A stretch of 64,000 bases of DNA, from positions 68,582 to 132,581 of the forward strand of contig CAVVUS010000038.1 of assembly GCA_963751345.1 (NCBI GenBank). Reading direction: 5' to 3'. Below are positions 1 through 64,000 of this stretch, piece after piece. The translations under genes were made by a program, and so were the position numbers. Numbering within the stretch: position 1 is the stretch's first letter; the number at the start of each line of letters is the position of its first letter. The notes under the pieces were generated by a model, which had not been told where the DNA came from, ran no database searches, and saw only the letters and a list, made by a program, of their open reading frames with translations. The DNA comes from an uncultured Chloroflexia bacterium (lineage in GTDB: Bacteria; Chloroflexota; Anaerolineae; B4-G1; SLSP01).

Positions 1-1216
1 GTCGGAGGCGCCGAGGGCTCGCGCCTCTGGGGGATCTCGGTGGGTGTGGCGATGCTCGTGGTGGCCATTATCTCACCGATTTTGGGTGCGATCGCCGACT
101 TCTCCGGCGCGAAGAAGCGGTTCCTCTTCGTTTTCACGGCAATTGCCTGCACTATTCACGGGCATGCTCTTTTTCGTTGGACCGGGAAACGTTGTCATGG
201 GCATGCTTTTCTTCATCCTGGCCGAGATCGGCTATCGAGGAGCCCAAGTCTTCTACAACTCGCTGCTGCCCGAGATCGCTGACTCGGATGACATCGGCCG
301 GGTCTCCGGGATCGGCTGGGCCATCGGGTCCGCCGGGGGCGTTCTCTGTCTTTTCATTATCCTTCCGCTGATCATGATTTTTCAGGGTTCGCTGATGGTG
401 AGGCTCTCGTTTGTCATAACCGCTGTCTTCTTCGCGCTTTCGGCGATCCCGATCTTTGTGAGTCTGAAGGAGTCGGGGCAGCCTCAACAGCTTCCGGCAG
501 GTGAGAACTACCTTACCCTGGGGTTCAAGCGCACACGTGAAACCGTGCGCCGCGCGGGCAGTTTCACAGAGTTCCTCAAGTTTGCCGGCGCCTTCGTCAT
601 CTACAACGATGGCGTGATGATGGCGATGAACTTCGCTTCCATCATCGGTGCCGTGCTCTTTGGCATGCAGCAGACCGAACTCATCATCTTTGTCATCGTG
701 GTGCAGGTCACGAACGTCGCCGGTGCCTACGTGCTTGGGCATCTGGTGGACCGGTTCGGAGGCAAGCGCGCGTTGATCGTCTCCATCCTGCTGATGGTGG
801 TGGCGATCGTGCTGATGTTCTTTGCGACCACCTCGCTCTTTTTCTTCTTCGTGGGTGCGTTGGCAGGGTTCGCGATGGCCGGGATGCAATCGGTCAGCCG
901 CACAATGGTCGGCGTGCTCAGCCCGGTGGGCCAGAGCGCCGAGTTCTATGGCTTTTTCGCCGTGGCAGGTCGAACATCGTCCTTTATCGGGCCGGCCGTC
1001 TATGGCGGCGTGGCCTATCGCGTGGCGAAGTGGTATGAGGCGATGCCAGGCTGGACTGCAGTAACTGCAGAGCAGGCGGGACAGCGTGCTGCCATTCTGT
1101 CCATCGGGGTCTTTTTGCTGGTAGGGTTGGCCGTTCTGACCTCGGTCAATGAGCGTCGCGCGCGGACGGCCTATCGGACGGGTATGGAGGCTGAGAACCT
1201 GGCCCAGGCGGGCTGA
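1..1216 (+). CDS. MFS transporter (UMF1/BtlA-like), 5' end outside window, frameshift near 155
   Basis: ORF 40..282 (SPILGAIADFSGAKKR, MFS motif A) continues in frame 44..1216 (FYNSLLPEI, GRVSGIGWAIG, GHLVDRFGGKR, AEFYGFF); many TM helices. Confidence 0.85.
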   Translation, partial: SEAPRARASGGSRWVWRCSWWPLSHRFWVRSPTSPARRSGSSSFSRQLPALFTGMLFFVGPGNVVMGMLFFILAEIGYRGAQVFYNSLLPEIADSDDIGRVSGIGWAIGSAGGVLCLFIILPLIMIFQGSLMVRLSFVITAVFFALSAIPIFVSLKESGQPQQLPAGENYLTLGFKRTRETVRRAGSFTEFLKFAGAFVIYNDGVMMAMNFASIIGAVLFGMQQTELIIFVIVVQVTNVAGAYVLGHLVDRFGGKRALIVSILLMVVAIVLMFFATTSLFFFFVGALAGFAMAGMQSVSRTMVGVLSPVGQSAEFYGFFAVAGRTSSFIGPAVYGGVAYRVAKWYEAMPGWTAVTAEQAGQRAAILSIGVFLLVGLAVLTSVNERRARTAYRTGMEAENLAQAG

Positions 1217-1243
1217 ACTCTCTGCCGTCTCCCTGAAACGTGT

Positions 1244-1281
1244 GAAGGACCGGGGCACCCTCGAGGGTGCCCCGGTCCTTC
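1244..1281. terminator. Perfect 38-bp palindrome after the MFS gene; probable terminator hairpin
   Basis: GAAGGACCGGGGCACCCTC|GAGGGTGCCCCGGTCCTTC, 27 nt after the stop; only a weak U-tract. Confidence 0.55.
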
Positions 1282-1343
1282 GTATTCCAGGAGGCCTGAG
1301 GTGCTGCCAGAACACTCCTGGTTTCATATTATTAATCTAGTAC

Positions 1344-1372
1344 TTGACAATTACAAGTATCTAGGTTAATAT
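1344..1372 (+). promoter_or_regulatory. Sigma70-type promoter overlapped by an inverted repeat (1330-1371)
   Basis: TTGACA (1344-1349), 17 bp, TAATAT (1367-1372); GGAGG RBS before ATG 1411. Confidence 0.75.
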
Positions 1373-1410
1373 TGTTACATAATCTTTCAGAAGCTCAACG
1401 GAGGTCATCC

Positions 1411-2341
1411 ATGGGCGCAGAGAGCCTTGAAGCTGTTTTGGTCGACGAACAGACTGTGAACTACGAAGGGGCTGAGTCGGTGCACGCTTCGCTGCGGATG
1501 GGCAGCGGCCAAGTCCACGTGGAGGGTGGGGCGGAGCAGCTGATGCACGCTCACTTCGAATACTCGCACCCGGACTGGAAGCCCGAGGTCGAGTACCACG
1601 TCACAGAGGGGGTTGGGCACCTGGAGGTGCGCCAACCTAACCTGCTGAGGACGCTCAGCGTGAATCCCCAGTACACCTGGGAGCTTGCCTTCGGCGATGG
1701 GGCTCCCACGGATCTTGGCGTGAAACTTGGTTCGGGCAACGCCGACCTCGACCTGGACGGGACGAGTATTGCAGAACCTCAACGCGGCTGTAGGAAGTGG
1801 CCGCATCGACGTCAGTGCGACGGAGGGTGGCCCGCATCTGAAATCGATCTCGCTCAAGGCGGGCAGTGGCCGGGCGACCGTGAGCCTTGACGGCAGCTAT
1901 GACAACCTGGAACGCGTTGATCTCTCGAATGCAAGTGGCGTGAACGAAGTGCGCCTGCATGGTGTCTATCCCCAGATGCGCCATTTGAAAGTGCGCAGTG
2001 CCAGCGGACGCACTGTACTCGAGCTCGGAGGCAATCTTGCCGTCCTGGAGTCCGCTTCAGTGAGCGCAGCCAGCGGGAACGTGCTCGTGGAACTTGCGGA
2101 TGTCGTTGGGCACGATGTCAACCTGACCATCAACTGCGTCTCCGGCACCGCCACAGTTCGATACGCCGCAGGCATGGGGGTCTCCGCTCGATTTTCCTCA
2201 GTCTCCGGTCGGGTCGAGGCAGCGGGCTTCCGCAAGGTCGAGGGTAAGTATGTCAACGAGGCCTATGAGACGGCTGAAGCGCACGTGCATCTCGTCATGT
2301 CGACGGTGAGCGGCAAGCTGATCCTGCAACCTGCTGAGTAG
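1411..2341 (+). CDS. Toast-rack / DUF2154 / DUF4097-like beta-repeat protein, frameshift near 1770
   Basis: ORFs 1372..1890 and 1727..2341 join; repeated x-x-G-S-G / A-S-G beta-strand motifs (LRMGSG, KLGSG, KAGSG, RSASG, TVSG). Confidence 0.7.
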
Positions 2342-2438
2342 TCAGCGCGTAGATGGATGTATACCGCTGCCGCACTGCGGCAGGCGGTATACATCCTATT
2401 GTGTTGGCCACTCTGGGTGGGCAAGGAGGCTGGGATCT

Positions 2439-2639
2439 ATGGAGCGTCGACAGGGCTGTCTGGTGGGCTTGCTCAAGCTCGCCGTCCTGGATGCTGTATT
2501 TGACTGGCTCCAGGAGCGATTCGGCTTTGGCCGGGGGTGCTCCTGTGGCGGTATGGGGTGCGGCGTGATTCTGTTGCTGCTCTTCATTGTGTTGGCTTGC
2601 TCGGTAGTTACAGGGACCGATTGGTTTCGATTCTGGTAG
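2439..2639 (+). CDS. Small (66 aa) Cys/Gly-rich membrane protein, hypothetical
   Basis: AAGGAGG RBS upstream; GCSCGGMGCG followed by one hydrophobic helix. Confidence 0.65.
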   Translation: MERRQGCLVGLLKLAVLDAVFDWLQERFGFGRGCSCGGMGCGVILLLLFIVLACSVVTGTDWFRFW

Positions 2640-2676
2640 GCTTCACCTACTCCGGTAGGCTTCACCTACTCTGGTA
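2632..2676. repeat. 19-bp tandem repeat (about 2.4 copies), each unit a mini hairpin
   Basis: TCTGGTAGGCTTCACCTAC / TCCGGTAGGCTTCACCTAC / TCTGGTA; GTAGG pairs with CCTAC. Confidence 0.8.
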
Positions 2677-2773
2677 CGCCCGAACTCGTTTCGATTTTCA
2701 TGGCTTGTGTCTGGGCGTAGGTCTGCTATCATTCCCTGGTTGAGCGTGACCACATCCTCCTCCAGGGGTGATA

Positions 2774-4291
2774 ATGAACCACAGACTACGTACTTACTGG
2801 TTTCGTGCCGGCATGGTCGGGGTGGCGTTGGCGCTTTTCGCTGCGGGCTGTCGCCGTGAGGTGATTGTCCCGGGCAGTGAGCTAGGCGGGACGCCGGGCA
2901 CCCCGTTTACCGTCGGTGGGGCCCGCGGCGCACAGCAACTGGAGAGTACCGGCCCGCTGATTCCTCCAACCGCGACCCCAACGAGGATGCCACCGAAGAC
3001 CACGGCGACGGAGTATACCGTCCAGTCCGGCGACACGATGTACGGCATCGCCTCGGCCTATGGGACGACGATCGATTCCCTCGTGCAGCTCAACGGGCTG
3101 GCCGACGCGGACCACTTGGCGATTGGTCAGGTCCTGAAGATCTCTATGGACGCCGAGCACGTCGGCCCCAGCGATCCCTTGATCCCCGACAGCGAGCTGG
3201 TCTACGGTCCGAGCTTTGCCGGTTTCGACATTGCGGCGGAGGTCGCGCGCCATCCGGGCTATCTTGCCGGCTACTCTGAGCTGGTCGGAGCGCGAGAGCT
3301 GACCGGCGCCGAGATTGTGGCTCTGGTAGCTGAGCAGTACAGCGTGGGCCCCCGTCTGCTTCTGGCAATGCTCGAACTGCGCGGAGGCTGGCTCTCCAAT
3401 CCCACGCCTTCCCCGGACCAACAGCTCTTCCCTCTCGGATATCAGCGCGGCGAGTACTGGGAAGGGCTCTACTATCAATTGTGCCAGGCGGCCAATGCAC
3501 TGAACATCGGTGCCTATGGCTGGTGGCTTGACACGCTGTGGCTGGTGCAGACCGGGGATGGGGCCTTCATCCAGTATGCGCCAGGGCTAAATGCAGGCAC
3601 AGCGGGTGTCCAGAAGATGCTGGCCGATACGGCGGATTCGTATGAAACGTGGCTCGCCGACATCAGGAGGTTTCGCGAGATCTACACAAGCCTCTTTGGC
3701 GACCCCTTTCAGTATGCGGTCGAGCCTCTGATCCCGATGAACACCCAGGCACCGACGATGGAACTCCCCTGGGCCGAGGATGAGACCTGGTACTATACCG
3801 GAGGGCCGCACCCGGGGTGGGGGAGCGATGGAGCAGGATCCGCGATCGACTTTGTCACCGACGAGGAGAACATCGGGTGCGCCGTCAGCCAGCGGTGGGA
3901 GACAGCTGTCGCCGCCGGAACGATCGTGGAAAGCCAGGACGGGATGGTGCTGGAGGACCTGGATGACGATGGATTCGTCGGCACGGGATGGGTCGTGCTC
4001 TATATGCACGTAGCAGCGGAGGGACGCGTCGAGATCGGAACGCACGTCGACGTTGGCGACCCCATAGGGCACCCGTCATGCGAGGGAGGAGTGTCCGACG
4101 CATCTCATCTTCACCTCGCCCGCCGCATGAATGGCGTCTGGATCGCTGCGGATGATCCGGCCTACCCGATGTCGCTCTCCGGATGGACTCCTGTGCGCGG
4201 CGTGGAGGCCTACGAGGGCACCCTTGTCCGCGGCGATGAGGTACGGACGGTCTGCGAGTGCTGGGAGGCCATCAACGCGGTCAAGCGCTGA
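2774..4291 (+). CDS. Lipoprotein with LysM domain and M23 metallopeptidase domain
   Basis: Lipobox FAAGC; LysM YTVQSGDTMYGIA...LNGL; M23-like YMHV...VGDPIG...HLHLAR; TGCTATCAT extended -10 at 2724-2732. Confidence 0.85.
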   Translation: MNHRLRTYWFRAGMVGVALALFAAGCRREVIVPGSELGGTPGTPFTVGGARGAQQLESTGPLIPPTATPTRMPPKTTATEYTVQSGDTMYGIASAYGTTIDSLVQLNGLADADHLAIGQVLKISMDAEHVGPSDPLIPDSELVYGPSFAGFDIAAEVARHPGYLAGYSELVGARELTGAEIVALVAEQYSVGPRLLLAMLELRGGWLSNPTPSPDQQLFPLGYQRGEYWEGLYYQLCQAANALNIGAYGWWLDTLWLVQTGDGAFIQYAPGLNAGTAGVQKMLADTADSYETWLADIRRFREIYTSLFGDPFQYAVEPLIPMNTQAPTMELPWAEDETWYYTGGPHPGWGSDGAGSAIDFVTDEENIGCAVSQRWETAVAAGTIVESQDGMVLEDLDDDGFVGTGWVVLYMHVAAEGRVEIGTHVDVGDPIGHPSCEGGVSDASHLHLARRMNGVWIAADDPAYPMSLSGWTPVRGVEAYEGTLVRGDEVRTVCECWEAINAVKR

Positions 4292-4297
4292 ACCCTT

Positions 4298-6389
4298 TCA
4301 TACGGGCGCGATGCTTATGCGCACGTCAACGGCCCAGATGCCGCTACCCTCCGCGCCAACCACCAGGGGGTTGATGTCGACCCCATCTATGTTGGGGAAG
4401 TCGATCGCCAACTGACCCAGACGACGCAGGGCGTCGACGACGCCCTCAATGTCACGTGGCGGCATCCCGCGGATGCCCTGCAGGATCCGTCCGGCTGCCG
4501 TTTCCATCACCATGCTGTGGGCATCGGCAACGCCAATCGGCGCGAGGCGGAAGGCCACGTCCCTCAGGACCTCGACCAGGGTTCCTCCCAGGCCGAACAT
4601 GAGGACTGGGCCAAACTGGGGGTCGCGCTGCATCCCCAGGATGACTTCCTGGCCCGCAGGTGCCATGCGCTGGAGCATGGCACGCCGCTCGGCGTGCGGA
4701 CCGACCAGTTCGGCGAAGACCTCTGCGACCGCACCTGCATCCGCCAGATTCAGCCTCACGCCTCCCACATCGGCCTTGTGAATCACGTCTGGCGCGATCA
4801 CCTTCATCGCCAGCGGGTAGCCCAGTGAGTCTGCGAGCGCTGTCACCTCATCCGGCGTGGTCGCGATTCCCGACTGTGGCACGCGAATGCCGTATGCCGA
4901 GGCGACCAACGCCGATTGCTGTGCATCCAGAAACCCAGGCCCGGCACCGTCCAGGTGCCGGCTCAGCACCGAGCGGACCCGGTCCCGGTCTACGCCTGCG
5001 ATGGTCTCAGGCAGTGCCACGGGGCGATCCCGAAGGTGGCGATAGGCCAACAAGCTGGCCAGCGCGCGACCGGCCCGGTTGGGGTCCTGGTAGAACGGCA
5101 CACCCTCGCGGTTGAGCAGGTCAACCGCCTCCGTGATGCTCTCCCCGCCTACCAGGCAGCAGACGACGGGCTTTGCTGCGCTCTGAGCTGCCATAATGAC
5201 GTTCCGGGCGACTTCAATGACGGGCGTGATGGCTTGAGGGACGAAAACAGCCATCAGCATGTCGACGCTCTCGTCCCTGAGCAGTAGCTCACCCGCGGTC
5301 CTGTACATTTCGGCCTGGGGGCCGCCCAGCATATCGACAGGGTTGCCCAATTGGGCGCCCCTCGGCGTCACCTCCCGGAGCCGTGCCATCGTCTCCGGAC
5401 TGAGGTCCGCCATCGTCAGGCCGCAGCGGTCCAGTTCATCGGCCGCCAATGCGGCAGGCCCCCCTGCATTGGTCAGGATGGCGACCCGGTTGCCCAGAGG
5501 CAGTGGCTGCGTGGCCAGGGCCATCGCGACGTCGTTCTGCTCCTGGAGCGATTCGACAACCAGGACGCCTGCGCGGTGGCAGGCCGCGCGATAGGCTTGC
5601 TCGTTGCCTGCGAGGGCGCCGGTGTGCGAGGCGACGGCTCGCGTCCCCGCCGCCGTGAGCCCGGCCTTGAGCATGACCACGGGTTTCTGTCTGATAGACG
5701 CCCGCGGCGGCCTCGACGAAGCGGCGCCCATCGGGAAGGCCCTCGGCATAGACATTGATGACGCGTGTGAAAGGGTCGGACTTCATCATCTCGATCCCGT
5801 CGGCAATGTCAACGTCAAGCTGATTCCCCAGGCTGGCAATGCGGCTGTATCCCACGCCGACACCTCGCGCCCAATCGACCGTTCCACCGGCGATGGCGCC
5901 CGAGTGCGAGACAAACCCTATGTGGCCCGGCCTGGGCATCGCCGTGATGAAGGTGGTGTCGAGCGGCACGTGCGTGTCCATCACCCCGACGCAGTTCGGA
6001 CCAATCAGGCGCATGTTGTAGTCGTCGGCTATCACCTTGAGCTGGCGCTCCAGCTCGACGCCCTCAGGACCGGACTCCCTGAAGCCTCCGCTAATGACGA
6101 TCACGGTGCGCAATCCCCTGTCGCCACACTGGCGCAGCGCCTGCGGCACGAGAGGGGCCGGAATCATGATCACGGCTAGCTCAACCGGATCCGGTACGGC
6201 CTCAATAGACGGATAGACCTCTAGACCCAGGATCTCCCCGCCCCGTGGGTTGACGGGATAGATCGGTCCGGGGTAGCCGCACCGCTTGAGGTTCCGGACC
6301 ACGCCGTGGCTCAGCTTATCGGGATCCGAGCTCGCCCCGATGATGGCGACGCCGTCGGGATTGAAGAAGGTCTCCAGGGTGTCGGTCAT
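4298..6389 (-). CDS. Acetate--CoA ligase (ADP-forming), fused alpha/beta, frameshift near 5690
   Basis: N-half 5436..6389 (IIGAS, GGFRE, IGPNC, SLGNQLD) plus C-half 4298..5755 (SHTGALAG phospho-His, TNAGG, NPVD, HKADVGGV ATP-grasp, DINPL). Confidence 0.88.
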
Positions 6390-6469
6390 ATGATTAGCCT
6401 CCGTGAGCTAGCCAGCATTCACAGGGATATGTTAGGTAAGAGGTGGCCTTTGTCCAGGCGCGCACGGGG

Positions 6470-7603
6470 TCACAGTCGGGCACGCCACACCCTGAATCGG
6501 TGACCCTCGGCGGCTACCCCCACCGACCCGAAGTGCTTCTCCAACCAGGGCCGGTAGTCCAGGAAGGTGTTTGCGACGAGGAAGACTCGTCCGCCAGGCT
6601 TGAGGACGCGGGCGGCTTCTCTCACGAAGAGCTGCGAGACGTCGAAACTGGTATCATGGCCGCGGTGGAAGGGTGGGTTGGTGACGACGGTGTCGACGCT
6701 CCCGTCCGGCACGGCGGCGGCGCCCGGACAGAGATGGGCCACGGCATCGGGGTATCCGTTTGCCGCCAGAGTCCGGCGTGTGCCGGCGACGGCACGCGCC
6801 GACACGTCGGTTGCGATGAGCCGTGCGCCACGGCGCGCGGCGGCGAGCCCTACGAGCCCCGTGCCACAGCCCAGATCCAGAACCACGGTTCCGGGCGCCA
6901 CGACCATCGCTTCGATCAGAGCCGCCGCCCCTACATCCAGCCGATCATTGGCAAACACGCCAACACAACTGACCAGCTCGGTCGACTGACCTGCGACCTC
7001 GATCCGACGGGTATCGAACACCACGTGTGGGGGAGAGATGCCCGGCTCAGGGGCGTAAGCCAGCACGGCATGATAGCCGCCCTTGCGGTTGACGACCCCG
7101 GCGCGCCCGCATACGCGACGGGCCTCATCGAGCGCGCCCCTGACCCCCTCCTGAGTCGCCCCGACCAGGATCATCCTTCCTCCGGGCTCGAGCACCGACG
7201 CGCTCAGCCGGATCAACTGTACCTGCAGGTCCCTTCCGCGAGGCAGGTGCAGCAGTGACAGCCCACACCTGTGCAGTGGCAGGCCCGCAAAGTCCCAGGC
7301 CGTGCTCATTTGCGGAAGGGGCAGGCCATTCACAGCGAAACTTGACCTGAGCGATAGCTGCTCGGCGATACTGTCGTGCCACGTTGTGACAGTGGCACCC
7401 GACCGGGAGGCCCAGATGGCGGCTCCGGTCGCGCCCGGGCCGGCGACGAAGACCGAGGTAGCCTGTATCTGTCTGACCGCGCCAAAGAGCGCTGCCTGAG
7501 CCATGCCAAAGGTCGCTGCGCCCGGTAGATACACCAGGCGCGCTGGTCCATCCGGGAGCGCGCAGACTTCGTCCGTTAGCCATCGCTCAACACGCGTCTC
7601 CAT
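6470..7603 (-). CDS. Class I SAM methyltransferase, RsmC/RlmG (MTS) family
   Basis: GVFANDRLDVG, LDLGCGTG and VTNPPFH motifs, two-domain layout; start taken at METRVERW. Confidence 0.82.
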   Translation of the reverse strand: METRVERWLTDEVCALPDGPARLVYLPGAATFGMAQAALFGAVRQIQATSVFVAGPGATGAAIWASRSGATVTTWHDSIAEQLSLRSSFAVNGLPLPQMSTAWDFAGLPLHRCGLSLLHLPRGRDLQVQLIRLSASVLEPGGRMILVGATQEGVRGALDEARRVCGRAGVVNRKGGYHAVLAYAPEPGISPPHVVFDTRRIEVAGQSTELVSCVGVFANDRLDVGAAALIEAMVVAPGTVVLDLGCGTGLVGLAAARRGARLIATDVSARAVAGTRRTLAANGYPDAVAHLCPGAAAVPDGSVDTVVTNPPFHRGHDTSFDVSQLFVREAARVLKPGGRVFLVANTFLDYRPWLEKHFGSVGVAAEGHRFRVWRARL

Positions 7604-7671
7604 TGTCTTCTCTTCTGTCTTTTCTTCTTTATTATTTGTACGACCAATATGGTGGTTACAAAGTCGAGGCG

Positions 7672-7680
7672 TGCTATAAT
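7672..7680 (+). promoter_or_regulatory. Extended -10 promoter of the moxR operon
   Basis: TGCTATAAT 85 nt upstream of ATG 7766. Confidence 0.65.
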
Positions 7681-7765
7681 CCCTGTCGTGCGGTTTCCGC
7701 TGAGTTCGTCTCTGGATTGTACAACGACAGAGAACACTTTCATACTTGGGGGCTAGGGGGAACGA

Positions 7766-8725
7766 ATGGTCAACGTTCAAGATTTCTGTCGCCAGCTCGT
7801 CACGAATGTGGAGCACGTCATCGTTGGCAAGTCCTCAGCCGTTCAGTTGGCCGTCATCGGCCTGTTGAGCCGGGGGCATCTTCTCATAGAGGACGTGCCC
7901 GGCGTCGGCAAGACGATGCTGGCGCGAAGCCTCTCCCGGTCGATGGGCTGTAGTTTTGGGCGCATCCAATTCACGCCCGATTTGCTGCCCAGTGACGTCA
8001 CCGGCGTCTCTATATACAACCAGGGCACGCGCGAGTTCGAGTTTCAGCCGGGACCTATCATGTCCCAGATCGTGCTGGTCGATGAGATCAATCGCGCGAC
8101 GCCCAAGACGCAATCGGCTCTTCTGGAGGCGATGGAAGAGCGACAGGTCACGGTAGACGGCGTAACACATCCACTTCCTCAGCCGTTCATGGTCCTGGCG
8201 ACACAGAACCCCATCGAGTACGAGGGGACCTACTCACTGCCTGAGGCGCAGCTCGACCGGTTCCAGATGCGCATCGACCTTGGCTATCCGGCGCTGCGCG
8301 ATGAGATCGAGGTCCTCGACCGTCAGCAGTTCCACCATCCTGTGCTTGACCTGGAGCCGGTCGTGACCTCGGACGAGTTGCTGGCAGCGCAGGAGGAGAT
8401 CAAGACGGTCTTCGTGTCGCCTTCGGTGAAAGAGTATATTGTTCGTTTGGTACAGAGGACGCGGCAGCACCCCGATGTGTATCTGGGTGCCAGTCCTCGT
8501 GGCAGCCTCATGCTGTATCGCACCGCTCAAGCGCGGGCTGCGATGTACGGACGTGTCTACGTGCTTCCTGACGACGTCAAATTCATCGCTCCCTATGTCC
8601 TCAGCCATCGTCTCATCATCAGCCCCAGCGCACGGTTGCGGAATGTGCAGGCTCAGCAGGTGCTGAGCGCCATCCTGGAACAGCTGCCGATGCCCGAACC
8701 CGAACGAGAGAGAACCCCCGCATAG
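7766..8725 (+). CDS. moxR: MoxR-family AAA+ ATPase
   Basis: [65 protein letters not shown]. Confidence 0.95.
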
Positions 8726-8826
8726 GGGGCATCAGATCGTTCGCTGCCTCGCGGGGGTCGTCGAAAGGTGCGCCAGACAACGTTGGCTAACGCGTGGCGA
8801 GCGGCTTATCAACACTGAGGTGAGGT

Positions 8827-10146
8827 GTGGCTGAGATACTTGGCGAGGAGCCGAAACGCAGACCTCGGATCGCGCTGAGGGCGTGGCTGGTGCCCGTCCT
8901 CTTCATCGTCGTCGTGGTAACGCAGTTGCTGACGCCCTACCGCGGGTGGCGGATCCTGATTGTGGGACTTGGCGGCGTCTTTATCCTGAGTTGGTTCTGG
9001 TCGCGATCGTTGGCCAGAGGTCTGGACCTCACACGCCAGATGCGCTTCGGCTGGGCCCAGGTTGGCGACCGGCTGGTCGAGCGGTTCACCGTAGCCAATA
9101 ACCGGTGGGCGCCTGCCGTCTGGGCCGAGATCCACGATCGCTCCACGCTGCCCGGCTATCGCGTGAGCCGGGGAACCGGCATTTCAGGTTTTGACACGAT
9201 CCGCTGGCATACCGAGGCGGTGTGCCAGCGGCGTGGCCTCTTCATGTTGGGGCCGACGCAGATCTGGACGGGGGATCCTTTCGGTATCTTCTCCGTGACG
9301 CTGGACTTCCCTGCCTCCCTGCCCTTGCTCGTGCTCCCGCCGATCGTGCCGCTCCCCAGTATTCAGGTCGCTCCGGGTGGAAGGTCCGGTGAGGCCCGGC
9401 CCCGCGCCAATATCGTGGACCGCACGGTGAGCGCGGCGACTGTGCGCGAGTACGCCTCGGGTGACAGTCGCCGGTGGATTCACTGGCGCACGACCGCACG
9501 GCAGGGCGACCTGTATGTGCGCCAGTTCGAAAGTACCCCGGTCGGCGACTGGTGGATCCTGCTGGACATGGACCGTCACGTCCAGGCCGGCGAGGGTGAG
9601 GACGCCACCGATGAGCACGGCGTCGTGCTGGCGGCATCGTTGGCCGACAGAGCGGTCAGGTTGCGCCGAGCCGTGGGTATCCTGGCGGAGGGCGAGGATC
9701 TGGTATGGATGCCTCCGGCTCAGGGCGAAGGACAGCGCTGGGAGATCCTGAGATCGCTGGCCCTCGTCAACCGGGGGTCCAGGCCGTTGGCCGACGTGTT
9801 GTCCCGGGTGGGCCCCAGTCTCGGCCAGTACGCAAGTCTCGTCATCATCACACCCTCGACCGAGACCGCGTGGGTGGAGGAAATGGTCTCGCTGGTGCGC
9901 CAAGGCGTGGTTCCCACCGTGTTGTTGCTCGATCCCGCCTCGTTCGGCGGGCCGGGTCGTATGGATGCGGTCAAGGCGTCCCTCATGAATCTTCGCGTAG
10001 CCTTCTACGAGATTACGAAAGATGTCCTGAATCTGCCGGATATCCATCCGGGGCGGCAGGGGCAAGTAGAGTGGCGCGTGCTGGGTACCGGGAAGGCGAT
10101 TCCGGTGCGGAAGGATGATCAGGTGGCCTGGAGAACACTGGCATGA
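8827..10146 (+). CDS. DUF58 domain protein
   Basis: VREYASGDSRRWIHWRTTAR motif, DPFGIF, N-terminal TM helices; follows moxR. Confidence 0.9.
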   Translation: MAEILGEEPKRRPRIALRAWLVPVLFIVVVVTQLLTPYRGWRILIVGLGGVFILSWFWSRSLARGLDLTRQMRFGWAQVGDRLVERFTVANNRWAPAVWAEIHDRSTLPGYRVSRGTGISGFDTIRWHTEAVCQRRGLFMLGPTQIWTGDPFGIFSVTLDFPASLPLLVLPPIVPLPSIQVAPGGRSGEARPRANIVDRTVSAATVREYASGDSRRWIHWRTTARQGDLYVRQFESTPVGDWWILLDMDRHVQAGEGEDATDEHGVVLAASLADRAVRLRRAVGILAEGEDLVWMPPAQGEGQRWEILRSLALVNRGSRPLADVLSRVGPSLGQYASLVIITPSTETAWVEEMVSLVRQGVVPTVLLLDPASFGGPGRMDAVKASLMNLRVAFYEITKDVLNLPDIHPGRQGQVEWRVLGTGKAIPVRKDDQVAWRTLA

Positions 10147-12563
10147 GCTATAGGACTGGCAGACCCAAGGGTGTTTCCGGCCGGCTAACGCGCGCACTGC
10201 GCCCAAGGGCGCTCCTCGCCTGGGTGCTGCTCCTCTTGGTCGTGCTGAGTACAACCTCCGGCCTGACGACCGCCGTCAAAAACCTGGAGGCTCTTTACAT
10301 CTTCACCGTCGCCGTCATTGCGGTCACCGTCGGCTGGCTGCTTGCGCTGCTGCCGATGCAGGGCTGGATGGCCGGGGTGCTCGGTACCTTGTTTGGCATC
10401 GAGTACCTGTTGGTCCGTGTCGGTGGGCTGGGAGACAGCCTGGTTGGGATTGTGGGGGCCGCCGTGCGACTGGCACGGCAGGTTGTGGACTGGTACTTCA
10501 CCGAACAGCCCCCTGACTGGGCCCCGTTGCCCACGCTCTACGTCAACCTGTGGGTAGATATGGGCACGCTGTTGGCCCGTACAACCAGCTGGTTGTCAGG
10601 CCTGATATCGAAGACCGGTACTCGTGACATCGTGGGTTCGGCTTTGGTGTGGGGACTTGGCGTGTGGCTCTACAATGTCTGGGCAGGATTCGTCGTGCGC
10701 AGACACCACAAGCCACTCCTGGGCATGCTGCCCGGTGGCCTCCTGCTGAGCTTCGTGCTTTCGTACACCGGGACCAATCCCTATATTCTGCTTCCGGTCG
10801 TGGGCCTGACCCTGGTGTTGATGGCCGTGATGAGTCAGACCAAGCGCGAGGAAGCCTGGACCGTACGTGACGTCGACTACTCTCAGGGATTGTGGGGTGA
10901 CGTCGCGGTCGCCGCTACGGGTATTTCCATTGCGCTCGTCCTGGCCGCCGCTATCGCTCCCTCGATCACGGCCGAGAAGATCGCGAATTGGATCCGCGAC
11001 GTGACGGCCTCCGAGCAGCAGACGCGCACGGAGGCCGTCGCCGAGGGGCTGGGCCTGGAGCAGCATCCTGAGCCCGCCCCGCCTGCGCCTCCACTCGCAC
11101 TGCAGTTGACGACCGATCTGCCCACGCGTCACCTCATTGGCTCCGGTCCCGAGCTCTCCCGTCAGGTCGTGATGTACATCGAGACGGGGGAACTGCGACC
11201 GCTGTCCGGTGAAGAGATACCTATGACCGAGGTGCCACGCCACTATTGGCGAAGCATGACCTATGACTGGTATTTCGGGCGCGGCTGGGCCACGAGCAAT
11301 ACCGCGCTCGTCGACCACGCCGCCGGTGAGACGCTGACCGACGTACAGGGCGACTATCTGCAGCCGCTGAGGCAGACTGTGCGGCTTGTGGGTGATCAGG
11401 CAGGCGGCATCGTCTTCGTTGATGGTGTGCTCGTCTCTGTCGATCAGGATTTCAGCGCAGCGCTGCGTTGGGGAGATGAAGTCTATGGCGCGACGACGCC
11501 TGCCCGCAGCTATACTGCCGATTCGCTCATCAACGTCGCATCCGTGGAGCAGCTGCGCGCCGCATCGCCGGACTATCCCGAGACGATCCTGGAGCGTTAT
11601 CTCGAGCTGCCCGCGGACGAGCCCGAGCGGGTCATCGCGCTGGCTCGCAGTCTGACGGCCACGGAGCCGACGGAGTACGACCGTGCCGTGGCCATTGAGC
11701 AGTACCTGCGCCAATTCCCATATACCCTCGACGTTCCTACCCCCGGCCCGAGCGACGATATCGCCGATTACTTCCTTTTCAACCTGCAGGAAGGTTACTG
11801 CGATTACTATGCCACCGCCATGGTGGTCCTGGCACGTGCGGCGGGGCTGCCGTCCCGTCTGGTTGTTGGCTATGTCAATGGCAGGTATGATCCCGCGGTC
11901 GCGCGGTACATCGTCACGGCGGCTGATGCCCACGCTTGGCCTGAGATCTACTTCCCGGGGTACGGGTGGATACAGTTCGAGCCCACGGGCGGTCGCCCGC
12001 CGATCCATCGCCGGACGACCGAGCAGACCGCGCTGCCAACGCCAAGTGCATCCACCACGCTGCCTCTGGTGTCGCCAGACGCCGACTCGGCGACGGCGAC
12101 GCCGATGGCGTCCGGCCTGTGGCTCTTGATCGGCGTCGGCGCTGTTGTTGCAGCCGTCGGTGCCGGCACTGGGCTGGACAGCATGCGCTTGCTCCTGGCC
12201 ACGCCGGAGGGGATGGTCGGGCGCCTGCAGCGTCGCCTCAGGACGCACGCGAAACGTCTGCGGACGGCGACGCGCAGCGGCGACACACCTCGCGAGCTCG
12301 CCGACACGCTCGTGCAGCGTCTCAAGGCGATCGGTACGTCGCATGGTTTCTCCGGCGTGGAGCTGGTGGAGCCTGCTGCCGACGAGGTGCAGGAGTTGAC
12401 AGACTATTACATTGAGACGTGGTACAGCCCCGCACCCGATGTGTCGGGGGTACGGCGTAGGCAGGTGGTGTGGACGTGGTGGCGACTCAGGTGGCGTCTG
12501 TGGTTGGCCTGGCTGTGGCGTCGAACGGAGGACGACGCGGGACCCGGTCATGACGATAGCTGA
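10143..12563 (+). CDS. Membrane transglutaminase-like protein (TgpA type)
   Basis: Multi-TM N-terminus; catalytic GYCDYYATAM, HAWPEIYF, W.QFEPT; ATGA overlap with the DUF58 gene. Confidence 0.9.
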   Translation: MSYRTGRPKGVSGRLTRALRPRALLAWVLLLLVVLSTTSGLTTAVKNLEALYIFTVAVIAVTVGWLLALLPMQGWMAGVLGTLFGIEYLLVRVGGLGDSLVGIVGAAVRLARQVVDWYFTEQPPDWAPLPTLYVNLWVDMGTLLARTTSWLSGLISKTGTRDIVGSALVWGLGVWLYNVWAGFVVRRHHKPLLGMLPGGLLLSFVLSYTGTNPYILLPVVGLTLVLMAVMSQTKREEAWTVRDVDYSQGLWGDVAVAATGISIALVLAAAIAPSITAEKIANWIRDVTASEQQTRTEAVAEGLGLEQHPEPAPPAPPLALQLTTDLPTRHLIGSGPELSRQVVMYIETGELRPLSGEEIPMTEVPRHYWRSMTYDWYFGRGWATSNTALVDHAAGETLTDVQGDYLQPLRQTVRLVGDQAGGIVFVDGVLVSVDQDFSAALRWGDEVYGATTPARSYTADSLINVASVEQLRAASPDYPETILERYLELPADEPERVIALARSLTATEPTEYDRAVAIEQYLRQFPYTLDVPTPGPSDDIADYFLFNLQEGYCDYYATAMVVLARAAGLPSRLVVGYVNGRYDPAVARYIVTAADAHAWPEIYFPGYGWIQFEPTGGRPPIHRRTTEQTALPTPSASTTLPLVSPDADSATATPMASGLWLLIGVGAVVAAVGAGTGLDSMRLLLATPEGMVGRLQRRLRTHAKRLRTATRSGDTPRELADTLVQRLKAIGTSHGFSGVELVEPAADEVQELTDYYIETWYSPAPDVSGVRRRQVVWTWWRLRWRLWLAWLWRRTEDDAGPGHDDS

Positions 12564-13809
12564 TTCCCTGTATCGGCTCGCTTTGGCCCTGGGGCTTGGC
12601 ATCCTGATCGGCGTGCAGCGCGAGGCAGCCTACGATGAGCCCGAAGGCAAGCTCTTCGCCGGCGCTCGAACCTTTGCGCTGATCAGTCTGGCAGGCTATG
12701 TGCTGGCCACTGCGGGCAGCGAAGCGGGATCGGCCCTGCCCTTCGTCGGGGGCCTCCTGGTGCTGGGCGTGCTGCTGGCCCTGGCATATCACGCGGATGT
12801 AGCGGTCGGCAAGCCGGGTATGACGACCGAGATGTCGGCGATCGTGACCTTCGGGACGGGGGGGCTGTGCTACTGGGGTATGTTGCCGCTCGCCGCCGCG
12901 CTCGGCGTCACCGTCATGGCAATGCTCTCACTCAAACACGAGTTCCGCAGCTTCACCCACGCCGTCACGCGGGAGGATATCTACGCGATCGTGAAGTTCG
13001 CGGTGATCAGTGTCATCATCCTGCCGCTCCTGCCCAACGACACCTTCGCACCCGCGCCGCTGGACGTGCTGAACCCGCACAAGGTCTGGCTGATGGTGGT
13101 CTTTATCAGTGGCATCAGCTTCCTGGGCTACGTTCTGATCAAGCTCGTGGGGACACGTCGCGGCATCGGGCTGACGGGCCTGCTGGGAGGCATCGCATCG
13201 AGCACCGCCGTGACCCTCAGTTTTGCGCAGCGCAGCAAAGAGACCCAGGAGCTTTCGCGCCCCTTTGCGTTGGCGATCCTGGTTGCCTGGGCGGTGATGT
13301 TTGTGCGTGTACTCGCCATCGTCTTCGCGCTCGCCCCCGAGCTGGCCCGAAGACTGGTCGTCCCAATGGTGGCAGCGGCAGGCGTGGGCCTGGTCTATTG
13401 CGGCTACCTCTACTTCATCCAATGGTCCACGGAAAAGGATACCTTCGAGTTCTCGAACCCCTTTGAGCTCGGACCGGCGTTGCGCTTTGGCCTGATCTAC
13501 GCTGTCGTGCTCGTGGTCTCACGGGCCGCCCAACTGTATTTCGGAAGTGTCGGAGTCTACATCTCCAGCTTTGTCTCAGGTCTGGCTGACGTGAATGCTA
13601 TCACGTTGTCGATGGTTGATCTCAGTCAGAAGATGGACGGTTTGGGGCCCCTCGTTGCCTCGCGGGCGGTCGTCATCGCCGCGATGGCGAACACAGTATT
13701 CAAGGGCGTCTTTGCCGTCTCGACGGGCTCGCGCGGGCTGCGCCGGGCGCTCCTGCCTGGGTTGGGTTTGATGCTCGCCGTGGGCGCCGTCACGGGCCTG
13801 CTGATCTGA
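12550..13809 (+). CDS. MgtC/SapB family membrane protein with DUF4010
   Basis: LGILIGVQRE, AGARTFALI, GMTTEM, LPLLPN, GGIASSTAVT, GLADVNAIT. Confidence 0.85.
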   Translation: MTIADSLYRLALALGLGILIGVQREAAYDEPEGKLFAGARTFALISLAGYVLATAGSEAGSALPFVGGLLVLGVLLALAYHADVAVGKPGMTTEMSAIVTFGTGGLCYWGMLPLAAALGVTVMAMLSLKHEFRSFTHAVTREDIYAIVKFAVISVIILPLLPNDTFAPAPLDVLNPHKVWLMVVFISGISFLGYVLIKLVGTRRGIGLTGLLGGIASSTAVTLSFAQRSKETQELSRPFALAILVAWAVMFVRVLAIVFALAPELARRLVVPMVAAAGVGLVYCGYLYFIQWSTEKDTFEFSNPFELGPALRFGLIYAVVLVVSRAAQLYFGSVGVYISSFVSGLADVNAITLSMVDLSQKMDGLGPLVASRAVVIAAMANTVFKGVFAVSTGSRGLRRALLPGLGLMLAVGAVTGLLI

Positions 13810-13823
13810 TCGACCGGCTGCAG

Positions 13824-14460
13824 ATGCCAGATGCTAGCAGCGCATTACAGAGGGCGCAGAAGAAGACCGTGGTAGCCGCCATCATTGCTGTGGCCGGCTC
13901 CTTCACGCTGTGGGCGGCCGTGCACACGCTCCTGGCGAGCCGCTGGCTGAAACGCCGGGCGCGGCGCGTGATCGGTGAGGCGGGATGCCGCTGGTACCGG
14001 ATCGTCTACGTCGGGTTCTCGGTGATGTCCCTGCTTCCCGTGCTCGCCCTCGTGCCCCTGCTGCCGGATCGGACGCTCTACAGCGTGCCAAGCCCGTGGC
14101 GGTACGCGATGATGGGCGTCGAGCTGGCGGCACTCGTGGCCCTGATTGTCTCGCTCTTCCAGGCGGGTGTGCTGCATTTTGTGGGCCTGTCCCAACTCTT
14201 GGGCGACGATCTCCCGGCCCCGGGCCGGCTGCAGGTGCGGGGTTTCTATCGCTTGGGTTCGTCACCCCAACTACGTCTTTGGTGCCGTGGTTATCTGGTT
14301 GCTGCCGGTGATGACGGTGAATCTGTTGGCCCTCTTTGTGGCGATGACCCTCTATCTCGTCATCGGCTCCTACCACGAGGAGGCGCTCCTGGCTGACGAG
14401 TACGGCGAGGCCTACGAACAATACCGCGCATCAGTCCCGCGCTTCTTCCCGAGATTCTGA
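13824..14460 (+). CDS. Isoprenylcysteine carboxyl methyltransferase-like membrane protein (NnrU/MddA-like), frameshift near 14255
   Basis: ORFs 13824..14396 and 14146..14460 join: GFY.WVRHP.Y ... EEALL..YG..Y..Y...VPRFFP. Confidence 0.75.
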
Positions 14461-14490
14461 CGCGGCCCACTGCCCGCCGGTAAGAAAAGC

Positions 14491-14522
14491 AAAGCGCAGC
14501 GCCGATCTCGGCGCTGCGCTTT
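14491..14522. terminator. Bidirectional intrinsic terminator between the convergent CDS and tRNA-Gly
   Basis: AAAGCGCAGCGCCGA-TC-TCGGCGCTGCGCTTT with A/T runs on both sides. Confidence 0.8.
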
Positions 14523-14528
14523 CTGTTG

Positions 14529-14600
14529 AGCGGGTGAGGGGGCTCGAACCCCTGACATTCAGCTTGGGAAGCTGACGTTCTACCACTGAACTACACCCGC
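14529..14600 (-). tRNA. tRNA-Gly (CCC), CCA not encoded
   Basis: Minus strand GCGGGTG TAGTTCAGTGGTAGAAC GTCAG CTTCCCAA GCTGA...GGTTCGAGCCCC...CACCCGC T. Confidence 0.95.
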
Positions 14601-14620
14601 GCGTACTCTGAACTGCCTGC

Positions 14621-14629
14621 ATTATAGCA
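14621..14629 (-). promoter_or_regulatory. Extended -10 promoter of tRNA-Gly, overlapping the recD2 stop codon
   Basis: Minus-strand TGCTATAAT ends 20 nt upstream of the tRNA 5' end. Confidence 0.65.
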
Positions 14630-16850
14630 TGGGGTCTGAAAAACGCAACGGTGCCTTAGGCTCCGTCAGGCGCGTCACGAGTCCGGTGTTGCGCTGGGCG
14701 ATGCGGTCGTTCGCGACGGCAATTGCCAGGGCCCGGCGATCGCCGACCAGGACGACGAGGCCCCGCGCCCGAGTGATTGCCGTGTAGAGCAGATTGCGCT
14801 GGAGCATCATGTAGTGCTGCATCAGGATCGGGATGACCACCGCCGGGAACTCCGACCCCTGCGATTTGTGGATGCTCACGGCGTACGCGTGAACGAGCTC
14901 GTCAAACTGCGACGGCTCGTAGACGACGTCCAGACCATCGAAGTTGACGGACATCACTTGGTCCTCCAGGTCAACACGGTTGATAGTACCCATGTCACCG
15001 TTGAAGACCTGGCGATCGTAGTCGTTCTGGATTTGCATCACGCGATCGCCAAGACGAAAGACGCGAGATCCGTGAGCAAATGCGGTTCTGGCCTCGGTCG
15101 GCGGGTTGAGCTGCGCCTGAAGGCGCGCGTTGAGCGCGGTGACGCCACAGGCGCCGCGATGCATCGGGCTGAGAACCTGGATGTCGTTGCGGGGATCGAG
15201 GCCAAACTTGGCCGGAATGCGATGCGCGACGATGTCCACCACGAGGTCGGCGGCTCGTTCAGGATCGGGCTGTCGAAAGAGGTAGAAGTCAGCCGCTTCC
15301 TGTCCGAAGACCGGCAGCCTGCCGGAGTTGACCCGGTGGGCATTCACGACGATGAAGCTGTCCTCTGACTGCCTGAAGATTGTGCCCAGCCGCGTGACCG
15401 GCACGACGCCGCTCCGGATCAGGTCGTGCAGCACGTTGCCGGCACCGACAGAGGGCAACTGGTCGGCATCGCCGACCAGCAGCAGGTGAGTGCCGGCCTC
15501 GACGGCCTTGAGCAGATGGTTCATCAGCAAGATGTCGACCATCGACGCCTCGTCGACGATGACCAGGTCCGCGTCCAGGGGATTTTCGCGGTCGCGAAGG
15601 AAAGCGTCCGCGCGGCCGGGATTGTACTCGAGCAAACGGTGGATGGTCTTCGCGGGCAGGCCGGTCGTCTCGGTAAGCCGTTTGGCAGCGCGCCCGGTCG
15701 GCGCCGCGAGCAGCACGGTTCTGTCTTTGGCATGCAGCAGCTCAATCAGGCTTCCCATGATCGTGCTCTTGCCCGTTCCAGGGCCGCCGGTGAGGATGCT
15801 GACGCGTTCCGTCAGGGCCATGATGATGGCCGCCCGTTGGTCTTCGACCAGTCGGATGGGGTTTCGGGTCGCCAGCCAGTCGAATGCGGCCTCCCATGCC
15901 ACCGAGTCGAAGAGTTCAAGCCGGTCGAGCCGGCTGCCCTGGAGCTGCAGGATCTTGTTCGCGACGCCCTTCTCTGCGTAGTAGAAGGCGGGGAGATAGA
16001 TGGCGGTGGTCGGAGGATCGGCATCGATCTCGACCGATATCAGCTCCTCGACTGCGATCAGTGCATCCAGGGCGGGGATGCACTTGTCAGACTCCACCTC
16101 CAGGAGCTCGGCAGCCTTCGCGATGAGCTCCTCGCGGACGCCGTAACAGTGTCCGTCGTCGGTGAAGGTGCCCAGGACGTAGTTCAGACCGGCCTGGATA
16201 CGTTCGGTGGCGTCCACCGGCATCCCGAGCTGTCGAGCGATCTTGTCTGCCGTCTTGAACCCAATGCCGCGGATATCTTTGGCCAACTGGTAGGGCGTGT
16301 GTTGGACGACCCAGGCTGCAGCATCGCCATAGTGCTTGTAGATCTTGACCGCCAGCCCGGTACTCACGCCGTGGCTCTGCAGGAAGAGCATGATCTCCTT
16401 GATCTGCTTCTGCTCCTCCCAGGCCTCTGCAACCCTCGCCGCGCGCTTCGGGCCGATCCCAGGCACCTCACGCAGACGCTGTACGTCCTGCTCGATCACG
16501 TCCAGCGTCCGTAGACCGAAGTAGTCGACGATACGGGCGGCATTGACGGGGCCGACTCCTTTGACGAGGCCGCTGCCGAGGTACTTGCGGATGCCCTCGA
16601 TCGTGGCGGGCAGCTTCACCGCATACGACTCGATTTCGAATTGGCGCCCATATCGCGGGTGTGTCGTCCACGTGCCCCGAAGGCGGAGGGACTCACCGAC
16701 GTTGACACCGGCAAGCGCTCCGACGACGGTCACCTCGTAGGACTTCCCCGCCGGGATCAGCCGAGCGACGGTGTAGCCGTTCTCCTCGTTCTGATAGGTA
16801 AGACGCTCGAGGGTGCCCTCGAGCGTTCCAAGACCGATCTGCGTCTGCAT
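14622..16850 (-). CDS. recD2: ATP-dependent RecD-like DNA helicase RecD2
   Basis: N-terminal YQNEENGYTV, HhH motifs (VKGVGP, VPGIGP), TGGPGTGKS, APTGRAAKR, VDEASM, GDADQLPSVG, SIHKSQGSE, YTAITRA. Confidence 0.93.
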   Translation of the reverse strand: MQTQIGLGTLEGTLERLTYQNEENGYTVARLIPAGKSYEVTVVGALAGVNVGESLRLRGTWTTHPRYGRQFEIESYAVKLPATIEGIRKYLGSGLVKGVGPVNAARIVDYFGLRTLDVIEQDVQRLREVPGIGPKRAARVAEAWEEQKQIKEIMLFLQSHGVSTGLAVKIYKHYGDAAAWVVQHTPYQLAKDIRGIGFKTADKIARQLGMPVDATERIQAGLNYVLGTFTDDGHCYGVREELIAKAAELLEVESDKCIPALDALIAVEELISVEIDADPPTTAIYLPAFYYAEKGVANKILQLQGSRLDRLELFDSVAWEAAFDWLATRNPIRLVEDQRAAIIMALTERVSILTGGPGTGKSTIMGSLIELLHAKDRTVLLAAPTGRAAKRLTETTGLPAKTIHRLLEYNPGRADAFLRDRENPLDADLVIVDEASMVDILLMNHLLKAVEAGTHLLLVGDADQLPSVGAGNVLHDLIRSGVVPVTRLGTIFRQSEDSFIVVNAHRVNSGRLPVFGQEAADFYLFRQPDPERAADLVVDIVAHRIPAKFGLDPRNDIQVLSPMHRGACGVTALNARLQAQLNPPTEARTAFAHGSRVFRLGDRVMQIQNDYDRQVFNGDMGTINRVDLEDQVMSVNFDGLDVVYEPSQFDELVHAYAVSIHKSQGSEFPAVVIPILMQHYMMLQRNLLYTAITRARGLVVLVGDRRALAIAVANDRIAQRNTGLVTRLTEPKAPLRFSDPML

Positions 16851-16902
16851 GGATACATTGTACCAAGGCTGATATCGTGGAGCAACCACCGCCGTACGTT
16901 GC

Positions 16903-16930
16903 TTGACGGTTCGACCGTTTTGTGTATAAT
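16903..16930 (+). promoter_or_regulatory. Promoter of the tRNA-fMet/tRNA-Met pair
   Basis: TTGACG (16903-16908), 16 bp, TATAAT (16925-16930). Confidence 0.7.
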
Positions 16931-16941
16931 GCCATCCGCGA

Positions 16942-17013
16942 TGCGGGGTGGAGCAGTGGCAGCTCGTCGGGCCCATAACCCGAAGGTCGGTGGTTCGAAT
17001 CCATCCCCCGCTA
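16942..17013 (+). tRNA. Initiator tRNA-fMet (CAT)
   Basis: TGCGGGG TG GAGC AGTGGCA GCTC G TCGGG CCCATAA CCCGA...GGTTCGAATCC...CCCCGCT A; three G-C pairs in the anticodon stem, 1:72 mismatch. Confidence 0.93.
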
Positions 17014-17020
17014 CTGGCTT

Positions 17021-17092
17021 GGCGAGGTAGCTCAATGGCAGAGCAGGGGACTCATAAGCCCTTGGTTGGCAGTTCAAATCTGCCTCTCGCCA
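17021..17092 (+). tRNA. tRNA with CAT anticodon (elongator Met, or Ile2)
   Basis: GGCGAGG TAGCTCAATGGCAGAGC AGGGGA CTCATAA GCCCT...GGCAG TTCAAAT CTGCC TCTCGCC A. Confidence 0.9.
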
Positions 17093-17098
17093 CAGCGC

Positions 17099-17127
17099 AA
17101 ACGGCCCGACTGATGTCGGGCCGTTTT
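17099..17127. terminator. Intrinsic terminator after the tRNA pair (probably bidirectional)
   Basis: AAACGGCCCGAC-TGAT-GTCGGGCCGTTTT. Confidence 0.8.
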
Positions 17128-17153
17128 GCATTCCCCGTTATGCTACGTCCGGC

Positions 17154-17486
17154 TTAGTGTCGTCGCTGGCAGTGACTGGACCAGGTGTCTCGAGTGGGGA
17201 TGTAGACGGTCACCGCGACAATCTCGTCGTAGTCGCTGTAGTCGCAGACCACGTGGACGTGGAGATCGGTGCCGCGGTATTTCCCTGAGACAAGGGCGCG
17301 TCGACGATCGGGATAGCGCTCCACGACCTCGCCGGTCAAGATAGCGTAGATGATATCCTTGCCGCGGATTCCCTCTTTGTGGGCTTCGCGCAGCGCGTGT
17401 TCGGACACACGTAGCGCGGTCCTACCGGCAAAGAGGTCCTCCCGATAGGGGAGGCCCGGCGCAGACTCGTACATTTGGGATGCCAT
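17154..17486 (-). CDS. DUF4258 domain protein (RelE/BrnT-like toxin fold)
   Basis: SEHALRE...I..AILTGEVVERYPD...LHVHVV...IVAVTVYIP...W pattern. Confidence 0.75.
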   Translation of the reverse strand: MASQMYESAPGLPYREDLFAGRTALRVSEHALREAHKEGIRGKDIIYAILTGEVVERYPDRRRALVSGKYRGTDLHVHVVCDYSDYDEIVAVTVYIPTRDTWSSHCQRRH

Positions 17487-17549
17487 GGCTCGATGGAGCG
17501 CCGCCGGGTGGAGACGTAACGTATCCGCTGACCCGGCCGGGCTTGCCCG

Positions 17550-18781
17550 CTACTCGTACCTCAGCGCGTCAATCGGATTGAGCGCCGCCGCCCGTTGGGC
17601 GGGGTAAATGCCAAAGAACAGCCCGACCGACGCCGAGAACAGCGTCGCCAATGCCACGGCTCCGGCGGTGATGACAGCCTGGAAGCCGTCCTGCCGCAGG
17701 AAGTAGCTGATGGCCGTCGCGCCGGTAGCCCCGATCAGGATCCCAATACCGCCCCCAAAGGTGGAAAGCATGATGGCCTCGCTCAGGAATTGCCACAGGA
17801 TGTCTCTTCTCCGAGCCCCGACGGCTTTTCGCAGACCGATCTCTCGCGTCCTTTCGGTGACAGATACGAGCATGATGTTCATAATGCCGATGCCCCCGAC
17901 AAGCAGGCTGATGCCGGCGATTGCGCCGAGGAAGGTCGTCAAGACACCGGTTATCTGCTGAAACGTCCCAACGAGATCGGCCTGACTGATGGCCGTGAAA
18001 TCATCGGGCTGGCCCGGTCCGATGCGGTGACGCTGGCGCAGGATGATCGAGACTTCTGCGATGGCCGCGTTCATCCGGCCTTCGGACGTGGCCTGCACAT
18101 AGATCAGCGAGAGACGCGGCTCGCCCGTGTTGGTGCGTCGAGGGAAGATGCGGCTGAGTGCTGTGCTCAACGGGATGAGGATAACGTCGTCCTCGTTCTG
18201 GAAGCTGCTACCCCCGCGCTTCTCCAGAACGCCGATGACGCGGAAGGGAGATCCGTTGATCCGGATGATCTCACCCGTGGGATCGGGGGTCTCGGGGAAG
18301 AAGTAGGCGGCGGTGCTTGAGCCGAGGACGGCAACCCGTCCCCTGGCCTGCTCGTCGGCTGAGGAGATGAACTGCCCGGTCGTGGTGGGCCAGTTCCGCA
18401 CCAGCTCGTATTCGGGCGTGACGCCGTCAACGGTGACACTTCGATCGTAGCCCGGGGTCGTCACCGTCGCTGTGCCCTGTACCAGCGGGGCGACCCTGAG
18501 CACATCAGGGGCGGCCACAGGGTCGGCAATGGCGTCCGCGTCCTTGAGTGTGAGATATGCCGGGCGCTGTAATTGCTGTTGGAAGGAGCCAGGGATGACA
18601 AAGAAGAGGTTCGTCCCGATGGCCTCGAACTGGTTGGTGATGTAGGCCTGAACGCCCTCGCCGACCGACATCAGTGTGATCACGGCGCCGACACCGATGA
18701 TGATGCCGAGCATTGTGAGCGCGGACCGTAGTTTGTTCGTCGTCAGCGCTCGCAGCGCGAGGCGCACGCCCTCGAGTAGCT

Positions 18782-18785
<4 letters not shown>
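17550..18785 (-). CDS. MacB/FtsX-family ABC transporter permease
   Basis: [62 protein letters not shown]. Confidence 0.95.
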
Positions 18786-19535
<750 letters not shown>

Positions 19536-19537
19536 CG

Positions 19538-20949
19538 TTATTGCCCGCTCATGCGCAGGCTGGCCCTTGGATGCTGAGAAGATTCGTGGGCTCTGCCACT
19601 AACGCGACAGTTGCCCCTTGGTCGAGCCCTGAAGTGACCTGGGTCAAGGTATCGTTCCGTACCCCGATCGTGATGGGAACGCGCTCAGGTGTCCCGTTGC
19701 TGACAACATAGGTGTAGATCTGGTCCGAGGTCTGGTCCGTCTGCACGGCCCAGTTCGGGACGATCAGGACATCCTGGACGACACCGGTCGTAATCGTCGC
19801 ACTGGCGGTCATCCCTTCCCGGACCTGCGCTCCCTGTGTATCGCCAGTTGGACCCGGACAGGATAGGTGACGGTGCCGGTGCCGGTCTGCGCCAGCATCT
19901 CAATGCGCTCCACAGTGCCCGCGAAGATCGTGTCGGGATAGGCATCAAGAACCAACTGGACGTCCTGTCCCTGGTGCACGTTGCCGATGTCAATCTCGTC
20001 CACCAGCAGATCCACGTAGAGCGTCGAGTCATCGAGGATCGTGACAGCCGGCAGGCCTGCCACGGCGGGGGTATCGGCCTGTACGTTGACGGCAGAGACG
20101 ATGCCCGACACCGGGGCCGTGAGATTCACGGAGTCGAGGTTGGCCTTCGCCTGCTCCAACCTCACCTGTACCTGCGCGAGCGCAAGCTCCAGGTTACGCA
20201 CCTGCTTTGCATCCGCGCCATCCTTCAGTTGCGTCAGGCTTTGTGACGCGCGCCGGTAGCGCTCGTAGGCAGAAAGATACTGGCTCTGTGCCTGCTGGAT
20301 CGCGTAGTCACTCTTGAGCTGGGTAACTCCTACATTACCTTCCGCCTGCATATAGGAGGCAGTGACCCCGGCGCCGTAGGCTTCGGGGATCCCATATCGA
20401 TCGAGCGTGCTGATCACAGAGTTATAGGCATCCTCGGCGTTCTTCGCCGCCTGCTGCGCGCGCGTCTCATCAATCTGAGCCTGTGTGAGTGCAACTTGCT
20501 CATTCGCATCTGCCACTTGCATAGCCTGCACGCTCTCCTGGATGGACAACTCGGCCTGCGCGATCTGGCTCTCGGTGGCGGGTTTCTGAAGTTGGCGGAG
20601 GTTGATCTCCGCCTGCGTCAGGTCCAACTCGACCTGGCGCATCGCATCCACAAGCGACGTGTCATCCAGTTGCGCCAGCACCTGCCCCTGCTCGACGCGA
20701 TCCCCCGCCTCGACGTCGACCATCCTGACGGTTCCCTGCGAGGTGAACGTCAGGTCGTACTGGCCAGCCACGACCACGTTTCCGCTGGCGGCGACGGTGA
20801 TCTCGACATTGCCGAGGGTCACCTCCGCTGTCCGCAGGATCTCAGCCCTCAGTTGCGCCTGGGCCAGCTGGTGGTTGCGATACCAGAGCCCGCCCGCGAT
20901 CGCCACCGATCACCACTACCACCACGATCCAGATTAACACGCGCTTCAT
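19538..20949 (-). CDS. Efflux adaptor (membrane fusion protein) 2, frameshifted near 20910 and 19830; 3' end uncertain
   Basis: [12 protein letters not shown] anchor; lipoyl half-motifs [24 protein letters not shown] and LTAPVSGIV; long coiled coil; VDEIDI; VPNWAV. Confidence 0.82.
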
Positions 20950-21025
20950 CAAAGCTCCTCGAACCATCGCTGCCGAGCGTCTGTGTAATAGTCCATTTCT
21001 GCTCTCGTCCTCAGGGCGCCCTGAG

Positions 21026-22426
21026 TCAGGGCCCGAAGGGGCCGCCCTGCCGTACGCCGCCCTGCGGACGCTGGAAGAGCAGGCTGCGTTGTTGCTGTGT
21101 GACGAGCACGACCTCATCGCCTTCCGCCAGTCCGGATAGCACTTCTGTGTCGGTCTCGTTCTGGCGTCCCAACGTCACGATCGCCCGTTCGGGCGTTCCA
21201 TTGACCAGCCTCAGGCAGTAGGTCTCTGCGGTAGTCTGGTCCAACTGGATCGCCCAGTTGGGCACCAGCAGAACGTTCTTGACCACTTCTGTACTGATCT
21301 TCACACTCCCCGTCATCCCATCGAAAACCGTTGTGGCACCCACATTCTGTACCCTGAGACGCACCTGGTACGCGACGAGGCCGCCGAGATCGGTGGCTGC
21401 GGGGGCGATGCTGTAGACAGTGCAGGGGAGCGTGACGTCCGGGTACGCGTCGAGGGTCAGCTCAGCAGTTTGCCCGACGGTCACGGTGCCGATATCTATC
21501 TCGTCGATGGTTACGTCGACGTAGTATTCGCTATCATCAATCAGCGTGAGCGCCGTGCCACCCGCCCGATAGAGGGCGCTCTCCTGGACGGCGACGTCTG
21601 CGACGATGCCTGCGTAGGGCGCCGTGATGGTCGCCGCGTCAAGGGAACGTTGCGCCTGCTCGAGCTGGATCTTGGCCTGATCGACCTGCACCTGTTTCTG
21701 CTGGACGACGTCCGGATCCGGTGGCTTATTGAGGTCGTCAAGATTGGACTGAGCCTGCAGGTAAGTGGCGTAAGCTGACTTGTACTGAGACTCAGCCTGC
21801 TTCTGGGTGATGTCGGCGTTCAGATGGGCTATCTGCTCCTGGGCCTCCGCTTCGTGCAGCGCCGTCAGGGCGCGGTCTTTGGCGCCCCAATCTTCGGTGT
21901 CACGCCATGTGATGAAGGCCTGCTCGCGCTGCCGTTGGGCCTGTACGATCGTAGCGTCGGCATTGACTCGAGCTGTCTCCTTGCCCAGGCGAGCAACCTC
22001 CAGAGCCTTCGCCGCGTTGTTCAGGGCCACTTGCGCTACCTCGACGTCCGTCGGGTCGGCGGGTGCCAGCTCAGTGTCAAGGGCAAGCTGCGCCTGCTCG
22101 ACCGAGATCTGGGCCTGTCGCACCGCGCGGGTCAGGTCGGTGGTGTCGAGTTCAGCCAGCGTCTGTCCCTGCTGCACCCTATCGTTGGGTGCGACGAGCA
22201 CCCGGGCGACCGTGCCGGTCACGTCGCCGGCTATATTGGTCTGCTGCTTGACGGCAATATTGCCGCTTGCAGAGACGCTTATTTGCAGGTCTCCGCGGGT
22301 CACGCTGCCAGTTCGCAGGATCTGCTGACTGGTTTGGGCCGCACTCCGTTGGCGGAGCCAGAGCACTCCACCGACGGCCCCGCCTACCAAGATGATGACG
22401 AGGCCCCATATGACCAGCTTGCGCAT
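21026..22426 (-). CDS. Efflux adaptor (membrane fusion protein) 1
   Basis: N-terminal TM; GTVARVLV..NDRVQQGQTLAELD, ITAPYAGIV, IDEIDI, LLVPNWAI, GLAEGDEV. Confidence 0.9.
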   Translation of the reverse strand: MRKLVIWGLVIILVGGAVGGVLWLRQRSAAQTSQQILRTGSVTRGDLQISVSASGNIAVKQQTNIAGDVTGTVARVLVAPNDRVQQGQTLAELDTTDLTRAVRQAQISVEQAQLALDTELAPADPTDVEVAQVALNNAAKALEVARLGKETARVNADATIVQAQRQREQAFITWRDTEDWGAKDRALTALHEAEAQEQIAHLNADITQKQAESQYKSAYATYLQAQSNLDDLNKPPDPDVVQQKQVQVDQAKIQLEQAQRSLDAATITAPYAGIVADVAVQESALYRAGGTALTLIDDSEYYVDVTIDEIDIGTVTVGQTAELTLDAYPDVTLPCTVYSIAPAATDLGGLVAYQVRLRVQNVGATTVFDGMTGSVKISTEVVKNVLLVPNWAIQLDQTTAETYCLRLVNGTPERAIVTLGRQNETDTEVLSGLAEGDEVVLVTQQQRSLLFQRPQGGVRQGGPFGP

Positions 22427-22439
22427 GATTTATCTCCGT

Positions 22440-22481
22440 TATAATTGACTCGGGTCATAATTGACCGGAGTCATTATAGCA
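22440..22481 (-). promoter_or_regulatory. Extended -10 promoter of the efflux operon overlapped by an operator-like inverted repeat
   Basis: Minus-strand TGCTATAAT at 22481-22473; IR TATAATTGACTCGGGTCA-taat-TGACCGGAGTCATTATA. Confidence 0.75.
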
Positions 22482-22600
22482 GCGCTGCGCTCTGAGGCAA
22501 TCGGTAATGCGAAGAGACACAGAAAGGGAGTAGACGCGGGTGTCTGCTCCCGCAAGCAGGGGAGTGCCCCGTGGCGGGCACTGTAGCGCCCGACAGTTAC

Positions 22601-23608
22601 CTAGATCTCGCGCAGCGTTCTCCGTAGATACGGCAGCAGCGCGTGACTCTTCCCGGCACCCACCGCGACACACGCCATCGGAGCATCGGCCACGTAGACC
22701 GGGACACCTGTCTCCTGCGTAAGGAGCTGGTCGAGATTGCGCAGCAGAGATCCGCCGCCGATCATGGTCATCCCGCGGTCGATGATGTCGGAAGCCAACT
22801 CAGGCGGCGTGCGTTCGAGAACCGACTTCACCATGTTGATGATGAGAGCGATCGGTTCTTCCAGCGCCTCTACGACGTCGTCGCTAGAAATCTCGACGCT
22901 GCGAGGAAGCCCGGTAACCTGGTCCCGGCCCTGGACTTCCATACGCAGCGGTTCCTCCAGGGCGAGCGCTGCACCGATACGGATCTTTGCCTCTTCCGCG
23001 CTGGGCTGACCCAGCATAAGGTTGTACTTGCGGCGGACGTAGCTGGCGATAGCCTCGTCCATCCGGACGCCGCCCTCACGGATGGCCGACGACGTGACCA
23101 CACCGTAGACCGAGAGTACGGCCGCCTGACTTGTGCCGCCGCCGAGGTCGACCACCATATGCCCCCCGGGCGTGTGGATCGGCAGGCCTGCCCCAATGGC
23201 ACCCGCAATCGGCTCCGGAATGCGGTAGGCGCGACTCGCCCCCGCTTCCAGCGCTGCCTCTTGGACGGCGCGCCGCTCAACTTGCGTGGCGCCAAACGGA
23301 ACCGTCACGCAGACACGCGGTTTGAAGAGCCGTACCTTGCCGATGGCCCGGTTGATGAAGTAGAAAAGCATCTTCTGTGTGACACGGTAGTCGGCAATAA
23401 CGCCGGCCCGCAGCGGGCGCCGAACGACAATGGTCTCGGGTGCTCGTCCCATCATGGCCCGAGCTTCTTCGCCGACCGCGACGACCTCGCCGGTCTCCAG
23501 CTCTTGGGCGACGACCGACGGTTCCTGCAGGACAATACCCCGCCCTCGTACGTAGACGAGGACGTTGACCGTCCCAAGGTCAATCCCTAGCTCTTCAACA
23601 AATGGCAT
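22601..23608 (-). CDS. mreB: Rod shape-determining protein, MreB/Mbl family
   Basis: GIDLGT, EPSVVA, GVIAD, ERRAV, EPIAGAIGAGL, VDLGGGT, GRDQVTGLP, TPPELASDI, GGGSLL. Confidence 0.93.
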   Translation of the reverse strand: MPFVEELGIDLGTVNVLVYVRGRGIVLQEPSVVAQELETGEVVAVGEEARAMMGRAPETIVVRRPLRAGVIADYRVTQKMLFYFINRAIGKVRLFKPRVCVTVPFGATQVERRAVQEAALEAGASRAYRIPEPIAGAIGAGLPIHTPGGHMVVDLGGGTSQAAVLSVYGVVTSSAIREGGVRMDEAIASYVRRKYNLMLGQPSAEEAKIRIGAALALEEPLRMEVQGRDQVTGLPRSVEISSDDVVEALEEPIALIINMVKSVLERTPPELASDIIDRGMTMIGGGSLLRNLDQLLTQETGVPVYVADAPMACVAVGAGKSHALLPYLRRTLREI

Positions 23609-23686
23609 AACGGCTTGAGTTCTCCGGGCTGTGCGCTGGCGTCCACCAGCGGTTTATGCAATGTGGTGTCAACAACATCCGGATGA

Positions 23687-25246
<1,560 letters not shown>

Positions 25247-25248
25247 AC

Positions 25249-25662
25249 ATGGCGGTGCCCGGAACGCTCCATCTGACGGTCCTGACGCCCGAACAGCTGG
25301 TGCTTCACGTCGACGCAGCACAGAAGGTACGGCTCAAGCTGGTGGATCAGGCGTGGCTCAGTATCTATCCGTACCACGAGTCACTGGTTGCCGAGATCCT
25401 GCCCGGTCCGCTGCAGTACGATACAGAGATTGAGACCGGCGAGATCATGGTAGGCTCGGGCATTCTCCAGGTGGATGGCGACGAAGTCGTCGTCCTCACC
25501 AGCGGGCTGCAGCATGATGGACCGCCCTTCTGCGACGGGCGACCTGGAGGGTGAGCGATCTCCGGTTCGACCGGTTGGCAGAGCAACTGACGGCTGACCT
25601 CAACGCTCGCGCCGACCGTCCGCCAAATCGGAGCAGTGAGGAGAGGCACCGAGCCCAGATGA
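25249..25662 (+). CDS. atpC: F1 epsilon subunit, divergent; 3' part frameshifted and end uncertain
   Basis: LHLTVLTPE...IYPYH...GILQVDGDEVVVLT; a helical tail DLRFDRLAEQL continues in another frame after ~25530; position after atpD. Confidence 0.7.
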
Positions 25663-25943
25663 TCATCACTGCGGGCGTCGTTCCTTGGTTCGTCTTTGGT
25701 GTTGTTCTCAGCATTGTCCATGGGTTCCGGATCGCTCGGGCCGTAGGGCGAATTTCGCCAGATAGGTCGTCTGGTGTCCGGATGGGGGTTTTTGCCGGGT
25801 ATCTGATGCGGTATCTGACTGTCGTGGTGGCTATGACGCTGGCTGTACAGCAGAGCGCCGCAGCCTGCGTTTCGGTCTCGTTGGGTATGGTGGTGGGGCG
25901 CTGGTTTACGGTCTATCGGAGAGTATCGGGCACGGCCGGCTGA
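25659..25943 (+). CDS. AtpR/AtpI-like small membrane subunit
   Basis: RBS GAGGAGAGG; three hydrophobic segments with in-membrane Arg (YLMRY, VVGRW) as in N-ATPase AtpR; lies before atpB. Confidence 0.65.
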   Translation: MIITAGVVPWFVFGVVLSIVHGFRIARAVGRISPDRSSGVRMGVFAGYLMRYLTVVVAMTLAVQQSAAACVSVSLGMVVGRWFTVYRRVSGTAG

Positions 25944-25977
25944 GCTCGACCCCGGCAGTGCGGAGAGGAGTGCGGCG

Positions 25978-26616
25978 ATGGACAATGTCTTTCCCAGAGT
26001 AGTCTTCAGCATCTTCGGGGTGCCGGTCAGAAACACCGTCGTGTCCTCCTGGATCACGATCGTCCTTATTCTTGCGGTCGTGTGGATTCTGCGGAAGACG
26101 GTGCCTGTGGCCCTGGAGATGGTGATGGACTTCCTTCGCAGCACCGTTTCTGATGTGATGGGTGATATCCCCGCCGATCCCTACATTCCCTTCGTAGGCA
26201 CGTTGATGCTCTACCTATTGGTAGCCAACAACGTTGGCGTCGTGCCACTGATCGAGACGCCGACGAAGGATATCAACACTCCGATAGCACTGGCTGTCAT
26301 CGTCTTTGTGGCCGTTCACGTTTTCGCCGTGCAACGCAAGGGCGCTCTGGGATATCTCAAAGAGTTCGCCTCCCCGTTGATTGTGCTGGACCTTATCGGG
26401 CAGGTGAGCCGCACGATGTCGCTGTCGATAAGGCTCTTCGGCAACATCCTCGCGGGCGATATCATTGTCGCCGTGATCTTTATGCTCGTGAAGCCCATCG
26501 CGCCGCTGCCGATGATTGTATTGGGTCTAGTGACCGGGGTCCTCCAGGCCTACATTTTCGTAAGCATAGCACTGAGCGCGATTTCATCGGCTGTCCAACC
26601 TCGCAATCCCAGTTAG
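25978..26616 (+). CDS. atpB: Fo a subunit
   Basis: TPTKDINT, SRTMSLSIRLFGNILAG (essential Arg), LQAYIF; short 212-aa form. Confidence 0.93.
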   Translation: MDNVFPRVVFSIFGVPVRNTVVSSWITIVLILAVVWILRKTVPVALEMVMDFLRSTVSDVMGDIPADPYIPFVGTLMLYLLVANNVGVVPLIETPTKDINTPIALAVIVFVAVHVFAVQRKGALGYLKEFASPLIVLDLIGQVSRTMSLSIRLFGNILAGDIIVAVIFMLVKPIAPLPMIVLGLVTGVLQAYIFVSIALSAISSAVQPRNPS

Positions 26617-26660
26617 TTGCCTGGGGCGAACGCACAGACTCAAGACAAAGGAGCAGAACT

Positions 26661-26942
26661 ATGGCACAGTTGGATCCGGGTACATTGATCACCATCGTGA
26701 CGATTCTGACCGCGGGTGTCGGCATGGTCCTTGGCGCGATCCTGCCCGCCGTGGTCGAGGGGCGGGCCGTGCTCAGGGCCCTGGATGGGATGGTGCGTCA
26801 ACCTGAGGTGGCAAATGATCTCCGAAACACATTGATCGTGTCGATGGCCCTCCTGGAGACCACCGCCATCTATGTGCTGCTGGTGGTCCTCATCCTACTC
26901 TTCGCGAATCCTCTTCTCGACCGCTTCTTTCCGACGGGGTGA
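26661..26942 (+). CDS. atpE: Fo c subunit with Na+-binding signature
   Basis: PAVVEG in helix 1, RQPE loop, ETTAIY in helix 2, LLFANP. Confidence 0.95.
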   Translation: MAQLDPGTLITIVTILTAGVGMVLGAILPAVVEGRAVLRALDGMVRQPEVANDLRNTLIVSMALLETTAIYVLLVVLILLFANPLLDRFFPTG

Positions 26943-26964
26943 GCCTATGCAGAGCAAGGAATAG

Positions 26965-27750
26965 ATGATGCTTCAGTTGGATCTTGCGACTATTCTGTGG
27001 CAGGTAGTCAATTTCCTCATTCTCTTTGTGGCATTGTACTTCCTCCTGTTCAAGCCCGTGATGGCAGCGATCAGGAAGCGCGAGGATCTGCGACAACAAC
27101 AGGCGCGCAAGCTGGAGGAGGACCGCACTGCGGCTGCTGCGCTGCGTTCCGAGTTGGAGTCACGGCTGTCATCGGCAGAGGAAGAGGCTGAAGTGATCAT
27201 CAGCCGTGCCAAGGATCAGGCTGAGGTGGAGCGGGGAACCCTGGTTGAGGAGGCGCGGGCTGAGGTTGAGCGCATCCTGACGGAGGCTCACGCGGACGCC
27301 TACCGCCTGAAGCGGCAGTCGGTTGATGAGTTTCACGATGAGCTGCTGTCCGCCGTGCTGGACGTCAGCGGTCTGGTGATCGGCAAGGTAGCGCCCGATG
27401 GCCTCCATACCTCGCTGGTCGACCAGCTCTGCAACAGTGTGTGGGAGATGGGTCAGAGCGATATGCGGCGCGTTGAGGCCCTGCGTCAGTCACTTGGCGA
27501 TCGGTCGCCCACGTTAGTCGCTCGGACCGCCAGGACGCTGTCGCCCGAGCAGCAGGGGCTCATCGTGCGGACGTTCTCCGCGCTGGCCGATCGAAGCGTG
27601 AATATCGATCTGAGGGTGGAGCCCTCCCTGGGGCTGGGATTGCAGGTGCGCCTGGGCGATCTGGTCATGGATAATACCATCGCCGGGCGCCTGGACGAGC
27701 TGCGTGAAAGTGTCGTGGATGCCCTAGCAGAGCGCATCTCGAATGAGTGA
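26965..27750 (+). CDS. atpF: Fo b subunit fused to a delta-like C-terminal domain
   Basis: WQVVNFLILF..LY.LLFKP, coiled coil, C-terminal TARTLSPEQ...VEPSLGLGLQVRLGDLVMD. Confidence 0.9.
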   Translation: MMLQLDLATILWQVVNFLILFVALYFLLFKPVMAAIRKREDLRQQQARKLEEDRTAAAALRSELESRLSSAEEEAEVIISRAKDQAEVERGTLVEEARAEVERILTEAHADAYRLKRQSVDEFHDELLSAVLDVSGLVIGKVAPDGLHTSLVDQLCNSVWEMGQSDMRRVEALRQSLGDRSPTLVARTARTLSPEQQGLIVRTFSALADRSVNIDLRVEPSLGLGLQVRLGDLVMDNTIAGRLDELRESVVDALAERISNE

Positions 27751-29468
27751 GAAGCAGCAGGTCGGCCCTGACGTTCCCGGTCTTCTGCGGCGCCTGCGCG
27801 AGGGCGCGCAGCAGGGCACGGGCCCCGGGCCGATCTCCATCCACCGGGAAGGCAGCGTCGGGATCGTCCACCAGATCAGTTCGGAAGTGTCGGCCCTGAC
27901 GGGGGGTCGGAGCCTGCAGCCGAGGGTGGGTGACCTGTTCGCCGAGCTTACCCAACGTGTCGGGACGATCACGCCGGATGTGCGGTTCCGTGAGGTGGGT
28001 ACCGTCCAGCATGTGGGGAGTGGCGTGGTCACGCTGTCGGGTCTGCCACAGTCGAAGACCAATGAGCTCGTTACCTTCACGACCGGTGTTCAGGGGCTGG
28101 TGCTGAACCTGGAGCGTACATCCGTGGACGTGATTCTCCTGGGACCCGGTGAGGGGATCCAGGGAGGGGACCTCGTCACCGCAACCGGTGCGCGCCTGCG
28201 CATCCCGGTGGGTCACAGCGTGCTTGGCCGGGTGATTGATCCACTCGCCAACCCTCTTGACGACCGCGGTTCCATCGAAATGACAGAGGCTCGGCCAATG
28301 GAGCGGGAGGCGCCACGTATCGTCGATCGCGTTCCGGTCAATGATCCGCTTCTGACAGGGTGGAAAATGGTGGATGCCCTGGTGCCGATCGGCCGGGGAC
28401 AGCGGGAACTCATCCTTGGCGATCGCCAGACGGGCAAGACCACCCTGGTCGTCGATACCATCCTCAACCAGTTGGGCCAGGTGCTCCAGAAGGGAAGCAG
28501 CGCCCAGAGAGGCGGCGTTATCTGCTTCTACGTCGCCATCGGTCAGAAGAAGTCCTCCACACTGGCTGTCATCGAAACGCTCCGCGCGCACGATGCGATG
28601 TCATACACGACCGTCGTGGTCGCCAGTGCTGACGATCCCCCGGCTCTGCGGTATCTGGCGCCCTATGCGGCCTGCACGATGGCGGAGTTCTTTATGTTGG
28701 AGGGGCGTGACGTCCTCATCATCTTCGACGATCTGACAAAGCATGCCGAGGCCTATCGTGAGCTTAGCCTGCTGTTGCGGCGACCGCCGGGCCGCGAGGC
28801 GTACCCAGGTGATGTCTTTTACCTGCACTCGCGGCTGCTGGAGCGAGCAGCCAGACTTAGCCCGGATCTGGGCGGCGGCTCGTTGACTGCCCTGCCTATC
28901 GCCGAGACGCAACAGGGCAACCTGGCGTCGTACATACCGACCAACCTGATCTCGATCACCGATGGGCAGATCATCCTGGATACCGATCTCTTCAATCAGG
29001 GCGTCAAGCCGGCGATCGATGCGGGACGTTCGGTGTCGCGAGTGGGGAGTGCAGCACAGGCCACCGGCGATGCGCACGTTCGCCTCAAACCTGCGCCTGG
29101 AACTGGCCCAGTACGAGGACGTGAGGCGATTTGCCCGCTTCGGCACGGACGTGGACGAAGCCACGCGCCAACAGATTCGGCGGGGCGAGCGGTGGCAACG
29201 CTTACTTACCCAGCCACCCCGCCAGCCGTTGTCGTTGGGCGAGGAGCTGCTGATGCTGAAGGCGGCGAGTGAGGGCTATCTCGACGACATACCCACGCAG
29301 GATATCCACGCCTTCGAGCGGGCCTTCCTCGGCCACTTCCGTGCGGTCCATCCGACATCGATCTCCCAGCTTGATCGGACGGGTCTTGAGGACGACGAGT
29401 TCACTACAACTTTTACGGAAGCCATCAGGGCGTTCCGGGCGACGTGGATCAGGGGGGAGGAACAATGA
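27743..29468 (+). CDS. atpA: F1 alpha subunit with N-terminal extension, frameshift near 29065
   Basis: GRGQRELILGDRQTGKT, DDLTKHA, RPPGREAYPGDVFYLHSRLLER, ISITDGQI, SVSRVG; C-terminus in ORF 28962..29468 (LELAQYED..FARFG). Confidence 0.93.
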
Positions 29469-29798
29469 CCAGTAAGATGGTGATGGCCGTGGTGGCGCGT
29501 GACCAGGCGGATCGCGTGCTGGACAAGTTGATCTCGGCTGGCTATGGGGCGACCTTCACGGAGAGCCGCGGCGGCATGCTACGACAGGCTCAGAAGATGC
29601 TGTTTATCGCTGTCGACGCCGATAAGGTCGACGATGTCCTGGACATCATCCGCAGGATGTGCCGGACAAGAGTCGAGGTGAGCGAACAGCGAGGGCCTGC
29701 CGAGCATCTTCGGTCCGCTGGCACCTGCAACTTCGACGACCGAGGTCGGCTACGCCGTCGCCTTTGTCTGGGATCTGGACCGGTTTGAGGCATATTGA
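29465..29798 (+). CDS. PII-like cyclic-di-AMP receptor homolog (DarA/PstA/YaaQ, DUF970), frameshift near 29710
   Basis: KMVMAVVARDQADRVLDKL...ATFTESRGGMLR...LFIAVDADKVDDVLDIIRRMCRTR, then in the shifted frame EVGYAVAFVWDLDRFEAY*; same pattern as DarA KLIVAVVQ..TGGFL..EVGGATVFV. Confidence 0.8.
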
Positions 29799-29846
29799 TG
29801 GGTAGGCAGGTCGAGGCTGCTTAGGGGCTCCGACGGGGAGACCGAG

Positions 29847-30812
29847 ATGAGCTACGAGCTGGAGAAGGCCACGAGTCGTCTCGACAACATCCGCAGGGTC
29901 AAGCCGATCCTCGCGGCTCTTCGCACCATTTCGTTGGGGAGTTGGCAGATGGCGCGCAACCGGCGCGCCGGGCTTGGGCCCTACACGGAGCGACTCTTAC
30001 GTCTGCTGGCGATTGTTGTCCCTCACGTCGGTCAGCGGCAGGTCGGCTATCGGTTGGGCGGGGCGGCGACACGCCGACAGCACGCTGGGGGCCGCCAGAA
30101 TCCACAGGAGGGCCAGACTGTCGTCGTGGTCATTGGCAGCGAGCGCGGCCTGTGTGGTCGATACAATAAGGTCCTGCTCGAGCGCCTGGAGACTTACCTT
30201 GCCGACATGCGCGCAGAGATGCCCGCGGGCAGGCCTACTGAGCTGATGGCGATGGGAACGCGGATGGCCCGCGAGATGGACCTGGGCGGCTACGACGTGG
30301 CGCGAACGAAGGCGCTTTCGGTCACCGCGCTACCTTCGTTTGACCTGGCGTTCGGGCTTGTCGCCGAATGGCTGCAGCGCTATGAGGCATACGAATTGGA
30401 TGCAGTGGACGTGCTCTATAACGCTGACCAGGGGGCCGGTAGCTACGGCGCGACCGTCACGCGACTGATACCGCCTGAGCTTCCCGTGGTCTCCCCCCGG
30501 GAAACGCCGACCGACCAGCTCGGGTTCCCGCGTCGCCCTGTGCCTGACGCGGAGATTCCCGTGGCGACCGATCCCGTCCGGCTGTACGTTCGCATCGTGG
30601 AACAATGGACGGCGACGGCAGCATATCGCTTGCTCCTCGAGAGCGCGGTGACCGAGCATTCGACCCGGTACCAGTTGATGGAGGCCGCGACGCAGAATGC
30701 GGACGACCTTGTTAACGACTTGATGTTGGCAGTCCAGTCTGCACGGCGCCAGGCGATCACGCGTGAGATGCAGGAACTGGCTGTGGGTGCAGGTCTGCTC
30801 AGGCACGATTAG
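29847..30812 (+). CDS. atpG: F1 gamma subunit
   Basis: IGSERGLCGRYN, EHSTRYQLMEAATQNA, RRQAITREMQEL. Confidence 0.92.
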   Translation: MSYELEKATSRLDNIRRVKPILAALRTISLGSWQMARNRRAGLGPYTERLLRLLAIVVPHVGQRQVGYRLGGAATRRQHAGGRQNPQEGQTVVVVIGSERGLCGRYNKVLLERLETYLADMRAEMPAGRPTELMAMGTRMAREMDLGGYDVARTKALSVTALPSFDLAFGLVAEWLQRYEAYELDAVDVLYNADQGAGSYGATVTRLIPPELPVVSPRETPTDQLGFPRRPVPDAEIPVATDPVRLYVRIVEQWTATAAYRLLLESAVTEHSTRYQLMEAATQNADDLVNDLMLAVQSARRQAITREMQELAVGAGLLRHD

Positions 30813-30833
30813 CACAAGATCGGAGAGTACGCT

Positions 30834-31332
30834 GTGAGACAGCTTTGGGCGCCTTGGCGAATGCCCTATCTACGTGGCAGTGATGGCGACAGCGAGGGGT
30901 GCATATTCTGCAACAAGGTCACCTCTAATGACGCGGCTGAGCACGTGCTCTATCGCGGGCGAACGTGTTTTGTGGTCCTGAACCGCTATCCGTACAGTAA
31001 TGGGCATATGATGATCGTGCCCTATGCGCACGTGAGCTCGTTGACCCAACTCGATGACGCTGTCCTGCTTGAGATGTTGCAGTTGGCGAGAGAGGCCCAG
31101 CGTGTGCTCCTGGAGTCCGCCGGCCCGCAAGGGTTCAACGTGGGCATCAACGAGGGGAGTGCTGCCGGGGCTGGCATCGAGGAACATCATCCACATGCAC
31201 ATCGTGCCTCGATGGGAGGGCGATGCGAACTATATGACCGTGATCGGCGGAACGCGCGTCATCCCCCAGATGCTTGACGAAACGTATGCTGAGCTGCGAC
31301 CGCTCTTCGATCGGCTGCCCAAGGAGGCCTGA
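30834..31332 (+). CDS. HIT-family hydrolase (Fhit/Ap4A phosphorylase-like), frameshift near 31190
   Basis: LWAPWR.PY, CIFC, LNRYPYSNGH, GFNVGIN.G..AGAGI, H.HMHIVPRW.GD.N. Confidence 0.88.
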
Positions 31333-31334
31333 AG

Positions 31335-31932
31335 TCAGTCGCTGAAGCGCCTCATATAGGCGATGGCACGACTGATTCCGAAGACTGCCAGCAGGCCAAG
31401 CACAATCACGACCGCGACCCCGTAGCTGATCCGGACGTAGAGCGCGACGAGACTCAGCGCGACGCCGGACAGGGCGGTGAGTGAAGAGACGCCGGAGGTG
31501 GCCGCGTATGAGCCGAGGCGGCGCTGCGACTCTTTCGATGGCCGCCAGCCGCCGGCGGAAGTCGTGTAGGTCCCAGCCGATGAGGCTCGCCGTAATCGCG
31601 CCGAGTGCCCACTCTGGAGCGTCGCCCTGCCAGATGGATATGGCGGCAAGCAGAGCGAACCCGCCGAAGACCACGCCGGACAGCCAGGCCGCTTTGGGTA
31701 CGCCCCTCGGCCAGGATGGCCAGTCCGACGAACACCAAGGCTTGCCGCGCCGCCGACCCACGACTGCCGGACGGCAAAGCTCGGCGGCGAGCGCCCCACC
31801 GGCGACGGCCGCCAGCGCACACGAGATGAGCGTGAATCTGCGCAGCCAAGTGGCAACGCGCTCGGGCTCTTGATCGTCATCCAACGGCTCCTCCTCGGTC
31901 AGGGCGGTCTGTCGTAGCTCCTGAGTGCTCAC
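31335..31932 (-). CDS. Hypothetical membrane protein closing the second moxR operon, frameshifted
   Basis: Hydrophobic segments spread over ORFs 31147..31932, 31454..31849 and 31335..31880 (LIGWDL..F..RL). Confidence 0.55.
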
Positions 31933-31933
31933 G

Positions 31934-33212
31934 TTATCTCCGCAGGGCCTGGGGCGCGTATCTCTGAAGGCCGGCGCGCATCGTGGAGTCGAGCGACTGC
32001 CCGACTTGCCACTCGATCACGCTGATCCCTACACGCTGCAGTCGGTGGATCACCAACTGGCGCTCCGCCCTCGCGATCCTCACCGCGATATCCAGCGCCT
32101 TCCCCGGGGACTCGCCGCGTGCCTCGAACTCCACCGGATCGGGGCTGACGATAAGAATCTGATAGCCGCGCGCCCGTAGACGCGTCAACACCGGCGGGTC
32201 ATCGTCGCACAGCGGGCTGACAAGCACGATCTGAGACTTCGCCGGAAAGAAGCGCGTCGGCAGGTAATCCAGGCTGTCGAAGACCAGGCTGTCACCGACT
32301 CGCGCCTGCGCGAGTGCTTGCAGGATCCGGCGTCTCTGTATCTTGCCGTAGTCTGGGAGTGTGCGTTCCAGGCCGCGTCCGTAGACGAGGAGTCCGACAC
32401 GATTACCGTCACTCAGGAAGCTGTCGGCCAGTGACGCAGCGACCTCCACGGTGTACTCGAAAAGCGACTCGCCGTTGGCCGTCACGTTGCTCCGCTCGCG
32501 AGCGTCCAGGATCACGCCGACATCGGCAATCCGTTCCCGCTCGAACTCGTTGGTGAAGATCTCGCGGGGATGGCGCGCACTGAGGCGCCAGTTGATCCAA
32601 TGCGGCGGGTCCCCCGGCTGGTAGGCGCGGATTCCATAGAAATCGGTGCCCGATCCTCCTTGCCGGGAGGGTATCGGGCCGGCATATCCGCGCGTCCGCA
32701 AGGGCCGTATCTTGATGCTTCGGATCTTCGGGCTCTGCGGGTACCACATAGAGGTTGCTCGTGACACTATAGTGCCGGTGGCGCTGGTAGAGTCCGAAGT
32801 GCTCGCGCGCCGTGACCCGTGTCTCGCCGAACTTGTAGCTGCCCCGCATACCCTCCACACGGTAGATCAGCTTGTAGGATTCGCCTTTACCGAGTGTGAG
32901 GAGCACGCTTGGGTCGCGGTCGGTGATGAGGCCCTTGGGTACCTCGTCTGCAACCATGACCTCGTCAAGCGGCGGCCCTTCATTGGTTATCGTCAGCTCG
33001 ACCCTTACCTCTGTGGAGGCAGGAACGTAGTCGCGACTCAGGGCCCGTGAGACGTGCAGGCGTATGTCGGACGGTCTGAAAACGAGTACCGCGCCGACAT
33101 ACAGCACCAGCGGGAAAGCTGCGGCGATAAACGCGCCGTTGACCGAGCCCAGCCCGCCCAGAACGAAGAGATAGACGAGGACACTGGCAAGCAGATTCCT
33201 GCGAAGGCTCAA
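31934..33212 (-). CDS. DUF58 domain protein, frameshift near 32735
   Basis: DFYGIRAYQPGDP.HWINWRLSAR, ILDAR, GNRVGL; TTG start overlaps the moxR stop. Confidence 0.85.
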
Positions 33213-34209
33213 CCTGCACTCGCCTTCGTTACGGGGACCGCGACCATGCGCACCAACTCTGCGACTACATCGTCGGCGGCCGCCTTGTCGGTCCACATGT
33301 CGGGCTCGAGAATGAGCCGGTGGGTGAGCGAAGCGTGTGCGAACAGCTTGACGTCATCGGGTAGGACGAAGTCGCGCCCACTCATAGCCGCCCACGACCT
33401 AGCAAGCTTCAGCAACGCGAGCCCGCCTCGCGGGCTCGCCCCAACCGCCACGTGGCGGTGCCGCCGCGTGGCTCTCGCCAGCTCGACCATGTAGCGCTCG
33501 ACGTCTGTATCCACGTGAACCCGCTCGGCAACCCGTCGCATCGCCAGCACGCCCTGCCGCATCGGTCACCGCGCTGAGCTGGAACTCGTCCTGACGACGT
33601 TCGCGCCGGCGGCGAAGAATCTCCTGTTCCTCGTCTGCTGACGGATAGCCGATCGAGAGCTTCATCATAAAGCGATCGAGCTGTGCCTCGGGCAGTGGAA
33701 ACGTACCTTCGTACTCGATGGGGTTCTGTGTAGCGATCACGATAAAGGGGTCGGGCAGTGGCTGTGTCTCGCCCTCCAGCGTCACCTGGTACTCCTGCAT
33801 TGCCTCCAGGAGCGCGGATTGCGTCTTCGGGCGAAGCCCGGTTGATCTCGTCCGCCAGGATGATGTTGGCGAAGAGCGGCCCACGGCGAAGCTCGAAGTT
33901 GCCTCCCAGCCGGTCGTAGACATAGCCACCGGTGATATCACCCGGCAGTAGGTCGGGCGTGAATTGGATCCGCTTGAAGCTCAGCCCCAGGACCTCGGCA
34001 AAGCTGTTGGCGATCAGCGTCTTGGCGAGGCCCGGGTAGTCCTCCAACAGGACGTGGCCACCCGAGGAGAGACACGCCGCCAGGATCATTCGGAGTACGT
34101 CCGTCTTGCCTACGATCGCACGTTCCACCTCGTCAACGATCTGTTGGGTGATGATGGCGACATCGTTGACCGAGAGTTCGTTGTAGTCCGAGGGTGCATT
34201 ACTGCTCAC
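33209..34209 (-). CDS. moxR: Second MoxR-family AAA+ ATPase, frameshifts near 33830 and 33560
   Basis: [27 protein letters not shown] / [31 protein letters not shown] / GASPRG, FVLPDD. Confidence 0.9.
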
Positions 34210-34873
34210 TATCCGCCTCCGCTGGTTGGATTCTGAGTTGCCGTTCGATATAGGACAGGGCTATATCCGTCTCAGCCCACAATTCGTCAGGTGTGACACG
34301 CCGGGTGCGCCGCCGCTGGACCAGCCCCAGGAGCCGCTGCTTGACCCGCTGAAACCAGGTTCGCCTGCCGGGCGATGCCGGTTGCTGGGTGAGGTCGAGA
34401 TATCCCCGGACGCTCTCCGGTAGGTCGATTCCTCCTGAGTCGAAGTGGTGCCTGACCTCCCGCGCCGACAGGCGTTCCTCGTAGGCAATCGCCCGCAGGA
34501 GGAACTGACCTATATAGTGGCCGAACCGATCCCGCGAGTACGTACCCGCCGAAACGCGGTCGACGCGCTCCAGCCAGATTCTCACGCTACCGTCAGATCT
34601 GTGGGTCCTCGCCTGCACGCTCTGAACCGTCGTCCTGCTTCGGCGCAGGCTTCGACCGGCGATGAGGATGCCGATGAGAACGGCAGCACCCAGGAATAGT
34701 CCCTGTGGCAGCGCATCCACTACGATGCCAACGATCCAGGCCTGGTACGCGAACGGCAGTACGATGGCCTCGCGCACAAAGTCCTTCAGCATGAACATCA
34801 GCGGCAGGGCCAGTGCGATGAGGATGCCAACGAGGATCAGCACCCTGCGCAGCTTGGCGGCCGTTATCGTCAC
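34199..34873 (-). CDS. Hypothetical membrane protein of the moxR operon
   Basis: Long ORF with N-terminal TM helices, overlapping both neighbours. Confidence 0.65.
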   Translation of the reverse strand: MTITAAKLRRVLILVGILIALALPLMFMLKDFVREAIVLPFAYQAWIVGIVVDALPQGLFLGAAVLIGILIAGRSLRRSRTTVQSVQARTHRSDGSVRIWLERVDRVSAGTYSRDRFGHYIGQFLLRAIAYEERLSAREVRHHFDSGGIDLPESVRGYLDLTQQPASPGRRTWFQRVKQRLLGLVQRRRTRRVTPDELWAETDIALSYIERQLRIQPAEADSEQ

Positions 34874-35781
34874 GACATACTCCTGCACGCATTGACGATA
34901 GCCTGGAGGCTGGACAGCGCAGCACGCTCATCCTCGGGCATCGTCTCCCCGGTGCCGTACCGTGCGCTCTCGAAGAGCTCGGTTAGCCGCTCCACCGGTC
35001 GGGCGGGCAGCCCGGCCCTGAGCAGATAGGTAATGAACTCCCTCGCCGTCACCGTGTTCCCGCTTCGCACCCCGCGCGCCTTGCCCACGACCTGGTTCAT
35101 CTCAACGTAGCAGCGTATGATCGTGTTCCTCAGGTTGGCCCCGAGCTCGATCTCGCCGATAGCCGCCTCGGCCTGTTTGGCAATCTCCTCTAGGGGTTCC
35201 GCCGCCGCCCGGTTTTTCCGGACCTGGTTGACCACGCTGACAACGGCGACGGCCGCGATCAGACCGGCGGTAAGGCTGAGAGCCCAGACAATCCAGGGCG
35301 CGACTTTGTCCGCGCTGAACTCCTCGTCGGTCAGCGGTGGGACCTCCATCTGCTGCTGTCCCTGTCCTTCAAGGTTGCCGGCCGGATCGAGGGACAGGTC
35401 CTTGAGCTGGTCTCGATTGGCCAGGAAAAGGCCGATCAGCGCGAAGATGATCATCAGCCGCAGCATACTGCGAAGTACGGTTCGGCGGAAATCCGGATCG
35501 AGCACCACGAGGGCTACAGCAATGGGGAACGCCATCAAGGCCACGAAGAATATCGTCCGCATCACACGCGCGAGGCTCTCTCCGTTGCCTGCCGGCGGAA
35601 GGTAAGCCGCGCCGCCCATGCCCATGCCGCCGAATTGGCCGACAAGAAACTGCCATATCTGCTCGAAGGGCACGCCAGGGTCGAGCTGAAGTCGCGGTAG
35701 GCCCATCGCAAGGACGAGCATCGCGACAATCGCGATGCCCAGCAACACAAGCCTGGCCTTCTGGCTCTGCAGTATTTTCAT
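34870..35781 (-). CDS. DUF4129 domain membrane protein
   Basis: C-terminal IIRCY.EM...TAREF...LTELFESARYG. Confidence 0.8.
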   Translation of the reverse strand: MKILQSQKARLVLLGIAIVAMLVLAMGLPRLQLDPGVPFEQIWQFLVGQFGGMGMGGAAYLPPAGNGESLARVMRTIFFVALMAFPIAVALVVLDPDFRRTVLRSMLRLMIIFALIGLFLANRDQLKDLSLDPAGNLEGQGQQQMEVPPLTDEEFSADKVAPWIVWALSLTAGLIAAVAVVSVVNQVRKNRAAAEPLEEIAKQAEAAIGEIELGANLRNTIIRCYVEMNQVVGKARGVRSGNTVTAREFITYLLRAGLPARPVERLTELFESARYGTGETMPEDERAALSSLQAIVNACRSMS

Positions 35782-35960
35782 TCAGCAAAACCGCGGAATT
35801 GTTCCAGTGAATAGATGCCGGCACGCTCCAAAGCTCCCCGAAAGTATAGGAGTCTTGGTGAGCTTGTCAATGAAAAGACCCGGGCAATCACAGCATCCTT
35901 CGCGTAGTCATAGCGGTCGACCGGCAAGAATCGCTCTTATCCTTTCCCACTGTGGCCCAA

Positions 35961-36782
35961 TCAGGCTATGCGAATACTGGAGGGATCCGCGCCGCTCCAG
36001 AACGTTTGTTCTATCCGGCCTGTGTAGCTGACCAATCGCTTGGCCATGGATGCCAGTTGGGGCAGGGGGCCGGTAGTGCAGAACAGGTGGCTGGCGACAC
36101 GGTCGGGTGGCTGACATAGACCCTCCTCGGCAAGAACCTTTCCGACCTGGCGCGCGACCGCGGGTGCCGGATCGATGAGTGCGACGCCGGGGCCGACGAT
36201 GTCGGTTATGACGCCGGCGAGAAACGGATAGTGCGTGCACCCGAGCACAAGCTGATCGATACCCGCCTCCATGAGAGGGTGCATACACGCCTCCAGGAGA
36301 CTGCGTGTCGCCGGTGCCTGGACTTGCCCGGCCTCGACAGCCTCGACGAGACCGGGGCAGATTTGGGTGTGGATGGCGACACCCCTGCCAAAGCGGTCGA
36401 CGAGCCGGCGGAACAACTCTCCCTGGAATGTGGTCGGTGTCGCGAGCACTCCGACTACGCCCGTCGTGGTTCGTTCGACTGCGGGCTTGACCGCAGGCTC
36501 CATGCCGACAAATCGAAGGGTGGGGAACTCCGCCCGAAGCGGGTGCAGGGCGGCCCCGGACGCTGTGTTGCAGGCGATCACGATCAGCTTGGCGCCTCGG
36601 TCGATCAAGAACCTGGTAATTGCGATGGAAAGCGATCGGATCTCATCCAGCGAGCGCGGACCGTACGGTACATGTGCCTGGTCGGCAAGATAGAGGGTGT
36701 CTTCGTTGGGCAAGAGCGACACGATCTCACGCCAGACCGAGAGCCCGCCGAGCCCGGAATCGAAAACGCCGATAGGGCCCAG
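35961..36782 (-). CDS. murI: Glutamate racemase (start codon unresolved)
   Basis: The frame upstream of the called start reads PIGVFDSGLGGLSV; PYG, IACNTAS, EPAVKPA, VLGCTHYP. Confidence 0.93.
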   Translation of the reverse strand: MGPIGVFDSGLGGLSVWREIVSLLPNEDTLYLADQAHVPYGPRSLDEIRSLSIAITRFLIDRGAKLIVIACNTASGAALHPLRAEFPTLRFVGMEPAVKPAVERTTTGVVGVLATPTTFQGELFRRLVDRFGRGVAIHTQICPGLVEAVEAGQVQAPATRSLLEACMHPLMEAGIDQLVLGCTHYPFLAGVITDIVGPGVALIDPAPAVARQVGKVLAEEGLCQPPDRVASHLFCTTGPLPQLASMAKRLVSYTGRIEQTFWSGADPSSIRIA

Positions 36783-36820
36783 GCTCCTATCGTCTCTTTT
36801 CTGCTCGCTCCAACCGGCGA

Positions 36821-38931
36821 TCAGGGCGCAGCGGTGAGGGTGTACTCATAGGCTGCCGTCTCGGTTGTCACGGGCGCCATCGCTGAGACCGCAACGACCG
36901 CCTTGTCAACGCCGGATCCCAACGGGATCGTCCAGGAGCCACTGGTCGCATCTGCATCAATCAGCCGCTCGACCTGGATTTGGTTCCCAGGTCCGTAGGT
37001 GACCAACTGGACCATCCACTCCTGCGGGAGCACGTTTGCGTGTCTGACAAAACCTTCGGCAATCCAGTTTCCCGGGCCTTGCTCTACGTCATCGTCGACG
37101 AGCGTCTGCCCATCGACCGTGATCTGCACATCGTCGACGGCGAATCCGGCTTGGTTGACGGCGGCATCGGTGATGTACTCGAACCGGAGCGCGATTTGCT
37201 GGCCGGCGAATTGCGAGAGGTCGGCGCTAAGATGCTCCCATCCCTGGCTCTGGCCGGTGAACCCACAGCCGAGGTTGCCGCTGTTAGGATTTGTCGTTGT
37301 GCAACCCAGACCCGGATCGTCGAGGATGTGCCACGAGATGTCAGGGCTGCTGAGGTCGTTCGGGATCGTGCCGTCCGCGGTTGTACCGACCACCACGTAA
37401 GCGTAATCCCAGTCCTCCTCGATGTGATACCAGCTCCAGAACGCGAGATCGGCCGTTTGGGCGTCGGTCAGATCCACGATCTGTGTCAGCCTGGGATCGG
37501 ACTCGTCGCCGCGGTTGGACCACCACAGGTACTTGCCGCTGTGGGCCTCGGTGTCCATCAGACGCGTCTGGGTGCTTCCGACGAAATCCAGTGTCAGCGG
37601 CTTGTTCCCGTTGATCTCAATGTAGTCGACGCCGTACTGATCGACGGTAGTGCGCTGGGTCTGGGGATACCGCGTGTTCGACGAGTAAGTCTGGTCGATC
37701 GCGGGGGCGTAGATATCGATACTTTGGTAACCGTATTGGCCCTGGGCAATGCTGGGGTCGTCAACGAGGTTGGCAACGACCCAATCGGCGAAGACGTCCT
37801 TGTGGGTTAGGCTCAAGCCCAGGTCATCGCTCAGCACGAGGTCGACGCTCTCAAGCCCGTTCTCCTCGCGCGCCGACGAGCGACTTGGTCGCATCCTCGC
37901 CGAAACGGTCGAGGAAGTAGCTCAAGAAGAGATAAGAGGCGCCGTAGTGGGGAGCGGCGGAGCCCGTGAGGTCTACCTCGGGCCACGTGTTGAGCTGGGT
38001 GTCCGGCTCGTCCAGGTATGCGTACTCGCTTCCACCCACGTCGTATCTGCCAGGATCCTGGGTGTACGTTCGGCTGTTGAGCTCCATCGCAAGTTCGGAG
38101 CATCCCTCGTTCATCCACGTCGTCTCGTTGCGATCATTGTTCCAGTGGATCATGTGCTGGAACTCGTGGGCGAGCACTCCGTTGTAAAATGGATCTCCGA
38201 CGGCGGTGCCCTTGTCGATGTGGATGTAGAACATCTCCATCTCGTTGGAGTCGGTACGCACGGCATTGACGTATTCGTCCGCGCTAGAGAAATAGCCCGC
38301 CACGGTCTGCCCCAGATCGCTTGCGTGCAGGATGCTCAGATGGGGATCGCCATCCACACCCGGCGTCCACTCCGAGCCGAAGAACTCGCGGTCGGTGGGG
38401 TAGGTGTGAGATTCGAAGAGATCGGCGGCCTCCTGGATGTCCTTCATGTTGACCGAGAGCCCTTCCTCGACCCACATATAGACGTGAGGTGTCTTGTAGA
38501 CGAGGTCGGCGTCGATCTGGTAGTTCTGGTCTGCGTCGAGGTTCGAGACGTTGAACGTGCGAACGGTGCCCACCGGGTAATCTGGGCTGGTCGTGCTGGC
38601 GACTCGCGGCGTGTCACTGGGTACACCGAGGAAGCGAATGCCCAGCTCGTGGAGATCCGCCTCCGGGACGTCTGCTGACTCCAGCGCCAGCAGCGTTTCC
38701 TCGGCCTCGCCGGGAACCGGCTCCGTAGCCGGCGTCGGCACGGGCAATGGTGTCGCCTGGATGGCCCGCGGCACCACCGTGGCCACCGGGTTAATGGCGG
38801 GCATAGTTCGCCTGTCGGACTATCAGGAAAGCGGCTGCACCGAGAAGGCAGCAGCCGAGGATGACGCCGAGAGCCAGCACAACCACCAGAGCGACGCCAC
38901 CCACGGTAATCGACAGACGACGAGGATTCAT
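36821..38931 (-). CDS. Membrane-anchored zinc metalloprotease (immune inhibitor A / M6-M30-like), frameshifts near 38810 and 37870
   Basis: N-terminal TM; AHEFQHMIH, WMNEG.SE; C-terminal beta domain WYHIEEDWDY, LRFEYITD...GFAVDD. Confidence 0.78.
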
Positions 38932-39029
38932 CTCTAATCTCCTGCAGCTCGGCAGCGGCGATGGGTGATGTGTGACCCGGGTCCTATGCCGGCTGAAATG
39001 ACGGCGCCTTCACACGACAAGTTGCGGTG

Positions 39030-39072
39030 ATTATAGCGTATGCACAGGGTGAAAGCAAGAGTATGCTATAAT
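39030..39072. promoter_or_regulatory. Back-to-back promoters for the protease (-) and the DUF2723 gene (+)
   Basis: Minus: TTGCTT (39058-39053), 17 bp, TATAAT (39035-39030); plus: TGCTATAAT at 39064-39072. Confidence 0.65.
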
Positions 39073-39081
39073 GTGGCCGCA

Positions 39082-41503
39082 ATGAGTTCTTCGAGCAAGG
39101 TGATAGTCGGCAGGGCACGTGACCCGGGAACCCGACGGCAGCGAAGTGTTCTGGCCATAGTGGTTTTGGTCGCGGCCGCCGCTCTATATGCCGCAACGGC
39201 AGCGCCCGGGACTATCTTTGGCGATCCCTCGGAATACCAGTTCATCCCCGCGATCTGGGGTATCGCGCATCCTCCGGGATATGCCTTCTACACGCTCTTG
39301 GCAGGCCTGTGGCAGCGGGTCGTCGGAGTTGGTTCGTTGGCCTTCAGGACCAATCTGCTTGCTGCGGCCGCGGGCGCGTGGGCCGTGACGTGTGTCGCAC
39401 TGAGCGTGTTCGAAATCGTGCGGTGCACCGGCGAAGCCGAGTCCGGCGGCGGTCCTCCGTTAGGGATTGGCTGGCCGCTGTTTGCCTCCGCCATAGGCGG
39501 GTTCGCAGTCGCAGTTGCACCCGACCTCTGGCAACATAGTATCCATGCCAACGCTCACATCATAAGTGCCGCCATCACGGCGACCCAGCTCTGGTTGCTG
39601 GTTCGCTGGCAGAGGAGCGGAGCCTCGGGTTGGCTTTTCGCCCTGGCGTTCCTGGTGGGTATTGGCGTCACGCACCATCCCATCACGGTCTGGGGCATCC
39701 CCGCCTATCTGCTTTTCATCATTGTCCAGCGTCCCCAGATCCTTCGAGACATCCGCACGATCGCCGGTGGGATCATGTCGACAGCTGCGGGTCTCCTGCC
39801 GTGGCTCTATCTCATCCTCCGCAGCCCGGACGTGCCCTTCGGCCCCACCGATATGAACACGGTGGATGGCTTCCTGCGGCACGCGACTGCGCAGGGCCTA
39901 CGCGTCAATCTCTTCCACTTCGGTCTGGCGGATCAAGCCGACCGGCTGCAGGTTTTCCTGACGCTGCTCCATCTGCAGTACGGGTGGCTCTTGATCGGCG
40001 TGATCGTACTTGGCTTTGTCGCGCTCACGGTCATACGGCCACGGCTGGCGGTTCTTTGGGGTGCCTTTCTCGTGGGCCACCTCGCCTTCACGATGAACAC
40101 CGTCCAGGACGTGATGGCTTACCTACTTCATGTCTTTGTCGCGCTCGGCGTGCCCCTCGGGGTGGGCGTCTATGTATTGTTGCGCGCGGTCCGGCGGGTG
40201 GGGCCGTGGGGTCGCAACGCGATCATGGCGGCGCTCGTTGTCGTTGTCGCCGGTAGGGGGGCCGTCCTGCTGCCGCGTGTGTCTCTGCACGACTGGCGTG
40301 ATGCCGACCGTTTCGTGCAGGAGCTGCGGGAGCGCTTCGAGGGACGAGGCGAAGGAGCCGTCCTCATCTCGGACTGGGAGCACCTGACCCCGTACTTCTA
40401 CGAGACGCTCGCCGAAGGTTCCCCGTTCGATGCGGCCGACCTCCGAACGGTCTACGTGACGGGCGCGCAGCCGTGGGTGGAGAGCGTCATGGCCAACCTC
40501 GGGTCGGGGCCGGTGTATTTGACCAACTACCGGAGGGATGTGCGTGATCTTGGCTTCAGGCTCCGCCCGGAGGGGTCGCTGTGGCGAGTGGTTGAGCCTT
40601 CGTCGACCGAGCCCGTTGCGCCGCAGTATCCGCTGGGGACAGAGTTCGGAGGTGGTCGGTTGGAGGTCTTGGGGTATGATCTCCCGAGCCGTGTGGTCCC
40701 GCAGGGCGGCATCCTTCCCGTCACGCTCTACGCTCGCGTGCCGGTAACGGAGTCGGCAATCCTCATGCCCAGCGCGACCTTGGGGTCTGTGGAGCAGGAC
40801 TGGACCACGGATAGCCGGCGCCTCACGCCCGACTGGGAAGCGCGGCGAGATCATCGCCGAGCAGTACCAGGTATACGTGCCCTTTGGTATGCCGCCGGGA
40901 TCCTACCCGCTCAGCCTTCACTATACCCAGGTAGCTCCTGACCGGGAGGAGCTCGCACTGGCCGATGGCCGACAGGATCTCTCATTGGGCCGCGTCGAGG
41001 TCACCGAGTCCGCCGGTGCAGTGCGCGACGCCCGGCTACTCGACCATTCGCTCTCCAACCTTGGCAATCAAGTCGCCCTGGTTTCTGCGACAACGCGGGC
41101 GGGCGTTACCCTGCGGCAGGGCACGTGGGAGCGACCGTTAGTCCTCCGCGCGGGGCAGACACTTCACCTGAAGTTGGTCTGGCAAGTGTTGACACAGCCA
41201 AAAGCGAGCTACACTGTCTTTATCCATCTGATCGACGCACAGGGCAGCCTCAGGTATGGGTATGACTACACCCCTCTGGGTGGGGCATTCCCCTCCTATC
41301 TGTGGTTTCCAAAGTGGTTGGTCGGACAACGGATGGTCGACCCCTACCGGTTGGTTCTCCCGGCCGATCTGCCTCCCGGACCCTACTGGGTGGAGGTGGG
41401 CATGTACGAGATGGGGAGTATTCGCCGTGTCCCGCAGATGAGCGCGGATGGCGTGATGTTCGGTGACCGGATTGTCCTTGGCCAGGTAGAGATAGCGCCT
41501 TGA
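39082..41503 (+). CDS. DUF2723 / TMEM260-like GT-C glycosyltransferase (putative protein O-mannosyltransferase), frameshift near 40845
   Basis: GDPSEY, GIAHPPGYAFY, THH, about 11 TM helices; C-terminal Ig-like L.LVWQ..YTVFIHLID..LPPG.Y.VEVGMY. Confidence 0.8.
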
Positions 41504-41516
41504 GACGGCGACGGAG

Positions 41517-42023
41517 GTGTATGTGAACAGTGTCCTGATTCCGTGGGTCATAGCGACGACCATCCTGATGTTCGTGGCCGCGTATTGGATCTACACCCTC
41601 GAGAAGCGCGTGGCCGAGTTCCAGGAGCGGTACGAGGGCTTGATCAAGATCTCTGAGGCTCTGTCCGATACGCCGGACCAGGCCGTGCTCCTGCCTCTCA
41701 CACGGCGGCTCGACGCGCACGATGGGCGCCTAGGCACGATCGAGAGCACGCAGCGGACCAGTCTGGCGACGCTCGCGCATTCCATTCAGGGATTGGGCAT
41801 CGTGAGGTACAATGCTTTTGACGGGGTCGGCGGGGATCAGAGCTTCTCGGTCGCTATGGTCGACGGTCAGGGCTTCGGAGCGATCATAACCGGCTTGCAC
41901 AGTGGCGAGGACGTTCGTGTTTATGCAAAACCGCTGCAGAACTGGCGATCCTCTTACAGCCTGAGCGCAGATGAGCAACGAGCGCTCTCCGATGCGCGGA
42001 ACAGAATGGAGAATGGGACATAG
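41517..42023 (+). CDS. DUF4446 family protein
   Basis: N-terminal TM; GIVRYNAFDGVGGDQSFSVA...RVYAKP...YSLSADE. Confidence 0.85.
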   Translation: MYVNSVLIPWVIATTILMFVAAYWIYTLEKRVAEFQERYEGLIKISEALSDTPDQAVLLPLTRRLDAHDGRLGTIESTQRTSLATLAHSIQGLGIVRYNAFDGVGGDQSFSVAMVDGQGFGAIITGLHSGEDVRVYAKPLQNWRSSYSLSADEQRALSDARNRMENGT

Positions 42024-42065
42024 GAGAATGGAAGGATCACGATAGCCTCATGCATTCTCGGCCTG

Positions 42066-42093
42066 TTGACAGAGGGGCGAGCTCTCGTATCAT
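42066..42093 (+). promoter_or_regulatory. Promoter of the bactofilin gene
   Basis: TTGACA (42066-42071), 16 bp, TATCAT (42088-42093). Confidence 0.55.
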
Positions 42094-42183
42094 CGTGATA
42101 GATCACATCGGACCTCGTCACCAGCGGATGGAAGTTCCCGGTAGCATCGCAGATCACATGAATCCAACACAAGGAGGAAGTCC

Positions 42184-42684
42184 ATGTCGTTTCTAGGGGG
42201 AAAAGGGAAAACGCAACCCACGATGGATCCCGCTCCAAGACCCGCAGCTTTCAATCGAGCGCCCGCCTCATCACCCATCGAGTCAACGATCGGCCCTAAC
42301 ACGCACATCAAGGGAGACGTCCAGGGAGATGGTGGCCTGCGCGTTGACGGTATCGTCGAGGGCGCCATCGAGATTACCGGCAATCTGGTCGTCACAGAGA
42401 GCGCGAAGATCCGCGCAGAGATCAAGGCCAACAACATCTCGGTCGCCGGAGCCGTGCAGGGCAACGTTACCGCAACACGGATTGAGATTCTCGACACAGG
42501 CCGTGTCTGGGGTGATCTGACGGTCAAGTCCCTACTTGTCAATGAGGGCGCCTACTTCCGCGGCCAGACCATCATGCCGCAGGACCTCAAGCCTCCGCAG
42601 CTGCAGGCACCCGCTCTTGTGCGGGACGATGACGGCGAGGGGGCAGAACCCGGCACCGTCGTCGACGTAGAAGCACAGGGCTAG
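42184..42684 (+). CDS. Bactofilin (polymer-forming cytoskeletal protein)
   Basis: TIG....IKGDV...LRVDG.VEG...I.V.G.V.GNV...G.V.GD...L.VNEGA.F.G; AAGGAGG RBS. Confidence 0.92.
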   Translation: MSFLGGKGKTQPTMDPAPRPAAFNRAPASSPIESTIGPNTHIKGDVQGDGGLRVDGIVEGAIEITGNLVVTESAKIRAEIKANNISVAGAVQGNVTATRIEILDTGRVWGDLTVKSLLVNEGAYFRGQTIMPQDLKPPQLQAPALVRDDDGEGAEPGTVVDVEAQG

Positions 42685-42710
42685 CCTCATCACCGGAGAA
42701 ACCCGTGCAA

Positions 42711-42772
42711 CGTGTGAGCGAATTCGCGAGACACCCACCATTGGGGTGAGGCCTCGCGAATTCGCTTGCATG
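42711..42772. repeat. Long intergenic inverted repeat
   Basis: AGCGAATTCGCGAG (42717-42730) and CTCGCGAATTCGCT (42753-42766) are perfect 14-bp arms around an inner ACCC/GGGT stem. Confidence 0.7.
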
Positions 42773-42912
42773 AACAATGTGGCAGACATGATCTCTGCGA
42801 ATATCCCGCAAATGCCTTTCCGGGAGAGTGAAGATAGGGTATAATAAGGCTGCCGTGATTCAGACTGTGCTCGAACCCTAACGCCCCGTAGAATATTAGT
42901 GTGGGAGGCTTT

Positions 42913-43197
42913 ATGGAAGTGACGGTAGAGTTCGCTGGCCTGGCACGCGTATTAACGCGTCAACCCCGGGTTTTGATGAGGCTAGACGAAGGTACATCTT
43001 TCCGCGATATCTTGGAGCAACTTGGGAAGTTGCATCCGGAGCTCGTGGGAGATGTGATTCATCCTGGCTTCACATCCCTGAAGTCCTCAAACATGCTCAA
43101 CCTCAACGGCAAACGTATGATTCAGCCTGCCCAAATGAACGAGTGTCCTGAGCATGGTGACCGCCTGATACTCATGTCGATATTGGCCGGTGGCTGA
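42913..43197 (+). CDS. MoaD/ThiS-family ubiquitin-like sulfur carrier
   Basis: V.VEFAG.AR...NG...GD.L...LAGG C-terminal diglycine; GGAGG RBS; TATAAT at 42840-42845. Confidence 0.85.
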   Translation: MEVTVEFAGLARVLTRQPRVLMRLDEGTSFRDILEQLGKLHPELVGDVIHPGFTSLKSSNMLNLNGKRMIQPAQMNECPEHGDRLILMSILAGG

Positions 43198-43343
43198 TTC
43201 CCTGCTTATCACCACTGGAACCCTGCTCCACCATGACAGTTCGTGCTTGATGGCTGGCTCATCAATCGGCATCGTGTACTCGCGCGTCCTCCGGTAGATC
43301 AGTAGCTGCTGGGTCTGCGCCATTGCTGAAGGGAGGCATCTCT

Positions 43344-45230
43344 ATGTACGGTTACCACGGAAAGATACTTCATATTAACCTTACAAATCGAAAGACCTGG
43401 ACAGAGGAGAAGCCCGAGTCCTGGTACAAGACGTATATCGGTGGTGTATCGATGGCCTCGCGGCTGCTGTGGGAGAACATCGAGCCAGGCTGCGATCCCC
43501 TCTCGCCTGGCAATCCTATCTGTGTGGCCAACGGAATCTTCTCCGGCACGCCGGTGCCGGTCGGAGGGAAGTATGGTCTGGCATCAAAGTCGCCATTGAC
43601 GGGGTGGGTGGGTGATAGCTTGTCAGGAAGCTGGTTCTCAGTGGCCCTGAAGCGCACGGGCTGGGATGGCATCGTGATCCATGGAGCCAGCGACAGCTGG
43701 GTGAACGTGCTGGTGGACGATGGACGTGTGCTGTTCAGGCGCGCGGACAAATACCTCGGAATGGGCACATTCGAGACGGAGGAGGCCATCCGCGACGACC
43801 TCACCGATGACCAGGTCAGGTCGGCAACCATCGGGCCCGCGGGGGAGAACGGCGTGCTCTTTGCTAACGTCACCAACGACGGGCGGCAGGCAGGGCGCAC
43901 CGGGCACGGGGCGGTGTGGGGCAGCAAGAAGCTAAAGGCCCTGTCGGTACGGGGAACGCAAGGCGTGCGGGTTGCCGATCCGGACACGTTGATGAAGCTG
44001 TCGTTTGAGATCATCGAGGCTTCCCAGGGGCCCCATACCGCAAAGTACCGGATCCTGGGTACCTCAACCAACGTCCTCAACATGAACACCCTCGGCCTGC
44101 TTCCAACCCGCAACTACCAGGAAGGCGTCTTTGAGGGCGCCGAGAGCGTGAGCGGTGAGTACCTTGAGGAACACCACAAGGTGAAGAAGATTGCGTGTGC
44201 GCAGTGCCCCATCGCCTGCGAGCAGGTGTCGGCGGCTAAGCCCGGGCTCTTTGCAGGTGCGATGACCGGCATCGAGTACGAATGCCTCTTTGCCAACGGT
44301 CCCAACTGCGGCATCAGCGATATGAACGCTATCATCAAGATGATCGATACCTGCGATCGTGCCGGTATGGATGCGATGAGCAGCGGCGTGACGGTCTCGT
44401 GGACCATGGAGTCGTATGAGCGAGGCGTGCTGAAAAAAGAGGATTTCGTATGCGAGCGATTCCCCGAAGGCTTCGAACCGACCTTCGGGAACGGTGAGGC
44501 GGCCGTGGCTGTGACCGAGATGATCCGCGACCGGGAGGGCATCGGTGCACTGCTGTCGCTGGGCGTGATGCGCGCCAGCGCTCAGATCGACAACGAGCGT
44601 GGTTCGGAATCGTACAAGTGGGCCATGCACGTGAAGGGCCTCGAGAACCCCGGCTATGATGCGCGAGGCCTCAAGACTTTTGCGCTTGGGCTGGCGGTCG
44701 GGACTCGCGGCGGTTGTCACAATCGGACGGCAGCCTACGATCCCGACATCAAGGGGCAGGTCGATCGCTTCTCCGTGGATGAGACACGTGGCGCGTTGGC
44801 CAAGGACACGGAGGAGTACGCAGCCGTGTACGATACGCTGCCGCTATGCAAGTTCATCCGCCGCTGCTTCACCGGGAAGGCCGACCGCGCGGGGGCCTGG
44901 CCAACAATTGCGGCACTGATCAACGCCACGACCGGCTGGGATTTCGAGTATGCGGACGTGGACCTGATCGGCGAGCGCGCCTTCACGATCAAGAAAGCGT
45001 TCAACATCCGGGAGGGCTGGAGGCGAGAGGACGACGTCCTCAACTACCGCTGGCATCATGACCCGATGACCAAAGGGCCATCGGCCGGGCACATTGTGTC
45101 CGAGGAAGACCTCGAATATATGAAGGACCTCTACTACGAGGCCAAGGGCTGGACGCAGGACGGCCTGATACCGAAATCTAAGCTGGTCGCCCTGGGGATG
45201 GCGGACGTGGCCGAAGAGATCGGCGTCTAG
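43344..45230 (+). CDS. Aldehyde:ferredoxin oxidoreductase (AOR/WOR tungstoenzyme family)
   Basis: KSPLTG, IGPAGEN, AGRTG.GAVWGSKKLKA, CAQCPIAC, EYE, D..GMD.MSSG, HVKGLE.PGYD.R, RGGCH, LCKF. Confidence 0.93.
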   Translation: MYGYHGKILHINLTNRKTWTEEKPESWYKTYIGGVSMASRLLWENIEPGCDPLSPGNPICVANGIFSGTPVPVGGKYGLASKSPLTGWVGDSLSGSWFSVALKRTGWDGIVIHGASDSWVNVLVDDGRVLFRRADKYLGMGTFETEEAIRDDLTDDQVRSATIGPAGENGVLFANVTNDGRQAGRTGHGAVWGSKKLKALSVRGTQGVRVADPDTLMKLSFEIIEASQGPHTAKYRILGTSTNVLNMNTLGLLPTRNYQEGVFEGAESVSGEYLEEHHKVKKIACAQCPIACEQVSAAKPGLFAGAMTGIEYECLFANGPNCGISDMNAIIKMIDTCDRAGMDAMSSGVTVSWTMESYERGVLKKEDFVCERFPEGFEPTFGNGEAAVAVTEMIRDREGIGALLSLGVMRASAQIDNERGSESYKWAMHVKGLENPGYDARGLKTFALGLAVGTRGGCHNRTAAYDPDIKGQVDRFSVDETRGALAKDTEEYAAVYDTLPLCKFIRRCFTGKADRAGAWPTIAALINATTGWDFEYADVDLIGERAFTIKKAFNIREGWRREDDVLNYRWHHDPMTKGPSAGHIVSEEDLEYMKDLYYEAKGWTQDGLIPKSKLVALGMADVAEEIGV

Positions 45231-45261
45231 GGTCCAGCAATGAGAGAAGGAGGCAAGAGCT

Positions 45262-45750
45262 ATGGTTAGCTCAACTTCGAGATACAAGTACATCACCTGT
45301 GACCCGGAGAAGTGCATCGGATGCCAGCTCTGTGAATACGTCTGCTCCTACACCAAGACGGGCGAGTACAATACCTATCGCAGCCGCATTCGCACAGTGC
45401 GCGTGGATGAGATCCTGATTACGGCCATTGCCTGCAGGACCTGCGAGAACGCTCCCTGTGTCACGGTCTGTACTCGTGATGCACTGGAGCAGGATGACGT
45501 CACCGGATTGATCAGCATCGACGCGGACCTCTGTGATGGATGCGCTTGGTGTATCGAGGCGTGCGACTTCGGCGCCATCTCCATCAATCCCCTGACGAAG
45601 CTCGCCGAGATCTGCGACCAGTGTGTGGATGAGGAAGAGGGGCCGCAGTGTGTGCTGTGGTGCCCGAAGGACGCCCTGGAGCTGACGACGCCCGACCAGC
45701 GGGCCCAGCGCGCGAGGCGCAGACTGATAACTGACGAAGCATTGCGGTGA
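45262..45750 (+). CDS. 4x[4Fe-4S] ferredoxin-like subunit (AOR partner, DmsB/HydN-like)
   Basis: CIGCQLCEYVC, CRTCENAPCVTVC, CDGCAWCIEAC, CDQC...PQCVLWCP. Confidence 0.9.
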   Translation: MVSSTSRYKYITCDPEKCIGCQLCEYVCSYTKTGEYNTYRSRIRTVRVDEILITAIACRTCENAPCVTVCTRDALEQDDVTGLISIDADLCDGCAWCIEACDFGAISINPLTKLAEICDQCVDEEEGPQCVLWCPKDALELTTPDQRAQRARRRLITDEALR

Positions 45751-45807
45751 TTGTATTGCGCCGCCGACTCGATGCCAGCTCTGTAATAATGCGTGAGGAG
45801 CTTTGTT

Positions 45808-48414
45808 GTGCCAGATAAGCTACCCCCCCCAGCGGACAGCCATGCTGCCGTGAACAGCCGGCCGGATGAAGATCTCAGAATCGGTGTCTACGTATGCCAC
45901 TGCGGCTCGAACATTGCCAGTGTGGTTACGCCCTCGGAGGTTGTCGACTACGCTCACACATTGCCGGGCGTCGTCATCGCCAAGGAGCATCGCTATATGT
46001 GTTCGGACCCTGGACAGGGCCTGATCCAGGGCGATATCGAGGAGTACGGTCTCAATCGGGTGGTGGTCGCCGCCTGCAGCGTCGCGATGCATGAACCGAC
46101 TTTTCGTTCCTGCATCGCGGACGCCGGTCTCAACCCCTTCTTGTTCGAGATGGCCAACATCCGCGAGCACGATTCGTGGGTTCACTCTCACGAGAAAGAG
46201 GCTGCCCTCGGCAAGGCCAAAGAGATTGTCTCTTCTGCAGTGGCCAAGGTAAGCCATGTCCAGCCGCTCGAGATGTTTGACGTGCCGGTGACCCGACGCG
46301 CGATGGTGATCGGCGGCGGGATCGCAGGGATCAGCGCGGCTCTGGATTTGGCAGATATGCAGATCGAGACGTACCTGGTGGAGAAGTCGCCGACCATCGG
46401 TGGCAGGATGGCCCAGTTGGACAAGACATTCCCGACAATGGATTGCTCGATCTGCATCGAGGCGCCGAAGATGGTCGACGTCGGGAAGAACCAGTTTATA
46501 CACCTCCTGACCTACTCAGAGGTCAAGGAAGTGAACGGCTACATCGGCAATTTCAACGTCAAGGTGGAGCGCAGGCCGCGATACGTCCTACTGGACCGCT
46601 GCACCGGCTGTGGCCTGTGTGCCGAGGTGTGCCCGGTCGACGTCCCCAACGATTTCGAGGAGGGATTGGGATCGCGCAAGGCCATCTACGTACCGATGGC
46701 TCAGGCGGTACCCTCTATCTACACCATCGATCGCGATGCTTGCATCGAATGCTACAAGTGTGTAGACGCCTGCGGCTCACTGGAGGCCATCAACTTCGCG
46801 GAGGAACCGGAGATCATCGATCTCGACATCGGAACGATCATTGTCGCCACGGGGTACGATACCTGGGATCCCACGCCTATCGAGGAATATGGCTTCGGGC
46901 TCTACGACAACGTGACGACGATGATGGAGATCGAGCGCCTGCACTGCGCAGGTGGGCCCACGGTTGGGGATTTCATCCGGCCCTCGGATGGAATGCAGCC
47001 GAAGCGGTTGGGGCTCATCCAGTGCGTCGGATCGCGTGACAAGCGCTACAACGAGTACTGCAGCGGCTTCTGCTGCATGTATACGATCAAGAATGCGATG
47101 CTCCTCAAGTGGCTGTATCCCGAGATGGATATCACGATCTTCAGAATCGACATTCGCACGCCGGGCAAGACCTACGAGGAGTTCTACGAGCGGGCGCGGG
47201 GCGCGGGGATTCATTTTGTCCAGGGGCGACCTGCCGAGATCCGCGAGGTGCCTGGCACCGGGAACCTGATTGTGAGAGCGGACAACGCAAGCCTGGGGCG
47301 ACCGGTGGAATACGAGTTCGACATGGTGGGTCTATCGACGGCTGCGATTGCCTCTGATGGCTCCGTGGATCTGGCCCGCGTGTTGACGGTGCCGACGGAC
47401 AGCCACGGCTTCTTCATGGAGTCCCACCCAAAACTCAAGCCGATCGACACGCCAACGGAGGGCATCTTCCTTGCCGGTGCGGCGCAGGGGCCCAAGGATA
47501 TCCCATTGAGCGTCGGTCAGGGAAGCGGTGCTGCGGGTCGCGCTGCGCGCGTGCTCTCACACGACACCTGGGAAATCGACCCCATCGTAGCCTACGTCTA
47601 TCCGGAGCGGTGCATCAACGCACGCGGGGGAAAGTGTACGATCTGCTATGACGCTTGCCCTTACGGCGCGATTGACAACCGTCCCGGCTCCGGAGAGGCC
47701 ACGCGCATCGTTCCGGCAAAGTGTCACGGCTGCGGGACTTGCGTGGCCGAATGCCCACAGAACGCGATTACCCAGCATCACTTTACCGACGGACAGATCT
47801 TGGCGCAGATCCACGCGCTTCTCGCCGATCGGCCCGAGGAGAAGGTGCTGGCATTCACCTGCCGGTGGTGTAGTGGAATGGGAGCGGACAATGCCGGCGT
47901 GAGCCACTTCGAATATCCGGCGAACACGCGCAATATCATGGTGATGTGCGCGGGGCGAGTGGATCGCGACTTCGTGATGGAGGCGTTCCGCCTCGGCGCG
48001 GGAGCCGTCCTGGTCTCCGGATGTCACCCTCAGGACTGCCACTACATCGACGGACGCCAGCATGCAGAGGATCGCATGAGCAAGCTGGCAGTACAGCTTG
48101 ACAAGCTGGGCATTTCCGAAGGGCGCTTCCGGTTGGAGTCAGTTTCGGCGACGGAGGGCGCAAAGTGGTCGCGCATTATGCGTGAGATGAGTGACCGGGT
48201 GCACGAGTTGGGCGTCGGGCAGATAGCCGCCGAGACCGATGCAGCCCGCCCACAGCTCACGCGTTTCCTGCGGCGAATGGGAGAGGTCCCCGGCGTCGCC
48301 GAGGTGCTTCGCCTCAGCGAGGCGGAAAGGTTGCACGGTATCGGCGCCCCCAGTGCGGCGAACCCGGTGACGCATGACATCAAGCAGCCCAGCCCCGTGG
48401 CAGGAGGTGAGTAG
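45808..48414 (+). CDS. hdrA: Heterodisulfide reductase subunit A fused to an MvhD [2Fe-2S] domain
   Basis: GVYVCHCG.NI, ANIREH.SWVH, IGGGIAG, LDKTFPTMDCSIC, QCVGSRD..YCSGFCCMY, GPKDI, ferredoxin inserts; C-terminal FTCRWC, MCAGRV, SGCHPQDCHY. Confidence 0.93.
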   Translation: MPDKLPPPADSHAAVNSRPDEDLRIGVYVCHCGSNIASVVTPSEVVDYAHTLPGVVIAKEHRYMCSDPGQGLIQGDIEEYGLNRVVVAACSVAMHEPTFRSCIADAGLNPFLFEMANIREHDSWVHSHEKEAALGKAKEIVSSAVAKVSHVQPLEMFDVPVTRRAMVIGGGIAGISAALDLADMQIETYLVEKSPTIGGRMAQLDKTFPTMDCSICIEAPKMVDVGKNQFIHLLTYSEVKEVNGYIGNFNVKVERRPRYVLLDRCTGCGLCAEVCPVDVPNDFEEGLGSRKAIYVPMAQAVPSIYTIDRDACIECYKCVDACGSLEAINFAEEPEIIDLDIGTIIVATGYDTWDPTPIEEYGFGLYDNVTTMMEIERLHCAGGPTVGDFIRPSDGMQPKRLGLIQCVGSRDKRYNEYCSGFCCMYTIKNAMLLKWLYPEMDITIFRIDIRTPGKTYEEFYERARGAGIHFVQGRPAEIREVPGTGNLIVRADNASLGRPVEYEFDMVGLSTAAIASDGSVDLARVLTVPTDSHGFFMESHPKLKPIDTPTEGIFLAGAAQGPKDIPLSVGQGSGAAGRAARVLSHDTWEIDPIVAYVYPERCINARGGKCTICYDACPYGAIDNRPGSGEATRIVPAKCHGCGTCVAECPQNAITQHHFTDGQILAQIHALLADRPEEKVLAFTCRWCSGMGADNAGVSHFEYPANTRNIMVMCAGRVDRDFVMEAFRLGAGAVLVSGCHPQDCHYIDGRQHAEDRMSKLAVQLDKLGISEGRFRLESVSATEGAKWSRIMREMSDRVHELGVGQIAAETDAARPQLTRFLRRMGEVPGVAEVLRLSEAERLHGIGAPSAANPVTHDIKQPSPVAGGE

Positions 48415-49208
48415 TGGCAGCCCATAGTCAGGACGTGCTGAACCCCTTCCTAGCCGAGGTGCTTGAGACTCAAGGGGGACGTCTGGTGCAGCAGTGCTAT
48501 CAATGTGGTACCTGCTCCGGCTCCTGTCCCGTTATCGACGATATGGCATATGGCCCGCGACGCATCATGCATATGATCCAGGCAGGGATGGAGGCTGAGG
48601 TTCTCAGCAGCAAAGACATGTGGCGTTGTGTCTCGTGCTACTCCTGCGCAAATCGCTGTCCTCGCGAGATCGAGATCACGGATCTGATGGCCGACCTCCG
48701 GCGTATGTCCGTAGCGAAAGGTTACGCCCACGACAAGGAGGCGGAGTTCGGTGAGGCTTTCGCCCAGACGGTCCAGGTTCACGGGAGGCTCTTCGAGCCG
48801 GAGCTTCTGACGCGGTACTATGCGCGCGTGCTCGACGTGGCGAGCCTCGCCGGGATGGTGCCCCTGGGTCTCAAGATGCTGCTCAAGGGCAAGCTGCCCT
48901 TTGTGCCTGAGCGTGTGGAGGATCCGGGTGAGATCGCGGCTATCGGCGTCGTGGCCTCGACGCAGCCGAAGTTCGCGTCGGGCCTCCGGGGTGGGCGTCC
49001 TTCCTCCCCCGCGCGGCATAGCAGTTACTATGCTTCCGAGGCGGGTGGGGAGAAGTCAGGAGAATCTTGGCGCCTTCTTGGTGGCGTGCTTGGCGGGGCG
49101 CTGGTCACGCTGCTTGCCGGGCTGCTGCTAGGAGCTGGCGGCCGGGTACGCCCTGAGCGAAGCCTCAGGACACGCCCTGAGCGAAGCCGAAGTAGAGGGA
49201 GAACCTGA
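48414..49208 (+). CDS. hdrC: Heterodisulfide reductase subunit C with C-terminal extension
   Basis: CYQCGTCSGSCP, PRRIM, WRCVSCYSCANRCPREI; overlaps hdrA and hdrB. Confidence 0.88.
   Translation: MAAHSQDVLNPFLAEVLETQGGRLVQQCYQCGTCSGSCPVIDDMAYGPRRIMHMIQAGMEAEVLSSKDMWRCVSCYSCANRCPREIEITDLMADLRRMSVAKGYAHDKEAEFGEAFAQTVQVHGRLFEPELLTRYYARVLDVASLAGMVPLGLKMLLKGKLPFVPERVEDPGEIAAIGVVASTQPKFASGLRGGRPSSPARHSSYYASEAGGEKSGESWRLLGGVLGGALVTLLAGLLLGAGGRVRPERSLRTRPERSRSRGRT
49148..49188. repeat. 17-bp direct repeat (24-bp period), REP-like, in the hdrC 3' end
   Basis: ACGCCCTGAGCGAAGCC at 49148 and 49172; CCTGAG-cgaagc-CTCAGG hairpin. Confidence 0.75.
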
Positions 49209-50089
49209 TGACCACCGTGGCACCCTACGCATATTACCCGGGATGCAGTCTGCTCTCCGGAGCAAAGGAATACGATCATTCGATCCGGGTCGTATTCGCA
49301 CATCTGGGCATCGAACTGGTGGATCTGGAAGACTGGTCGTGCTGTGGCGCCGTCCACGCGGACGTGCATAACCCGGATGGGGCGGTTCTCCTGCCGGCGC
49401 GAAACCTTGCGTTGGCAGAATCACAGGGCATGGACCGCATACTGGCGCCGTGCAGCGGCTGCTACCGCAATCTGCGTCGCGCCAGCAAGCGGGTGGCCTC
49501 AGACAAGGCGATGCGGCTTAAGGTCAATGACCACCTGAAGGAAGGCCTGGCACTGACCACGGATGTCGAGGTCATGCACCCGCTCTATGTGCTCCTCAAC
49601 GAATATGGCCTCGATGGGGTGAAGGCCCTGGTGACCCGTCCCCTCGAGGGGCTGCGGGTCGCATCCTACTATGGCTGCATGCTGACGCGGCCAAAGGACC
49701 GGTTTGATAGCCCCGAACGGCCCATCGGCCTGGATCATCTCGTCCACGTGCTGGGCGCTGAGATCGTCGACTATCCGATGAAGGCGAAGTGCTGCGGTGG
49801 GGCGATGGCACTCTCTCACAGTGAGGTGACCGCCCGCCTGACCGGCAACGTCCTGTTGTCGGCGAAGGAATCTCAGGCGGACATCGTGACCCTGGCATGC
49901 CCCATGTGTCATACGGCGCTGGACGCCTACCAATCCAAGGCCGAGCGGGCGCTACACCGCTCCCTGGATCTTCCGGTCGTCTACTTCACACAATTGATGG
50001 GGTTGGCGTTCGGGCTCGATCCCACGTCGCTGGGTTTCGAACGGCATATGGTGTCGCCTCAGCCCCAATTGGCACGCCTAGGCTTCTGA
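49208..50089 (+). CDS. hdrB: Heterodisulfide reductase subunit B
   Basis: YYPGC, DWSCCGA, PCSGCY, YYGC, KCCGG, ACPMC..LD.YQ, LPVVYFTQLMGLA (two CCG domains). Confidence 0.93.
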   Translation: MTTVAPYAYYPGCSLLSGAKEYDHSIRVVFAHLGIELVDLEDWSCCGAVHADVHNPDGAVLLPARNLALAESQGMDRILAPCSGCYRNLRRASKRVASDKAMRLKVNDHLKEGLALTTDVEVMHPLYVLLNEYGLDGVKALVTRPLEGLRVASYYGCMLTRPKDRFDSPERPIGLDHLVHVLGAEIVDYPMKAKCCGGAMALSHSEVTARLTGNVLLSAKESQADIVTLACPMCHTALDAYQSKAERALHRSLDLPVVYFTQLMGLAFGLDPTSLGFERHMVSPQPQLARLGF

Positions 50090-50098
50090 GGAGTTGGG

Positions 50099-51122
50099 AT
50101 GAAACGTGGAACAACGCTGAAACGTCGAACCGAACAGACGTTGACCCTGGAACGCAAGATGGTGACCCATCACGACGTGCTCCAATGGGATCTGGATCGA
50201 TGTGTGGGGTGCCAGCTCGGGCCCAAGGTCTGTCCCAAGGATGCGCTATCACACGTCGGCGGAGCCGTTGTCGAGGGTCGTCTCGCGACCAAGCTTTTGG
50301 TAGACGTCGACACCGAGAAGTGCGTCTTCTGCGGCATGTGCGTGGCGATGTGCCCCGTCAACGCGATCTCGATGACGCTGGACGGCGAGTCACACGTACC
50401 CGTTCAGGCCTATGAGGCCTTCCCGCTCCTGATCGAATCGCAGACGTTCGATCCTGACGCATTCGACTGGAGCCTCAAGGACTTTGTGATCGATAACTGT
50501 CCGACCAAACGTGATCAGCTACGATGAGAGCCTGCATACTCTGGCAGTCGATGATGTGCATTGCATCCACTGTCGCCAGTGCGAGGTCGCGAGTGATGGC
50601 GCGTTTCACGTCGAGCAGGCGTGGGAGGGCACGGTCATGCTCAGGCGAGAGGAATGTGTCGAGGGATGCCTGGCCTGCGCCGATATATGCCCCACGCGGG
50701 CGCTCTACGTCGACGATGCGGGCGAGCTCGTGCTTGCCGACTACTACTGTATCAAGTGCGGGGCATGCGTGCAGGTCTGTCCGGTGGAGCCCGTTCTGGA
50801 GACCTATGAGGTTATGCTTCACTCACAGGGCGTCACGCACGTGAAACAGCTAGAGCGCATCGCCAATACTGAGGAGCTCCCCATATGGGTGGAGCGGTGG
50901 CGTGTGCGGCACACCGACGTGCAGAGCGGCGCGTGGGTTGAGGCGCTGGTCAAACTGGCCGATGACAAGGCGATGATGGTCGAGATTGAGCGCAAGCGTG
51001 CGATCAAGCGGCGCGATCTGATTATCGCGCTCAAGGGTGGGAAGAAGCGCCAGGAGCACGAGGAGCGCGAGGCTGCCCGGCACGACGAGCTTCTGCGGGC
51101 ACTGAAGGGTAGTCCGACCTGA
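50099..51122 (+). CDS. Polyferredoxin (FwdF/MvhB-like), frameshift near 50510
   Basis: CVGCQLGPKVCP, CVFCGMCVAMCP, NCP, CIHCRQC, CVEGCLACADICP, CIKCGACVQVCP. Confidence 0.82.
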
Positions 51123-51176
51123 TCGACAGGTTGTAGACAGAGCAGCTTCGGCGGTTCTGCCATGCGAACTCCAATG

Positions 51177-51204
51177 AAGGGGCGGGCTCAGCCCACCCCT
51201 TTTT
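51177..51204 (+). terminator. Intrinsic terminator of the aor-hdr operon
   Basis: AAGGGGCGGGC-TCA-GCCCACCCCTT followed by TTT. Confidence 0.7.
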
Positions 51205-51253
51205 CGTTCCTCGGCAAGCTCATCTATGCTGGATTTGTTCGGGCCAACAAGCG

Positions 51254-51262
51254 TGCTATAAT
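51254..51262 (+). promoter_or_regulatory. Extended -10 promoter of the nuo operon
   Basis: TGCTATAAT, then AGGAGGCGAGGAG RBS and TTG at 51291. Confidence 0.7.
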
Positions 51263-51290
51263 TCCGCCTTGGGATTAGGAGGCGAGGAGC

Positions 51291-51648
51291 TTGATCGATC
51301 CATACGCGCTTGTAGGTATATTTCTGGTCGTCGCCGTCATCTTTGGCGCGGCACCCATCATCCTGGCTTGGCTGGTCAGCCCCAAGAAGCTGAACTCTCG
51401 CAAGATGCAGGTCTATGAGAGCGGTAACCCCACTTTCGGCGAGACCTGGATCGAGTTCAAGCCGCAGTACTATCTGTTCGGGCTGGCGTTTGTTGCGTTT
51501 GATGTTGAGGCCGCGTTCCTGTTTCCCTGGGCTCTGGCATACAATCGAGCTCTCACTCTTTGCCGTCTTCGAGGCAATGGTCTTCCTGGCGCTGCTTGGC
51601 GTAGGCTTGATCTACGTCTGGCGCAAGGGGTGGCTGGAGTGGGTGTAG
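51291..51648 (+). CDS. nuoA: Complex I subunit NuoA, frameshift near 51548
   Basis: K...YESG, YYLFGLAFVAFDVE..FLFPWA, then YVWRKGWLEWV* in the shifted frame. Confidence 0.9.
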
Positions 51649-52780
51649 GAGCGGTTGGCCAGATCCTACTGCGGATTGGCGGCGCCTTCGCGATGGCGCT
51701 CGTCCCCCTGGTTTCGGTGCTCTTCCTCATTTGGGAGGCTCGCAAAGTAATCGCCAGGATGCAGGACCGCCTGGGACCCACGAATGCAGGCACGTATGCA
51801 GGTCCCTACGCGCTCCTTCAGACCTTCGCCGATGGCATCAAGATCCTGACCAAGGAATTGATCATCCCCGAGGGAGCGGACAGAGTCGTCTTCATCGCTG
51901 CGCCGATCGTCGTTGTTGCGGTAGCTATCGCAGTGTGGGCCGTCGTTCCCCTGGGCCCGAGCGGTCTACAGGTCGTGGACCTGAACGTCGGCGCCTTCTA
52001 CGTCGTGGCCATCTCATCGCTGGCCCCTTTCTCGATGATCATGGCCGGATGGAGCTCCCGAAACAAGTACGCCGAGGTCGGCGCGTTCCGGGCGGTGTCG
52101 CAGATCGTCGGATACGAGATTCCCCAGATTCTGGCCCTCTTGATCCCCGTGCTCCTGACCGGATCGCTCTCATTGCAGGACATCGTGCGGGCCCAGACCG
52201 TTCCCTTCGGCCTGGCGGTGCCTCTGGCGGCTCTGATCTACTTCCTCGCGACCGTTGCGGAGGTGGGAGACTGCCCTTCGAGTTGGCCGAGGCCGACTCG
52301 GAGATTGTTGCCGGCTATTTCACCGAGTACAGCGGCATGATGTTTGGCGCGTTCTATCTGGCCGAGTTCATCAACAACTTCACCGCGTCGATCATCTTCA
52401 CCGTGCTGTTCCTTGGCGGTTGGCGGGGGCCTTGGGTGGCGCAAGTCCCACTTCTTGGCCCGGTCTGGCTGTTGCTCAAGTCCTTCGTGGTGTTCAATGT
52501 GCTGATCCTCTTCTGGGCCGCGATGCCGCGGCTCCGGATAGACCAGGTGCTTTCCTTCAACTGGAAGTTCCTGGTGCCCCTGGGTCTGGTCGTGCTGTTG
52601 GCGGTTGCCTTTGTGGACAAGCTGATGGTGGAGGTCGGCATCACGGGGGAGTGGGCGAAATCCGCAGGGCTCCTGGGCACGAATCTGCTGCTCGGAGCCG
52701 TCGTCGTGGGGATTCTGAGTCTCACCGGCCGCCGGATCAAAGAGCGCAAGACTATGCGTGAGCCCGAGGCGGCTCGCTAA
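51639..52780 (+). CDS. nuoH: Complex I subunit NuoH, frameshift near 52270
   Basis: RK..ARMQDRLGP, LQTFADGIK..TKE, NKYA..GAFR...Q..GYE, RLPFELAEADSEIVAGYFTEYSG, PRLRIDQ..WK; GTG start overlaps the nuoA end. Confidence 0.9.
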
Positions 52781-52795
52781 GGTGTAGGGGGCAGC

Positions 52796-53299
52796 GTGTC
52801 TATTTCGTTGAGCGAGATTGTCTTTATCTTCTTTGCTGTGCTCTCCCTTGGCGCCGGCGTGCGCGTTGTGACGAGTCACCGCATATTCCACGCAGCGCTA
52901 TGGTTGATCGGGATGTTCTTCAGTGTAGCTGCTGTCTACATGCTCCTGCAGTCGCCCTTCATGGCCGGCATTCAGTTGTTCATCTACATCGGGGGCGTCG
53001 CCGTGTTGACGGTCATCGCCATTATGGTGACCAAGGGCAACATGCGCCGCGACAAGAAGACATTGGCGAATGGCTGGTCGTCTGCTATCGTGTCCGGCGC
53101 ACTGTTCTTCGTGATGGTCTGGTTTATCGTGCAGTTGCCTCTGCCGGAGGCCCCGACATTCCCCATACTGGATGACGGCATCTCGCTTCTCGGGGCTGCC
53201 CTCGTGGATCCGGGCGGCTATCTGCTTCCGTTCGAGGTGGTGTCTGTTATGCTGCTCGTCGTCCTCATCGGCTCTCTATATCTCGGAAGGGAGCGGTAG
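52796..53299 (+). CDS. nuoJ: Complex I subunit NuoJ
   Basis: HAALWL, QLFIYIGGVAVL, YLLPFEVVS.MLLV.LIG. Confidence 0.9.
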   Translation: MSISLSEIVFIFFAVLSLGAGVRVVTSHRIFHAALWLIGMFFSVAAVYMLLQSPFMAGIQLFIYIGGVAVLTVIAIMVTKGNMRRDKKTLANGWSSAIVSGALFFVMVWFIVQLPLPEAPTFPILDDGISLLGAALVDPGGYLLPFEVVSVMLLVVLIGSLYLGRER

Positions 53300-53303
53300 C
53301 CCT

Positions 53304-53618
53304 ATGGCCGGTGTGCCCCTGTCCTGGTATCTGATTCTGGGTGCGGCGCTCTTCTGCGTGGGCGTCTATGGCATATTGGCCAATCGCAATCTGATCGTCA
53401 TCATGATGTCGATCGAGATGATGTTGAACGCTGTCGTGCTCAATCTTGTGGCGTTCGCCCGATTCATCGAGCCGGCCCGTATCGTGGGCAAGACCTTTGC
53501 GATCATTGTCTATGCCGCTGCCGCTGCAGAGGCTGCTTTGGGGCTTGCCCTCACGATTGCCATCTGGCGTACCGAAAACACGGTCGCTGTTGAAGAGATC
53601 GATCTGCTGCAGGGCTAG
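53304..53618 (+). CDS. nuoK: Complex I subunit NuoK
   Basis: LF.VG.YG...RN....MSIEMMLNA, AAAEAALGLA. Confidence 0.92.
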   Translation: MAGVPLSWYLILGAALFCVGVYGILANRNLIVIMMSIEMMLNAVVLNLVAFARFIEPARIVGKTFAIIVYAAAAAEAALGLALTIAIWRTENTVAVEEIDLLQG

Positions 53619-53664
53619 CTTCCGGATGATGCTGGCCAGACACTGAGTACTTGGACTGAAACCT

Positions 53665-55950
53665 ATGCCTTCTAGCCTGTCGATTTCCTGGTTGATCCCG
53701 GTGGGCCCCTTCCTGGCCTTTGCAGTGATCTCACTGTGGGCGCATCGATATCGCGTCCTGAGCCAGGTCCTTTCCATCGCGGGGATTCTCGCATCCGTGG
53801 TCTTCTCCCAGTTGGCCTTCTGGAGCACCGTTCGCACGCCGGACGTGTTCCACTCGGTGCTGCTGCAGTGGCTCGAACTCGGGACGGAGCACGTGGGGTT
53901 GGGCGTGTATCTGGATCCGACGGCCGCAGTATTGGCGGCGATGGTCAGCTTCGTCTGCCTGATGATCTTTCTTTACAGCATCGGCTACATGCGGGGCGAC
54001 GAGAAGATCAGCCGGTTCTTTGCGTATATCTCGCTCTTTGCCGGGGCGATGCTGGGTGCTGCCATATGTGACAATCTCCTGGCACTCTTCCTCTTCTGGG
54101 AGATCATGGGTACCTGTTCCTACCTGCTCATCGGCTTCTGGTGGGAGAGGAAATCGGCGGTGAAGGCTGCGCTCAAGGCCTTCATTGTCACAAAGATCGG
54201 CGATCTCTTCCTGTTGCTCGGGCTGGTCCTCCTCTACGCGCAGGTGGGCAGCCTGGCCTATGCCGATGTCTTCAACGCGACAACTGTGGCGCGCCTGGCG
54301 CAGACCCCGTACATCGGTCAGCTCACGGTCGCGACGGTGGCCGGACTGCTTCTCTTTGGGGGGACGGTCGGCAAGAGTGCGCAGTTGCCCCTGCACGTGT
54401 GGCTTCCCGACGCGATGGAAGGCCCGACTCCAGTCTCGGCACTCATCCATGCGGCAACGATGGTCTCCGCGGGTATCTATTTGCTGGTCCGCGCTTTTCC
54501 GCTACTGGTCGCGTCACAGGCCTTGCCCGCCGTCGCGCTCGTCGGTACGCTGACGGCGGTGTATGCGTCGGTGGTGGCGATTGCCCAGAACGATATCAAG
54601 CGGGTGCTGGCCTTCTCTACCATCAGCCAGTTGGGGTATATGGTGGCCGCCATCGGCATCGGTGCCTATACGGCCAGCTTTTTTCACCTCATTACCCATG
54701 CCTTCTTCAAGTCATTGCTCTTCCTCGCCGCAGGGTCGGTGATCCACGGGATCGAGCACGGTCATCATCACACGCGCGGCCACGCCGCGCCTGTCAAGAC
54801 CCCCGAGCTCGACTTCAGTCCGAACGACATGCGGCGGATGGGAGGGCTAGCTTTCCGGATGCCGGCGACGGCGCTCACCTTCTTGGCCGGGGGCTTGGCG
54901 CTTTCAGGCTTCCCCTTGATCTCGGCGGGCTTTTGGTCGAAGGATGCCATCCTCGCTCAGGCCTGGGGCCAGAGCGGTTATGTCTTCTGGGGCTTGCTTT
55001 TCGCCGCCGGACTGACTGCCTTCTACACGGCGCGGCAAGTGTGCATGACCTTCCTGGGGAAGCCGCGCTCGCGGGCGGCGGTGTACGCGCGTGAGAGCGC
55101 GCTGGTGATGACGGTACCTCTGGGGTTCCTGGCCATCTTCGCGGTAAGCCTTGGTTGGTTGGGCATACCGAGTGAGTTCCCGGTGCTGGGCAAGTTGCTG
55201 CCGGATGTATTTGGCCCCTTTGTCGAGACCTCGCTTGCCCGCATCGGTGCGGAGTTCGCCGGGTCCGCTCCCGGCGAGCCGTTGGCGTGGCAGCCGATGA
55301 TCCTGGCTGTAAGCTTCGCGCTTGGGGGGCTCTTCTTGGGGTGGTGGGTCTACGGACGGCGGGCCGGGGCCGCCAATGCTTCCGAGGAGGAGTACGTCGA
55401 CCCCCTGCAGCGCGTCATGGAGAGGGTGCGACTGGGATGGTTCTACCGCGCAATGGAGCGCCGTTTCTATATCGACGGTCTCTACGAGAAGGTCTTCTCA
55501 GCGCCTGCTATCTGGCTGGCAGATACCTTACACCTTGTTGACCGAGACGCGATCGATGCACCGATCGTGGCGTTCGGCCAAGGGTTCGGCAAAACCGGGC
55601 GCGTCGCACCCACCGCCGGTCGCCAGGAACGCGGGCTCTTTGATCAGTTCGCCGACGCCATCAGCCTCTTCAGTCGACTGCTATCAAGTATGGCGGTGAC
55701 CCTGGATGAGCGGCTGATTGACGGTCTTGTCAACGCCGTCGGACGCCTCGGTCGCGGCTTCTCGAACCTCTTTGGGCTGCTCGATAGTGACTTTATTGAC
55801 GGTGCCGTACGGGCGATTTCCGATGCAACCGGTGCGCTGGGGCGATGGATGCGCCGGATGCAGAGCGGCCTGCTGCCGGACTACTTGTGGAATGCTTTTA
55901 TGATTATCCTGTTGCTGGTCGCAGCCCTGGTGCTGTTCCAGCGTATCTGA
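53665..55950 (+). CDS. nuoL: Complex I subunit NuoL with elongated lateral helix
   Basis: WEIMG..SYLLIGFW, GKSAQLPLHVWLPDAMEGPTPVSALIHAATMV, STISQLG, HLITHAFFK, GFWSKD; 761 aa. Confidence 0.95.
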   Translation: MPSSLSISWLIPVGPFLAFAVISLWAHRYRVLSQVLSIAGILASVVFSQLAFWSTVRTPDVFHSVLLQWLELGTEHVGLGVYLDPTAAVLAAMVSFVCLMIFLYSIGYMRGDEKISRFFAYISLFAGAMLGAAICDNLLALFLFWEIMGTCSYLLIGFWWERKSAVKAALKAFIVTKIGDLFLLLGLVLLYAQVGSLAYADVFNATTVARLAQTPYIGQLTVATVAGLLLFGGTVGKSAQLPLHVWLPDAMEGPTPVSALIHAATMVSAGIYLLVRAFPLLVASQALPAVALVGTLTAVYASVVAIAQNDIKRVLAFSTISQLGYMVAAIGIGAYTASFFHLITHAFFKSLLFLAAGSVIHGIEHGHHHTRGHAAPVKTPELDFSPNDMRRMGGLAFRMPATALTFLAGGLALSGFPLISAGFWSKDAILAQAWGQSGYVFWGLLFAAGLTAFYTARQVCMTFLGKPRSRAAVYARESALVMTVPLGFLAIFAVSLGWLGIPSEFPVLGKLLPDVFGPFVETSLARIGAEFAGSAPGEPLAWQPMILAVSFALGGLFLGWWVYGRRAGAANASEEEYVDPLQRVMERVRLGWFYRAMERRFYIDGLYEKVFSAPAIWLADTLHLVDRDAIDAPIVAFGQGFGKTGRVAPTAGRQERGLFDQFADAISLFSRLLSSMAVTLDERLIDGLVNAVGRLGRGFSNLFGLLDSDFIDGAVRAISDATGALGRWMRRMQSGLLPDYLWNAFMIILLLVAALVLFQRI

Positions 55951-55969
55951 TCTTGGAGGGCAACCTGTG

Positions 55970-57505
55970 ATGACCTTTCCATTGTTGAGCGTGACCCTGT
56001 TCACGCCACTTCTGGGTGCCTTGGTCGTGCTGCTGATGCCCAAGCAGCACAAGAACGTGATCCGCTGGGTCGGCGTCCTGTTTGGTCTGGTCTCACTGGT
56101 GCAAACCGCCTATGTGTGGTGGGCAGTGGGCGTTGCGGGTCCGGGGCAGATGCAGTTTGTGGAGCAGCGTCCGTGGATTCCCGATTTGGATCTTGTGTAC
56201 ACACTGGGCGTCGATGGCCTGAGTGCGCCGATGCTCTTCCTCTCGGGCCTCCTGACGGTACTCGTCCTGATCTACAGCAGTTTCACGATCGAGACGCGGG
56301 TCAAGGAGTATTTCCTGCTCTTCTTGCTGCTCGAGACGGGTCTGTTGGGCGTCTTCCTGTCGCTGGACATGATCCTGTTCTACGTCTTCTGGGAAATCGG
56401 CCTGGTGCCGATGTTCCTTATCGTCGGTGTATGGGGTGGGGCGCGTCGAGAGTACGCGGCCATCAAGTTCTTCATCTACACTCTGGCCGGCAGCGTCTTC
56501 GGTCTGTTGAGCATGCTGGCCGTCTACCACGATACCGGCACATTCAACATCCTGGACGCGGCGGCGGCCCGGCCCTTTGCCGACAATCCGACTTGGGCCA
56601 CCATCGTCTTCTGGGGCCTGTTTCTGGCTTTCGCGATCAAGATACCCGTCTTCCCGTTCCACACCTGGCTGCCGGATGCCCACACCGAGGCGCCCACGGG
56701 AGGCAGCGTCATGCTGGCCGGCGTCCTGCTGAAGCTCGGCGGGTACGGGATGATGCGAATTGCCCTCCCGCTCTTCCCTGAGCGTTTCAGCTTCTTCTCT
56801 TTGCACGTCCCGATCATCACCGTGATGGCGCTGATGAGCATCGTCTACGGCGCGCTCGTCTGTATGGCGCAGTGGGATTTCAAGCGGCTGGTGGCTTACT
56901 CATCCGTAGCGCACATGGGATACGTTACGCTGGGTCTGGCCGCTGCTGCTGCCGCCTATGGCCTGGGCAGCGGGGACAGCTTGCTCAATTCGGCGGCTGC
57001 AGGAATTGACGGCGCAGCCATGCAGCAGTTCTCGCACGGCATTGTCACAGGCGCGATGTTCTTCCTCGTGGGCATGATCTATGAACGCGCCCACACACGC
57101 GATCTGAAGGCGTTTGGCGGGCTGGCGACGATCATGCCGGTCTACTACGGCCTGATGCTGGTCACAGCTTTCGCCTCCCTTGGCTTGCCCGGGCTGATCG
57201 GCTTCTGGAGCGAACTCTTCGTCTTCCGGGGCGCGATCAAACTAATACCCGTCGCTGCCTTCATCGGCGTGATCGGGATGGTCTTTACCGCCGGCTATAC
57301 GCTGTGGAAGATCATCCAGTACCTTTTCCTGGGCACGCTCGATCGAGAGAAGTGGTCCATGCTCAAGGATCTGAATTGGTGGGAGAAGCTTACGCTCTCG
57401 TCGCTCGTACTCTTAATGGTGGTGCTTGGCGTCTACCCATCGCCGCTAATCAACACCTTTAACGCTGCTGCCGTCACGCTTCTGCGCAGCTTTGTCGTGC
57501 GCTGA
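55970..57505 (+). CDS. nuoM: Complex I subunit NuoM
   Basis: LGVDGLS, FWE..LVPM, AIKIP.FPFHTWLPDAHTEAP, LLKLGGYG, AYSSVAHMG, GLPG..GFWSE. Confidence 0.95.
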   Translation: MTFPLLSVTLFTPLLGALVVLLMPKQHKNVIRWVGVLFGLVSLVQTAYVWWAVGVAGPGQMQFVEQRPWIPDLDLVYTLGVDGLSAPMLFLSGLLTVLVLIYSSFTIETRVKEYFLLFLLLETGLLGVFLSLDMILFYVFWEIGLVPMFLIVGVWGGARREYAAIKFFIYTLAGSVFGLLSMLAVYHDTGTFNILDAAAARPFADNPTWATIVFWGLFLAFAIKIPVFPFHTWLPDAHTEAPTGGSVMLAGVLLKLGGYGMMRIALPLFPERFSFFSLHVPIITVMALMSIVYGALVCMAQWDFKRLVAYSSVAHMGYVTLGLAAAAAAYGLGSGDSLLNSAAAGIDGAAMQQFSHGIVTGAMFFLVGMIYERAHTRDLKAFGGLATIMPVYYGLMLVTAFASLGLPGLIGFWSELFVFRGAIKLIPVAAFIGVIGMVFTAGYTLWKIIQYLFLGTLDREKWSMLKDLNWWEKLTLSSLVLLMVVLGVYPSPLINTFNAAAVTLLRSFVVR

Positions 57506-57519
57506 TCGTGGCATAGGAG

Positions 57520-59007
57520 TTGGCACCTGTGGCTTCGTTCTGGTATCTGCTTCCGGCATTATGTCTTCTCACCGGCGCGGTCGTGATCATGCTGGTGGAC
57601 CTGATTTTGCTGCGTCCGGCACGCATGGTCAAGTCGGTGTGGTGGCTTGCATTGATCACCACGCTGGTCAGCCTCGGCGCCTCCTCGCTTCTGGGGAAGA
57701 ACGACGTCGCTCGCGTGCTTGCGGTGCTCACGTATGATGCCTTCACGGTCTTTGTCTGGCGCCTGCTCTTGGTCGCCTTGGCCCTGATCGTTCTCTTGAG
57801 TGAGTCCTATATCCGCAATCAGGATGATGTGGAACCGGGCCTCTTCTATGCGTGCCTGATGCTTTTTGGGTTCGGGGCTCTACTATTGGCGGCGAGCGAT
57901 AACACGATCATGCTCTCTATTGGCCGTCGACTTCCTGAGTATCGTTGGATACGTGTTGACCGGTTTCCTGCATCACGACAAGCGGTCGACCGAGGGCGCG
58001 ATCAAGTACCTGATCTACGGGGCAGCAGTCTCGGCGGTCATGGCGTTTGGCCTCTCGTGGCTATACGGGCTGTCGGGGACGGCCGACTATGCCTTGACGG
58101 CCAAGGCACTCGCGGGCCAGTGGTCGTGGGCTTCGGACGCGGTGGTGCCGGCCGTGGCGCTTATCCCGGTGCTCATTTTCGTCTTGGCCGGCTTCGCTTT
58201 TAAGATCGGGGCGGCCCCATTTCACCAGTGGTTACCTGATGCGTTCGAGGGGGCTCCGACACCGGTCACTGTGTCCCTGGCGATCATTCCGAAGGTGTCG
58301 GGTTTCGCCGCGCTCGTGCGGCTGACGATGATCATGCTTCCCCCCGATCTACAGGTCGGTCTCTGGTGGCGATGGCCGATGCTCGCGCTCCTGGCTGTTG
58401 CGGCGATGACAATCGGCAACCTGATCGGCCTCTGGCAGTCGAACATCAAGCGGCTTATGGGATATTCGGGAATTGCTCAGGTCGGCTATGCGCTTATCGG
58501 CGTGGCCATTGCGACTGAACGCAGTCTGACTGCCCTGCTCCTCTTCCTGACCGTCTATGCACTGGCCGAGCTGGCAGCGTTCGCCGCGATCACCGTGATG
58601 TCGGAGCGCATCAAGCTCGACACGATTGCCGACTATCGGGGGCTCTATCGTCGTGCCCCGGCGCTTACGATCGTGCTTCTCATTAGCGTGATGTCGCTGT
58701 TTGGCATGCCCGGCACCGGCGGGTTCATGGGGAAGCTCTGGCTCTTCATCTCGGCCTTGGAGGCGCGGCGGATCTGGCTGCTTGTCCTGGCCGCGCTCAA
58801 TAGTGTGGTCTCTGTTGCCTACTACTGGCGGATCATCCAGTCTACGTTCATGCACTCCGACGAGGGATTGCGCCTGTTGCTGTCCCGGCGGCTTCGTGGG
58901 TCGTCCTCGTCGTGGCGACACTGGGTGTTCTCGGACTGGGCCTCTTCCCGAACATCGTGCTGCATTGGGCACAGGCTGCAGTAAGCGGTTTCTTCCTCTC
59001 AGGGTAG
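57520..59007 (+). CDS. nuoN: Complex I subunit NuoN, frameshifts near 57920 and 58875
   Basis: EGAIKYL, FKIGAAPFHQWLPD.FEGAP, PK, IKRLMGYS.IAQ.GY, GMP.T.GF.GK, YYWR; last TM ends GFFLSG*. Confidence 0.9.
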
Positions 59008-59035
59008 GTGGATGGGTGAGGGCGCCGTCAAAGGT

Positions 59036-60142
59036 ATGAGGGTCGCCCTGGTCCATGACTGGCTGAACCAGTACGGGGGGGCCGAGCGCGTCCTGGAGCA
59101 TCTGGTGGACACGTTCCCCGGTGCGCCGATCTACACCAGTATGTACTGGCGTGAGGGGATGCCACCACAGTACAGGGGATGGGACATCCGGACGACGTGG
59201 ATGGATCGTCTGCCGGGCATCTACCGATCACACCAAGCCTATCTTCCCCTCTATGCGCTGGCATTCGATCGACTGCGCCTGGGTGGCGGGCAGTACGATC
59301 TCGTGATCAGCAACAAGAGTGGCTTCTGCCACGGCGTCAGCACTGGCGATACGCCGCATCTCTGCTACTGCCTCTCTCCCACCCGCTATGTCTGGCAGTT
59401 CGACCACTACGCTGCACGCGAGCAATTGCCCTCCATCGTTCGTTTGCTCCTGAGACCCGTGGTTGCCGGTCTTCGTCGCTGGGATTACCGCGCCGCACAG
59501 CAGCCGAATCTCCGATTTGTGGCGATTTCGCGCGAGATCCAGCAGCGGATCCAGACTTTCTATGGGCAGCCCTCCACCGTGATCTACCCGCCCGTGGACA
59601 TCAGCCGCTTTTCGCCAGGGGCCGCCCCGGCCGATGCCGATCTGCCTGGCGGCTACTATCTGGTCGTCTCCAGGCTCATTCCCTACAAGCGGATTGATCT
59701 CGCCGTTCGGGCTTTCACAGAACTTGGCCTTCCCCTGGTCGTCGTGGGCGGCGGGCGCGATCGGCAAGCCCTGGAGTCCATCGCGGGCCCCACAGTTCGC
59801 TTCCTGGGACACGTGCCCGACGCTGAACTGCCGGCGCTCTTCGCAGGGTGTAAGGCGTTCGTATTCCCGGGCTACGAGGACTTCGGCATTGCTCCCGTGG
59901 AGGCCCAGGCCGCAGGGCGCCCTGTGATTGCCTATCGGGGAGGGGGCGCGCTGGATACTGTGATTGAGGGGGGGACCGGCGCCTTCTTCTCGGAGCCCAC
60001 CGCAGCGTCGCTCGCCGAAGCGGTCCGTGGTTTTGACGCCGGCGCTGTCGATATCGACGTCATCCGGAAGAACGCGGCCCGGTTCTCCGTCGAACGATTC
60101 CGCGAGGAGTTCGCCGTCGAGGTGGCGCACCTGTTGCGTTAG
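59036..60142 (+). CDS. Glycosyltransferase family 4
   Basis: MRVALVHDWL...GGAERVL, SRL.PYKR.D, EDFGIAPVEAQAAGRPV. Confidence 0.92.
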   Translation: MRVALVHDWLNQYGGAERVLEHLVDTFPGAPIYTSMYWREGMPPQYRGWDIRTTWMDRLPGIYRSHQAYLPLYALAFDRLRLGGGQYDLVISNKSGFCHGVSTGDTPHLCYCLSPTRYVWQFDHYAAREQLPSIVRLLLRPVVAGLRRWDYRAAQQPNLRFVAISREIQQRIQTFYGQPSTVIYPPVDISRFSPGAAPADADLPGGYYLVVSRLIPYKRIDLAVRAFTELGLPLVVVGGGRDRQALESIAGPTVRFLGHVPDAELPALFAGCKAFVFPGYEDFGIAPVEAQAAGRPVIAYRGGGALDTVIEGGTGAFFSEPTAASLAEAVRGFDAGAVDIDVIRKNAARFSVERFREEFAVEVAHLLR

Positions 60143-60197
60143 CCTTGAGGGATTCTGAAGCTTTCGCGAGGCTAACGCAACGGGCGTGGCCCAGCCG

Positions 60198-62090
60198 CTA
60201 CGGCATGCTTTGCACTTCCCACTCGGGGCGGTGGGTCCACCAAGGTAGTACGCCGTACGAGGCCAGGATCTCGTCTTCACTGTAGAGTTCGGTCATGCAG
60301 TCGTACCAGCTCATCCCCTCGGTCTTCTGAAAGTGCCACCATTCGATGTCGTAATAGGAACTGCGCCAGTTGGACAGCGCATTCCGTCGTTCCCACCCGA
60401 AATCGAGGGCGATGGTGGTGAAATCGACGTAATAGCCCGCGGGGATCGTCGACTTGATCTCGCCGCCTTGTGCCGTAGCAAGCCCGCCCTTTGCCCGTGC
60501 GTTGAGATCCCATGGTGCCACGCGCAGGGGTTCGCCGAGGCTCCCGTCCTGGTCGCGAGCCTTGATGTAGATCCGCCAGTAGGTCACCCCACCGACGTCC
60601 TCTCTGACGAGCTCGATATCGCCCTTCCGTAGGAAGCCCTGATCGATGTCGACTGCGCGACCGCAGACGTGCCACGAGATGCGCCCCTGCCCGGGCCGCG
60701 GCGTGTGGTTCATGGGCCGCCAGGAATCGCCAAGAATGGCGAGGTAGTCCCAACCGGATTCCTCCTCGACCCGGCCTCGCAGTGCGTTATAGCTGTCGTT
60801 GACCCGATCGCTGAGCTTCTCCGCCTGGTCACTGTTGTTGACGTTGGGCAGGTTGACCAACTGGTAGGTATCGGAGACGTCCGACAATAGCAGCTCTGTG
60901 TAAAGCGGTGATTCTTCCATAGCCCCGGCCTGGCGCTCCAGCTCTGCCTCGAATTCGGGGCTCAAGGCATCCGCCCGCCACTGAGGTCGCCCGATCGTGT
61001 CGGATGAGCTGTATCCTTCCTGTGCCAGCCCCCAGCCACGTGTGTCGGCGGCTACGAGATAGGATGTCGCCTCCTGCCTGGAAACGAAAGCCAGCGCCTG
61101 CCCATCGGGCGACCATGCCGGCTTGCCGCCCACGCCGAAAAGTACCGGCCTGAGCTCGCCACGCGCCGCGGCCTCGGCATCAAACGGGATTCGCCACAGC
61201 GTTTCGCCGCCCGCAACACCTGCGGAGAAAGCCAGGTACTCGCCTCCGGGCGACCATGCCGGGTAATCCTCGTTCTGGTCCGGGGTGTTGGTGAGATCGA
61301 TGACGCTGCCATCGTCCAGCGACAGGACGTAGAGATCCTTGTTACCATTCCGGTATGACGTGAACGCGATGTGGCGCCCGTCGGGTGACCATGCCGGGGA
61401 GTAATCCGGAGCCGAATCGTAGGTCACCTGCTGCGTTTCACCCGTGTCGATATTCAGGACCTGGATGTTGAGGTTGCCATCGTTGTAGCTTTCATAGGCA
61501 AGCCAGCGGCCATCCGGAGACCAGGTAGGCCCCGCCTCGAATGCCGGCGACCGTGTGATGCGGAGGATGGTCCCCGATGACATCTCCATCGTGTAAAGAT
61601 CCCAGTTTCCGGACCTATGTGAGGCGAACGCCAGATAGCGTCCGTCGGGCGACCATGCTGGATCGCGGTCGTCATCGGGGGCATAGGTGAGCCGTAGCAG
61701 GCGTCCGGTGTTTTGAGAGAGCAAGTAGATGTCACCATTGCCGTTGTGCCGCATCGTGAAAGCCAGCGTACCTCCACTCCCGACGGGGGTGGGGGAGGGC
61801 GCCGGCACGGATCTCGTTGCCGCGGGTCCCGGCGTCGCGGTGACGACCACCAGGCGTTCGAACTCGCGGATGCCCGGTCCCTCGCCGGGCTGGGGCCAGA
61901 GAGAGCTTCGCCAGCGCAATGAAAGCGAGGATCCAGATCGCGGGCGGGATCTCGCGCGGCACCCGGGACGACGAGCCACCGGGTCACAGGCCTTCGCCGC
62001 AACAGCAGAAGGCGCAATCTCGCCGCCGACATGAGTCGGCCAGGGTCTGGTGCCCCTCAGAACGGGAGTCAGCCCCCGGTTGGCCATCAT
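60198..62090 (-). CDS. TolB-like PD40 beta-propeller with C-terminal M15/VanY-like domain; N-terminus frameshifted, start uncertain
   Basis: Five P.WSP.G repeats; C-terminal SWHVCGRAVD and EWWHF motifs. Confidence 0.8.
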   Translation of the reverse strand: MMANRGLTPVLRGTRPWPTHVGGEIAPSAVAAKACDPVARRPGCRARSRPRSGSSLSLRWRSSLWPQPGEGPGIREFERLVVVTATPGPAATRSVPAPSPTPVGSGGTLAFTMRHNGNGDIYLLSQNTGRLLRLTYAPDDDRDPAWSPDGRYLAFASHRSGNWDLYTMEMSSGTILRITRSPAFEAGPTWSPDGRWLAYESYNDGNLNIQVLNIDTGETQQVTYDSAPDYSPAWSPDGRHIAFTSYRNGNKDLYVLSLDDGSVIDLTNTPDQNEDYPAWSPGGEYLAFSAGVAGGETLWRIPFDAEAAARGELRPVLFGVGGKPAWSPDGQALAFVSRQEATSYLVAADTRGWGLAQEGYSSSDTIGRPQWRADALSPEFEAELERQAGAMEESPLYTELLLSDVSDTYQLVNLPNVNNSDQAEKLSDRVNDSYNALRGRVEEESGWDYLAILGDSWRPMNHTPRPGQGRISWHVCGRAVDIDQGFLRKGDIELVREDVGGVTYWRIYIKARDQDGSLGEPLRVAPWDLNARAKGGLATAQGGEIKSTIPAGYYVDFTTIALDFGWERRNALSNWRSSYYDIEWWHFQKTEGMSWYDCMTELYSEDEILASYGVLPWWTHRPEWEVQSMP

Positions 62091-62115
62091 CGTCCCAACT
62101 CATCGTCAGGATGGC

Positions 62116-62865
62116 CTAGGTTTCGTCAGGTTCCGACTTCGGGCGCTGCTTGGCTGCAAAGCGCGCCAGGAGGATGCCCAGTTCGTAGAGGAGGATGAAG
62201 GGGCCTGTCACGAGCAGCAGGGTTACCGGATCCGTCGTAGGAGTGACCACAGCCGCGAAAATCGCAGCGACAAACCAGACGATCTTGCGTGCACCGGTGA
62301 GCTGCTTGGGCGTGACCAACCCAAGCCGGGCCACGACGAAGACGACCAGCGGCGTCTGAAAGAGGATGCCCATCCACGTGATCAGGGTCGTCACGAAAGA
62401 CAGGTAGTTCTCAAGTGAATACGTGGGCTTGACGACGTCGCCGAGGAACCCCATGAGGACCGGCAGACTGGTCGGAATGAGGACCTGAAGCGTGAAGACG
62501 CTGCCGAGGGCGAAGAAGACGACAACGGCTGGGATGCCCAGAAGCACCACCGACCGCTCATTGGGATAGAGGCCCGGCGCCACAAAGCCATAGACCTGGT
62601 AGAGGATGAAGGGGAGCGACAGGGCAAAGCCCGCGGCAAGGGCGATCTTGAAGTAGATGATCGGGGCCTCGGTCGGACTGAGCACGATGACGCTGCTGCC
62701 CTGGAGAGGTCTCACCAGCCACGCCACGATGGGATCGGTCACCATCGACGCTACGATGGTAGCCAGAATCCAGGCAATCACGGCCCGGAATAGCCGTTGG
62801 CGCAGCTCCTTGATGTGGTCAAAGAGACCCATCGATCGTTCGGTAGTAGCTTCATTGGTGGCCAT
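62116..62865 (-). CDS. tatC: Twin-arginine translocase TatC
   Basis: HIKELRQRL, PTEA, F.APGLY.NE, FQTP, TPTTDP, LYE. Confidence 0.95.
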   Translation of the reverse strand: MATNEATTERSMGLFDHIKELRQRLFRAVIAWILATIVASMVTDPIVAWLVRPLQGSSVIVLSPTEAPIIYFKIALAAGFALSLPFILYQVYGFVAPGLYPNERSVVLLGIPAVVVFFALGSVFTLQVLIPTSLPVLMGFLGDVVKPTYSLENYLSFVTTLITWMGILFQTPLVVFVVARLGLVTPKQLTGARKIVWFVAAIFAAVVTPTTDPVTLLLVTGPFILLYELGILLARFAAKQRPKSEPDET

Positions 62866-62866
62866 G

Positions 62867-63535
62867 TCAGGCTTCCTCGCGGACGGGGTCATCCTGGACG
62901 TCGGATGTTGCGGGCTCTGTCAATTGAACGCTTTCGAGATCAGGCGTCGAAGCCGCAGCCTCGCCGCCATCCTCCGGCGCAGGAGGCCCATCGGCTGCGT
63001 CCACGTGCTGCGCCGGGACACTCGTCTCAGAGACGCTCGCCGCCGTCGGAGCGGGCGGCGCCGCATCTTGAGTTCCGGTGGTGTCCTCGATCACAGCGCC
63101 GTCGGGCTGGTGCCCATTATGGGCTGCCGGGTCGAGGTCCGGTTTCACAGGCACGCTTGCGAGTGGGGCGGGCTTGAGCTGTTCCTGAAGTGCCGCCGCC
63201 GTGTCACTGGCCTGTTTCTTGACGGAACGCTGAGCCGCTGCCACATCGTTCCCCGCGGCCGCAGTGACCTCACCGACCGACGACTTGATCGCCTTGAGTG
63301 CATCCTGCGCTTCTGCGATACTGCTCTTCGTATCCTCCAGAACGCCGCTCAATTCGTCTGAGGCCAGATACTCCTGCTGCATCGTGCCGGTGAACTGGTT
63401 CCACATTTCGCGAGCAGACCTGGCGTACTTCCCCAGCGTGCGCATCATTTTCATGATGTCCTCTGGCCCGAACAGAATCAGCGCCAGGAGCACGATGACG
63501 AGAAGTTCGCCACCTCCGATGTTCAGAAACTCCAT
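62867..63535 (-). CDS. tatB: Twin-arginine translocase TatB
   Basis: NIGGGELLVI..LALILFGPE, amphipathic helix, long Ala/Pro/acidic tail. Confidence 0.85.
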   Translation of the reverse strand: MEFLNIGGGELLVIVLLALILFGPEDIMKMMRTLGKYARSAREMWNQFTGTMQQEYLASDELSGVLEDTKSSIAEAQDALKAIKSSVGEVTAAAGNDVAAAQRSVKKQASDTAAALQEQLKPAPLASVPVKPDLDPAAHNGHQPDGAVIEDTTGTQDAAPPAPTAASVSETSVPAQHVDAADGPPAPEDGGEAAASTPDLESVQLTEPATSDVQDDPVREEA

Positions 63536-63584
63536 ATCTGTCTCCGGTACCCGGCGTGGGGGATGTCCAGCACCGGCTCGTTAG

Positions 63585-63770
63585 CTAGACTGACTTCGGA
63601 TCCTCAGCACCATCGGTGGCGGTCTCGTCGGGTTTCATCGCATCCCTGAACCCGCGGATGCTCTTGCCCAGTTCCCCACCGAGCTTGCCGATGCGACCAG
63701 GGCCGAAGATCAGGACGGCCAACACGAGCACGAGAATCAGCTCCGGAATGCCGAAATTGCGGAATAGCAT
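63585..63770 (-). CDS. tatA: Twin-arginine translocase TatA
   Basis: GIPELILVL...LIFGPGRI..LG..LGKSIRGFR; GGAGGA RBS. Confidence 0.92.
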   Translation of the reverse strand: MLFRNFGIPELILVLVLAVLIFGPGRIGKLGGELGKSIRGFRDAMKPDETATDGAEDPKSV

Positions 63771-63931
63771 AGTTGTCCTCCAGGTGAACGTCTTGAGCGG
63801 CAATCGAGTCCGACTGCCACATCAGCGGGTATAATATACTACGAAACAACCGGCGGGCAATGAATTGGCGCGCGAATCTGTCACCAATAACGCGGACAGC
63901 GGCCTGCCCCAGGCCGCTGTCCGCACTACTG

Positions 63932-64000
63932 AGTCCCCGGTGAGACTCGAACTCACAACCCCCTGGTTCGAAGCCAGGAGCTCTGTCCATTGAGCTACGG
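63932..64000 (-). tRNA. tRNA-Arg (TCG), 5' end cut by the window edge
   Basis: Minus strand ..CCG TAGCTCAATGGACAGAGC T CCTGG CTTCGAA CCAGG GGGTT GTGAG TTCGAGT CTCAC CGGGGAC T. Confidence 0.9.

Follow-up and report, generated by a model that had tools for sequence, protein, structure and literature searches.

The window analysed here, a 64,000-nt stretch of a contig from an uncultured Chloroflexia bacterium, carries a rotary ATPase operon in which a gene for a PII-like protein is placed between the alpha and gamma subunit genes. The order of the genes is atpD-C-R-B-E-F-A-PII-G, and the operon is followed by a gene of the HIT family. The features are as follows.

23720..25246, + strand: atpD (beta subunit), first gene of the operon, Pfam ATP-synt_ab; the TTG at 23720 probably lies upstream of the true start.
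25249..25658, + strand: atpC (epsilon subunit), Pfam ATP-synt_DE_N on 25249-25551.
25659..25943, + strand: atpR-like gene encoding a small membrane protein whose three hydrophobic segments contain Arg residues.
25978..26616, + strand: atpB (a subunit), Pfam ATP-synt_A, E 1.1e-37.
26661..26942, + strand: atpE (c subunit), Pfam ATP-synt_C.
26965..27750, + strand: atpF (b subunit with a delta/OSCP-like C-terminal part), Pfam ATP-synt_B, with OSCP at 107-171.
27743..29468, + strand: atpA (alpha subunit), two overlapping ORFs with the Pfam domains divided between the frames.
29465..29798, + strand: PII-like gene, DarA/PstA family, clade T1, recognised by PF06153, fold and synteny.
29847..30812, + strand: atpG (gamma subunit), Pfam ATP-synt, E 1.4e-39; its orthologues lie directly 3' of the PII-like gene.
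30834..31332, + strand: HIT-family gene, nearest to ATP adenylyltransferase (Ap4A phosphorylase type), Pfam HIT.

No separate delta ORF is present between atpF and atpA in the window operon. Rfam searches found only four tRNAs in the window, with neither a riboswitch nor any other family within the operon or ahead of it.

The PII-like gene begins with an ATG at 29465-29467 which overlaps the atpA stop codon (TGA, 29466-29468) to give the sequence ATGA, and is preceded by the Shine-Dalgarno-like run GGGGGAGG. It ends with a TGA at 29796-29798, leaving a gap of 48 nt before the atpG ATG at 29847. Both junctions are confirmed as described in the original prediction, which had also listed 29465..29798 as an ORF. 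The gene is real but its frame is not open in this assembly; the interval of 334 nt is not divisible by three, and a frameshift had been read through silently. Frame 1, which opens at 29465, ends in a tail of unrelated sequence and reaches its stop codon at 29786-29788; the +1 frame encodes the conserved C-terminus, TTEVGYAVAFVWDLDRFEAY. The assembly has one surplus base near 29705. The nearest relative, G002, has one base fewer across this stretch, and two public soil-metagenome short-read contigs (328 nt and 151 nt, both from one study and ~97% identical to the window) are without one base at 29705. Their sequence restores the frame, giving a gene of 333 nt (110 codons with stop).

Several other genes in the assembly are split in the same manner. 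The atpA gene is in two frames, with a surplus base near 29061 that one public contig omits at 29061, and is single-frame in the relatives, G002 excepted. A MoxR-type AAA_3 gene and the V-type A subunit gene on contig C1 are also split, as probably are atpC and the HIT gene. The break in atpC probably lies near 25540, where the epsilon C-terminal helix (LRFDRLAEQL) sits in the frame of the next ORF; in the relative L026 the same motif is within the epsilon ORF. Because these genes are split alike, the break in the PII-like gene is most likely an assembly indel, or else a very recent lesion. If the frameshift were genuine the PII-like gene would be a pseudogene with no function in this genome, and the broken frames of both this gene and atpA agree with such a reading. 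We regard it as highly improbable, however, as protein-level conservation persists past the break (84% identity to G002 over 31 residues), the near-identical contigs do not have the surplus base, unrelated genes in the assembly are also frameshifted in the way that indel errors would give, and the orthologous ORF is intact in 19 of 19 relatives.

The N-terminal 78 codons of the window gene match the Pfam family PF06153 (CdAMP_rec) with an E value of 1.1e-12 (48.5 bits; cut-off 27), and for intact orthologues, in which the match covers profile positions 1-108, the score is 54.6-68.1 bits. Comparison with PDB sequences using phmmer retrieved PstA (4d3g/4wk1, E 2.4e-10), Lmo2692 (3.4e-9) and DarA (4rle, 5.7e-5). 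An AF2 model of the PII-like protein (pLDDT 79.8, pTM 0.68) had as its top Foldseek matches the PstA/DarA structures 4rww, 4d3h (TMq 0.74), 3m05, 4rle and 4wk1, followed by a second tier of classical PII proteins (GlnK1, 2j9d; PII-NrtBCD, 8wm7). The score against the classical PII family PF00543 is 21.5 bits, under the cut-off of 25, and the intact orthologue from L007 reaches 59 bits against the NCBIfam DarA equivalog NF058593, under the cut-off of 140. Profile searches, matches to solved structures and the predicted fold all place the protein in the DarA/PstA family, as had been proposed, and a chance match is far excluded. It resembles DarA (B. subtilis YaaQ) and PstA (S. aureus, L. monocytogenes) in Pfam family, predicted fold and best PDB matches, and, as in PstA, a long, variable loop separates R67 from the GGA motif; unlike DarA and PstA, the protein is encoded inside a rotary ATPase operon and not by a stand-alone gene.

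PII proteins regulate transporters, and glnK is linked to amtB. The PII-like protein has the ferredoxin-like fold of the trimeric classical PII proteins (GlnK-AmtB, PII-NrtBCD, SbtB-SbtA) and would most probably form a trimer as well, and its gene adjoins that of the presumed target just as glnK adjoins amtB. It differs from classical PII in its short T'-loop and long B'-loop, as in PstA (PMC4316997), and in its presumed partner, a rotary ATPase, for which literature searches found no precedent.

Of 59 loci from public Anaerolineae metagenome-assembled genomes, 54 have the gene order atpA-PII-atpG, as do 18 of the 19 loci of relatives, the nineteenth being cut by a contig end. A set of 61 genomes from the same order includes 35 relatives with the orthologue, and in every one of these it adjoins the orthologous atpG. 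A sample of the class contained T1 in 30 of 401 genomes, representing 13 GTDB families, and a related gamma gene in 41 of the 401, with T1 adjacent to gamma in 27 of these 41; further loci from a sample of the phylum had the same gene order (5/5). The atpA stop and the start of the PII-like gene overlap in 39 of 48 loci (4-nt ATGA in 32, 1 nt in 7), and the next gene starts no more than 11 nt downstream of the PII-like gene in 34 of 50. Values of dN/dS were 0.04-0.13 for the ten pairs with estimable dS, of 12 tried. At the level of sequence the PII-like gene is shown to be under purifying selection and translationally coupled to atpA, and it is a standing member of the N-ATPase-like operon in Anaerolineae. 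The splitting of the atpA-atpG pair and the coupling to atpA that had been remarked on in this window are conserved in relatives. Restriction of the insertion to a single genome had been named in the original prediction as the observation that would count against it; the insertion is widespread, so this objection falls away.

The PII-like gene is not found in every related operon. Nine of the 41 genomes with the related gamma gene have no adjacent PF06153 gene, and in the four of these nine PII-free operons that were inspected locus by locus, atpA is followed directly by atpG. The gene is thus dispensable for this ATPase clade, which speaks against an obligatory subunit. Its position also varies, before atpG, after atpG, and together with a duplicated atpA in L066 and L069.

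N-ATPase operons have the gene order atpDCQRBEFAG (Dibrova, Galperin and Mulkidjanian 2010, PMC2881411), and one- and two-gene insertions in cyanobacterial N-ATPase operons are mentioned in the same article, which treats the N-ATPase as an enzyme that always accompanies a typical rotary ATPase. The window operon, which had been predicted to encode an N-ATPase, has a comparable order, opening with the beta and epsilon genes and closing with those for alpha and gamma, but with one gene inserted and AtpQ undetected. It includes an AtpR-like gene for the 'tell-tale' subunit, encodes a c subunit with a Glu in both helices and an E[ST]TxxY motif, is missing the delta gene, has a b subunit most like the N-type b, and occurs in a genome that has another rotary ATPase, of the V/A type, encoded by an operon on contig C1. 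The AtpR match is marginal, since against PF12966 (cut-off 26 bits) two of six sequences are above the cut-off (L028, 26.5; L037, 26.7), three are below (L038, 24.7; L034, 21.1; window, 16.4) and L042 gives none. In the c subunit of the window the helix 1 Glu is within VVEGR and helix 2 has ETTAIY; of 61 matches scanned, 50 have ESTAIY (29) or ETTAIY (21), always with the helix 1 Glu.

The operon departs from the N-ATPase type in its extra PF06153 gene between atpA and atpG, and in AtpQ (PF09527), which was undetected in the window operon and was found in the operon bearing T2, a second lineage of the receptor gene described below. In addition, all of the window subunits fall under the curated NCBIfam alt_F1F0 cut-offs: beta 609.7 bits against 752 (alt_F1F0_F1_bet), alpha 507.2 against 750.5 (as a fragment), a 128.8 against 302.1, c 80.9 against 130.85, b 102.4 against 224.7 (alt_F1F0_F0_B, the top NCBIfam model for atpF), gamma 70.3 against 282.35 and epsilon 21.8 against 100.1. 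The beta subunit passes the ordinary atpD model (715.5 bits, cut-off 462.85). The genome, which is 93% complete, encodes a single F-type operon, that with the PII-like gene, besides the V/A-type operon on C1, and no ordinary F-type operon was found in it. AtpR, the c-subunit motif and the missing delta gene agree with the predicted N-ATPase, but the alt-F1F0 cut-offs do not, and we refer to the enzyme as N-ATPase-like. The prediction had also called it a Na+ pump. As an N-type c-ring from B. pseudomallei with a predicted Na+ site is H+-selective (PMC5376962), this is not deducible for the window operon; that study describes the role, ion specificity and regulation of N-type ATPases as largely unexplored.

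In PstA the contacts to c-di-AMP are made by R26, T28, GGFL, N41, T43, G47, GGA and F99 (PstA numbering, PMC4316997). The T1 proteins (n=52) retain T28, G34, G35, L37 and F99. F36 is replaced by M (39), V (11) or A (2) and N41 by Q (47), R (3), K (1) or S (1), the original residues never being kept; R26 is kept in one protein and is otherwise T, G or S, and the T43 position has M (32), T (14) or L (6). T33 is changed to an invariant R, D12 to Q or E, and G47 to A, and the middle G of GGA is G (25), Y (15), S (7), N (3) or W (1). Counterparts of residues lost in T1 were required for c-di-AMP binding by PstA in mutagenesis experiments (PMC4316997). The full canonical contact set is kept in 25 stand-alone and 8 T2 proteins. 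The part of T1 with the highest conservation is the loop that in PstA folds over the ligand; its S34, R35 and G37 never vary, and G36 hardly does. The B'-loop, a variable element proposed by Campeotto et al. to bind the effector of PstA, is poorly conserved in T1. Altered motifs, SRGGML and GYA, had been pointed out in the window sequence; both are present and the loop change is clade-wide, but GYA in place of GGA is confined to the nearest subclade, 25 of the 52 proteins having GGA.

T1 forms its own clade (SH-aLRT 97-100). DarA-family genes of two further groups, T2 (8 genomes) and T3 (3 genomes), lie directly after atpG in sister operon lineages, and both groups retain the GGFL-type loop and N41. 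Each of the three is a supported clade. Separate recruitment of T1, T2 and T3 was considered and not adopted, as a single clade stays compatible with the data (AU test, p 0.255). The genome encodes a diadenylate cyclase, which the original prediction had proposed to look for, as well as four c-di-AMP riboswitches and three other PF06153 genes. From their binding-site residues T2 and T3 probably bind c-di-AMP. The pocket of T1 is rebuilt yet strongly conserved, so T1 may bind the ligand with an altered affinity, or its ligand may be a different adenine nucleotide. The HIT gene starts 21 nt past atpG in the window, and among 49 informative loci it comes after atpG in 25; its intact orthologue in L028 matches the ATP adenylyltransferase model NF052622 with E 2.3e-45 (154 bits, where the cut-off is 290). 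Because half of the loci thus have an Ap4A-phosphorylase-like gene behind atpG, Ap4A is one lead for the T1 ligand.

A docking site on the ATPase, or any feature of it that correlates with the PII-like gene, was sought among the subunits. The alpha subunit carries an N-terminal extension of ~60 aa, which was rejected as a docking site because its occurrence does not track the PII-like gene; it is present without the gene in L121, L122, L124 and L131, and missing despite the gene in L062, L072 and L128. Insertions in gamma are variable with no conserved motif, the length and C-terminus of epsilon show no correlation with the presence of the gene, and the c-subunit ion motif is identical in operons with and without it. 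Neither the best 150 representatives nor the longer proteins searched included a fusion of the PII-like protein to a subunit of the ATPase. P0120 is a decarboxylase-DarA fusion, and P0051, the sole long match, joins 53 T1 residues to lyase-like sequence on a 1.5-kb contig and is probably a chimera. The evolutionary rate of the PII-like protein (75 branches) covaries most with that of alpha (rho 0.36), followed by b (0.29) and gamma (0.24), but not with that of c (0.11) or a (-0.14); this is weak evidence, and the signal could mirror the difference between soluble and membrane proteins.

The changes in the pocket, together with this ranking of alpha, bear on the idea that T1 has lost its sensing role and become a constitutive structural or assembly subunit, for example a trimeric cap or an alpha3beta3 assembly factor. 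T1 is without F36 and N41 and has R26 in only 1 of 52 proteins, and its coupling to alpha would be compatible with a 3:3 stoichiometry. Against this, the conservation of the ligand-closing loop fits a preserved small-molecule site at least equally well, related operons work without the gene, and T2 and T3 retain the canonical site; we consider a purely structural T1 to be distinctly unlikely.

Alternatively, the PII-like protein could be a nucleotide-sensing signal transducer that is only co-expressed with the ATPase and acts on other targets, such as K+/osmolyte transporters or on a transcription factor, its level tracking that of the pump. The operons that do without the gene, its variable position and the failure of any ATPase feature to covary with its presence are in keeping with this view. 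So is the literature on the family. The only partner reported for PstA, in a 2026 preprint, is no transporter but the transcription factor GlnR, in a weak interaction (PMC13484208), and a 2023 review states that the partner of DarA is unidentified 'despite extensive efforts' and discusses DarA and DarB as 'third messengers' to other proteins (PMC10636490). However, the synteny across the class and the frequent overlap with atpA exceed what co-expression would usually need, members of the same family lie beside atpG in three operon lineages, and the genomes retain separate stand-alone DarA genes for general signalling. Co-expression alone seems to us a rather unlikely explanation of the locus.

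We instead favour, although the case is about evenly balanced, a role for the PII-like protein as an accessory nucleotide-sensing regulator of the N-ATPase-like rotary ATPase. The protein would be made together with alpha, would most probably assemble as a trimer, and may bind the soluble F1 or stalk part of the ATPase, where a bound adenine nucleotide would switch pumping on or off, the direction of regulation being conjectural. With c-di-AMP as the ligand of T2 and T3, such binding would link the K+/osmotic signalling network to an ATPase that pumps ions. In its most specific form the proposal is of a second-messenger or alarmone switch, in which a DarA-type trimer on F1 or the stalk is engaged or released by a di-adenine nucleotide, c-di-AMP for T2 and T3 and possibly Ap4A for T1; this we offer tentatively, as a possible rather than a probable mechanism.

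Several protein inhibitors of F-type ATPases have been described, namely the C-terminal domain of epsilon, mitochondrial IF1, the alphaproteobacterial zeta subunit and cyanobacterial AtpTheta. The PII-like protein would resemble them as a small soluble protein that tunes a rotary ATPase to the state of the cell, inhibition being putative here. To our knowledge none of these inhibitors is PII-folded, trimeric or a known reader of a second messenger. Literature searches found no published link between a DarA/PstA-family gene and a rotary ATPase, in line with the statement in the original prediction that no ATPase with such a subunit had been described.

If the switch mechanism is correct, the PII-like protein would be the first nucleotide-receptor subunit of any F- or N-type ATPase, and the ATPase would provide a direct target for the long-orphan DarA/PstA family. 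The class-wide, translationally coupled link between the two gives a testable hypothesis for the receptor family and for N-type ATPases alike, and natural controls exist in the three receptor-gene arrangements and in the sister operons without a receptor gene. Signalling by c-di-AMP and other di-adenine nucleotides would then reach beyond the transporters for K+ and osmolytes and include a primary rotary pump.

The gene for a PII-like protein of the DarA/PstA family lies between atpA and atpG in the ATPase operon of the window and is accompanied by the genes listed here.

ATPase operon of the window and the HIT-family gene after it
23720-25246, + strand, atpD, first of nine genes
from 25249, + strand, atpC
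25659-25943, + strand, AtpR-like small membrane protein gene
25978-26616, + strand, atpB
26661-26942, + strand, atpE
26965-27750, + strand, atpF
27743-29468, + strand, atpA
29465-29798, + strand, PII-like gene
29847-30812, + strand, atpG
30834-31332, + strand, HIT-family gene, 21 nt after atpG

As originally predicted, the start codon of the PII-like gene overlaps the atpA stop (ATGA at 29465, with a strong Shine-Dalgarno-like run just upstream) and the gene ends 48 nt before atpG (TGA at 29796-29798). These signals are exact, but the ORF proposed between them is 334 nt long and so cannot be read as one open frame: codons 1-78 follow the frame of 29465 and the conserved C-terminus (…TTEVGYAVAFVWDLDRFEAY) lies in the +1 frame. 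In the closest relative (G002) the orthologue is one base shorter in the variable loop region and reads through 110 codons uninterrupted; identity over the N-terminal part is 94%. The base at 29705 is absent from contigs of two public soil-metagenome runs of one study (328 nt and 151 nt, ~97% identical to the window), and the base at 29061, in atpA, is absent from another public contig. Other genes in the window's assembly are split between frames, namely atpA (27743-29468), a MoxR-type AAA_3 ATPase gene (33399-34209) and probably atpC (25249-25943 region) and the HIT gene (30834-31332), while a V-type A subunit gene on another contig (L085, G000:C1, 7581-9363) is in three frame pieces; atpA and atpG of G002 are likewise split. 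Such splitting suggests that single-base indel errors are common in the assembly. The 19 orthologues fetched from relatives all have intact frames (106-119 aa). On the basis of G002, the metagenome contigs, the other split genes and these orthologues, the gene was taken to encode a 110-aa protein. The frameshift is very probably not biological; a very recent lesion in the window's strain is a less probable source, and a pseudogene in this genome, as the broken frame would have it, is hardly credible. Intact orthologues stood in for the broken frame in all analyses.

The predicted DarA/PstA-like membership was borne out by a match of the N-terminal part to Pfam PF06153 (CdAMP_rec; E 1.1e-12), and intact orthologues match the full profile at 54-68 bits (cut-off 27). 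The closest solved proteins by sequence are S. aureus PstA (E 2.4e-10), L. monocytogenes PstA, PEPE_1480 and B. subtilis DarA. An AlphaFold2 model (52 homologues; pLDDT 79.8, low only in two loops) has a double beta-alpha-beta PII-like fold, for which Foldseek returned PstA and DarA as best matches (TMq up to 0.74), with classical PII proteins next. The protein, whose operon-embedded clade is referred to as T1, scores 59 bits against the NCBIfam DarA equivalog, below its cut-off of 140, and is also below the cut-off of the classical PII Pfam model.

The original prediction was staked on the insertion not being unique to one genome, and the order atpA-PII-atpG is in fact conserved in many Anaerolineae genomes. 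An orthologue at 45% identity or more is present in 35 of 60 relatives (three GTDB families, same order as the window) and adjoins the orthologous atpG in all 35, on the same contig in 34; the contig of G016 ends inside atpG. Of the remaining relatives, 22 lack both genes, and three show just pieces of atpG at the edges of contigs. Among the fetched relatives' loci the order was found in 18 of 19, the last being cut by a contig end. A scan of species-representative genomes gave 59 loci (about 17 from the same genomes as the 19), all in MAGs labelled Chloroflexota, Anaerolineae or Thermoflexales: atpA-PII-atpG in 54, atpA-PII-atpA-atpG in one, two cut by contig ends and two with a partial gene only. 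An even sample of 401 Anaerolineae genomes contained T1 in 30 genomes of 13 families, clearly set apart by score (at least 112 bits vs at most 85 for other full-length matches). Eight of 401 evenly sampled Chloroflexota genomes contained T1, seven Anaerolineae and one outside the class with 8% contamination, and all five new loci had the order atpA-PII-atpG. Two T1 loci (L066, 474-3980; L069, 2277-6029) carry two atpA copies, in the orders atpA-atpA-PII-atpG and atpA-PII-atpA-atpG.

In 32 of 48 loci the T1 start shares 4 nt (ATGA) with the atpA stop, and in seven of the 48 the overlap is 1 nt. The following gene starts within 11 nt in 34 of 50, and dN/dS (Nei-Gojobori) is 0.04-0.13 in those 10 of the 12 pairs whose dS was unsaturated. 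The T1 gene is shown to be a conserved, co-translated and selected operon member of a nucleotide-receptor family, its partner binding being putative.

By criteria given in Dibrova et al. 2010 (PMC2881411), the host operon is N-ATPase-like. Beta and epsilon are at the start and alpha and gamma at the end, delta is absent, the b subunit is most like N-type b, and the c subunit has a helix-1 Glu and helix-2 E[ST]TxxY. The AtpR-like gene is marginally above the PF12966 gathering score in two of six orthologues, below it in three and without a match in one. Also N-ATPase-like is the presence of a further rotary ATPase in the window's genome (93% complete), here a V/A-type operon; no ordinary F-type operon was found in this genome. 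Against strict N-ATPase membership, no AtpQ was detected in the window's operon, and the scores of all subunits fall below the NCBIfam curated alt-F1F0 cut-offs; beta passes the ordinary atpD model. Ion specificity is not readable from sequence; for the N-type c-ring of B. pseudomallei, specificity for Na+ was predicted but selectivity for H+ is reported (PMC5376962). Alpha subunits in these operons can carry N-terminal extensions of 30-170 aa (e.g. L059, L078, L080; L088) that look as if the canonical N-terminal helix segment (…LLxxLRE…VRFxxVGTV) had been repeated.

Two other ATPase-linked PF06153 lineages, T2 and T3, follow atpG.

Other arrangements of ATPase and PF06153 genes
T2, atpD-C-Q-…-B-E-F-A-G then a full-length canonical DarA homologue, 8 genomes (G024, G027, G032, G039, G114, G130, G203, G395)
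T3, short 95-aa homologue directly after atpG, gamma nearer the T1 type, 3 genomes (G130, G203, G357)
No adjacent PF06153 gene despite a related gamma (E ≤ 1e-30), 9 of 41 genomes, class sample
L126 (G123:C390), 3196-4389, broken locus, atpG preceded by the C-terminal half of a T1-type gene, no atpA within 9 kb

L126 is either a rearrangement or a misassembly. Where inspected loci lack the PII-like gene, atpA runs straight into atpG (4/4), and because such sister operons exist the gene is an add-on and no core ATPase subunit. T1, T2 and T3 are each well-supported clades (SH-aLRT 100, 99 and 96, respectively), T2 and T3 grouping with stand-alone canonical proteins. A single clade of all ATPase-linked forms is not rejected by the AU test (p 0.255), so that one or several origins of the ATPase link are both compatible with the tree. 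The T2 loci (L089, G024:C410, 1032-9021; also L086-L088 and L091-L095) represent a second N-ATPase-like operon type with AtpQ, a c subunit with Gln and ESLAIY, and a fully canonical DarA homologue right after atpG; in L089, atpQ and atpB are separated by a 23S-rRNA-intervening-sequence-type protein gene, and an ACT-domain gene stands before atpD. The T3 genes are at 8799-9083 (L123), 1929-2213 (L125) and 2354-2638 (L127); in L127 a stray C-terminal piece of atpG separates atpG from the PII-like gene. At L090 (G048:C197, 1960-7557) a tandem PF06153 pair comes immediately after an atpA-G-D-C cluster of the ordinary F type, in which a nucleotidyltransferase-like ORF separates atpG from atpD; this may be coincidence, as pair and atpG are on different contigs in the genus's other eight genomes. 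In the closed genome G206, whose N-like operon has no PII-like gene, another pair of a and c subunit genes (L121, 18-1086) lies a few kb from that operon.

Campeotto et al. (PMC4316997) describe c-di-AMP contacts of PstA at N24, R26, T28, G34-G35-F36-L37, N41, G47, F99 and Q108, family motifs TKLxxxGGFLxxGNTT and GGA, and loss of binding in T28A, N41A and GGFL-to-AAAA variants. These positions were compared in 52 T1 proteins, 25 stand-alone Anaerolineae DarA homologues and 8 T2 proteins. T28, G34, G35, L37 and F99 are retained in all three groups. The altered binding loop noted in the original prediction extends throughout T1: position F36 is M in 39, V in 11 and A in two of the 52, never F; N41 is Q in 47 and otherwise R, K or S, never N; R26 is retained in one; Arg is invariant at T33; Met prevails at T43 and Ala at G47, and D12 is Gln or Glu. 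The predicted 'GYA' in place of GGA is confined to the nearest subclade; in T1 overall the middle residue is G (25), Y (15), S (7), N (3) or W (1). T2 proteins (PF06153 95.8 bits) keep R26 in 6/8, F36 in 7/8, and N41 and GGA in 8/8, and T3 proteins have an SGGFL loop and N41 without GGA. Since contact residues have changed yet the loop ESRGGMLRQAQ is the most conserved stretch of T1, its pocket is rebuilt but constrained, which agrees with a shift in ligand or affinity, or with conservation of a protein contact, and does not fit decay. The T1 protein might be a constitutive structural or assembly subunit, which we regard as improbable.

A diadenylate cyclase, for which a check had been proposed, is encoded in the window's genome, as are four c-di-AMP riboswitches (67-86 bits, above the Rfam gathering score; L132-L135).

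c-di-AMP riboswitches (RF00379) in the window's genome
G000:C30:395383-395529
G000:C40:101952-102095
G000:C12:66628-66824
G000:C35:4669-4826

Rfam found none within or before the ATPase operon. Three other PF06153 genes in this genome are not beside ATPase genes; a tandem of a long form and a short form without the B'-loop (G000:C14 138963-139486, L001/L002) is the housekeeping arrangement in the window's order. Many metagenome proteins (P0038-P0090) have two PF06153 domains in a chain of 210-260 aa, and in another (P0120) the domain is fused to an Orn/Lys/Arg decarboxylase. In 25 of 49 informative T1 loci (e.g. L028 5302-5796) atpG is followed, at a distance of 10-134 nt, by a HIT-family gene; its best NCBIfam model is ATP adenylyltransferase of the Ap4A-phosphorylase type (E 2.3e-45; 154 bits, below the equivalog cut-off of 290). 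Its presence may hint at a role of linear di-adenine nucleotides, and because of this gene and a rebuilt two-adenine pocket with gained invariant arginines, we infer that Ap4A is the candidate T1 ligand worth testing first.

From these sequence comparisons we give about an even chance to the T1, T2 and T3 proteins being accessory regulators, which would dock on the soluble part of the ATPase and pass on a nucleotide signal. In T2 and T3 this would probably be c-di-AMP, in T1 either c-di-AMP at altered affinity or another adenine nucleotide. In a crude evolutionary-rate-covariation test (39 loci, 75 branches), T1 gave rho values of 0.36 with alpha, 0.29 with b, 0.24 with gamma, 0.11 with c and -0.14 with a; known contacts gave 0.32-0.57. 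This weakly groups T1 with alpha, b and gamma, not c or a, and may reflect a mere split between soluble and membrane proteins. As docking features, the alpha N-terminal extension was rejected, having no correlation with the PII-like gene, and gamma insertions, epsilon and the c motif all failed. A fusion search found no PII-like protein joined to an ATPase subunit. A transducer co-expressed with the ATPase and acting on other targets is rather unlikely.

The partner of DarA is described as having eluded identification in three model species in a 2023 review (PMC10636490), and GlnR as the first PstA target in a 2026 preprint (PMC13484208). The view that no ATPase with such a subunit had been described agrees with our full-text literature search, which links no DarA/PstA, PF06153 or PII-like protein to N-ATPase or ATP synthase operons; such a gene is not mentioned in the available text of Koumandou and Kossida 2014 (PMC4154653) or, supplementary operon figures aside, of Dibrova et al. 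New here are an N-type ATPase operon in which a receptor-family gene is embedded, and a clade of the DarA family that has a rebuilt pocket and a new genomic partner.

Follow-up and report, generated by a model that had tools for sequence, protein, structure and literature searches.

A nuoAHJKLMN operon in an uncultured Chloroflexia bacterium, candidate membrane arm of a split complex I

The nuo cluster and its upstream neighbors

We analyzed a 64-kb stretch of DNA (64,000 nucleotides, hereafter the window) from an uncultured Chloroflexia bacterium. Pfam and NCBIfam models identify a contiguous set of complex I genes, nuoA-H-J-K-L-M-N, at 51291-58984, all on the + strand:

51291..51648, + strand: nuoA, TTG start; Pfam Oxidored_q4 in two frames and tblastn
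51639..52780, + strand: nuoH, GTG start; Pfam NADHdh in two frames
52796..53299, + strand: nuoJ; Pfam Oxidored_q3 (101 bits) and NCBIfam NuoJ models
53304..53618, + strand: nuoK, ATG at 53304; Pfam Oxidored_q2 and NCBIfam NuoK
53665..55950, + strand: nuoL, 761 aa; NCBIfam NuoL models NF005141 and TIGR01974
55967..57505, + strand: nuoM, sole copy; TIGR01972 (545.8 > 263.8)
57520..58984, + strand: nuoN; NCBIfam NuoN across two frames

The original prediction, that all seven membrane subunits are present and nothing else of nuo, is confirmed by these assignments and by a six-frame search, with the correction that the cluster ends with nuoN at 58984 rather than at 59007. The junctions are as tight as described: nuoH, starting with GTG at 51639, shares 10 nt with the end of nuoA, whose stop codon occupies 51646-51648, and 15 nt separate the nuoH stop from the nuoJ start. 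NuoB, C, D, E, F and G, which had been called missing, gave no match at E≤1e-4 when Pfam-verified queries from three loci were run by six-frame tblastn against the whole 64-kb window. NuoI-like matches in the window are weak ones only, to ferredoxin domains at 46600-46773 and 50195-50395. No second nuoM is present between nuoL and nuoN, the single NuoM lying at 55967-57505.

Three of the genes, nuoA, nuoH and nuoN, each contain a single frameshift that had been overlooked. The nuoA break lies near 51545-51550, where the Oxidored_q4 match passes from one frame (positions 4-69) to the +1 frame (71-99), that in nuoH falls at 52265-52268 inside a G run (NADHdh positions 6-193 and 190-297 in two frames), and that in nuoN is near 57915-57917 (the NCBIfam NuoN match covers positions 3-131 in its first frame and 129-436 in its second). 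Breaks of this kind also occur in at least five unrelated genes of the window, those for ADP-forming acetyl-CoA synthetase, an ABC ATPase, MoxR, ATP synthase alpha and a polyferredoxin, and a NuoH orthologue 94% identical to the window protein (P0122, 380 aa) is unbroken. The three frameshifts are therefore probably assembly indels.

An AOR-Hdr cluster precedes the nuo genes (AOR to HdrB-like, 43323..50089, + strand) and closes with the polyferredoxin gene, ahead of nuoA. The first five genes below were assigned with Pfam and NCBIfam, and the two signals by reading the sequence:

43323-45230, + strand: AOR
45262-45750, + strand: 4-cluster ferredoxin
45793-48414, + strand: HdrA2-type HdrA+MvhD fusion
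48414-49208, + strand: HdrC-like
49208-50089, + strand: HdrB-like
50099..51122, + strand: FwdF/FmdF-like polyferredoxin, ~340 aa; alignment of P0241 and profile matches
51179..51204, + strand: terminator-like hairpin, GC stem 51179-51199 and then TTTTT; also by fold
51254..51262, + strand: extended -10 promoter-like site TGCTATAAT, 28 nt before the nuoA start

The HdrA2 model scores 1025.7 bits against a cut-off of 1100. The polyferredoxin gene, also overlooked earlier, ends 168 nt upstream of nuoA and is broken by a 1-nt indel near 50508; the 340-aa protein P0241, 93% identical, aligns to 50099-50509 and 50508-51119. Its first domain is NuoI-like, scoring 71 bits with TIGR01971 (cut-off 113) and sharing 36-40% identity with NuoI genes. 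The top solved match of the polyferredoxin profile is FmdF (7bkb_K, 1e-37), with NuoI/TYKY chains reaching just ~1e-11, and 9sfi_T, another of the best solved matches, is a chain from an entry in which HdrA is present too. In the first Cys motif the third Cys is missing, and the protein has gained a conserved helix at its C-terminus, residues 277-335 (AF2 model, pLDDT 57).

The linkage of polyferredoxin and nuo genes is conserved in relatives, as seen from contigs of equal size. Twelve of 25 polyferredoxin contigs of at least 4 kb match exactly in size a contig with a NuoH or NuoL match (4334 and 6066 bp are among these sizes), where ~0.2 would be expected. As background we collected 80 nuo loci by a NuoL-pattern search of genome contigs; because the patterns used, LIHAATMV and KRVLAFSTI, are universal, these loci come mostly from phyla other than Chloroflexota. 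None of the 80 has Hdr, AOR or such a polyferredoxin beside nuo, which suggests that the pairing is specific to the window's clade.

A consensus promoter and terminator scan listed no signal between the polyferredoxin gene and nuoA, where both were picked out by direct reading; the scan missed the hairpin because of one mismatch in its stem. Located 3' of the polyferredoxin gene and 5' of nuoA, the hairpin folds at -21.5 kcal/mol (z -2.83), a stability matched by 1 of 200 shuffles. AGGAGG follows the promoter-like site at 51277-51282, ahead of nuoA. The motif TGNTATAAT occurs five times in the window against 0.27 expected, a count reached in 0 of 100 shuffles, and three of the five copies (7672, 22481 and 51254) lie 28-86 nt upstream of a same-strand ORF start; sites of this type may function as promoters. 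Given the hairpin and the promoter-like site, the nuo cluster is predicted to form its own transcription unit.

Conserved and divergent features of the subunits

Judged by profile scores, the seven products are of true complex I type, not of Mrp or hydrogenase type. NuoL exceeds the cut-offs of NF005141 (585 > 556) and TIGR01974 (571 > 407). Family scans and tblastn of the window gave no hydrogenase or Mrp small-subunit genes, and the 64-kb window holds no match to a group 4 hydrogenase pair, an adjacent NuoD-like large and NuoB-like small subunit. Columns conserved in canonical proteins are largely kept (NuoL 117/125, NuoM 61/62, NuoN 36/43, NuoK 11/15, NuoA 23/26). The conserved charged columns of NuoL, M, N and K, which hold the proton-channel residues (Lys, Glu and His in the antiporter-like subunits), are all retained, bar one conservative change of a NuoN Glu to Asp; these include both conserved Glu of NuoK and the conserved Lys of NuoN.

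The NuoH orthologue P0122 passes the equivalog model NF004741 (315.6 > 305), and the profile of its clade scores ~240 bits to solved NuoH/NdhA chains, with 88 to MbhM, 72 to chain 6u8y_M and 62 to formate hydrogenlyase subunit 4. Of 63 columns with 90% or more conservation among 39 canonical NuoH, the window protein keeps 54, where the canonical minimum is 56 and the median 62. Its clade has replaced the equivalents of T. thermophilus Nqo8 Glu35 and Arg294 and carries a 4-residue insert in the TMH1-2 loop, a region that we take to contribute to the quinone chamber and to the contact with the Q-module. Both the acidic motif of the TMH5-6 loop and the RxRxDQ motif are retained. In the NuoH tree, the clade adjoins background loci L001 (nuoH and nuoJ adjacent, nuoI absent) and L047, its wider group takes in L075 and L035, and the window groups with 11-subunit-type loci, for example of Ignavibacteriota and Zixiibacteriota. 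At least 120 NuoH matches belong to this clade, with 52-100% identity among the matches listed, and Anaerolineae have at least two kinds of NuoH, the canonical-like one of L001 and the divergent one of the window.

The C-terminal lateral-helix tail of NuoL is 158 residues long, ~80 beyond the usual length; tails measure 72-81 residues in most background loci and 101-107 in eleven 2M loci. An AF2 model (pLDDT 74 overall, 36-69 in the lateral-helix and anchor region) places helices at 600-639 and 656-732 and then a terminal transmembrane helix at 737-760, so that the lateral helix is predicted to end in a C-terminal transmembrane anchor. It appears to comprise four repeat units of ~26-29 residues rather than one. 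Our literature search returned no paper on the NuoL lateral helix in Chloroflexi. We rejected tail length as a count of pump subunits, since background loci such as L008, L021, L027 and L035 have ~100-residue tails with one nuoM; PMC9040806 also reports inserts of this sort where the gene content of the cluster is canonical.

A probable split complex I and the alternatives to it

We consider the cluster to be the membrane-arm operon of a split complex I whose head genes lie at another locus, and assign this reading a probability of roughly 0.6. The operon would supply the membrane arm (NuoA, H, J, K, L, M and N) of an 11-subunit-type Chloroflexota complex I, with the quinone-module genes nuoB, nuoC/D and nuoI encoded elsewhere. 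The seven products would assemble in the membrane, a Q-module made in trans would dock onto NuoH and NuoA, and protons would be pumped through NuoL, M and N and the NuoH/J/K channel. Ferredoxin is a plausible electron donor, given that NuoEFG genes are not linked; both the donor and the placement of nuoBCDI elsewhere in the genome are what we infer.

Split nuo operons are common. Seven of the 42 background loci showing nuoA, nuoH and nuoL are missing one or more of nuoB, C, D and I, and 1 of the 42 has the A-H-J-K-L-M-N content of the window. The adjacency of nuoA, nuoH and nuoJ, which the original prediction proposed to look for in other genomes, does occur, for example in L075 (A-H-J-K). Among the other scattered loci are L035 (A-C-D-H-J-K), L047 (A-C-H-J-K) and L031 (A-E-F-H-J-K); since several of them retain some Q-module genes, the missing ones must lie elsewhere. 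Where it had been proposed that an exchangeable arm shares a BCDI set encoded at another locus, the part about BCDI in trans is now best supported, by these 7 of 42 loci and by the Chloroflexi layout as relayed in PMC7117926. If this ordinary reading is true, nuo genes absent from an operon or a MAG annotation do not mean that the module is absent, a caution that bears on metabolic reconstructions of Chloroflexota. Against a split complex I stand the single nuoM, compared with two in the Chloroflexi layout as the citing papers give it, the 54 of 63 NuoH columns, the loss of Glu35 and Arg294, the loop insert and the polyferredoxin conserved directly upstream.

The best placed of the alternatives, which we nonetheless think unlikely, is that the operon encodes a spare arm, or one that can be exchanged. 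A complete complex I operon would then lie elsewhere, and the paralogous nuoAHJKLMN set of the window would share a single Q-module with it or compete for that module, as has been proposed for the partial nuo operon of marine actinomycetes. PMC6676996 describes operons of the same content, present as "one extra copy", from Streptomyces sp. SM17/SM18, Salinispora and Kocuria. The two kinds of NuoH in Anaerolineae are consistent with such an arrangement, as is a window NuoH more diverged than any canonical one. However, the clade is large and strongly conserved, at the identities given above for the matches listed, and this fits a main enzyme equally.

Next in likelihood, and doubtful, is an arm that lacks a canonical Q-module and is driven, via the FmdF-like polyferredoxin, by an AOR-HdrA2(MvhD)-HdrCB bifurcating module, making it a ferredoxin- or Hdr-coupled ion pump. 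Much of what sets this locus apart would suit it: the conserved polyferredoxin-nuo linkage, far above chance and without parallel among the 80 background loci, the NuoI-like first domain, the resemblance to FmdF/FwdF with HdrA in the 9sfi_T entry, the two charged residues lost and the loop gained in NuoH, and the unusually long NuoL tail. Several observations argue against it. The hairpin with its T-run and the promoter-like site part the two gene sets, and none of the genes here supplies a candidate cluster N2 or quinone pocket. In the solved structures known to us, NuoH homologues always lie beneath a NuoB/NuoD-like pair, and the chains matched by NuoH belong without exception to complex I, NDH-1, Mbh, Mbs or formate hydrogenlyase. 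Finally, L075 is headless with no polyferredoxin-, Hdr- or AOR-type neighbor. About equally doubtful is the fuller proposal that a large Anaerolineae clade rebuilt its membrane arm, through the changes in NuoH and NuoL, and coupled it via the polyferredoxin to AOR-HdrA2(MvhD)-HdrCB as an undescribed Hdr- or ferredoxin-driven ion pump.

It is very improbable that the operon is a decaying relic, pseudogenized after loss of the head genes. Three of the seven nuo genes are out of frame, but each has one break only, and the second frame stays open to a natural stop (171 codons in nuoH, 356 in nuoN). The shared breaks in unrelated genes, the G run at the nuoH break, the retained conserved residues of the nuo products and the unbroken P0122 likewise oppose decay, and we rejected this reading. 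Least credible of all is the Mrp-like transport role that had been suggested, in which complex I parts would form a cation/proton antiporter that receives no redox input; we rejected this too. In its favor, NuoL, M and N show homology to MrpA and MrpD, with weaker NCBIfam matches. Against it, NuoH, A, J and K are present, and we know of no Mrp with a NuoH. NuoL and NuoM pass the complex I cut-offs and fall far short of the Mrp ones (MrpA 279.6 vs 1104), and family scans returned nothing for the models of MrpB, C, E, F and G.

Comparison with known systems

The window shares antiporter-like subunits with Mrp, Mbh and Mbs, and with Mbh and Mbs a NuoH-like subunit also, but its NuoH is much nearer complex I (~240 bits) than MbhM (88) or chain 6u8y_M (72). 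Like FmdF (7bkb_K, 5t5i_F, 9sfi_T), to which it aligns from the N-terminus, the polyferredoxin adjoins genes for HdrA, B and C. In contrast to the methanogen FmdF/FwdF setting, Fmd and Fwd are absent, an AOR-family enzyme heads the cluster and a nuo arm follows; the incomplete first Cys motif and the extra C-terminal helix also distinguish the window protein from FmdF.

In the 11-subunit complex I without NuoEFG, as Moparthi and Hagerhall 2011 (PMC3144371) set it out, B, C, D and I stand in line. The window resembles these operons in having no linked N-module and differs in having none of B, C, D and I. In gene content and order, A-H-J-K-L-M-N without B, C, D, E, F, G and I, it equals the marine actinomycete operon, which PMC6676996 places beside a full nuo operon and reads as a marine adaptation; the phylum is different, and the likeness is one of content and order.

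Closest is the Chloroflexi 2M complex I, known here through papers that cite Chadwick 2018. By their account, nuoBCDI lie apart from the nuo operon in Chloroflexi (PMC7117926), nuoB, a fused nuoCD and nuoI form a separate block, there are two nuoM genes (PMC7117926, PMC9040806, PMC6606698), and the lateral-helix insert of NuoL has 26 residues (PMC9040806). On these descriptions, the two share membrane genes in one operon without nuoB, C, D and I, a lengthened NuoL lateral helix, no linked nuoEFG and the phylum. The window differs in its single nuoM, in a NuoL tail ~80 residues over the usual rather than ~26, and in the substitutions of its own NuoH clade; the literature found on the 2M complex, in the parts cited, does not describe this variant. 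As these sources present it, then, the split layout is already known for Chloroflexota (PMC7117926) and nuoAHJKLMN-only operons for actinomycetes (PMC6676996).

Three traits look new. A NuoH without two near-universal charged residues bears on communication between quinone chamber and pump. A NuoL tail ~80 residues longer, its lateral helix apparently growing by ~26-29-residue repeats with no extra pump genes nearby, bears on the role of that helix. A conserved Hdr-type polyferredoxin directly upstream of nuo bears on electron input into a complex I without NuoEFG.

Membrane-arm genes and their absent partners

The operon holds seven genes for membrane subunits. Pfam and NCBIfam scans bear out the order A-H-J-K-L-M-N. 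The best-matching proteins are named after Anaerolineae MAGs, placing the window in Chloroflexota, class Anaerolineae.

Genes of the membrane-arm operon and the cluster upstream of it (Pfam/NCBIfam)
43323-51122, + strand, tight AOR-Hdr-polyferredoxin cluster
51291-51648, + strand, nuoA
51639-52780, + strand, nuoH
52796-53299, + strand, nuoJ
53304-53618, + strand, nuoK
53665-55950, + strand, nuoL (761 aa)
55967-57505, + strand, nuoM
57520-58984, + strand, nuoN

The junctions are as tight as the original prediction described, with the nuoH GTG at 51639 overlapping the final 10 nt of nuoA and 15 nt between the nuoH stop and the nuoJ start. Its operon end, 59007, lies too far downstream, 23 nt beyond the nuoN stop at 58984. 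The reported absence of genes for the head (the peripheral subunits) holds for the 64-kb window. We searched all six frames (E ≤ 1e-4) with Pfam-checked NuoB, C, D, E, F, G and I sequences from three background loci. NuoB, C, D, E, F and G had zero matches in the window, and the NuoI-like matches were weak and fell in ferredoxin domains of HdrA (46600-46773) and the polyferredoxin (50195-50395).

We give a probability of roughly 60% to a split complex I, in which this operon supplies the membrane arm and nuoB, nuoC/D and nuoI lie elsewhere. This reading fits the family membership and kept residues of the subunits, the promoter-like site of the operon's own, how often nuo genes are scattered, and the layout published for Chloroflexi. 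Ranked second, and unlikely in our estimate, is a spare arm that shares the Q-module (NuoB, C, D and I) with a second, complete operon.

The upstream polyferredoxin, NuoH and the start of the operon

Two ferredoxin ORFs, 50099-50527 and 50511-51122, belong to a single gene of some 340 aa: P0241, a homologue of 93% identity, spans them both with a 1-nt shift at 50508. This polyferredoxin family is conserved, at a mean column identity of 74%. Among solved structures it matches best FmdF 7bkb_K (1e-37), FwdF 5t5i_F and 9sfi_T, a ferredoxin whose structure entry also holds HdrA; matches to NuoI/TYKY chains cover residues 33-98 and get no further than about 1e-11. Tightly packed upstream on the same strand are, in order, genes for AOR, a 4-cluster ferredoxin, an HdrA2-type HdrA+MvhD fusion, an HdrC-like and an HdrB-like protein. 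The set presumably resembles electron-bifurcating W-enzyme/Hdr clusters, such as that of class II benzoyl-CoA reductase, and may itself encode a complex of this bifurcating type. For the HdrB-like protein, the NCBIfam scores for HdrB and for the SdhE anchor of methylmenaquinol:fumarate reductase are equal.

Linkage to nuo was assessed with the first 40 polyferredoxin matches, 25 of which lie on contigs of 4 kb or more, by comparing the length of the longest contig recorded for each with those of NuoH and NuoL matches. Twelve of the 25 equal, to the base pair, the contig of a NuoH or NuoL match (4334 and 6066 bp are among these lengths), against about 0.2 expected by chance. Thus, the polyferredoxin gene adjoins nuo across the clade. 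Among 80 background NuoL loci from other genomes, mostly of other phyla, none has Hdr, AOR or this polyferredoxin next to nuo.

The window NuoH keeps 54 of 63 conserved columns, fewer than any of 39 canonical NuoH (minimum 56, median 62). Its differences are common to a large clade (window 51639-52780 and P0122-P0240; 120 listed matches, 52-100% identical), and every named member among the listed matches is assigned to Anaerolineae, Anaerolineales or Chloroflexi. In T. thermophilus Nqo8 numbering (4he8_H, by alignment), the clade has Ala, Ser, Thr, Val or Tyr in place of Glu35 of the ERK motif, and at Arg294 it invariably has Trp (W293 in alignment A3). The clade also has a 4-residue insert after GP(N) in the TMH1-2 loop, SRNKY in place of SNNKY, and one extra helix plus a basic tail at the C-terminus. 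We take the altered positions to line the quinone chamber.

The altered NuoH, the conserved linkage and the NuoI-like first domain of the polyferredoxin would all suit a new head, in which the Hdr/AOR module drives the arm via the polyferredoxin. We rank this rather unlikely reading after the spare arm. It offers no candidate for N2 or the quinone site, every solved NuoH homologue known to us sits under a NuoB/NuoD-like pair, and the sequence before nuoA also speaks against it. There, the 168-nt gap after the polyferredoxin gene contains a GC-rich hairpin followed by TTTTT (51179-51204; -21.5 kcal/mol, z -2.83), then TGCTATAAT at 51254-51262, with AGGAGG 8 nt upstream of the nuoA TTG start.

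Exact copies of the 9-mer TGCTATAAT in the window
7672-7680, + strand
14621-14629, - strand
22473-22481, - strand
39064-39072, + strand
51254-51262, + strand

TGCTATAAT is likely an extended -10 promoter element of this organism. TGNTATAAT has five copies in the window versus 0.27 expected, and three of them precede a same-strand ORF start by 28-86 nt. Together with the features of the gap, this makes it probable that nuo is transcribed from a promoter of its own rather than merely ending the upstream operon.

Frame breaks and subunit type

Pfam/NCBIfam frames and the DNA reading place one frame change apiece in nuoA, nuoH and nuoN. The nuoH break is inside a G run, GTGGGAGAC (52263-52271), and downstream of each of the three the new frame is open as far as the natural stop. 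The window has at least five further genes, unrelated to these, that are split in the same way, for a total of eight broken genes in 64 kb.

Other frame-split genes in the window
4298-6407, - strand, ADP-forming acetyl-CoA synthetase (Succ_CoA_lig domain cut at position 77/78)
near 18782-19273, - strand, ABC ATPase
27743-29465, + strand, ATP synthase alpha
33209-34209, - strand, MoxR
50099-51122, + strand, polyferredoxin

A single shift accounts for each of the eight, visible as Pfam domains divided over two frames; a G run contains one of the breaks, and another adjoins AAA. Additionally, an intact 380-aa NuoH, 94% identical, is found elsewhere (P0122). Given this homologue and the eight similarly broken genes, the nuo frameshifts are very probably assembly indels, and a pseudogenised relic is highly improbable. 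The overall pattern looks like residual indel error in a long-read assembly, as a result of which annotation of this contig will over-call pseudogenes.

An ATP synthase cluster (23720-30812, +) runs beta, (gap), a, c, b with an OSCP-like end, alpha, PII-like gene, gamma, an order that is presumably similar to that of N-type ATPase operons. Oddly, the gene inserted between alpha and gamma (29444-29788) has a PII-like cyclic-di-AMP receptor domain. MoxR AAA ATPase and DUF58 genes form two separate sets, one at 7766-12563 (+), followed by a transglutaminase-like protein, and one at 31934-34209 (-), with a DUF4129 gene nearby.

NuoL and NuoM pass the curated complex I models (585 bits, cut-off 556, and 546 bits, cut-off 264, respectively) and fall far short of the cut-offs of the Mrp models (NCBIfam), and the intact orthologue P0122 passes a NuoH equivalog model. 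The NuoH clade profile scores about 240 bits against solved NuoH/NdhA chains, with 88 for MbhM, 72 for chain 6u8y_M and 62 for formate hydrogenlyase subunit 4. Relative to columns at least 90% conserved in loci also carrying B, D and I, the window subunits keep 117/125 (L), 61/62 (M), 36/43 (N) and 11/15 (K), including the conserved Lys, Glu and His and both NuoK Glu. Judged by sequence, the seven genes encode a working proton-pumping arm of complex I type. By these results it is not an Mrp or hydrogenase relative, and the Mrp-like transport role once proposed, that of an antiporter, is highly improbable and the least credible reading of all.

NuoL tails and nuo loci in other genomes

Counted from the conserved D..Y motif through the last residue, the NuoL tail spans 72-81 residues at most background loci (80 in all), 101-107 in eleven loci with two nuoM, 158 in the window and mostly 126-196 among 120 Anaerolineae homologues. 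It is made of repeats of about 26-29 residues each, which follow a pattern like (F/L)D..(I/V)DG.V. Canonical NuoL has one such repeat, tails of ~100 residues have two, the window tail has four and P0026 has five, the maximum among the Anaerolineae homologues (P0002-P0120). In an AF2 model of the window NuoL, the tail (residues about 600-761) has helices at 600-639 and 656-732, then the last TM helix, with low confidence in that stretch. Because ~100-residue tails also occur beside a single nuoM (L008, L021, L027 and L035), we rejected tail length as a count of pump subunits. No extra pump gene was seen near the window nuoL, and a literature search found no published description of a repeat-built NuoL tail.

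The background loci come from one NuoL-based genome scan and are mostly distant. In 42 of them nuoA, nuoH and nuoL are visible; all four of B, C, D and I are in line at 35, and at least one is missing from the other seven.

Background loci without at least one of nuoB, C, D and I
L007 and L018: no B
L035 (NC10): A-C-D-H-J-K-L-M-N and a second set, A-C-D-E-F-G
L039: A-C-H-I-J-K
L047 (Chloroflexi MAG): A-C-H-J-K
L031 (Armatimonadota), 5629-15427: A-E-F-H-J-K-L-M-N, with N-module (NuoE, F, G) genes and no Q-module genes
L075, 2172-9313: A-H-J-K-L-M-N, the same content as the window

At L075, rapZ and a V-type ATPase operon flank the nuo genes. Several of the seven loci keep some Q- or N-module genes, so the absent ones must lie elsewhere in those genomes. 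Incomplete nuo loci are ordinarily explained by such scattering.

In a NuoH tree (quick method, SH-aLRT support), the window clade (98) is sister to L001, an Anaerolineaceae locus with H and J adjacent and no nuoI, and L047 is next out. All three belong to a wider group with L075, L035 and 11-subunit-type loci, apart from the two-nuoM loci of Acidobacteriota/Verrucomicrobiota (A-B-C-D-I-H-J-K-L-M-M-N).

Split and partial layouts have been published. PMC7117926, citing Chadwick et al. 2018, reports that in Chloroflexi nuoBCDI are set apart from the operon; in its authors' own Chloroflexi MAG they were on a separate contig. According to PMC6676996, Streptomyces, Salinispora and Kocuria carry partial nuoAHJKLMN operons as one additional copy, and passages of PMC4453560 and PMC3144371 treat partial operons as common. 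Given these partial operons and the Chloroflexi split, the headless layout as such is not new; it is already known.

Follow-up and report, generated by a model that had tools for sequence, protein, structure and literature searches.

The lateral helix of the NuoL protein encoded here (the 'strap' that runs from an FYxD anchor to a QxG turn) is longer by three 26-residue modules than that of any solved enzyme. These modules are real, old and conserved across the order to which the bacterium belongs, and they face a single nuoM gene, with no spare standard pump gene in the genomes of three relatives. In complex I, the count of pump modules determines the protons moved for each pair of electrons, and that count is held to follow gene content: three, four in '2M' complexes and five in a single manganese oxidiser. 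The working of the lateral helix is still under debate. With one middle-pump gene and a longer strap, either the pump is reused several times or the spare length has another role. We favour reuse, at a probability of roughly 0.4: each extra module would dock another copy of the single NuoM, and the strap would be a ruler for pump number.

Across the order, the strap offers room for five to nine pump positions, against three encoded pump genes. If the proposal is true, an arm with repeated NuoM would be the first case in the complex I family of a pump array that uses one subunit repeatedly. The sizing of such an arm by a strap would be a new principle of assembly, and it would give evolution a simple dial for setting the bioenergetic gearing of energy-starved anaerobes. 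Otherwise, the conserved docking modules may serve a second role.

The nuoL gene and its operon

Throughout, the window is the whole 64,000-nucleotide stretch of DNA that was analysed. Within it, nuoL (53665-55950, + strand) is one intact ORF of 761 aa, which scores 585.1 bits against NF005141 (cut-off 556) and 571.4 bits against TIGR01974 (cut-off 407.5) and also matches PF00662 and PF00361. Besides these curated scores, the protein has the core, TM15, lateral amphipathic helix and TM16 of the NuoL family, and the gene has the expected operon place, between nuoK and nuoM in a nuoA-H-J-K-L-M-N order shared by the window and its relatives. The neighbouring features are as follows.

43323..45230, + strand: aldehyde:ferredoxin oxidoreductase (AOR) gene, upstream and linked
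45262..45750, + strand: 4Fe-4S protein gene, upstream and linked
45793..48414, + strand: HdrA2-like gene with an MvhD/FlpD domain, upstream and linked
48414..49208, + strand: HdrC-like gene, upstream and linked
49208..50089, + strand: HdrB-like CCG gene, upstream and linked
50099..51122, + strand: polyferredoxin gene, upstream and linked; frame break near 50505
51285..53618, + strand: nuoA (break near 51547), nuoH (51681-52780, break near 52265), nuoJ (52796-53299) and nuoK (to 53618)
55955..55959, + strand: ribosome-binding site of nuoM, GGAGG, in the 19-base gap after the nuoL stop; duplex energy -9.8 kcal/mol
55970..57505, + strand: nuoM, the only one of the operon; 511 aa from its ATG, TIGR01972 545.8 bits
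57520..59004, + strand: nuoN, broken into three frame pieces by assembly indels near 57916 and 58850-58870

In relatives, nuoN is intact and encodes about 495 aa. A second locus of the genome, on contig C10, carries nuoB (213 aa), a fused NuoCD gene (640 aa, PF00329 and PF00346) and a NuoI-like gene (194 aa). The window NuoL belongs to the 11-subunit kind of complex I of Chloroflexota, with nuoAHJKLMN here and nuoB, nuoCD and nuoI elsewhere.

The AOR, ferredoxin, HdrA-MvhD, HdrC, HdrB and polyferredoxin genes are linked to the long-strap nuo cluster in two gene orders, lying upstream of it in one family (f1) and downstream in another (f84), and the link is absent from all 40 loci of other orders. 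Several long-strap loci of the window's own order have no Hdr genes within the fetched flanks, which is weak evidence because these flanks are short. Such neighbours make a very low-potential partner for the complex plausible, and the conserved link suggests that electrons enter or leave an 11-subunit complex I by a route not yet described.

Anatomy of the strap

The FYID motif of NuoL begins at residue 601 and its QSG 132 residues later, at 733. In all 13 canonical one-nuoM Chloroflexota loci the corresponding distance is 51-53 residues, so the window strap has 79-81 more, and four modules where canonical NuoL has one. The initial annotation had described just these four units, and positions 55540-55860 indeed encode, in a single open frame, exactly the 107 residues that it gave. 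The strap is laid out as follows.

55462..55539, + strand: module 0, residues 600-625 (RFYIDGLYEK...), the canonical first part, on NuoL itself; alignable with E. coli NuoL as far as about residue 561
55540..55626, + strand: module 1, residues 626-654 (29 aa), with Asp626/Asp631, then a Gly/Pro-rich stretch; helix break at 643-650 in the model (pLDDT <50)
55627..55704, + strand: module 2, residues 655-680 (26 aa), with Glu655/Asp660; amphipathic (muH 0.45) and too polar for a membrane span
55705..55782, + strand: module 3, residues 681-706 (26 aa), with Asp681/Asp686
55783..55860, + strand: module 4, residues 707-732 (26 aa), with Asp707/Asp712; equivalent to the single module of canonical NuoL
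55861..55947, + strand: QSG turn and last transmembrane helix, TM16, residues 733-761; KD mean 1.78, model helix 737-760

Repetition between the modules was measured against 500 shuffles. Unit 3 matches unit 4 with z = 6.3 and unit 1 matches unit 4 with z = 5.1, scores that none of the shuffles reached; unit 2 is a weaker repeat, its match to unit 3 being reached by 30 shuffles and its match to unit 1 by 238. No repeat was found in the strap region at the DNA level, so the duplication of the modules is old, and a recent DNA duplication is ruled out.

In an alignment of 20 sequences with 42-66% identity to the window protein, the strap is far more variable than the core (entropy 1.85 vs 0.84), and the only strap positions kept in at least 90% of sequences are the first and sixth of the modules: Asp626/631, Asp660, Asp681/686 and Asp707/712, with Glu655 kept in at least 70%. 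In 110 NuoL sequences, 272 Asp-to-Asp spacings between successive modules were measured: exactly 26 residues in 144, 27 in 65 and 29 in 26. The QxG lies 21-22 residues beyond the Asp of the last module in every case. Strap length rises by whole modules, through 103, 129-136, 161, 181 and 207 residues. With muH values of 0.45-0.60, the modules are amphipathic rather than membrane-spanning; the periodicity of hydrophobicity along residues 601-732 has its peak at 97-98 degrees, equal to seven turns per 26 residues. Transmembrane hairpins are ruled out by hydropathy, as module KD means lie between -0.3 and 0.6 and each module carries charged residues.

The fold up to about residue 645, the FYxD anchor, an Asp-containing contact module and the QxG turn are shared with the lateral helix and TM16 of canonical NuoL and ND5 (E. 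coli 3RKO and 7Z84, Thermus thermophilus 4HE8, Paracoccus 8QBY). An AlphaFold model of the window NuoL superposes on the solved chains with Z of about 48 over residues 3 to about 645 only (residues 1-561 of E. coli 7z84_L align with 5-624 of the model), which leaves residues 646-732 without a solved counterpart. The model has a mean pLDDT of 72.7 and helices at 603-642, 651-700, 709-732 and 737-760; its pLDDT is below 50 at residues 635-709, the helix breaks at 643-650 and 701-708 and the path of the strap are untrustworthy, and it gives no geometry for the extra modules.

By position, Asp626 corresponds to E. coli Asp563, the superposition ending at residue 624 of the model and 561 of E. coli. 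According to the part of PMC3274701 that treats this site, the E. coli NuoL residues after P564 (L565, N566) lie in a helix kink, closest to NuoM in 3RKO. The Asp-x4-Asp pair of each module thus matches, in aligned position, the place on the E. coli helix closest to NuoM, although the conserved Asp could cap helices at kinks rather than dock.

Modules and pump genes across genomes

Chadwick, Hemp, Fischer and Orphan (2018, ISME J 12:2668) described '2M' complex I, in which, by the accounts in the relevant parts of three citing papers (PMC9040806, PMC7117926 and PMC8004040), the NuoL strap gains about 26 residues; the same portion of PMC7117926 places nuoB, fused nuoCD and nuoI of Chloroflexi 2M operons at a separate locus. 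On these descriptions, the window resembles the 2M form in its strap, lengthened in steps of 26 residues, and in the separation of nuoB, fused nuoCD and nuoI from the membrane genes. Its NuoM is also nearest to M1 of two-nuoM operons. Unlike 2M complexes, the window has no second nuoM, which would make four pump genes, and its strap exceeds the usual insertion of about 26 residues, having three extra modules rather than one (up to six in relatives).

A second comparison is Complex_I_3 of 'Candidatus Manganitrophaceae', for which the pertinent passages of PMC9040806 give five separately encoded pumps (two MrpD-like, two NuoM and one NuoN) and which, so described, shares the 26-residue strap insertion and has more pump positions than the standard three. 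There, two MrpD-like subunits replace NuoL and nuoM is doubled; the window has a single NuoL and a single NuoM, and in its order four to seven modules stand against a single set of L, M and N. The same passages mention NuoL insertions in complexes without an extra NuoM, possibly 'in evolutionary transition'. A full-text literature search, which covered little subscription content and no supplements, returned no account of a NuoL with at least three strap modules and none of NuoM as a homo-oligomer.

The distance from FYxD to QxG is 77-81 residues in 17 two-nuoM Chloroflexota loci (16 by automated measurement and one, L071, by eye at 78), so the 26-residue pitch is what these operons add, as the initial annotation had stated. 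Six loci were excluded from automated length counts and kept for gene order: the anchor search gave no result for L064, L065 and L071, L105 has no QxG, and NuoL is in pieces in L079 and L112. The rule of 26 residues per added NuoM, on which the initial annotation relied, holds for a subset only; most sampled loci with surplus modules have one nuoM. The single nuoM that it had reported for the window is confirmed and recurs in all 40 fetched loci of the order, giving 41 of 41 loci with exactly one nuoM under a strap of two to six extra modules. In the Chloroflexota sample, 8 of 24 measured loci with one extra module have that module in surplus, with one nuoM. L-M-N outnumbers L-M-M-N by 64 loci to 1 among 80 genome loci fetched from other phyla and by 28 to 5 on metagenome contigs, and all four three-module Chloroflexia-type metagenome loci with enough flank have more modules than pump genes.

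Within the order, the strap combines constancy with change. In the window's genus it measures 132-133 residues in 8 of 11 loci, the window included, and 106, 129 and 161 in the others. Odd inserts of 3 to about 18 residues are tolerated in the first extra module, giving strap lengths of 106, 109-111 and 120-121. Four loci of one tight NuoM clade (L090, L094, L099 and L100) have about three, five, five and six extra modules, respectively.

Signals beside the strap also set nuoM apart in Chloroflexota. In this genome, the anti-SD duplex of nuoM reaches -9.8 kcal/mol, vs -3.0 for nuoL and -6.2 for nuoM of the canonical operon. Median energies (kcal/mol) are -5.9, -6.1 and -6.5 for nuoL, nuoM and nuoN in 13 canonical loci; -5.5, -6.6, -4.5 and -5.6 for L, M1, M2 and N in 17 two-nuoM operons; -6.1, -9.3 and -8.6 for L, M and N in 40 loci of the window's order, where nuoN starts with TTG in 21 of 35; and -6.2, -11.1 and -5.6 in 10 other surplus-module Chloroflexota loci with one nuoM. 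By family medians, nuoM stands at -10.0 in nine surplus-module families vs -6.5 in 10 canonical ones (one-sided Mann-Whitney p = 0.0014, a value that overstates the evidence because the families are related), and the result is unchanged when the start codon is picked by position only. The signal was not replicated in 64 one-surplus-module L-M-N loci of other phyla (52 Acidobacteriota, 5 Myxococcota/Deltaproteobacteria and 7 others), with medians of -3.0, -3.0 and -7.2 for nuoL, nuoM and nuoN and the strongest site at nuoM in 7 of 64.

NuoM also evolves slowly in the window's order: the ratio of its p-distance to that of the NuoL core is 0.84, vs 1.09 in canonical loci, 1.14 for M1 and 0.90 for M2 of two-nuoM loci and an ordinary 1.12 in other phyla. 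In a FastTree phylogeny, NuoM of the order forms a clade with support 100, which joins M1, the L-proximal NuoM of two-nuoM operons, with support 96; M2 stands apart as its own clade. Surplus-module loci of Chloroflexota thus show signs that NuoM may be made in excess, SD strength being a proxy for translation only and translation a proxy for stoichiometry only.

What the extra modules may do

Our data are consistent with a model in which each extra module docks one further copy of the single NuoM, the membrane arm of the window's complex then being L-M(about 4)-N, with the strap determining by its length how many pump modules there are and hence how many protons would move per electron pair. 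Such an arm would fit the linked AOR/Hdr-like genes, whose chemistry is of very low potential, whichever way the reaction runs. The initial annotation had proposed repeated NuoM under a ruler helix, with a very high ion-per-electron ratio that might suit reverse electron transfer. The reading gains some indirect support from the conserved docking motif in every module, the strong nuoM ribosome-binding site and the slow evolution of NuoM. A more tentative, broader version has one NuoM stacked side by side under every 26-residue module across the clade (L-Mn-N, n of about 3 to 7), with gain and loss of repeats in nuoL retuning the proton-per-electron ratio of AOR/Hdr-linked complex I.

Several points weigh against a ruler. 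We know of no solved member of the complex I, Mrp or MBH families that uses one antiporter-like subunit in several copies per arm. Since module number varies among close relatives from three to six extra, a ruler implies six to nine pump modules, and we estimate that the forward ferredoxin-to-menaquinone reaction could not pay for 10 protons per electron pair. The strong ribosome-binding site of nuoN in the order, and the absence of either nuoM signal in other phyla, also count against it.

The strongest competitor, itself doubtful, is an ordinary L-M-N arm on which the extra modules are Asp-capped, kink-joined amphipathic helices lying along the membrane surface as a belt, zigzag or slack, with no pump beneath; unequal recombination between the repeats would make their number drift. 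In all samples examined, modules commonly outnumber pump genes; near relatives differ in module number; the first extra module accepts odd inserts; the AlphaFold model breaks the helix twice, at low confidence; and Acidobacteriota have neither the ribosome-binding-site nor the rate signal. Left unexplained, however, are the Asp pair as the one conserved feature of every module, inner modules of exactly 26 residues over 40-60% sequence divergence, and the strap length held in most measured loci of the genus. Nor does a surplus strap offer a cause for the strong nuoM site or the slow NuoM of Chloroflexota. Whichever reading is right, the clade provides a natural length series, from two to six extra modules, for lateral-helix function.

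Improbable, in our judgement, is a strap that passes NuoN so that TM16 anchors by the small subunits or NuoH, or one whose modules on the cytoplasmic face hold another partner, such as the adjacently encoded Hdr-like/polyferredoxin module or a neighbouring complex. The AOR/Hdr link, seen in none of the 40 loci of other orders, speaks for a partner, and the arm that remains beyond NuoN would, by our estimate, be roughly matched by one or two extra modules, which span 39-78 angstrom at 1.5 angstrom per residue. However, three to six modules (about 117-234 angstrom) overshoot the whole proximal arm, the long-strap loci without nearby Hdr genes argue weakly the other way, and the repeated motif aligns with the NuoM-contact site and with no known Hdr-binding element.

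The suggestion in the initial annotation that extra pump subunits might come from elsewhere in the genome now looks very improbable. Further PF00361 genes do occur in the genome: contig C43 carries a canonical nuo operon with its own L, M and N, contig C11 an Mbh/Hyf-like cluster with two such genes, and C44 one distant gene. However, those on C43 and C11 sit with NuoB/D/H partners of their own, and the C44 protein matches PF00361 in part only (E = 9e-11) and does not adjoin nuo genes. The suggestion is rejected because the whole genomes of three relatives with three (G525, 94% complete), five (G434) and six (G401) extra modules hold no further standard pump genes, only one L, one M and one N besides one distant protein of the C44 type. 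Extra membrane subunits were also sought, and not found, in the 3.7-kb gap between nuoM and nuoN of the subclade with the longest straps; the intervening genes at L090 and L100 have products such as a glycosyltransferase, a radical SAM protein and an alcohol dehydrogenase.

An assembly error or a decaying, pseudogenised operon is the least credible source of the long C-terminus and is refuted for the strap itself, although frames are broken at five places in the operon (once each in polyferredoxin, nuoA and nuoH and twice in nuoN) and at others in NuoL and NuoD of the canonical C43 operon. Among public runs, none of RNA is listed for the window; the best DNA runs carry 0.06-0.22 of sampled words and served only to check the breaks. 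Contigs of four other runs have single-base indels relative to the window exactly at the five breaks, those in nuoN being 1-base indels at 57915/57917 and 58869 in short-read contigs, and no indel is listed where these contigs cover 55540-55860. In a near-identical relative (G535, NuoM 96% identical), nuoN is intact and nuoL broken, which shows that the breaks are random errors of assembly. Intact genes at 22 measured loci of the order, the window included, have the four-module architecture, as do metagenome proteins.

The lateral helix of NuoL and its modules

Translation of window positions 55540–55860 reproduced exactly, in a single frame, the 107 residues in which the initial annotation had seen four repeated units, and this region lies within an uninterrupted ORF of 761 aa (53665–55950). 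The product scores above the cut-offs of curated NuoL models (NF005141, 585.1 bits, cut-off 556; TIGR01974, 571.4, cut-off 407.5), and its identity is borne out by the fold of an AlphaFold2 model (mean pLDDT 72.7, unreliable within the strap, the lateral helix between the FYxD anchor and the QxG turn), which matched solved NuoL/ND5 chains with Z ~48.

From FYID (residue 601) to QSG (733), the strap of the window NuoL spans 132 residues. A NuoL C-terminal query matched 93 of 401 Chloroflexota genomes, a tally that counts the window's genome together with G227 and G173 (two genomes otherwise unused), and 40 loci from this spread of 401 genomes were fetched for comparison. The anchor-to-QxG distance was 51–53 in all 13 canonical-length loci, each with one nuoM, and 77–82 in 24 loci, 16 with two nuoM and eight with one. 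The automatic anchor failed on three of the 40 rows: L071 has two nuoM and a distance of 78 by eye, and L064 and L065 are divergent, with one nuoM. The window NuoL therefore carries the canonical module and three more, as had been proposed; a Paracoccus alignment and the superposition of E. coli NuoL residues 1–561 on model residues 5–624 are consistent with this arrangement. Only units 3 and 4 (z = 6.3) and units 1 and 4 (z = 5.1) were significantly similar, neither score being reached in 500 shuffles, and the similarity of unit 2 to the other units was weak in this test. No repeat was found at the DNA level across the modules, which, to judge from their sequences, are old.

Rather than spanning the membrane, the modules are amphipathic, with a hydrophobic signal that is coherent at 97–98 degrees per residue, or seven turns per 26 residues, although this coherence is partly a product of the repeat itself. 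In a 20-sequence alignment, the first and sixth residues of every module (Asp-x4-Asp) were the only strap positions conserved at 90 % or above, the rest of the strap being far more variable than the NuoL core. Among 272 module-Asp spacings in 110 NuoL, 144 were exactly 26, 65 were 27 (mostly the first step) and 26 were 29, and the last module Asp lay 21–22 residues from QxG in every case. Structural superposition puts Asp626 at the position of E. coli Asp563; Belevich et al. (PMC3274701) place E. coli P564 to N566 within the helix kink, nearest NuoM. Elsewhere in the window NuoL, a His-rich loop (HGIEHGHHHTRGH, window 54745–54790, residues ~361–375) is disordered in the model (pLDDT <50 at residues 372–382), and NuoL of the two-nuoM group likewise have His-rich stretches, ahead of TM15.

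Genomic setting and assembly breaks

Comparison with intact relatives shows the reading frame interrupted at five points in the operon: twice in nuoN and once in each of the polyferredoxin gene, nuoA and nuoH.

Features of the operon and its separate partner locus
43323–51122, same strand, upstream of the nuo genes: AOR (aldehyde:ferredoxin oxidoreductase), 4Fe-4S protein, HdrA2-like protein with MvhD domain, HdrC-like, HdrB-like, polyferredoxin
Around nuoL: genes in the order nuoA-H-J-K-L-M-N
~50505: single-base indel, polyferredoxin gene
~51547: single-base indel, nuoA
~52265: single-base indel, nuoH
~57916 and ~58850–58870: single-base indels, nuoN
Contig C10 of the same genome, locus L001, 7046–10115: nuoB, fused nuoCD (640 aa) and nuoI-like gene, no nuoH alongside

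The breaks are assembly indels: contigs of four other public runs have single-base compensating indels at precisely the five sites, and none was listed over the strap region where those contigs cover it. In a near-identical relative, nuoN is intact and nuoL is broken. An artefactual origin of the strap is ruled out by the lack of an indel there in the other runs and by the same strap in intact genes elsewhere. Because of these indels, gene calls on assembly GCA_963751345.1 are expected to be fragmented; in the canonical operon on contig C43 (locus L002), NuoL and NuoD are likewise broken by single-base assembly indels.

The window lacks nuoB, nuoC and nuoD, and the C10 locus is presumably the quinone module that serves its membrane genes. 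This separate nuoB/nuoCD/nuoI locus is shared with the Chloroflexi '2M' operons (those with two nuoM), for which PMC7117926 describes the same split layout. In a FastTree phylogeny of 97 NuoM with five NuoN as outgroup, the rooting of which is uncertain, NuoM of the window's order formed one clade (support 100). At support 96 it was joined by M1, the L-proximal copy where an operon has two nuoM, and by other lineages that combine a long strap with a single nuoM, M2 forming a clade apart. This grouping and the split locus suggest that the lineage is a relative of the 2M lineage with one nuoM and a growing strap.

Single nuoM genes beside long straps

The C-terminal 172 residues matched 33 proteins of 480–829 aa in a large protein collection, the window's own among them; matches named by source were NuoL or hypothetical proteins of Anaerolineae, Anaerolineales, Chloroflexia, Myxococcales or Acidobacteriota. 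Matches at E ≤ 1e-6 occurred in 54 of 145 genomes of the window's order and in 17 of 21 of its genus. We fetched 40 of these loci from the order; in all 40, as first read in the window, nuoL is followed by a single nuoM before nuoN or the end of the contig is reached. Counted beyond the canonical module, 38 measurable NuoL, including that of the window, have approximately two extra modules (n=12), three (n=22, including two straps of 120–121 residues), four (n=1), five (n=2) or six (n=1, the longest strap at 207 residues); L079 and L112, with NuoL in pieces, and L105, with a degenerate end, were excluded. In L090, L094, L099 and L100, which form one tight NuoM clade, strap lengths differ by whole modules.

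A tie between module number and nuoM count was seen only in the two-nuoM subset. Gene order was L-M-N in 4/4 Chloroflexia-type metagenome loci that have three modules and sufficient flanking sequence, and metagenome loci with straps of 77–78 residues in which nuoN was reached comprised 28 L-M-N versus five L-M-M-N. Outside the phylum, 80 genome loci (L115–L194; mostly Acidobacteriota, some Myxococcota/Deltaproteobacteria, and others) included 64 L-M-N and one L-M-M-N, the remaining 15 being cut short or incomplete, and the strap was 77 residues in every one measurable by script. One surplus module beside a lone nuoM is thus the usual arrangement in Vicinamibacterales and other Acidobacteriota, and in MAGs of Myxococcota/Deltaproteobacteria.

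The initial annotation had also considered pump subunits 'from elsewhere'. The other PF00361 genes in the window's genome are two clusters, each with its own partner subunits, and one distant protein.

Other PF00361 genes in the window's genome
Contig C43: canonical nuo operon, one-module strap, own partner subunits
Contig C11: Mbh/Hyf-like cluster, own partner subunits
Contig C44, locus L114, 4272–6335: distant PF00361 protein, 688 aa, partial match (E = 9e-11)

In the whole genomes of three relatives, G525 (94 % complete), G401 (six extra modules) and G434 (five), there is nothing beyond a single copy each of L, M and N and the distant C44-type protein. In the longest-strap subclade, nuoN is separated from nuoL-nuoM by unrelated genes (L090 5515–8826, L100 11112–14751; glycosyltransferase and radical SAM at one locus, YbjQ, ABM and iron alcohol dehydrogenase at the other). 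This pump-gene content and these intervening genes led us to reject an outside source. In G401 and G434, the sole other strong PF00361 match lies on another contig and is presumably nuoN. The C44 protein, with counterparts in 5/5 relatives scanned, lies next to a GAF/PAS histidine kinase and a protein of 550 aa that belongs to no family.

Readings of the surplus modules

Tentatively, with a probability of about 0.4, we favour a reading in which each module docks one copy of the single NuoM, which would thus be repeated along the arm, strap length setting the number of copies. Two proxies, whose statistics are inflated by kinship among loci, bear on NuoM copy number. The nuoM ribosome site is by far the strongest gene site in Chloroflexota operons with surplus modules, with median anti-SD duplex energies (kcal/mol) of -9.3 in the window's order and -11.1 in other such Chloroflexota lineages, compared with -6.1 for canonical nuoM and, in 2M operons, -6.6 for M1 and -4.5 for M2 (family-level p = 0.0014, however the start codon is chosen). 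The window's genome provides an internal control (-9.8 in the window, -6.2 in the canonical operon), and intergenic gaps are alike across operon groups. Measured against the NuoL core, NuoM of the window's order also changes more slowly than that of every group compared (rate ratio 0.84, versus 1.09 canonical, 1.14 and 0.90 in 2M, and 1.12 in other phyla).

Somewhat doubtful, though a serious competitor, is an ordinary L-M-N arm in which the surplus modules lie on the surface as kinked helices and serve some other purpose or no purpose at all. Our finding of surplus modules without an extra NuoM agrees with a remark in PMC9040806 that such NuoL insertions are present in complexes lacking one. 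The ribosome-site test failed outside the phylum: among the 64 L-M-N loci from there, the nuoM site was no stronger than that of nuoL, and it exceeded both the nuoL and the nuoN site in just seven. The strongest site in those other-phyla loci is that of nuoN. For repeated NuoM, nine pump positions would be hard to credit in forward operation.

A longer reach of the strap, or docking of an Hdr-like module, is unlikely.

AOR/Hdr-like genes adjoin the long-strap nuoAHJKLMN in two gene orders (loci L074–L113), upstream in family f1 and downstream in f84, and were linked to nuo in 0/40 loci from other Chloroflexota orders, which suggests a Hdr/AOR-coupled 11-subunit complex I. This link could mean very low-potential electrons that pay for, or are made by, a high proton ratio. 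Next after nuoN comes a gene for a family 4 glycosyltransferase (window 59012–60142), a position kept in f1 relatives.
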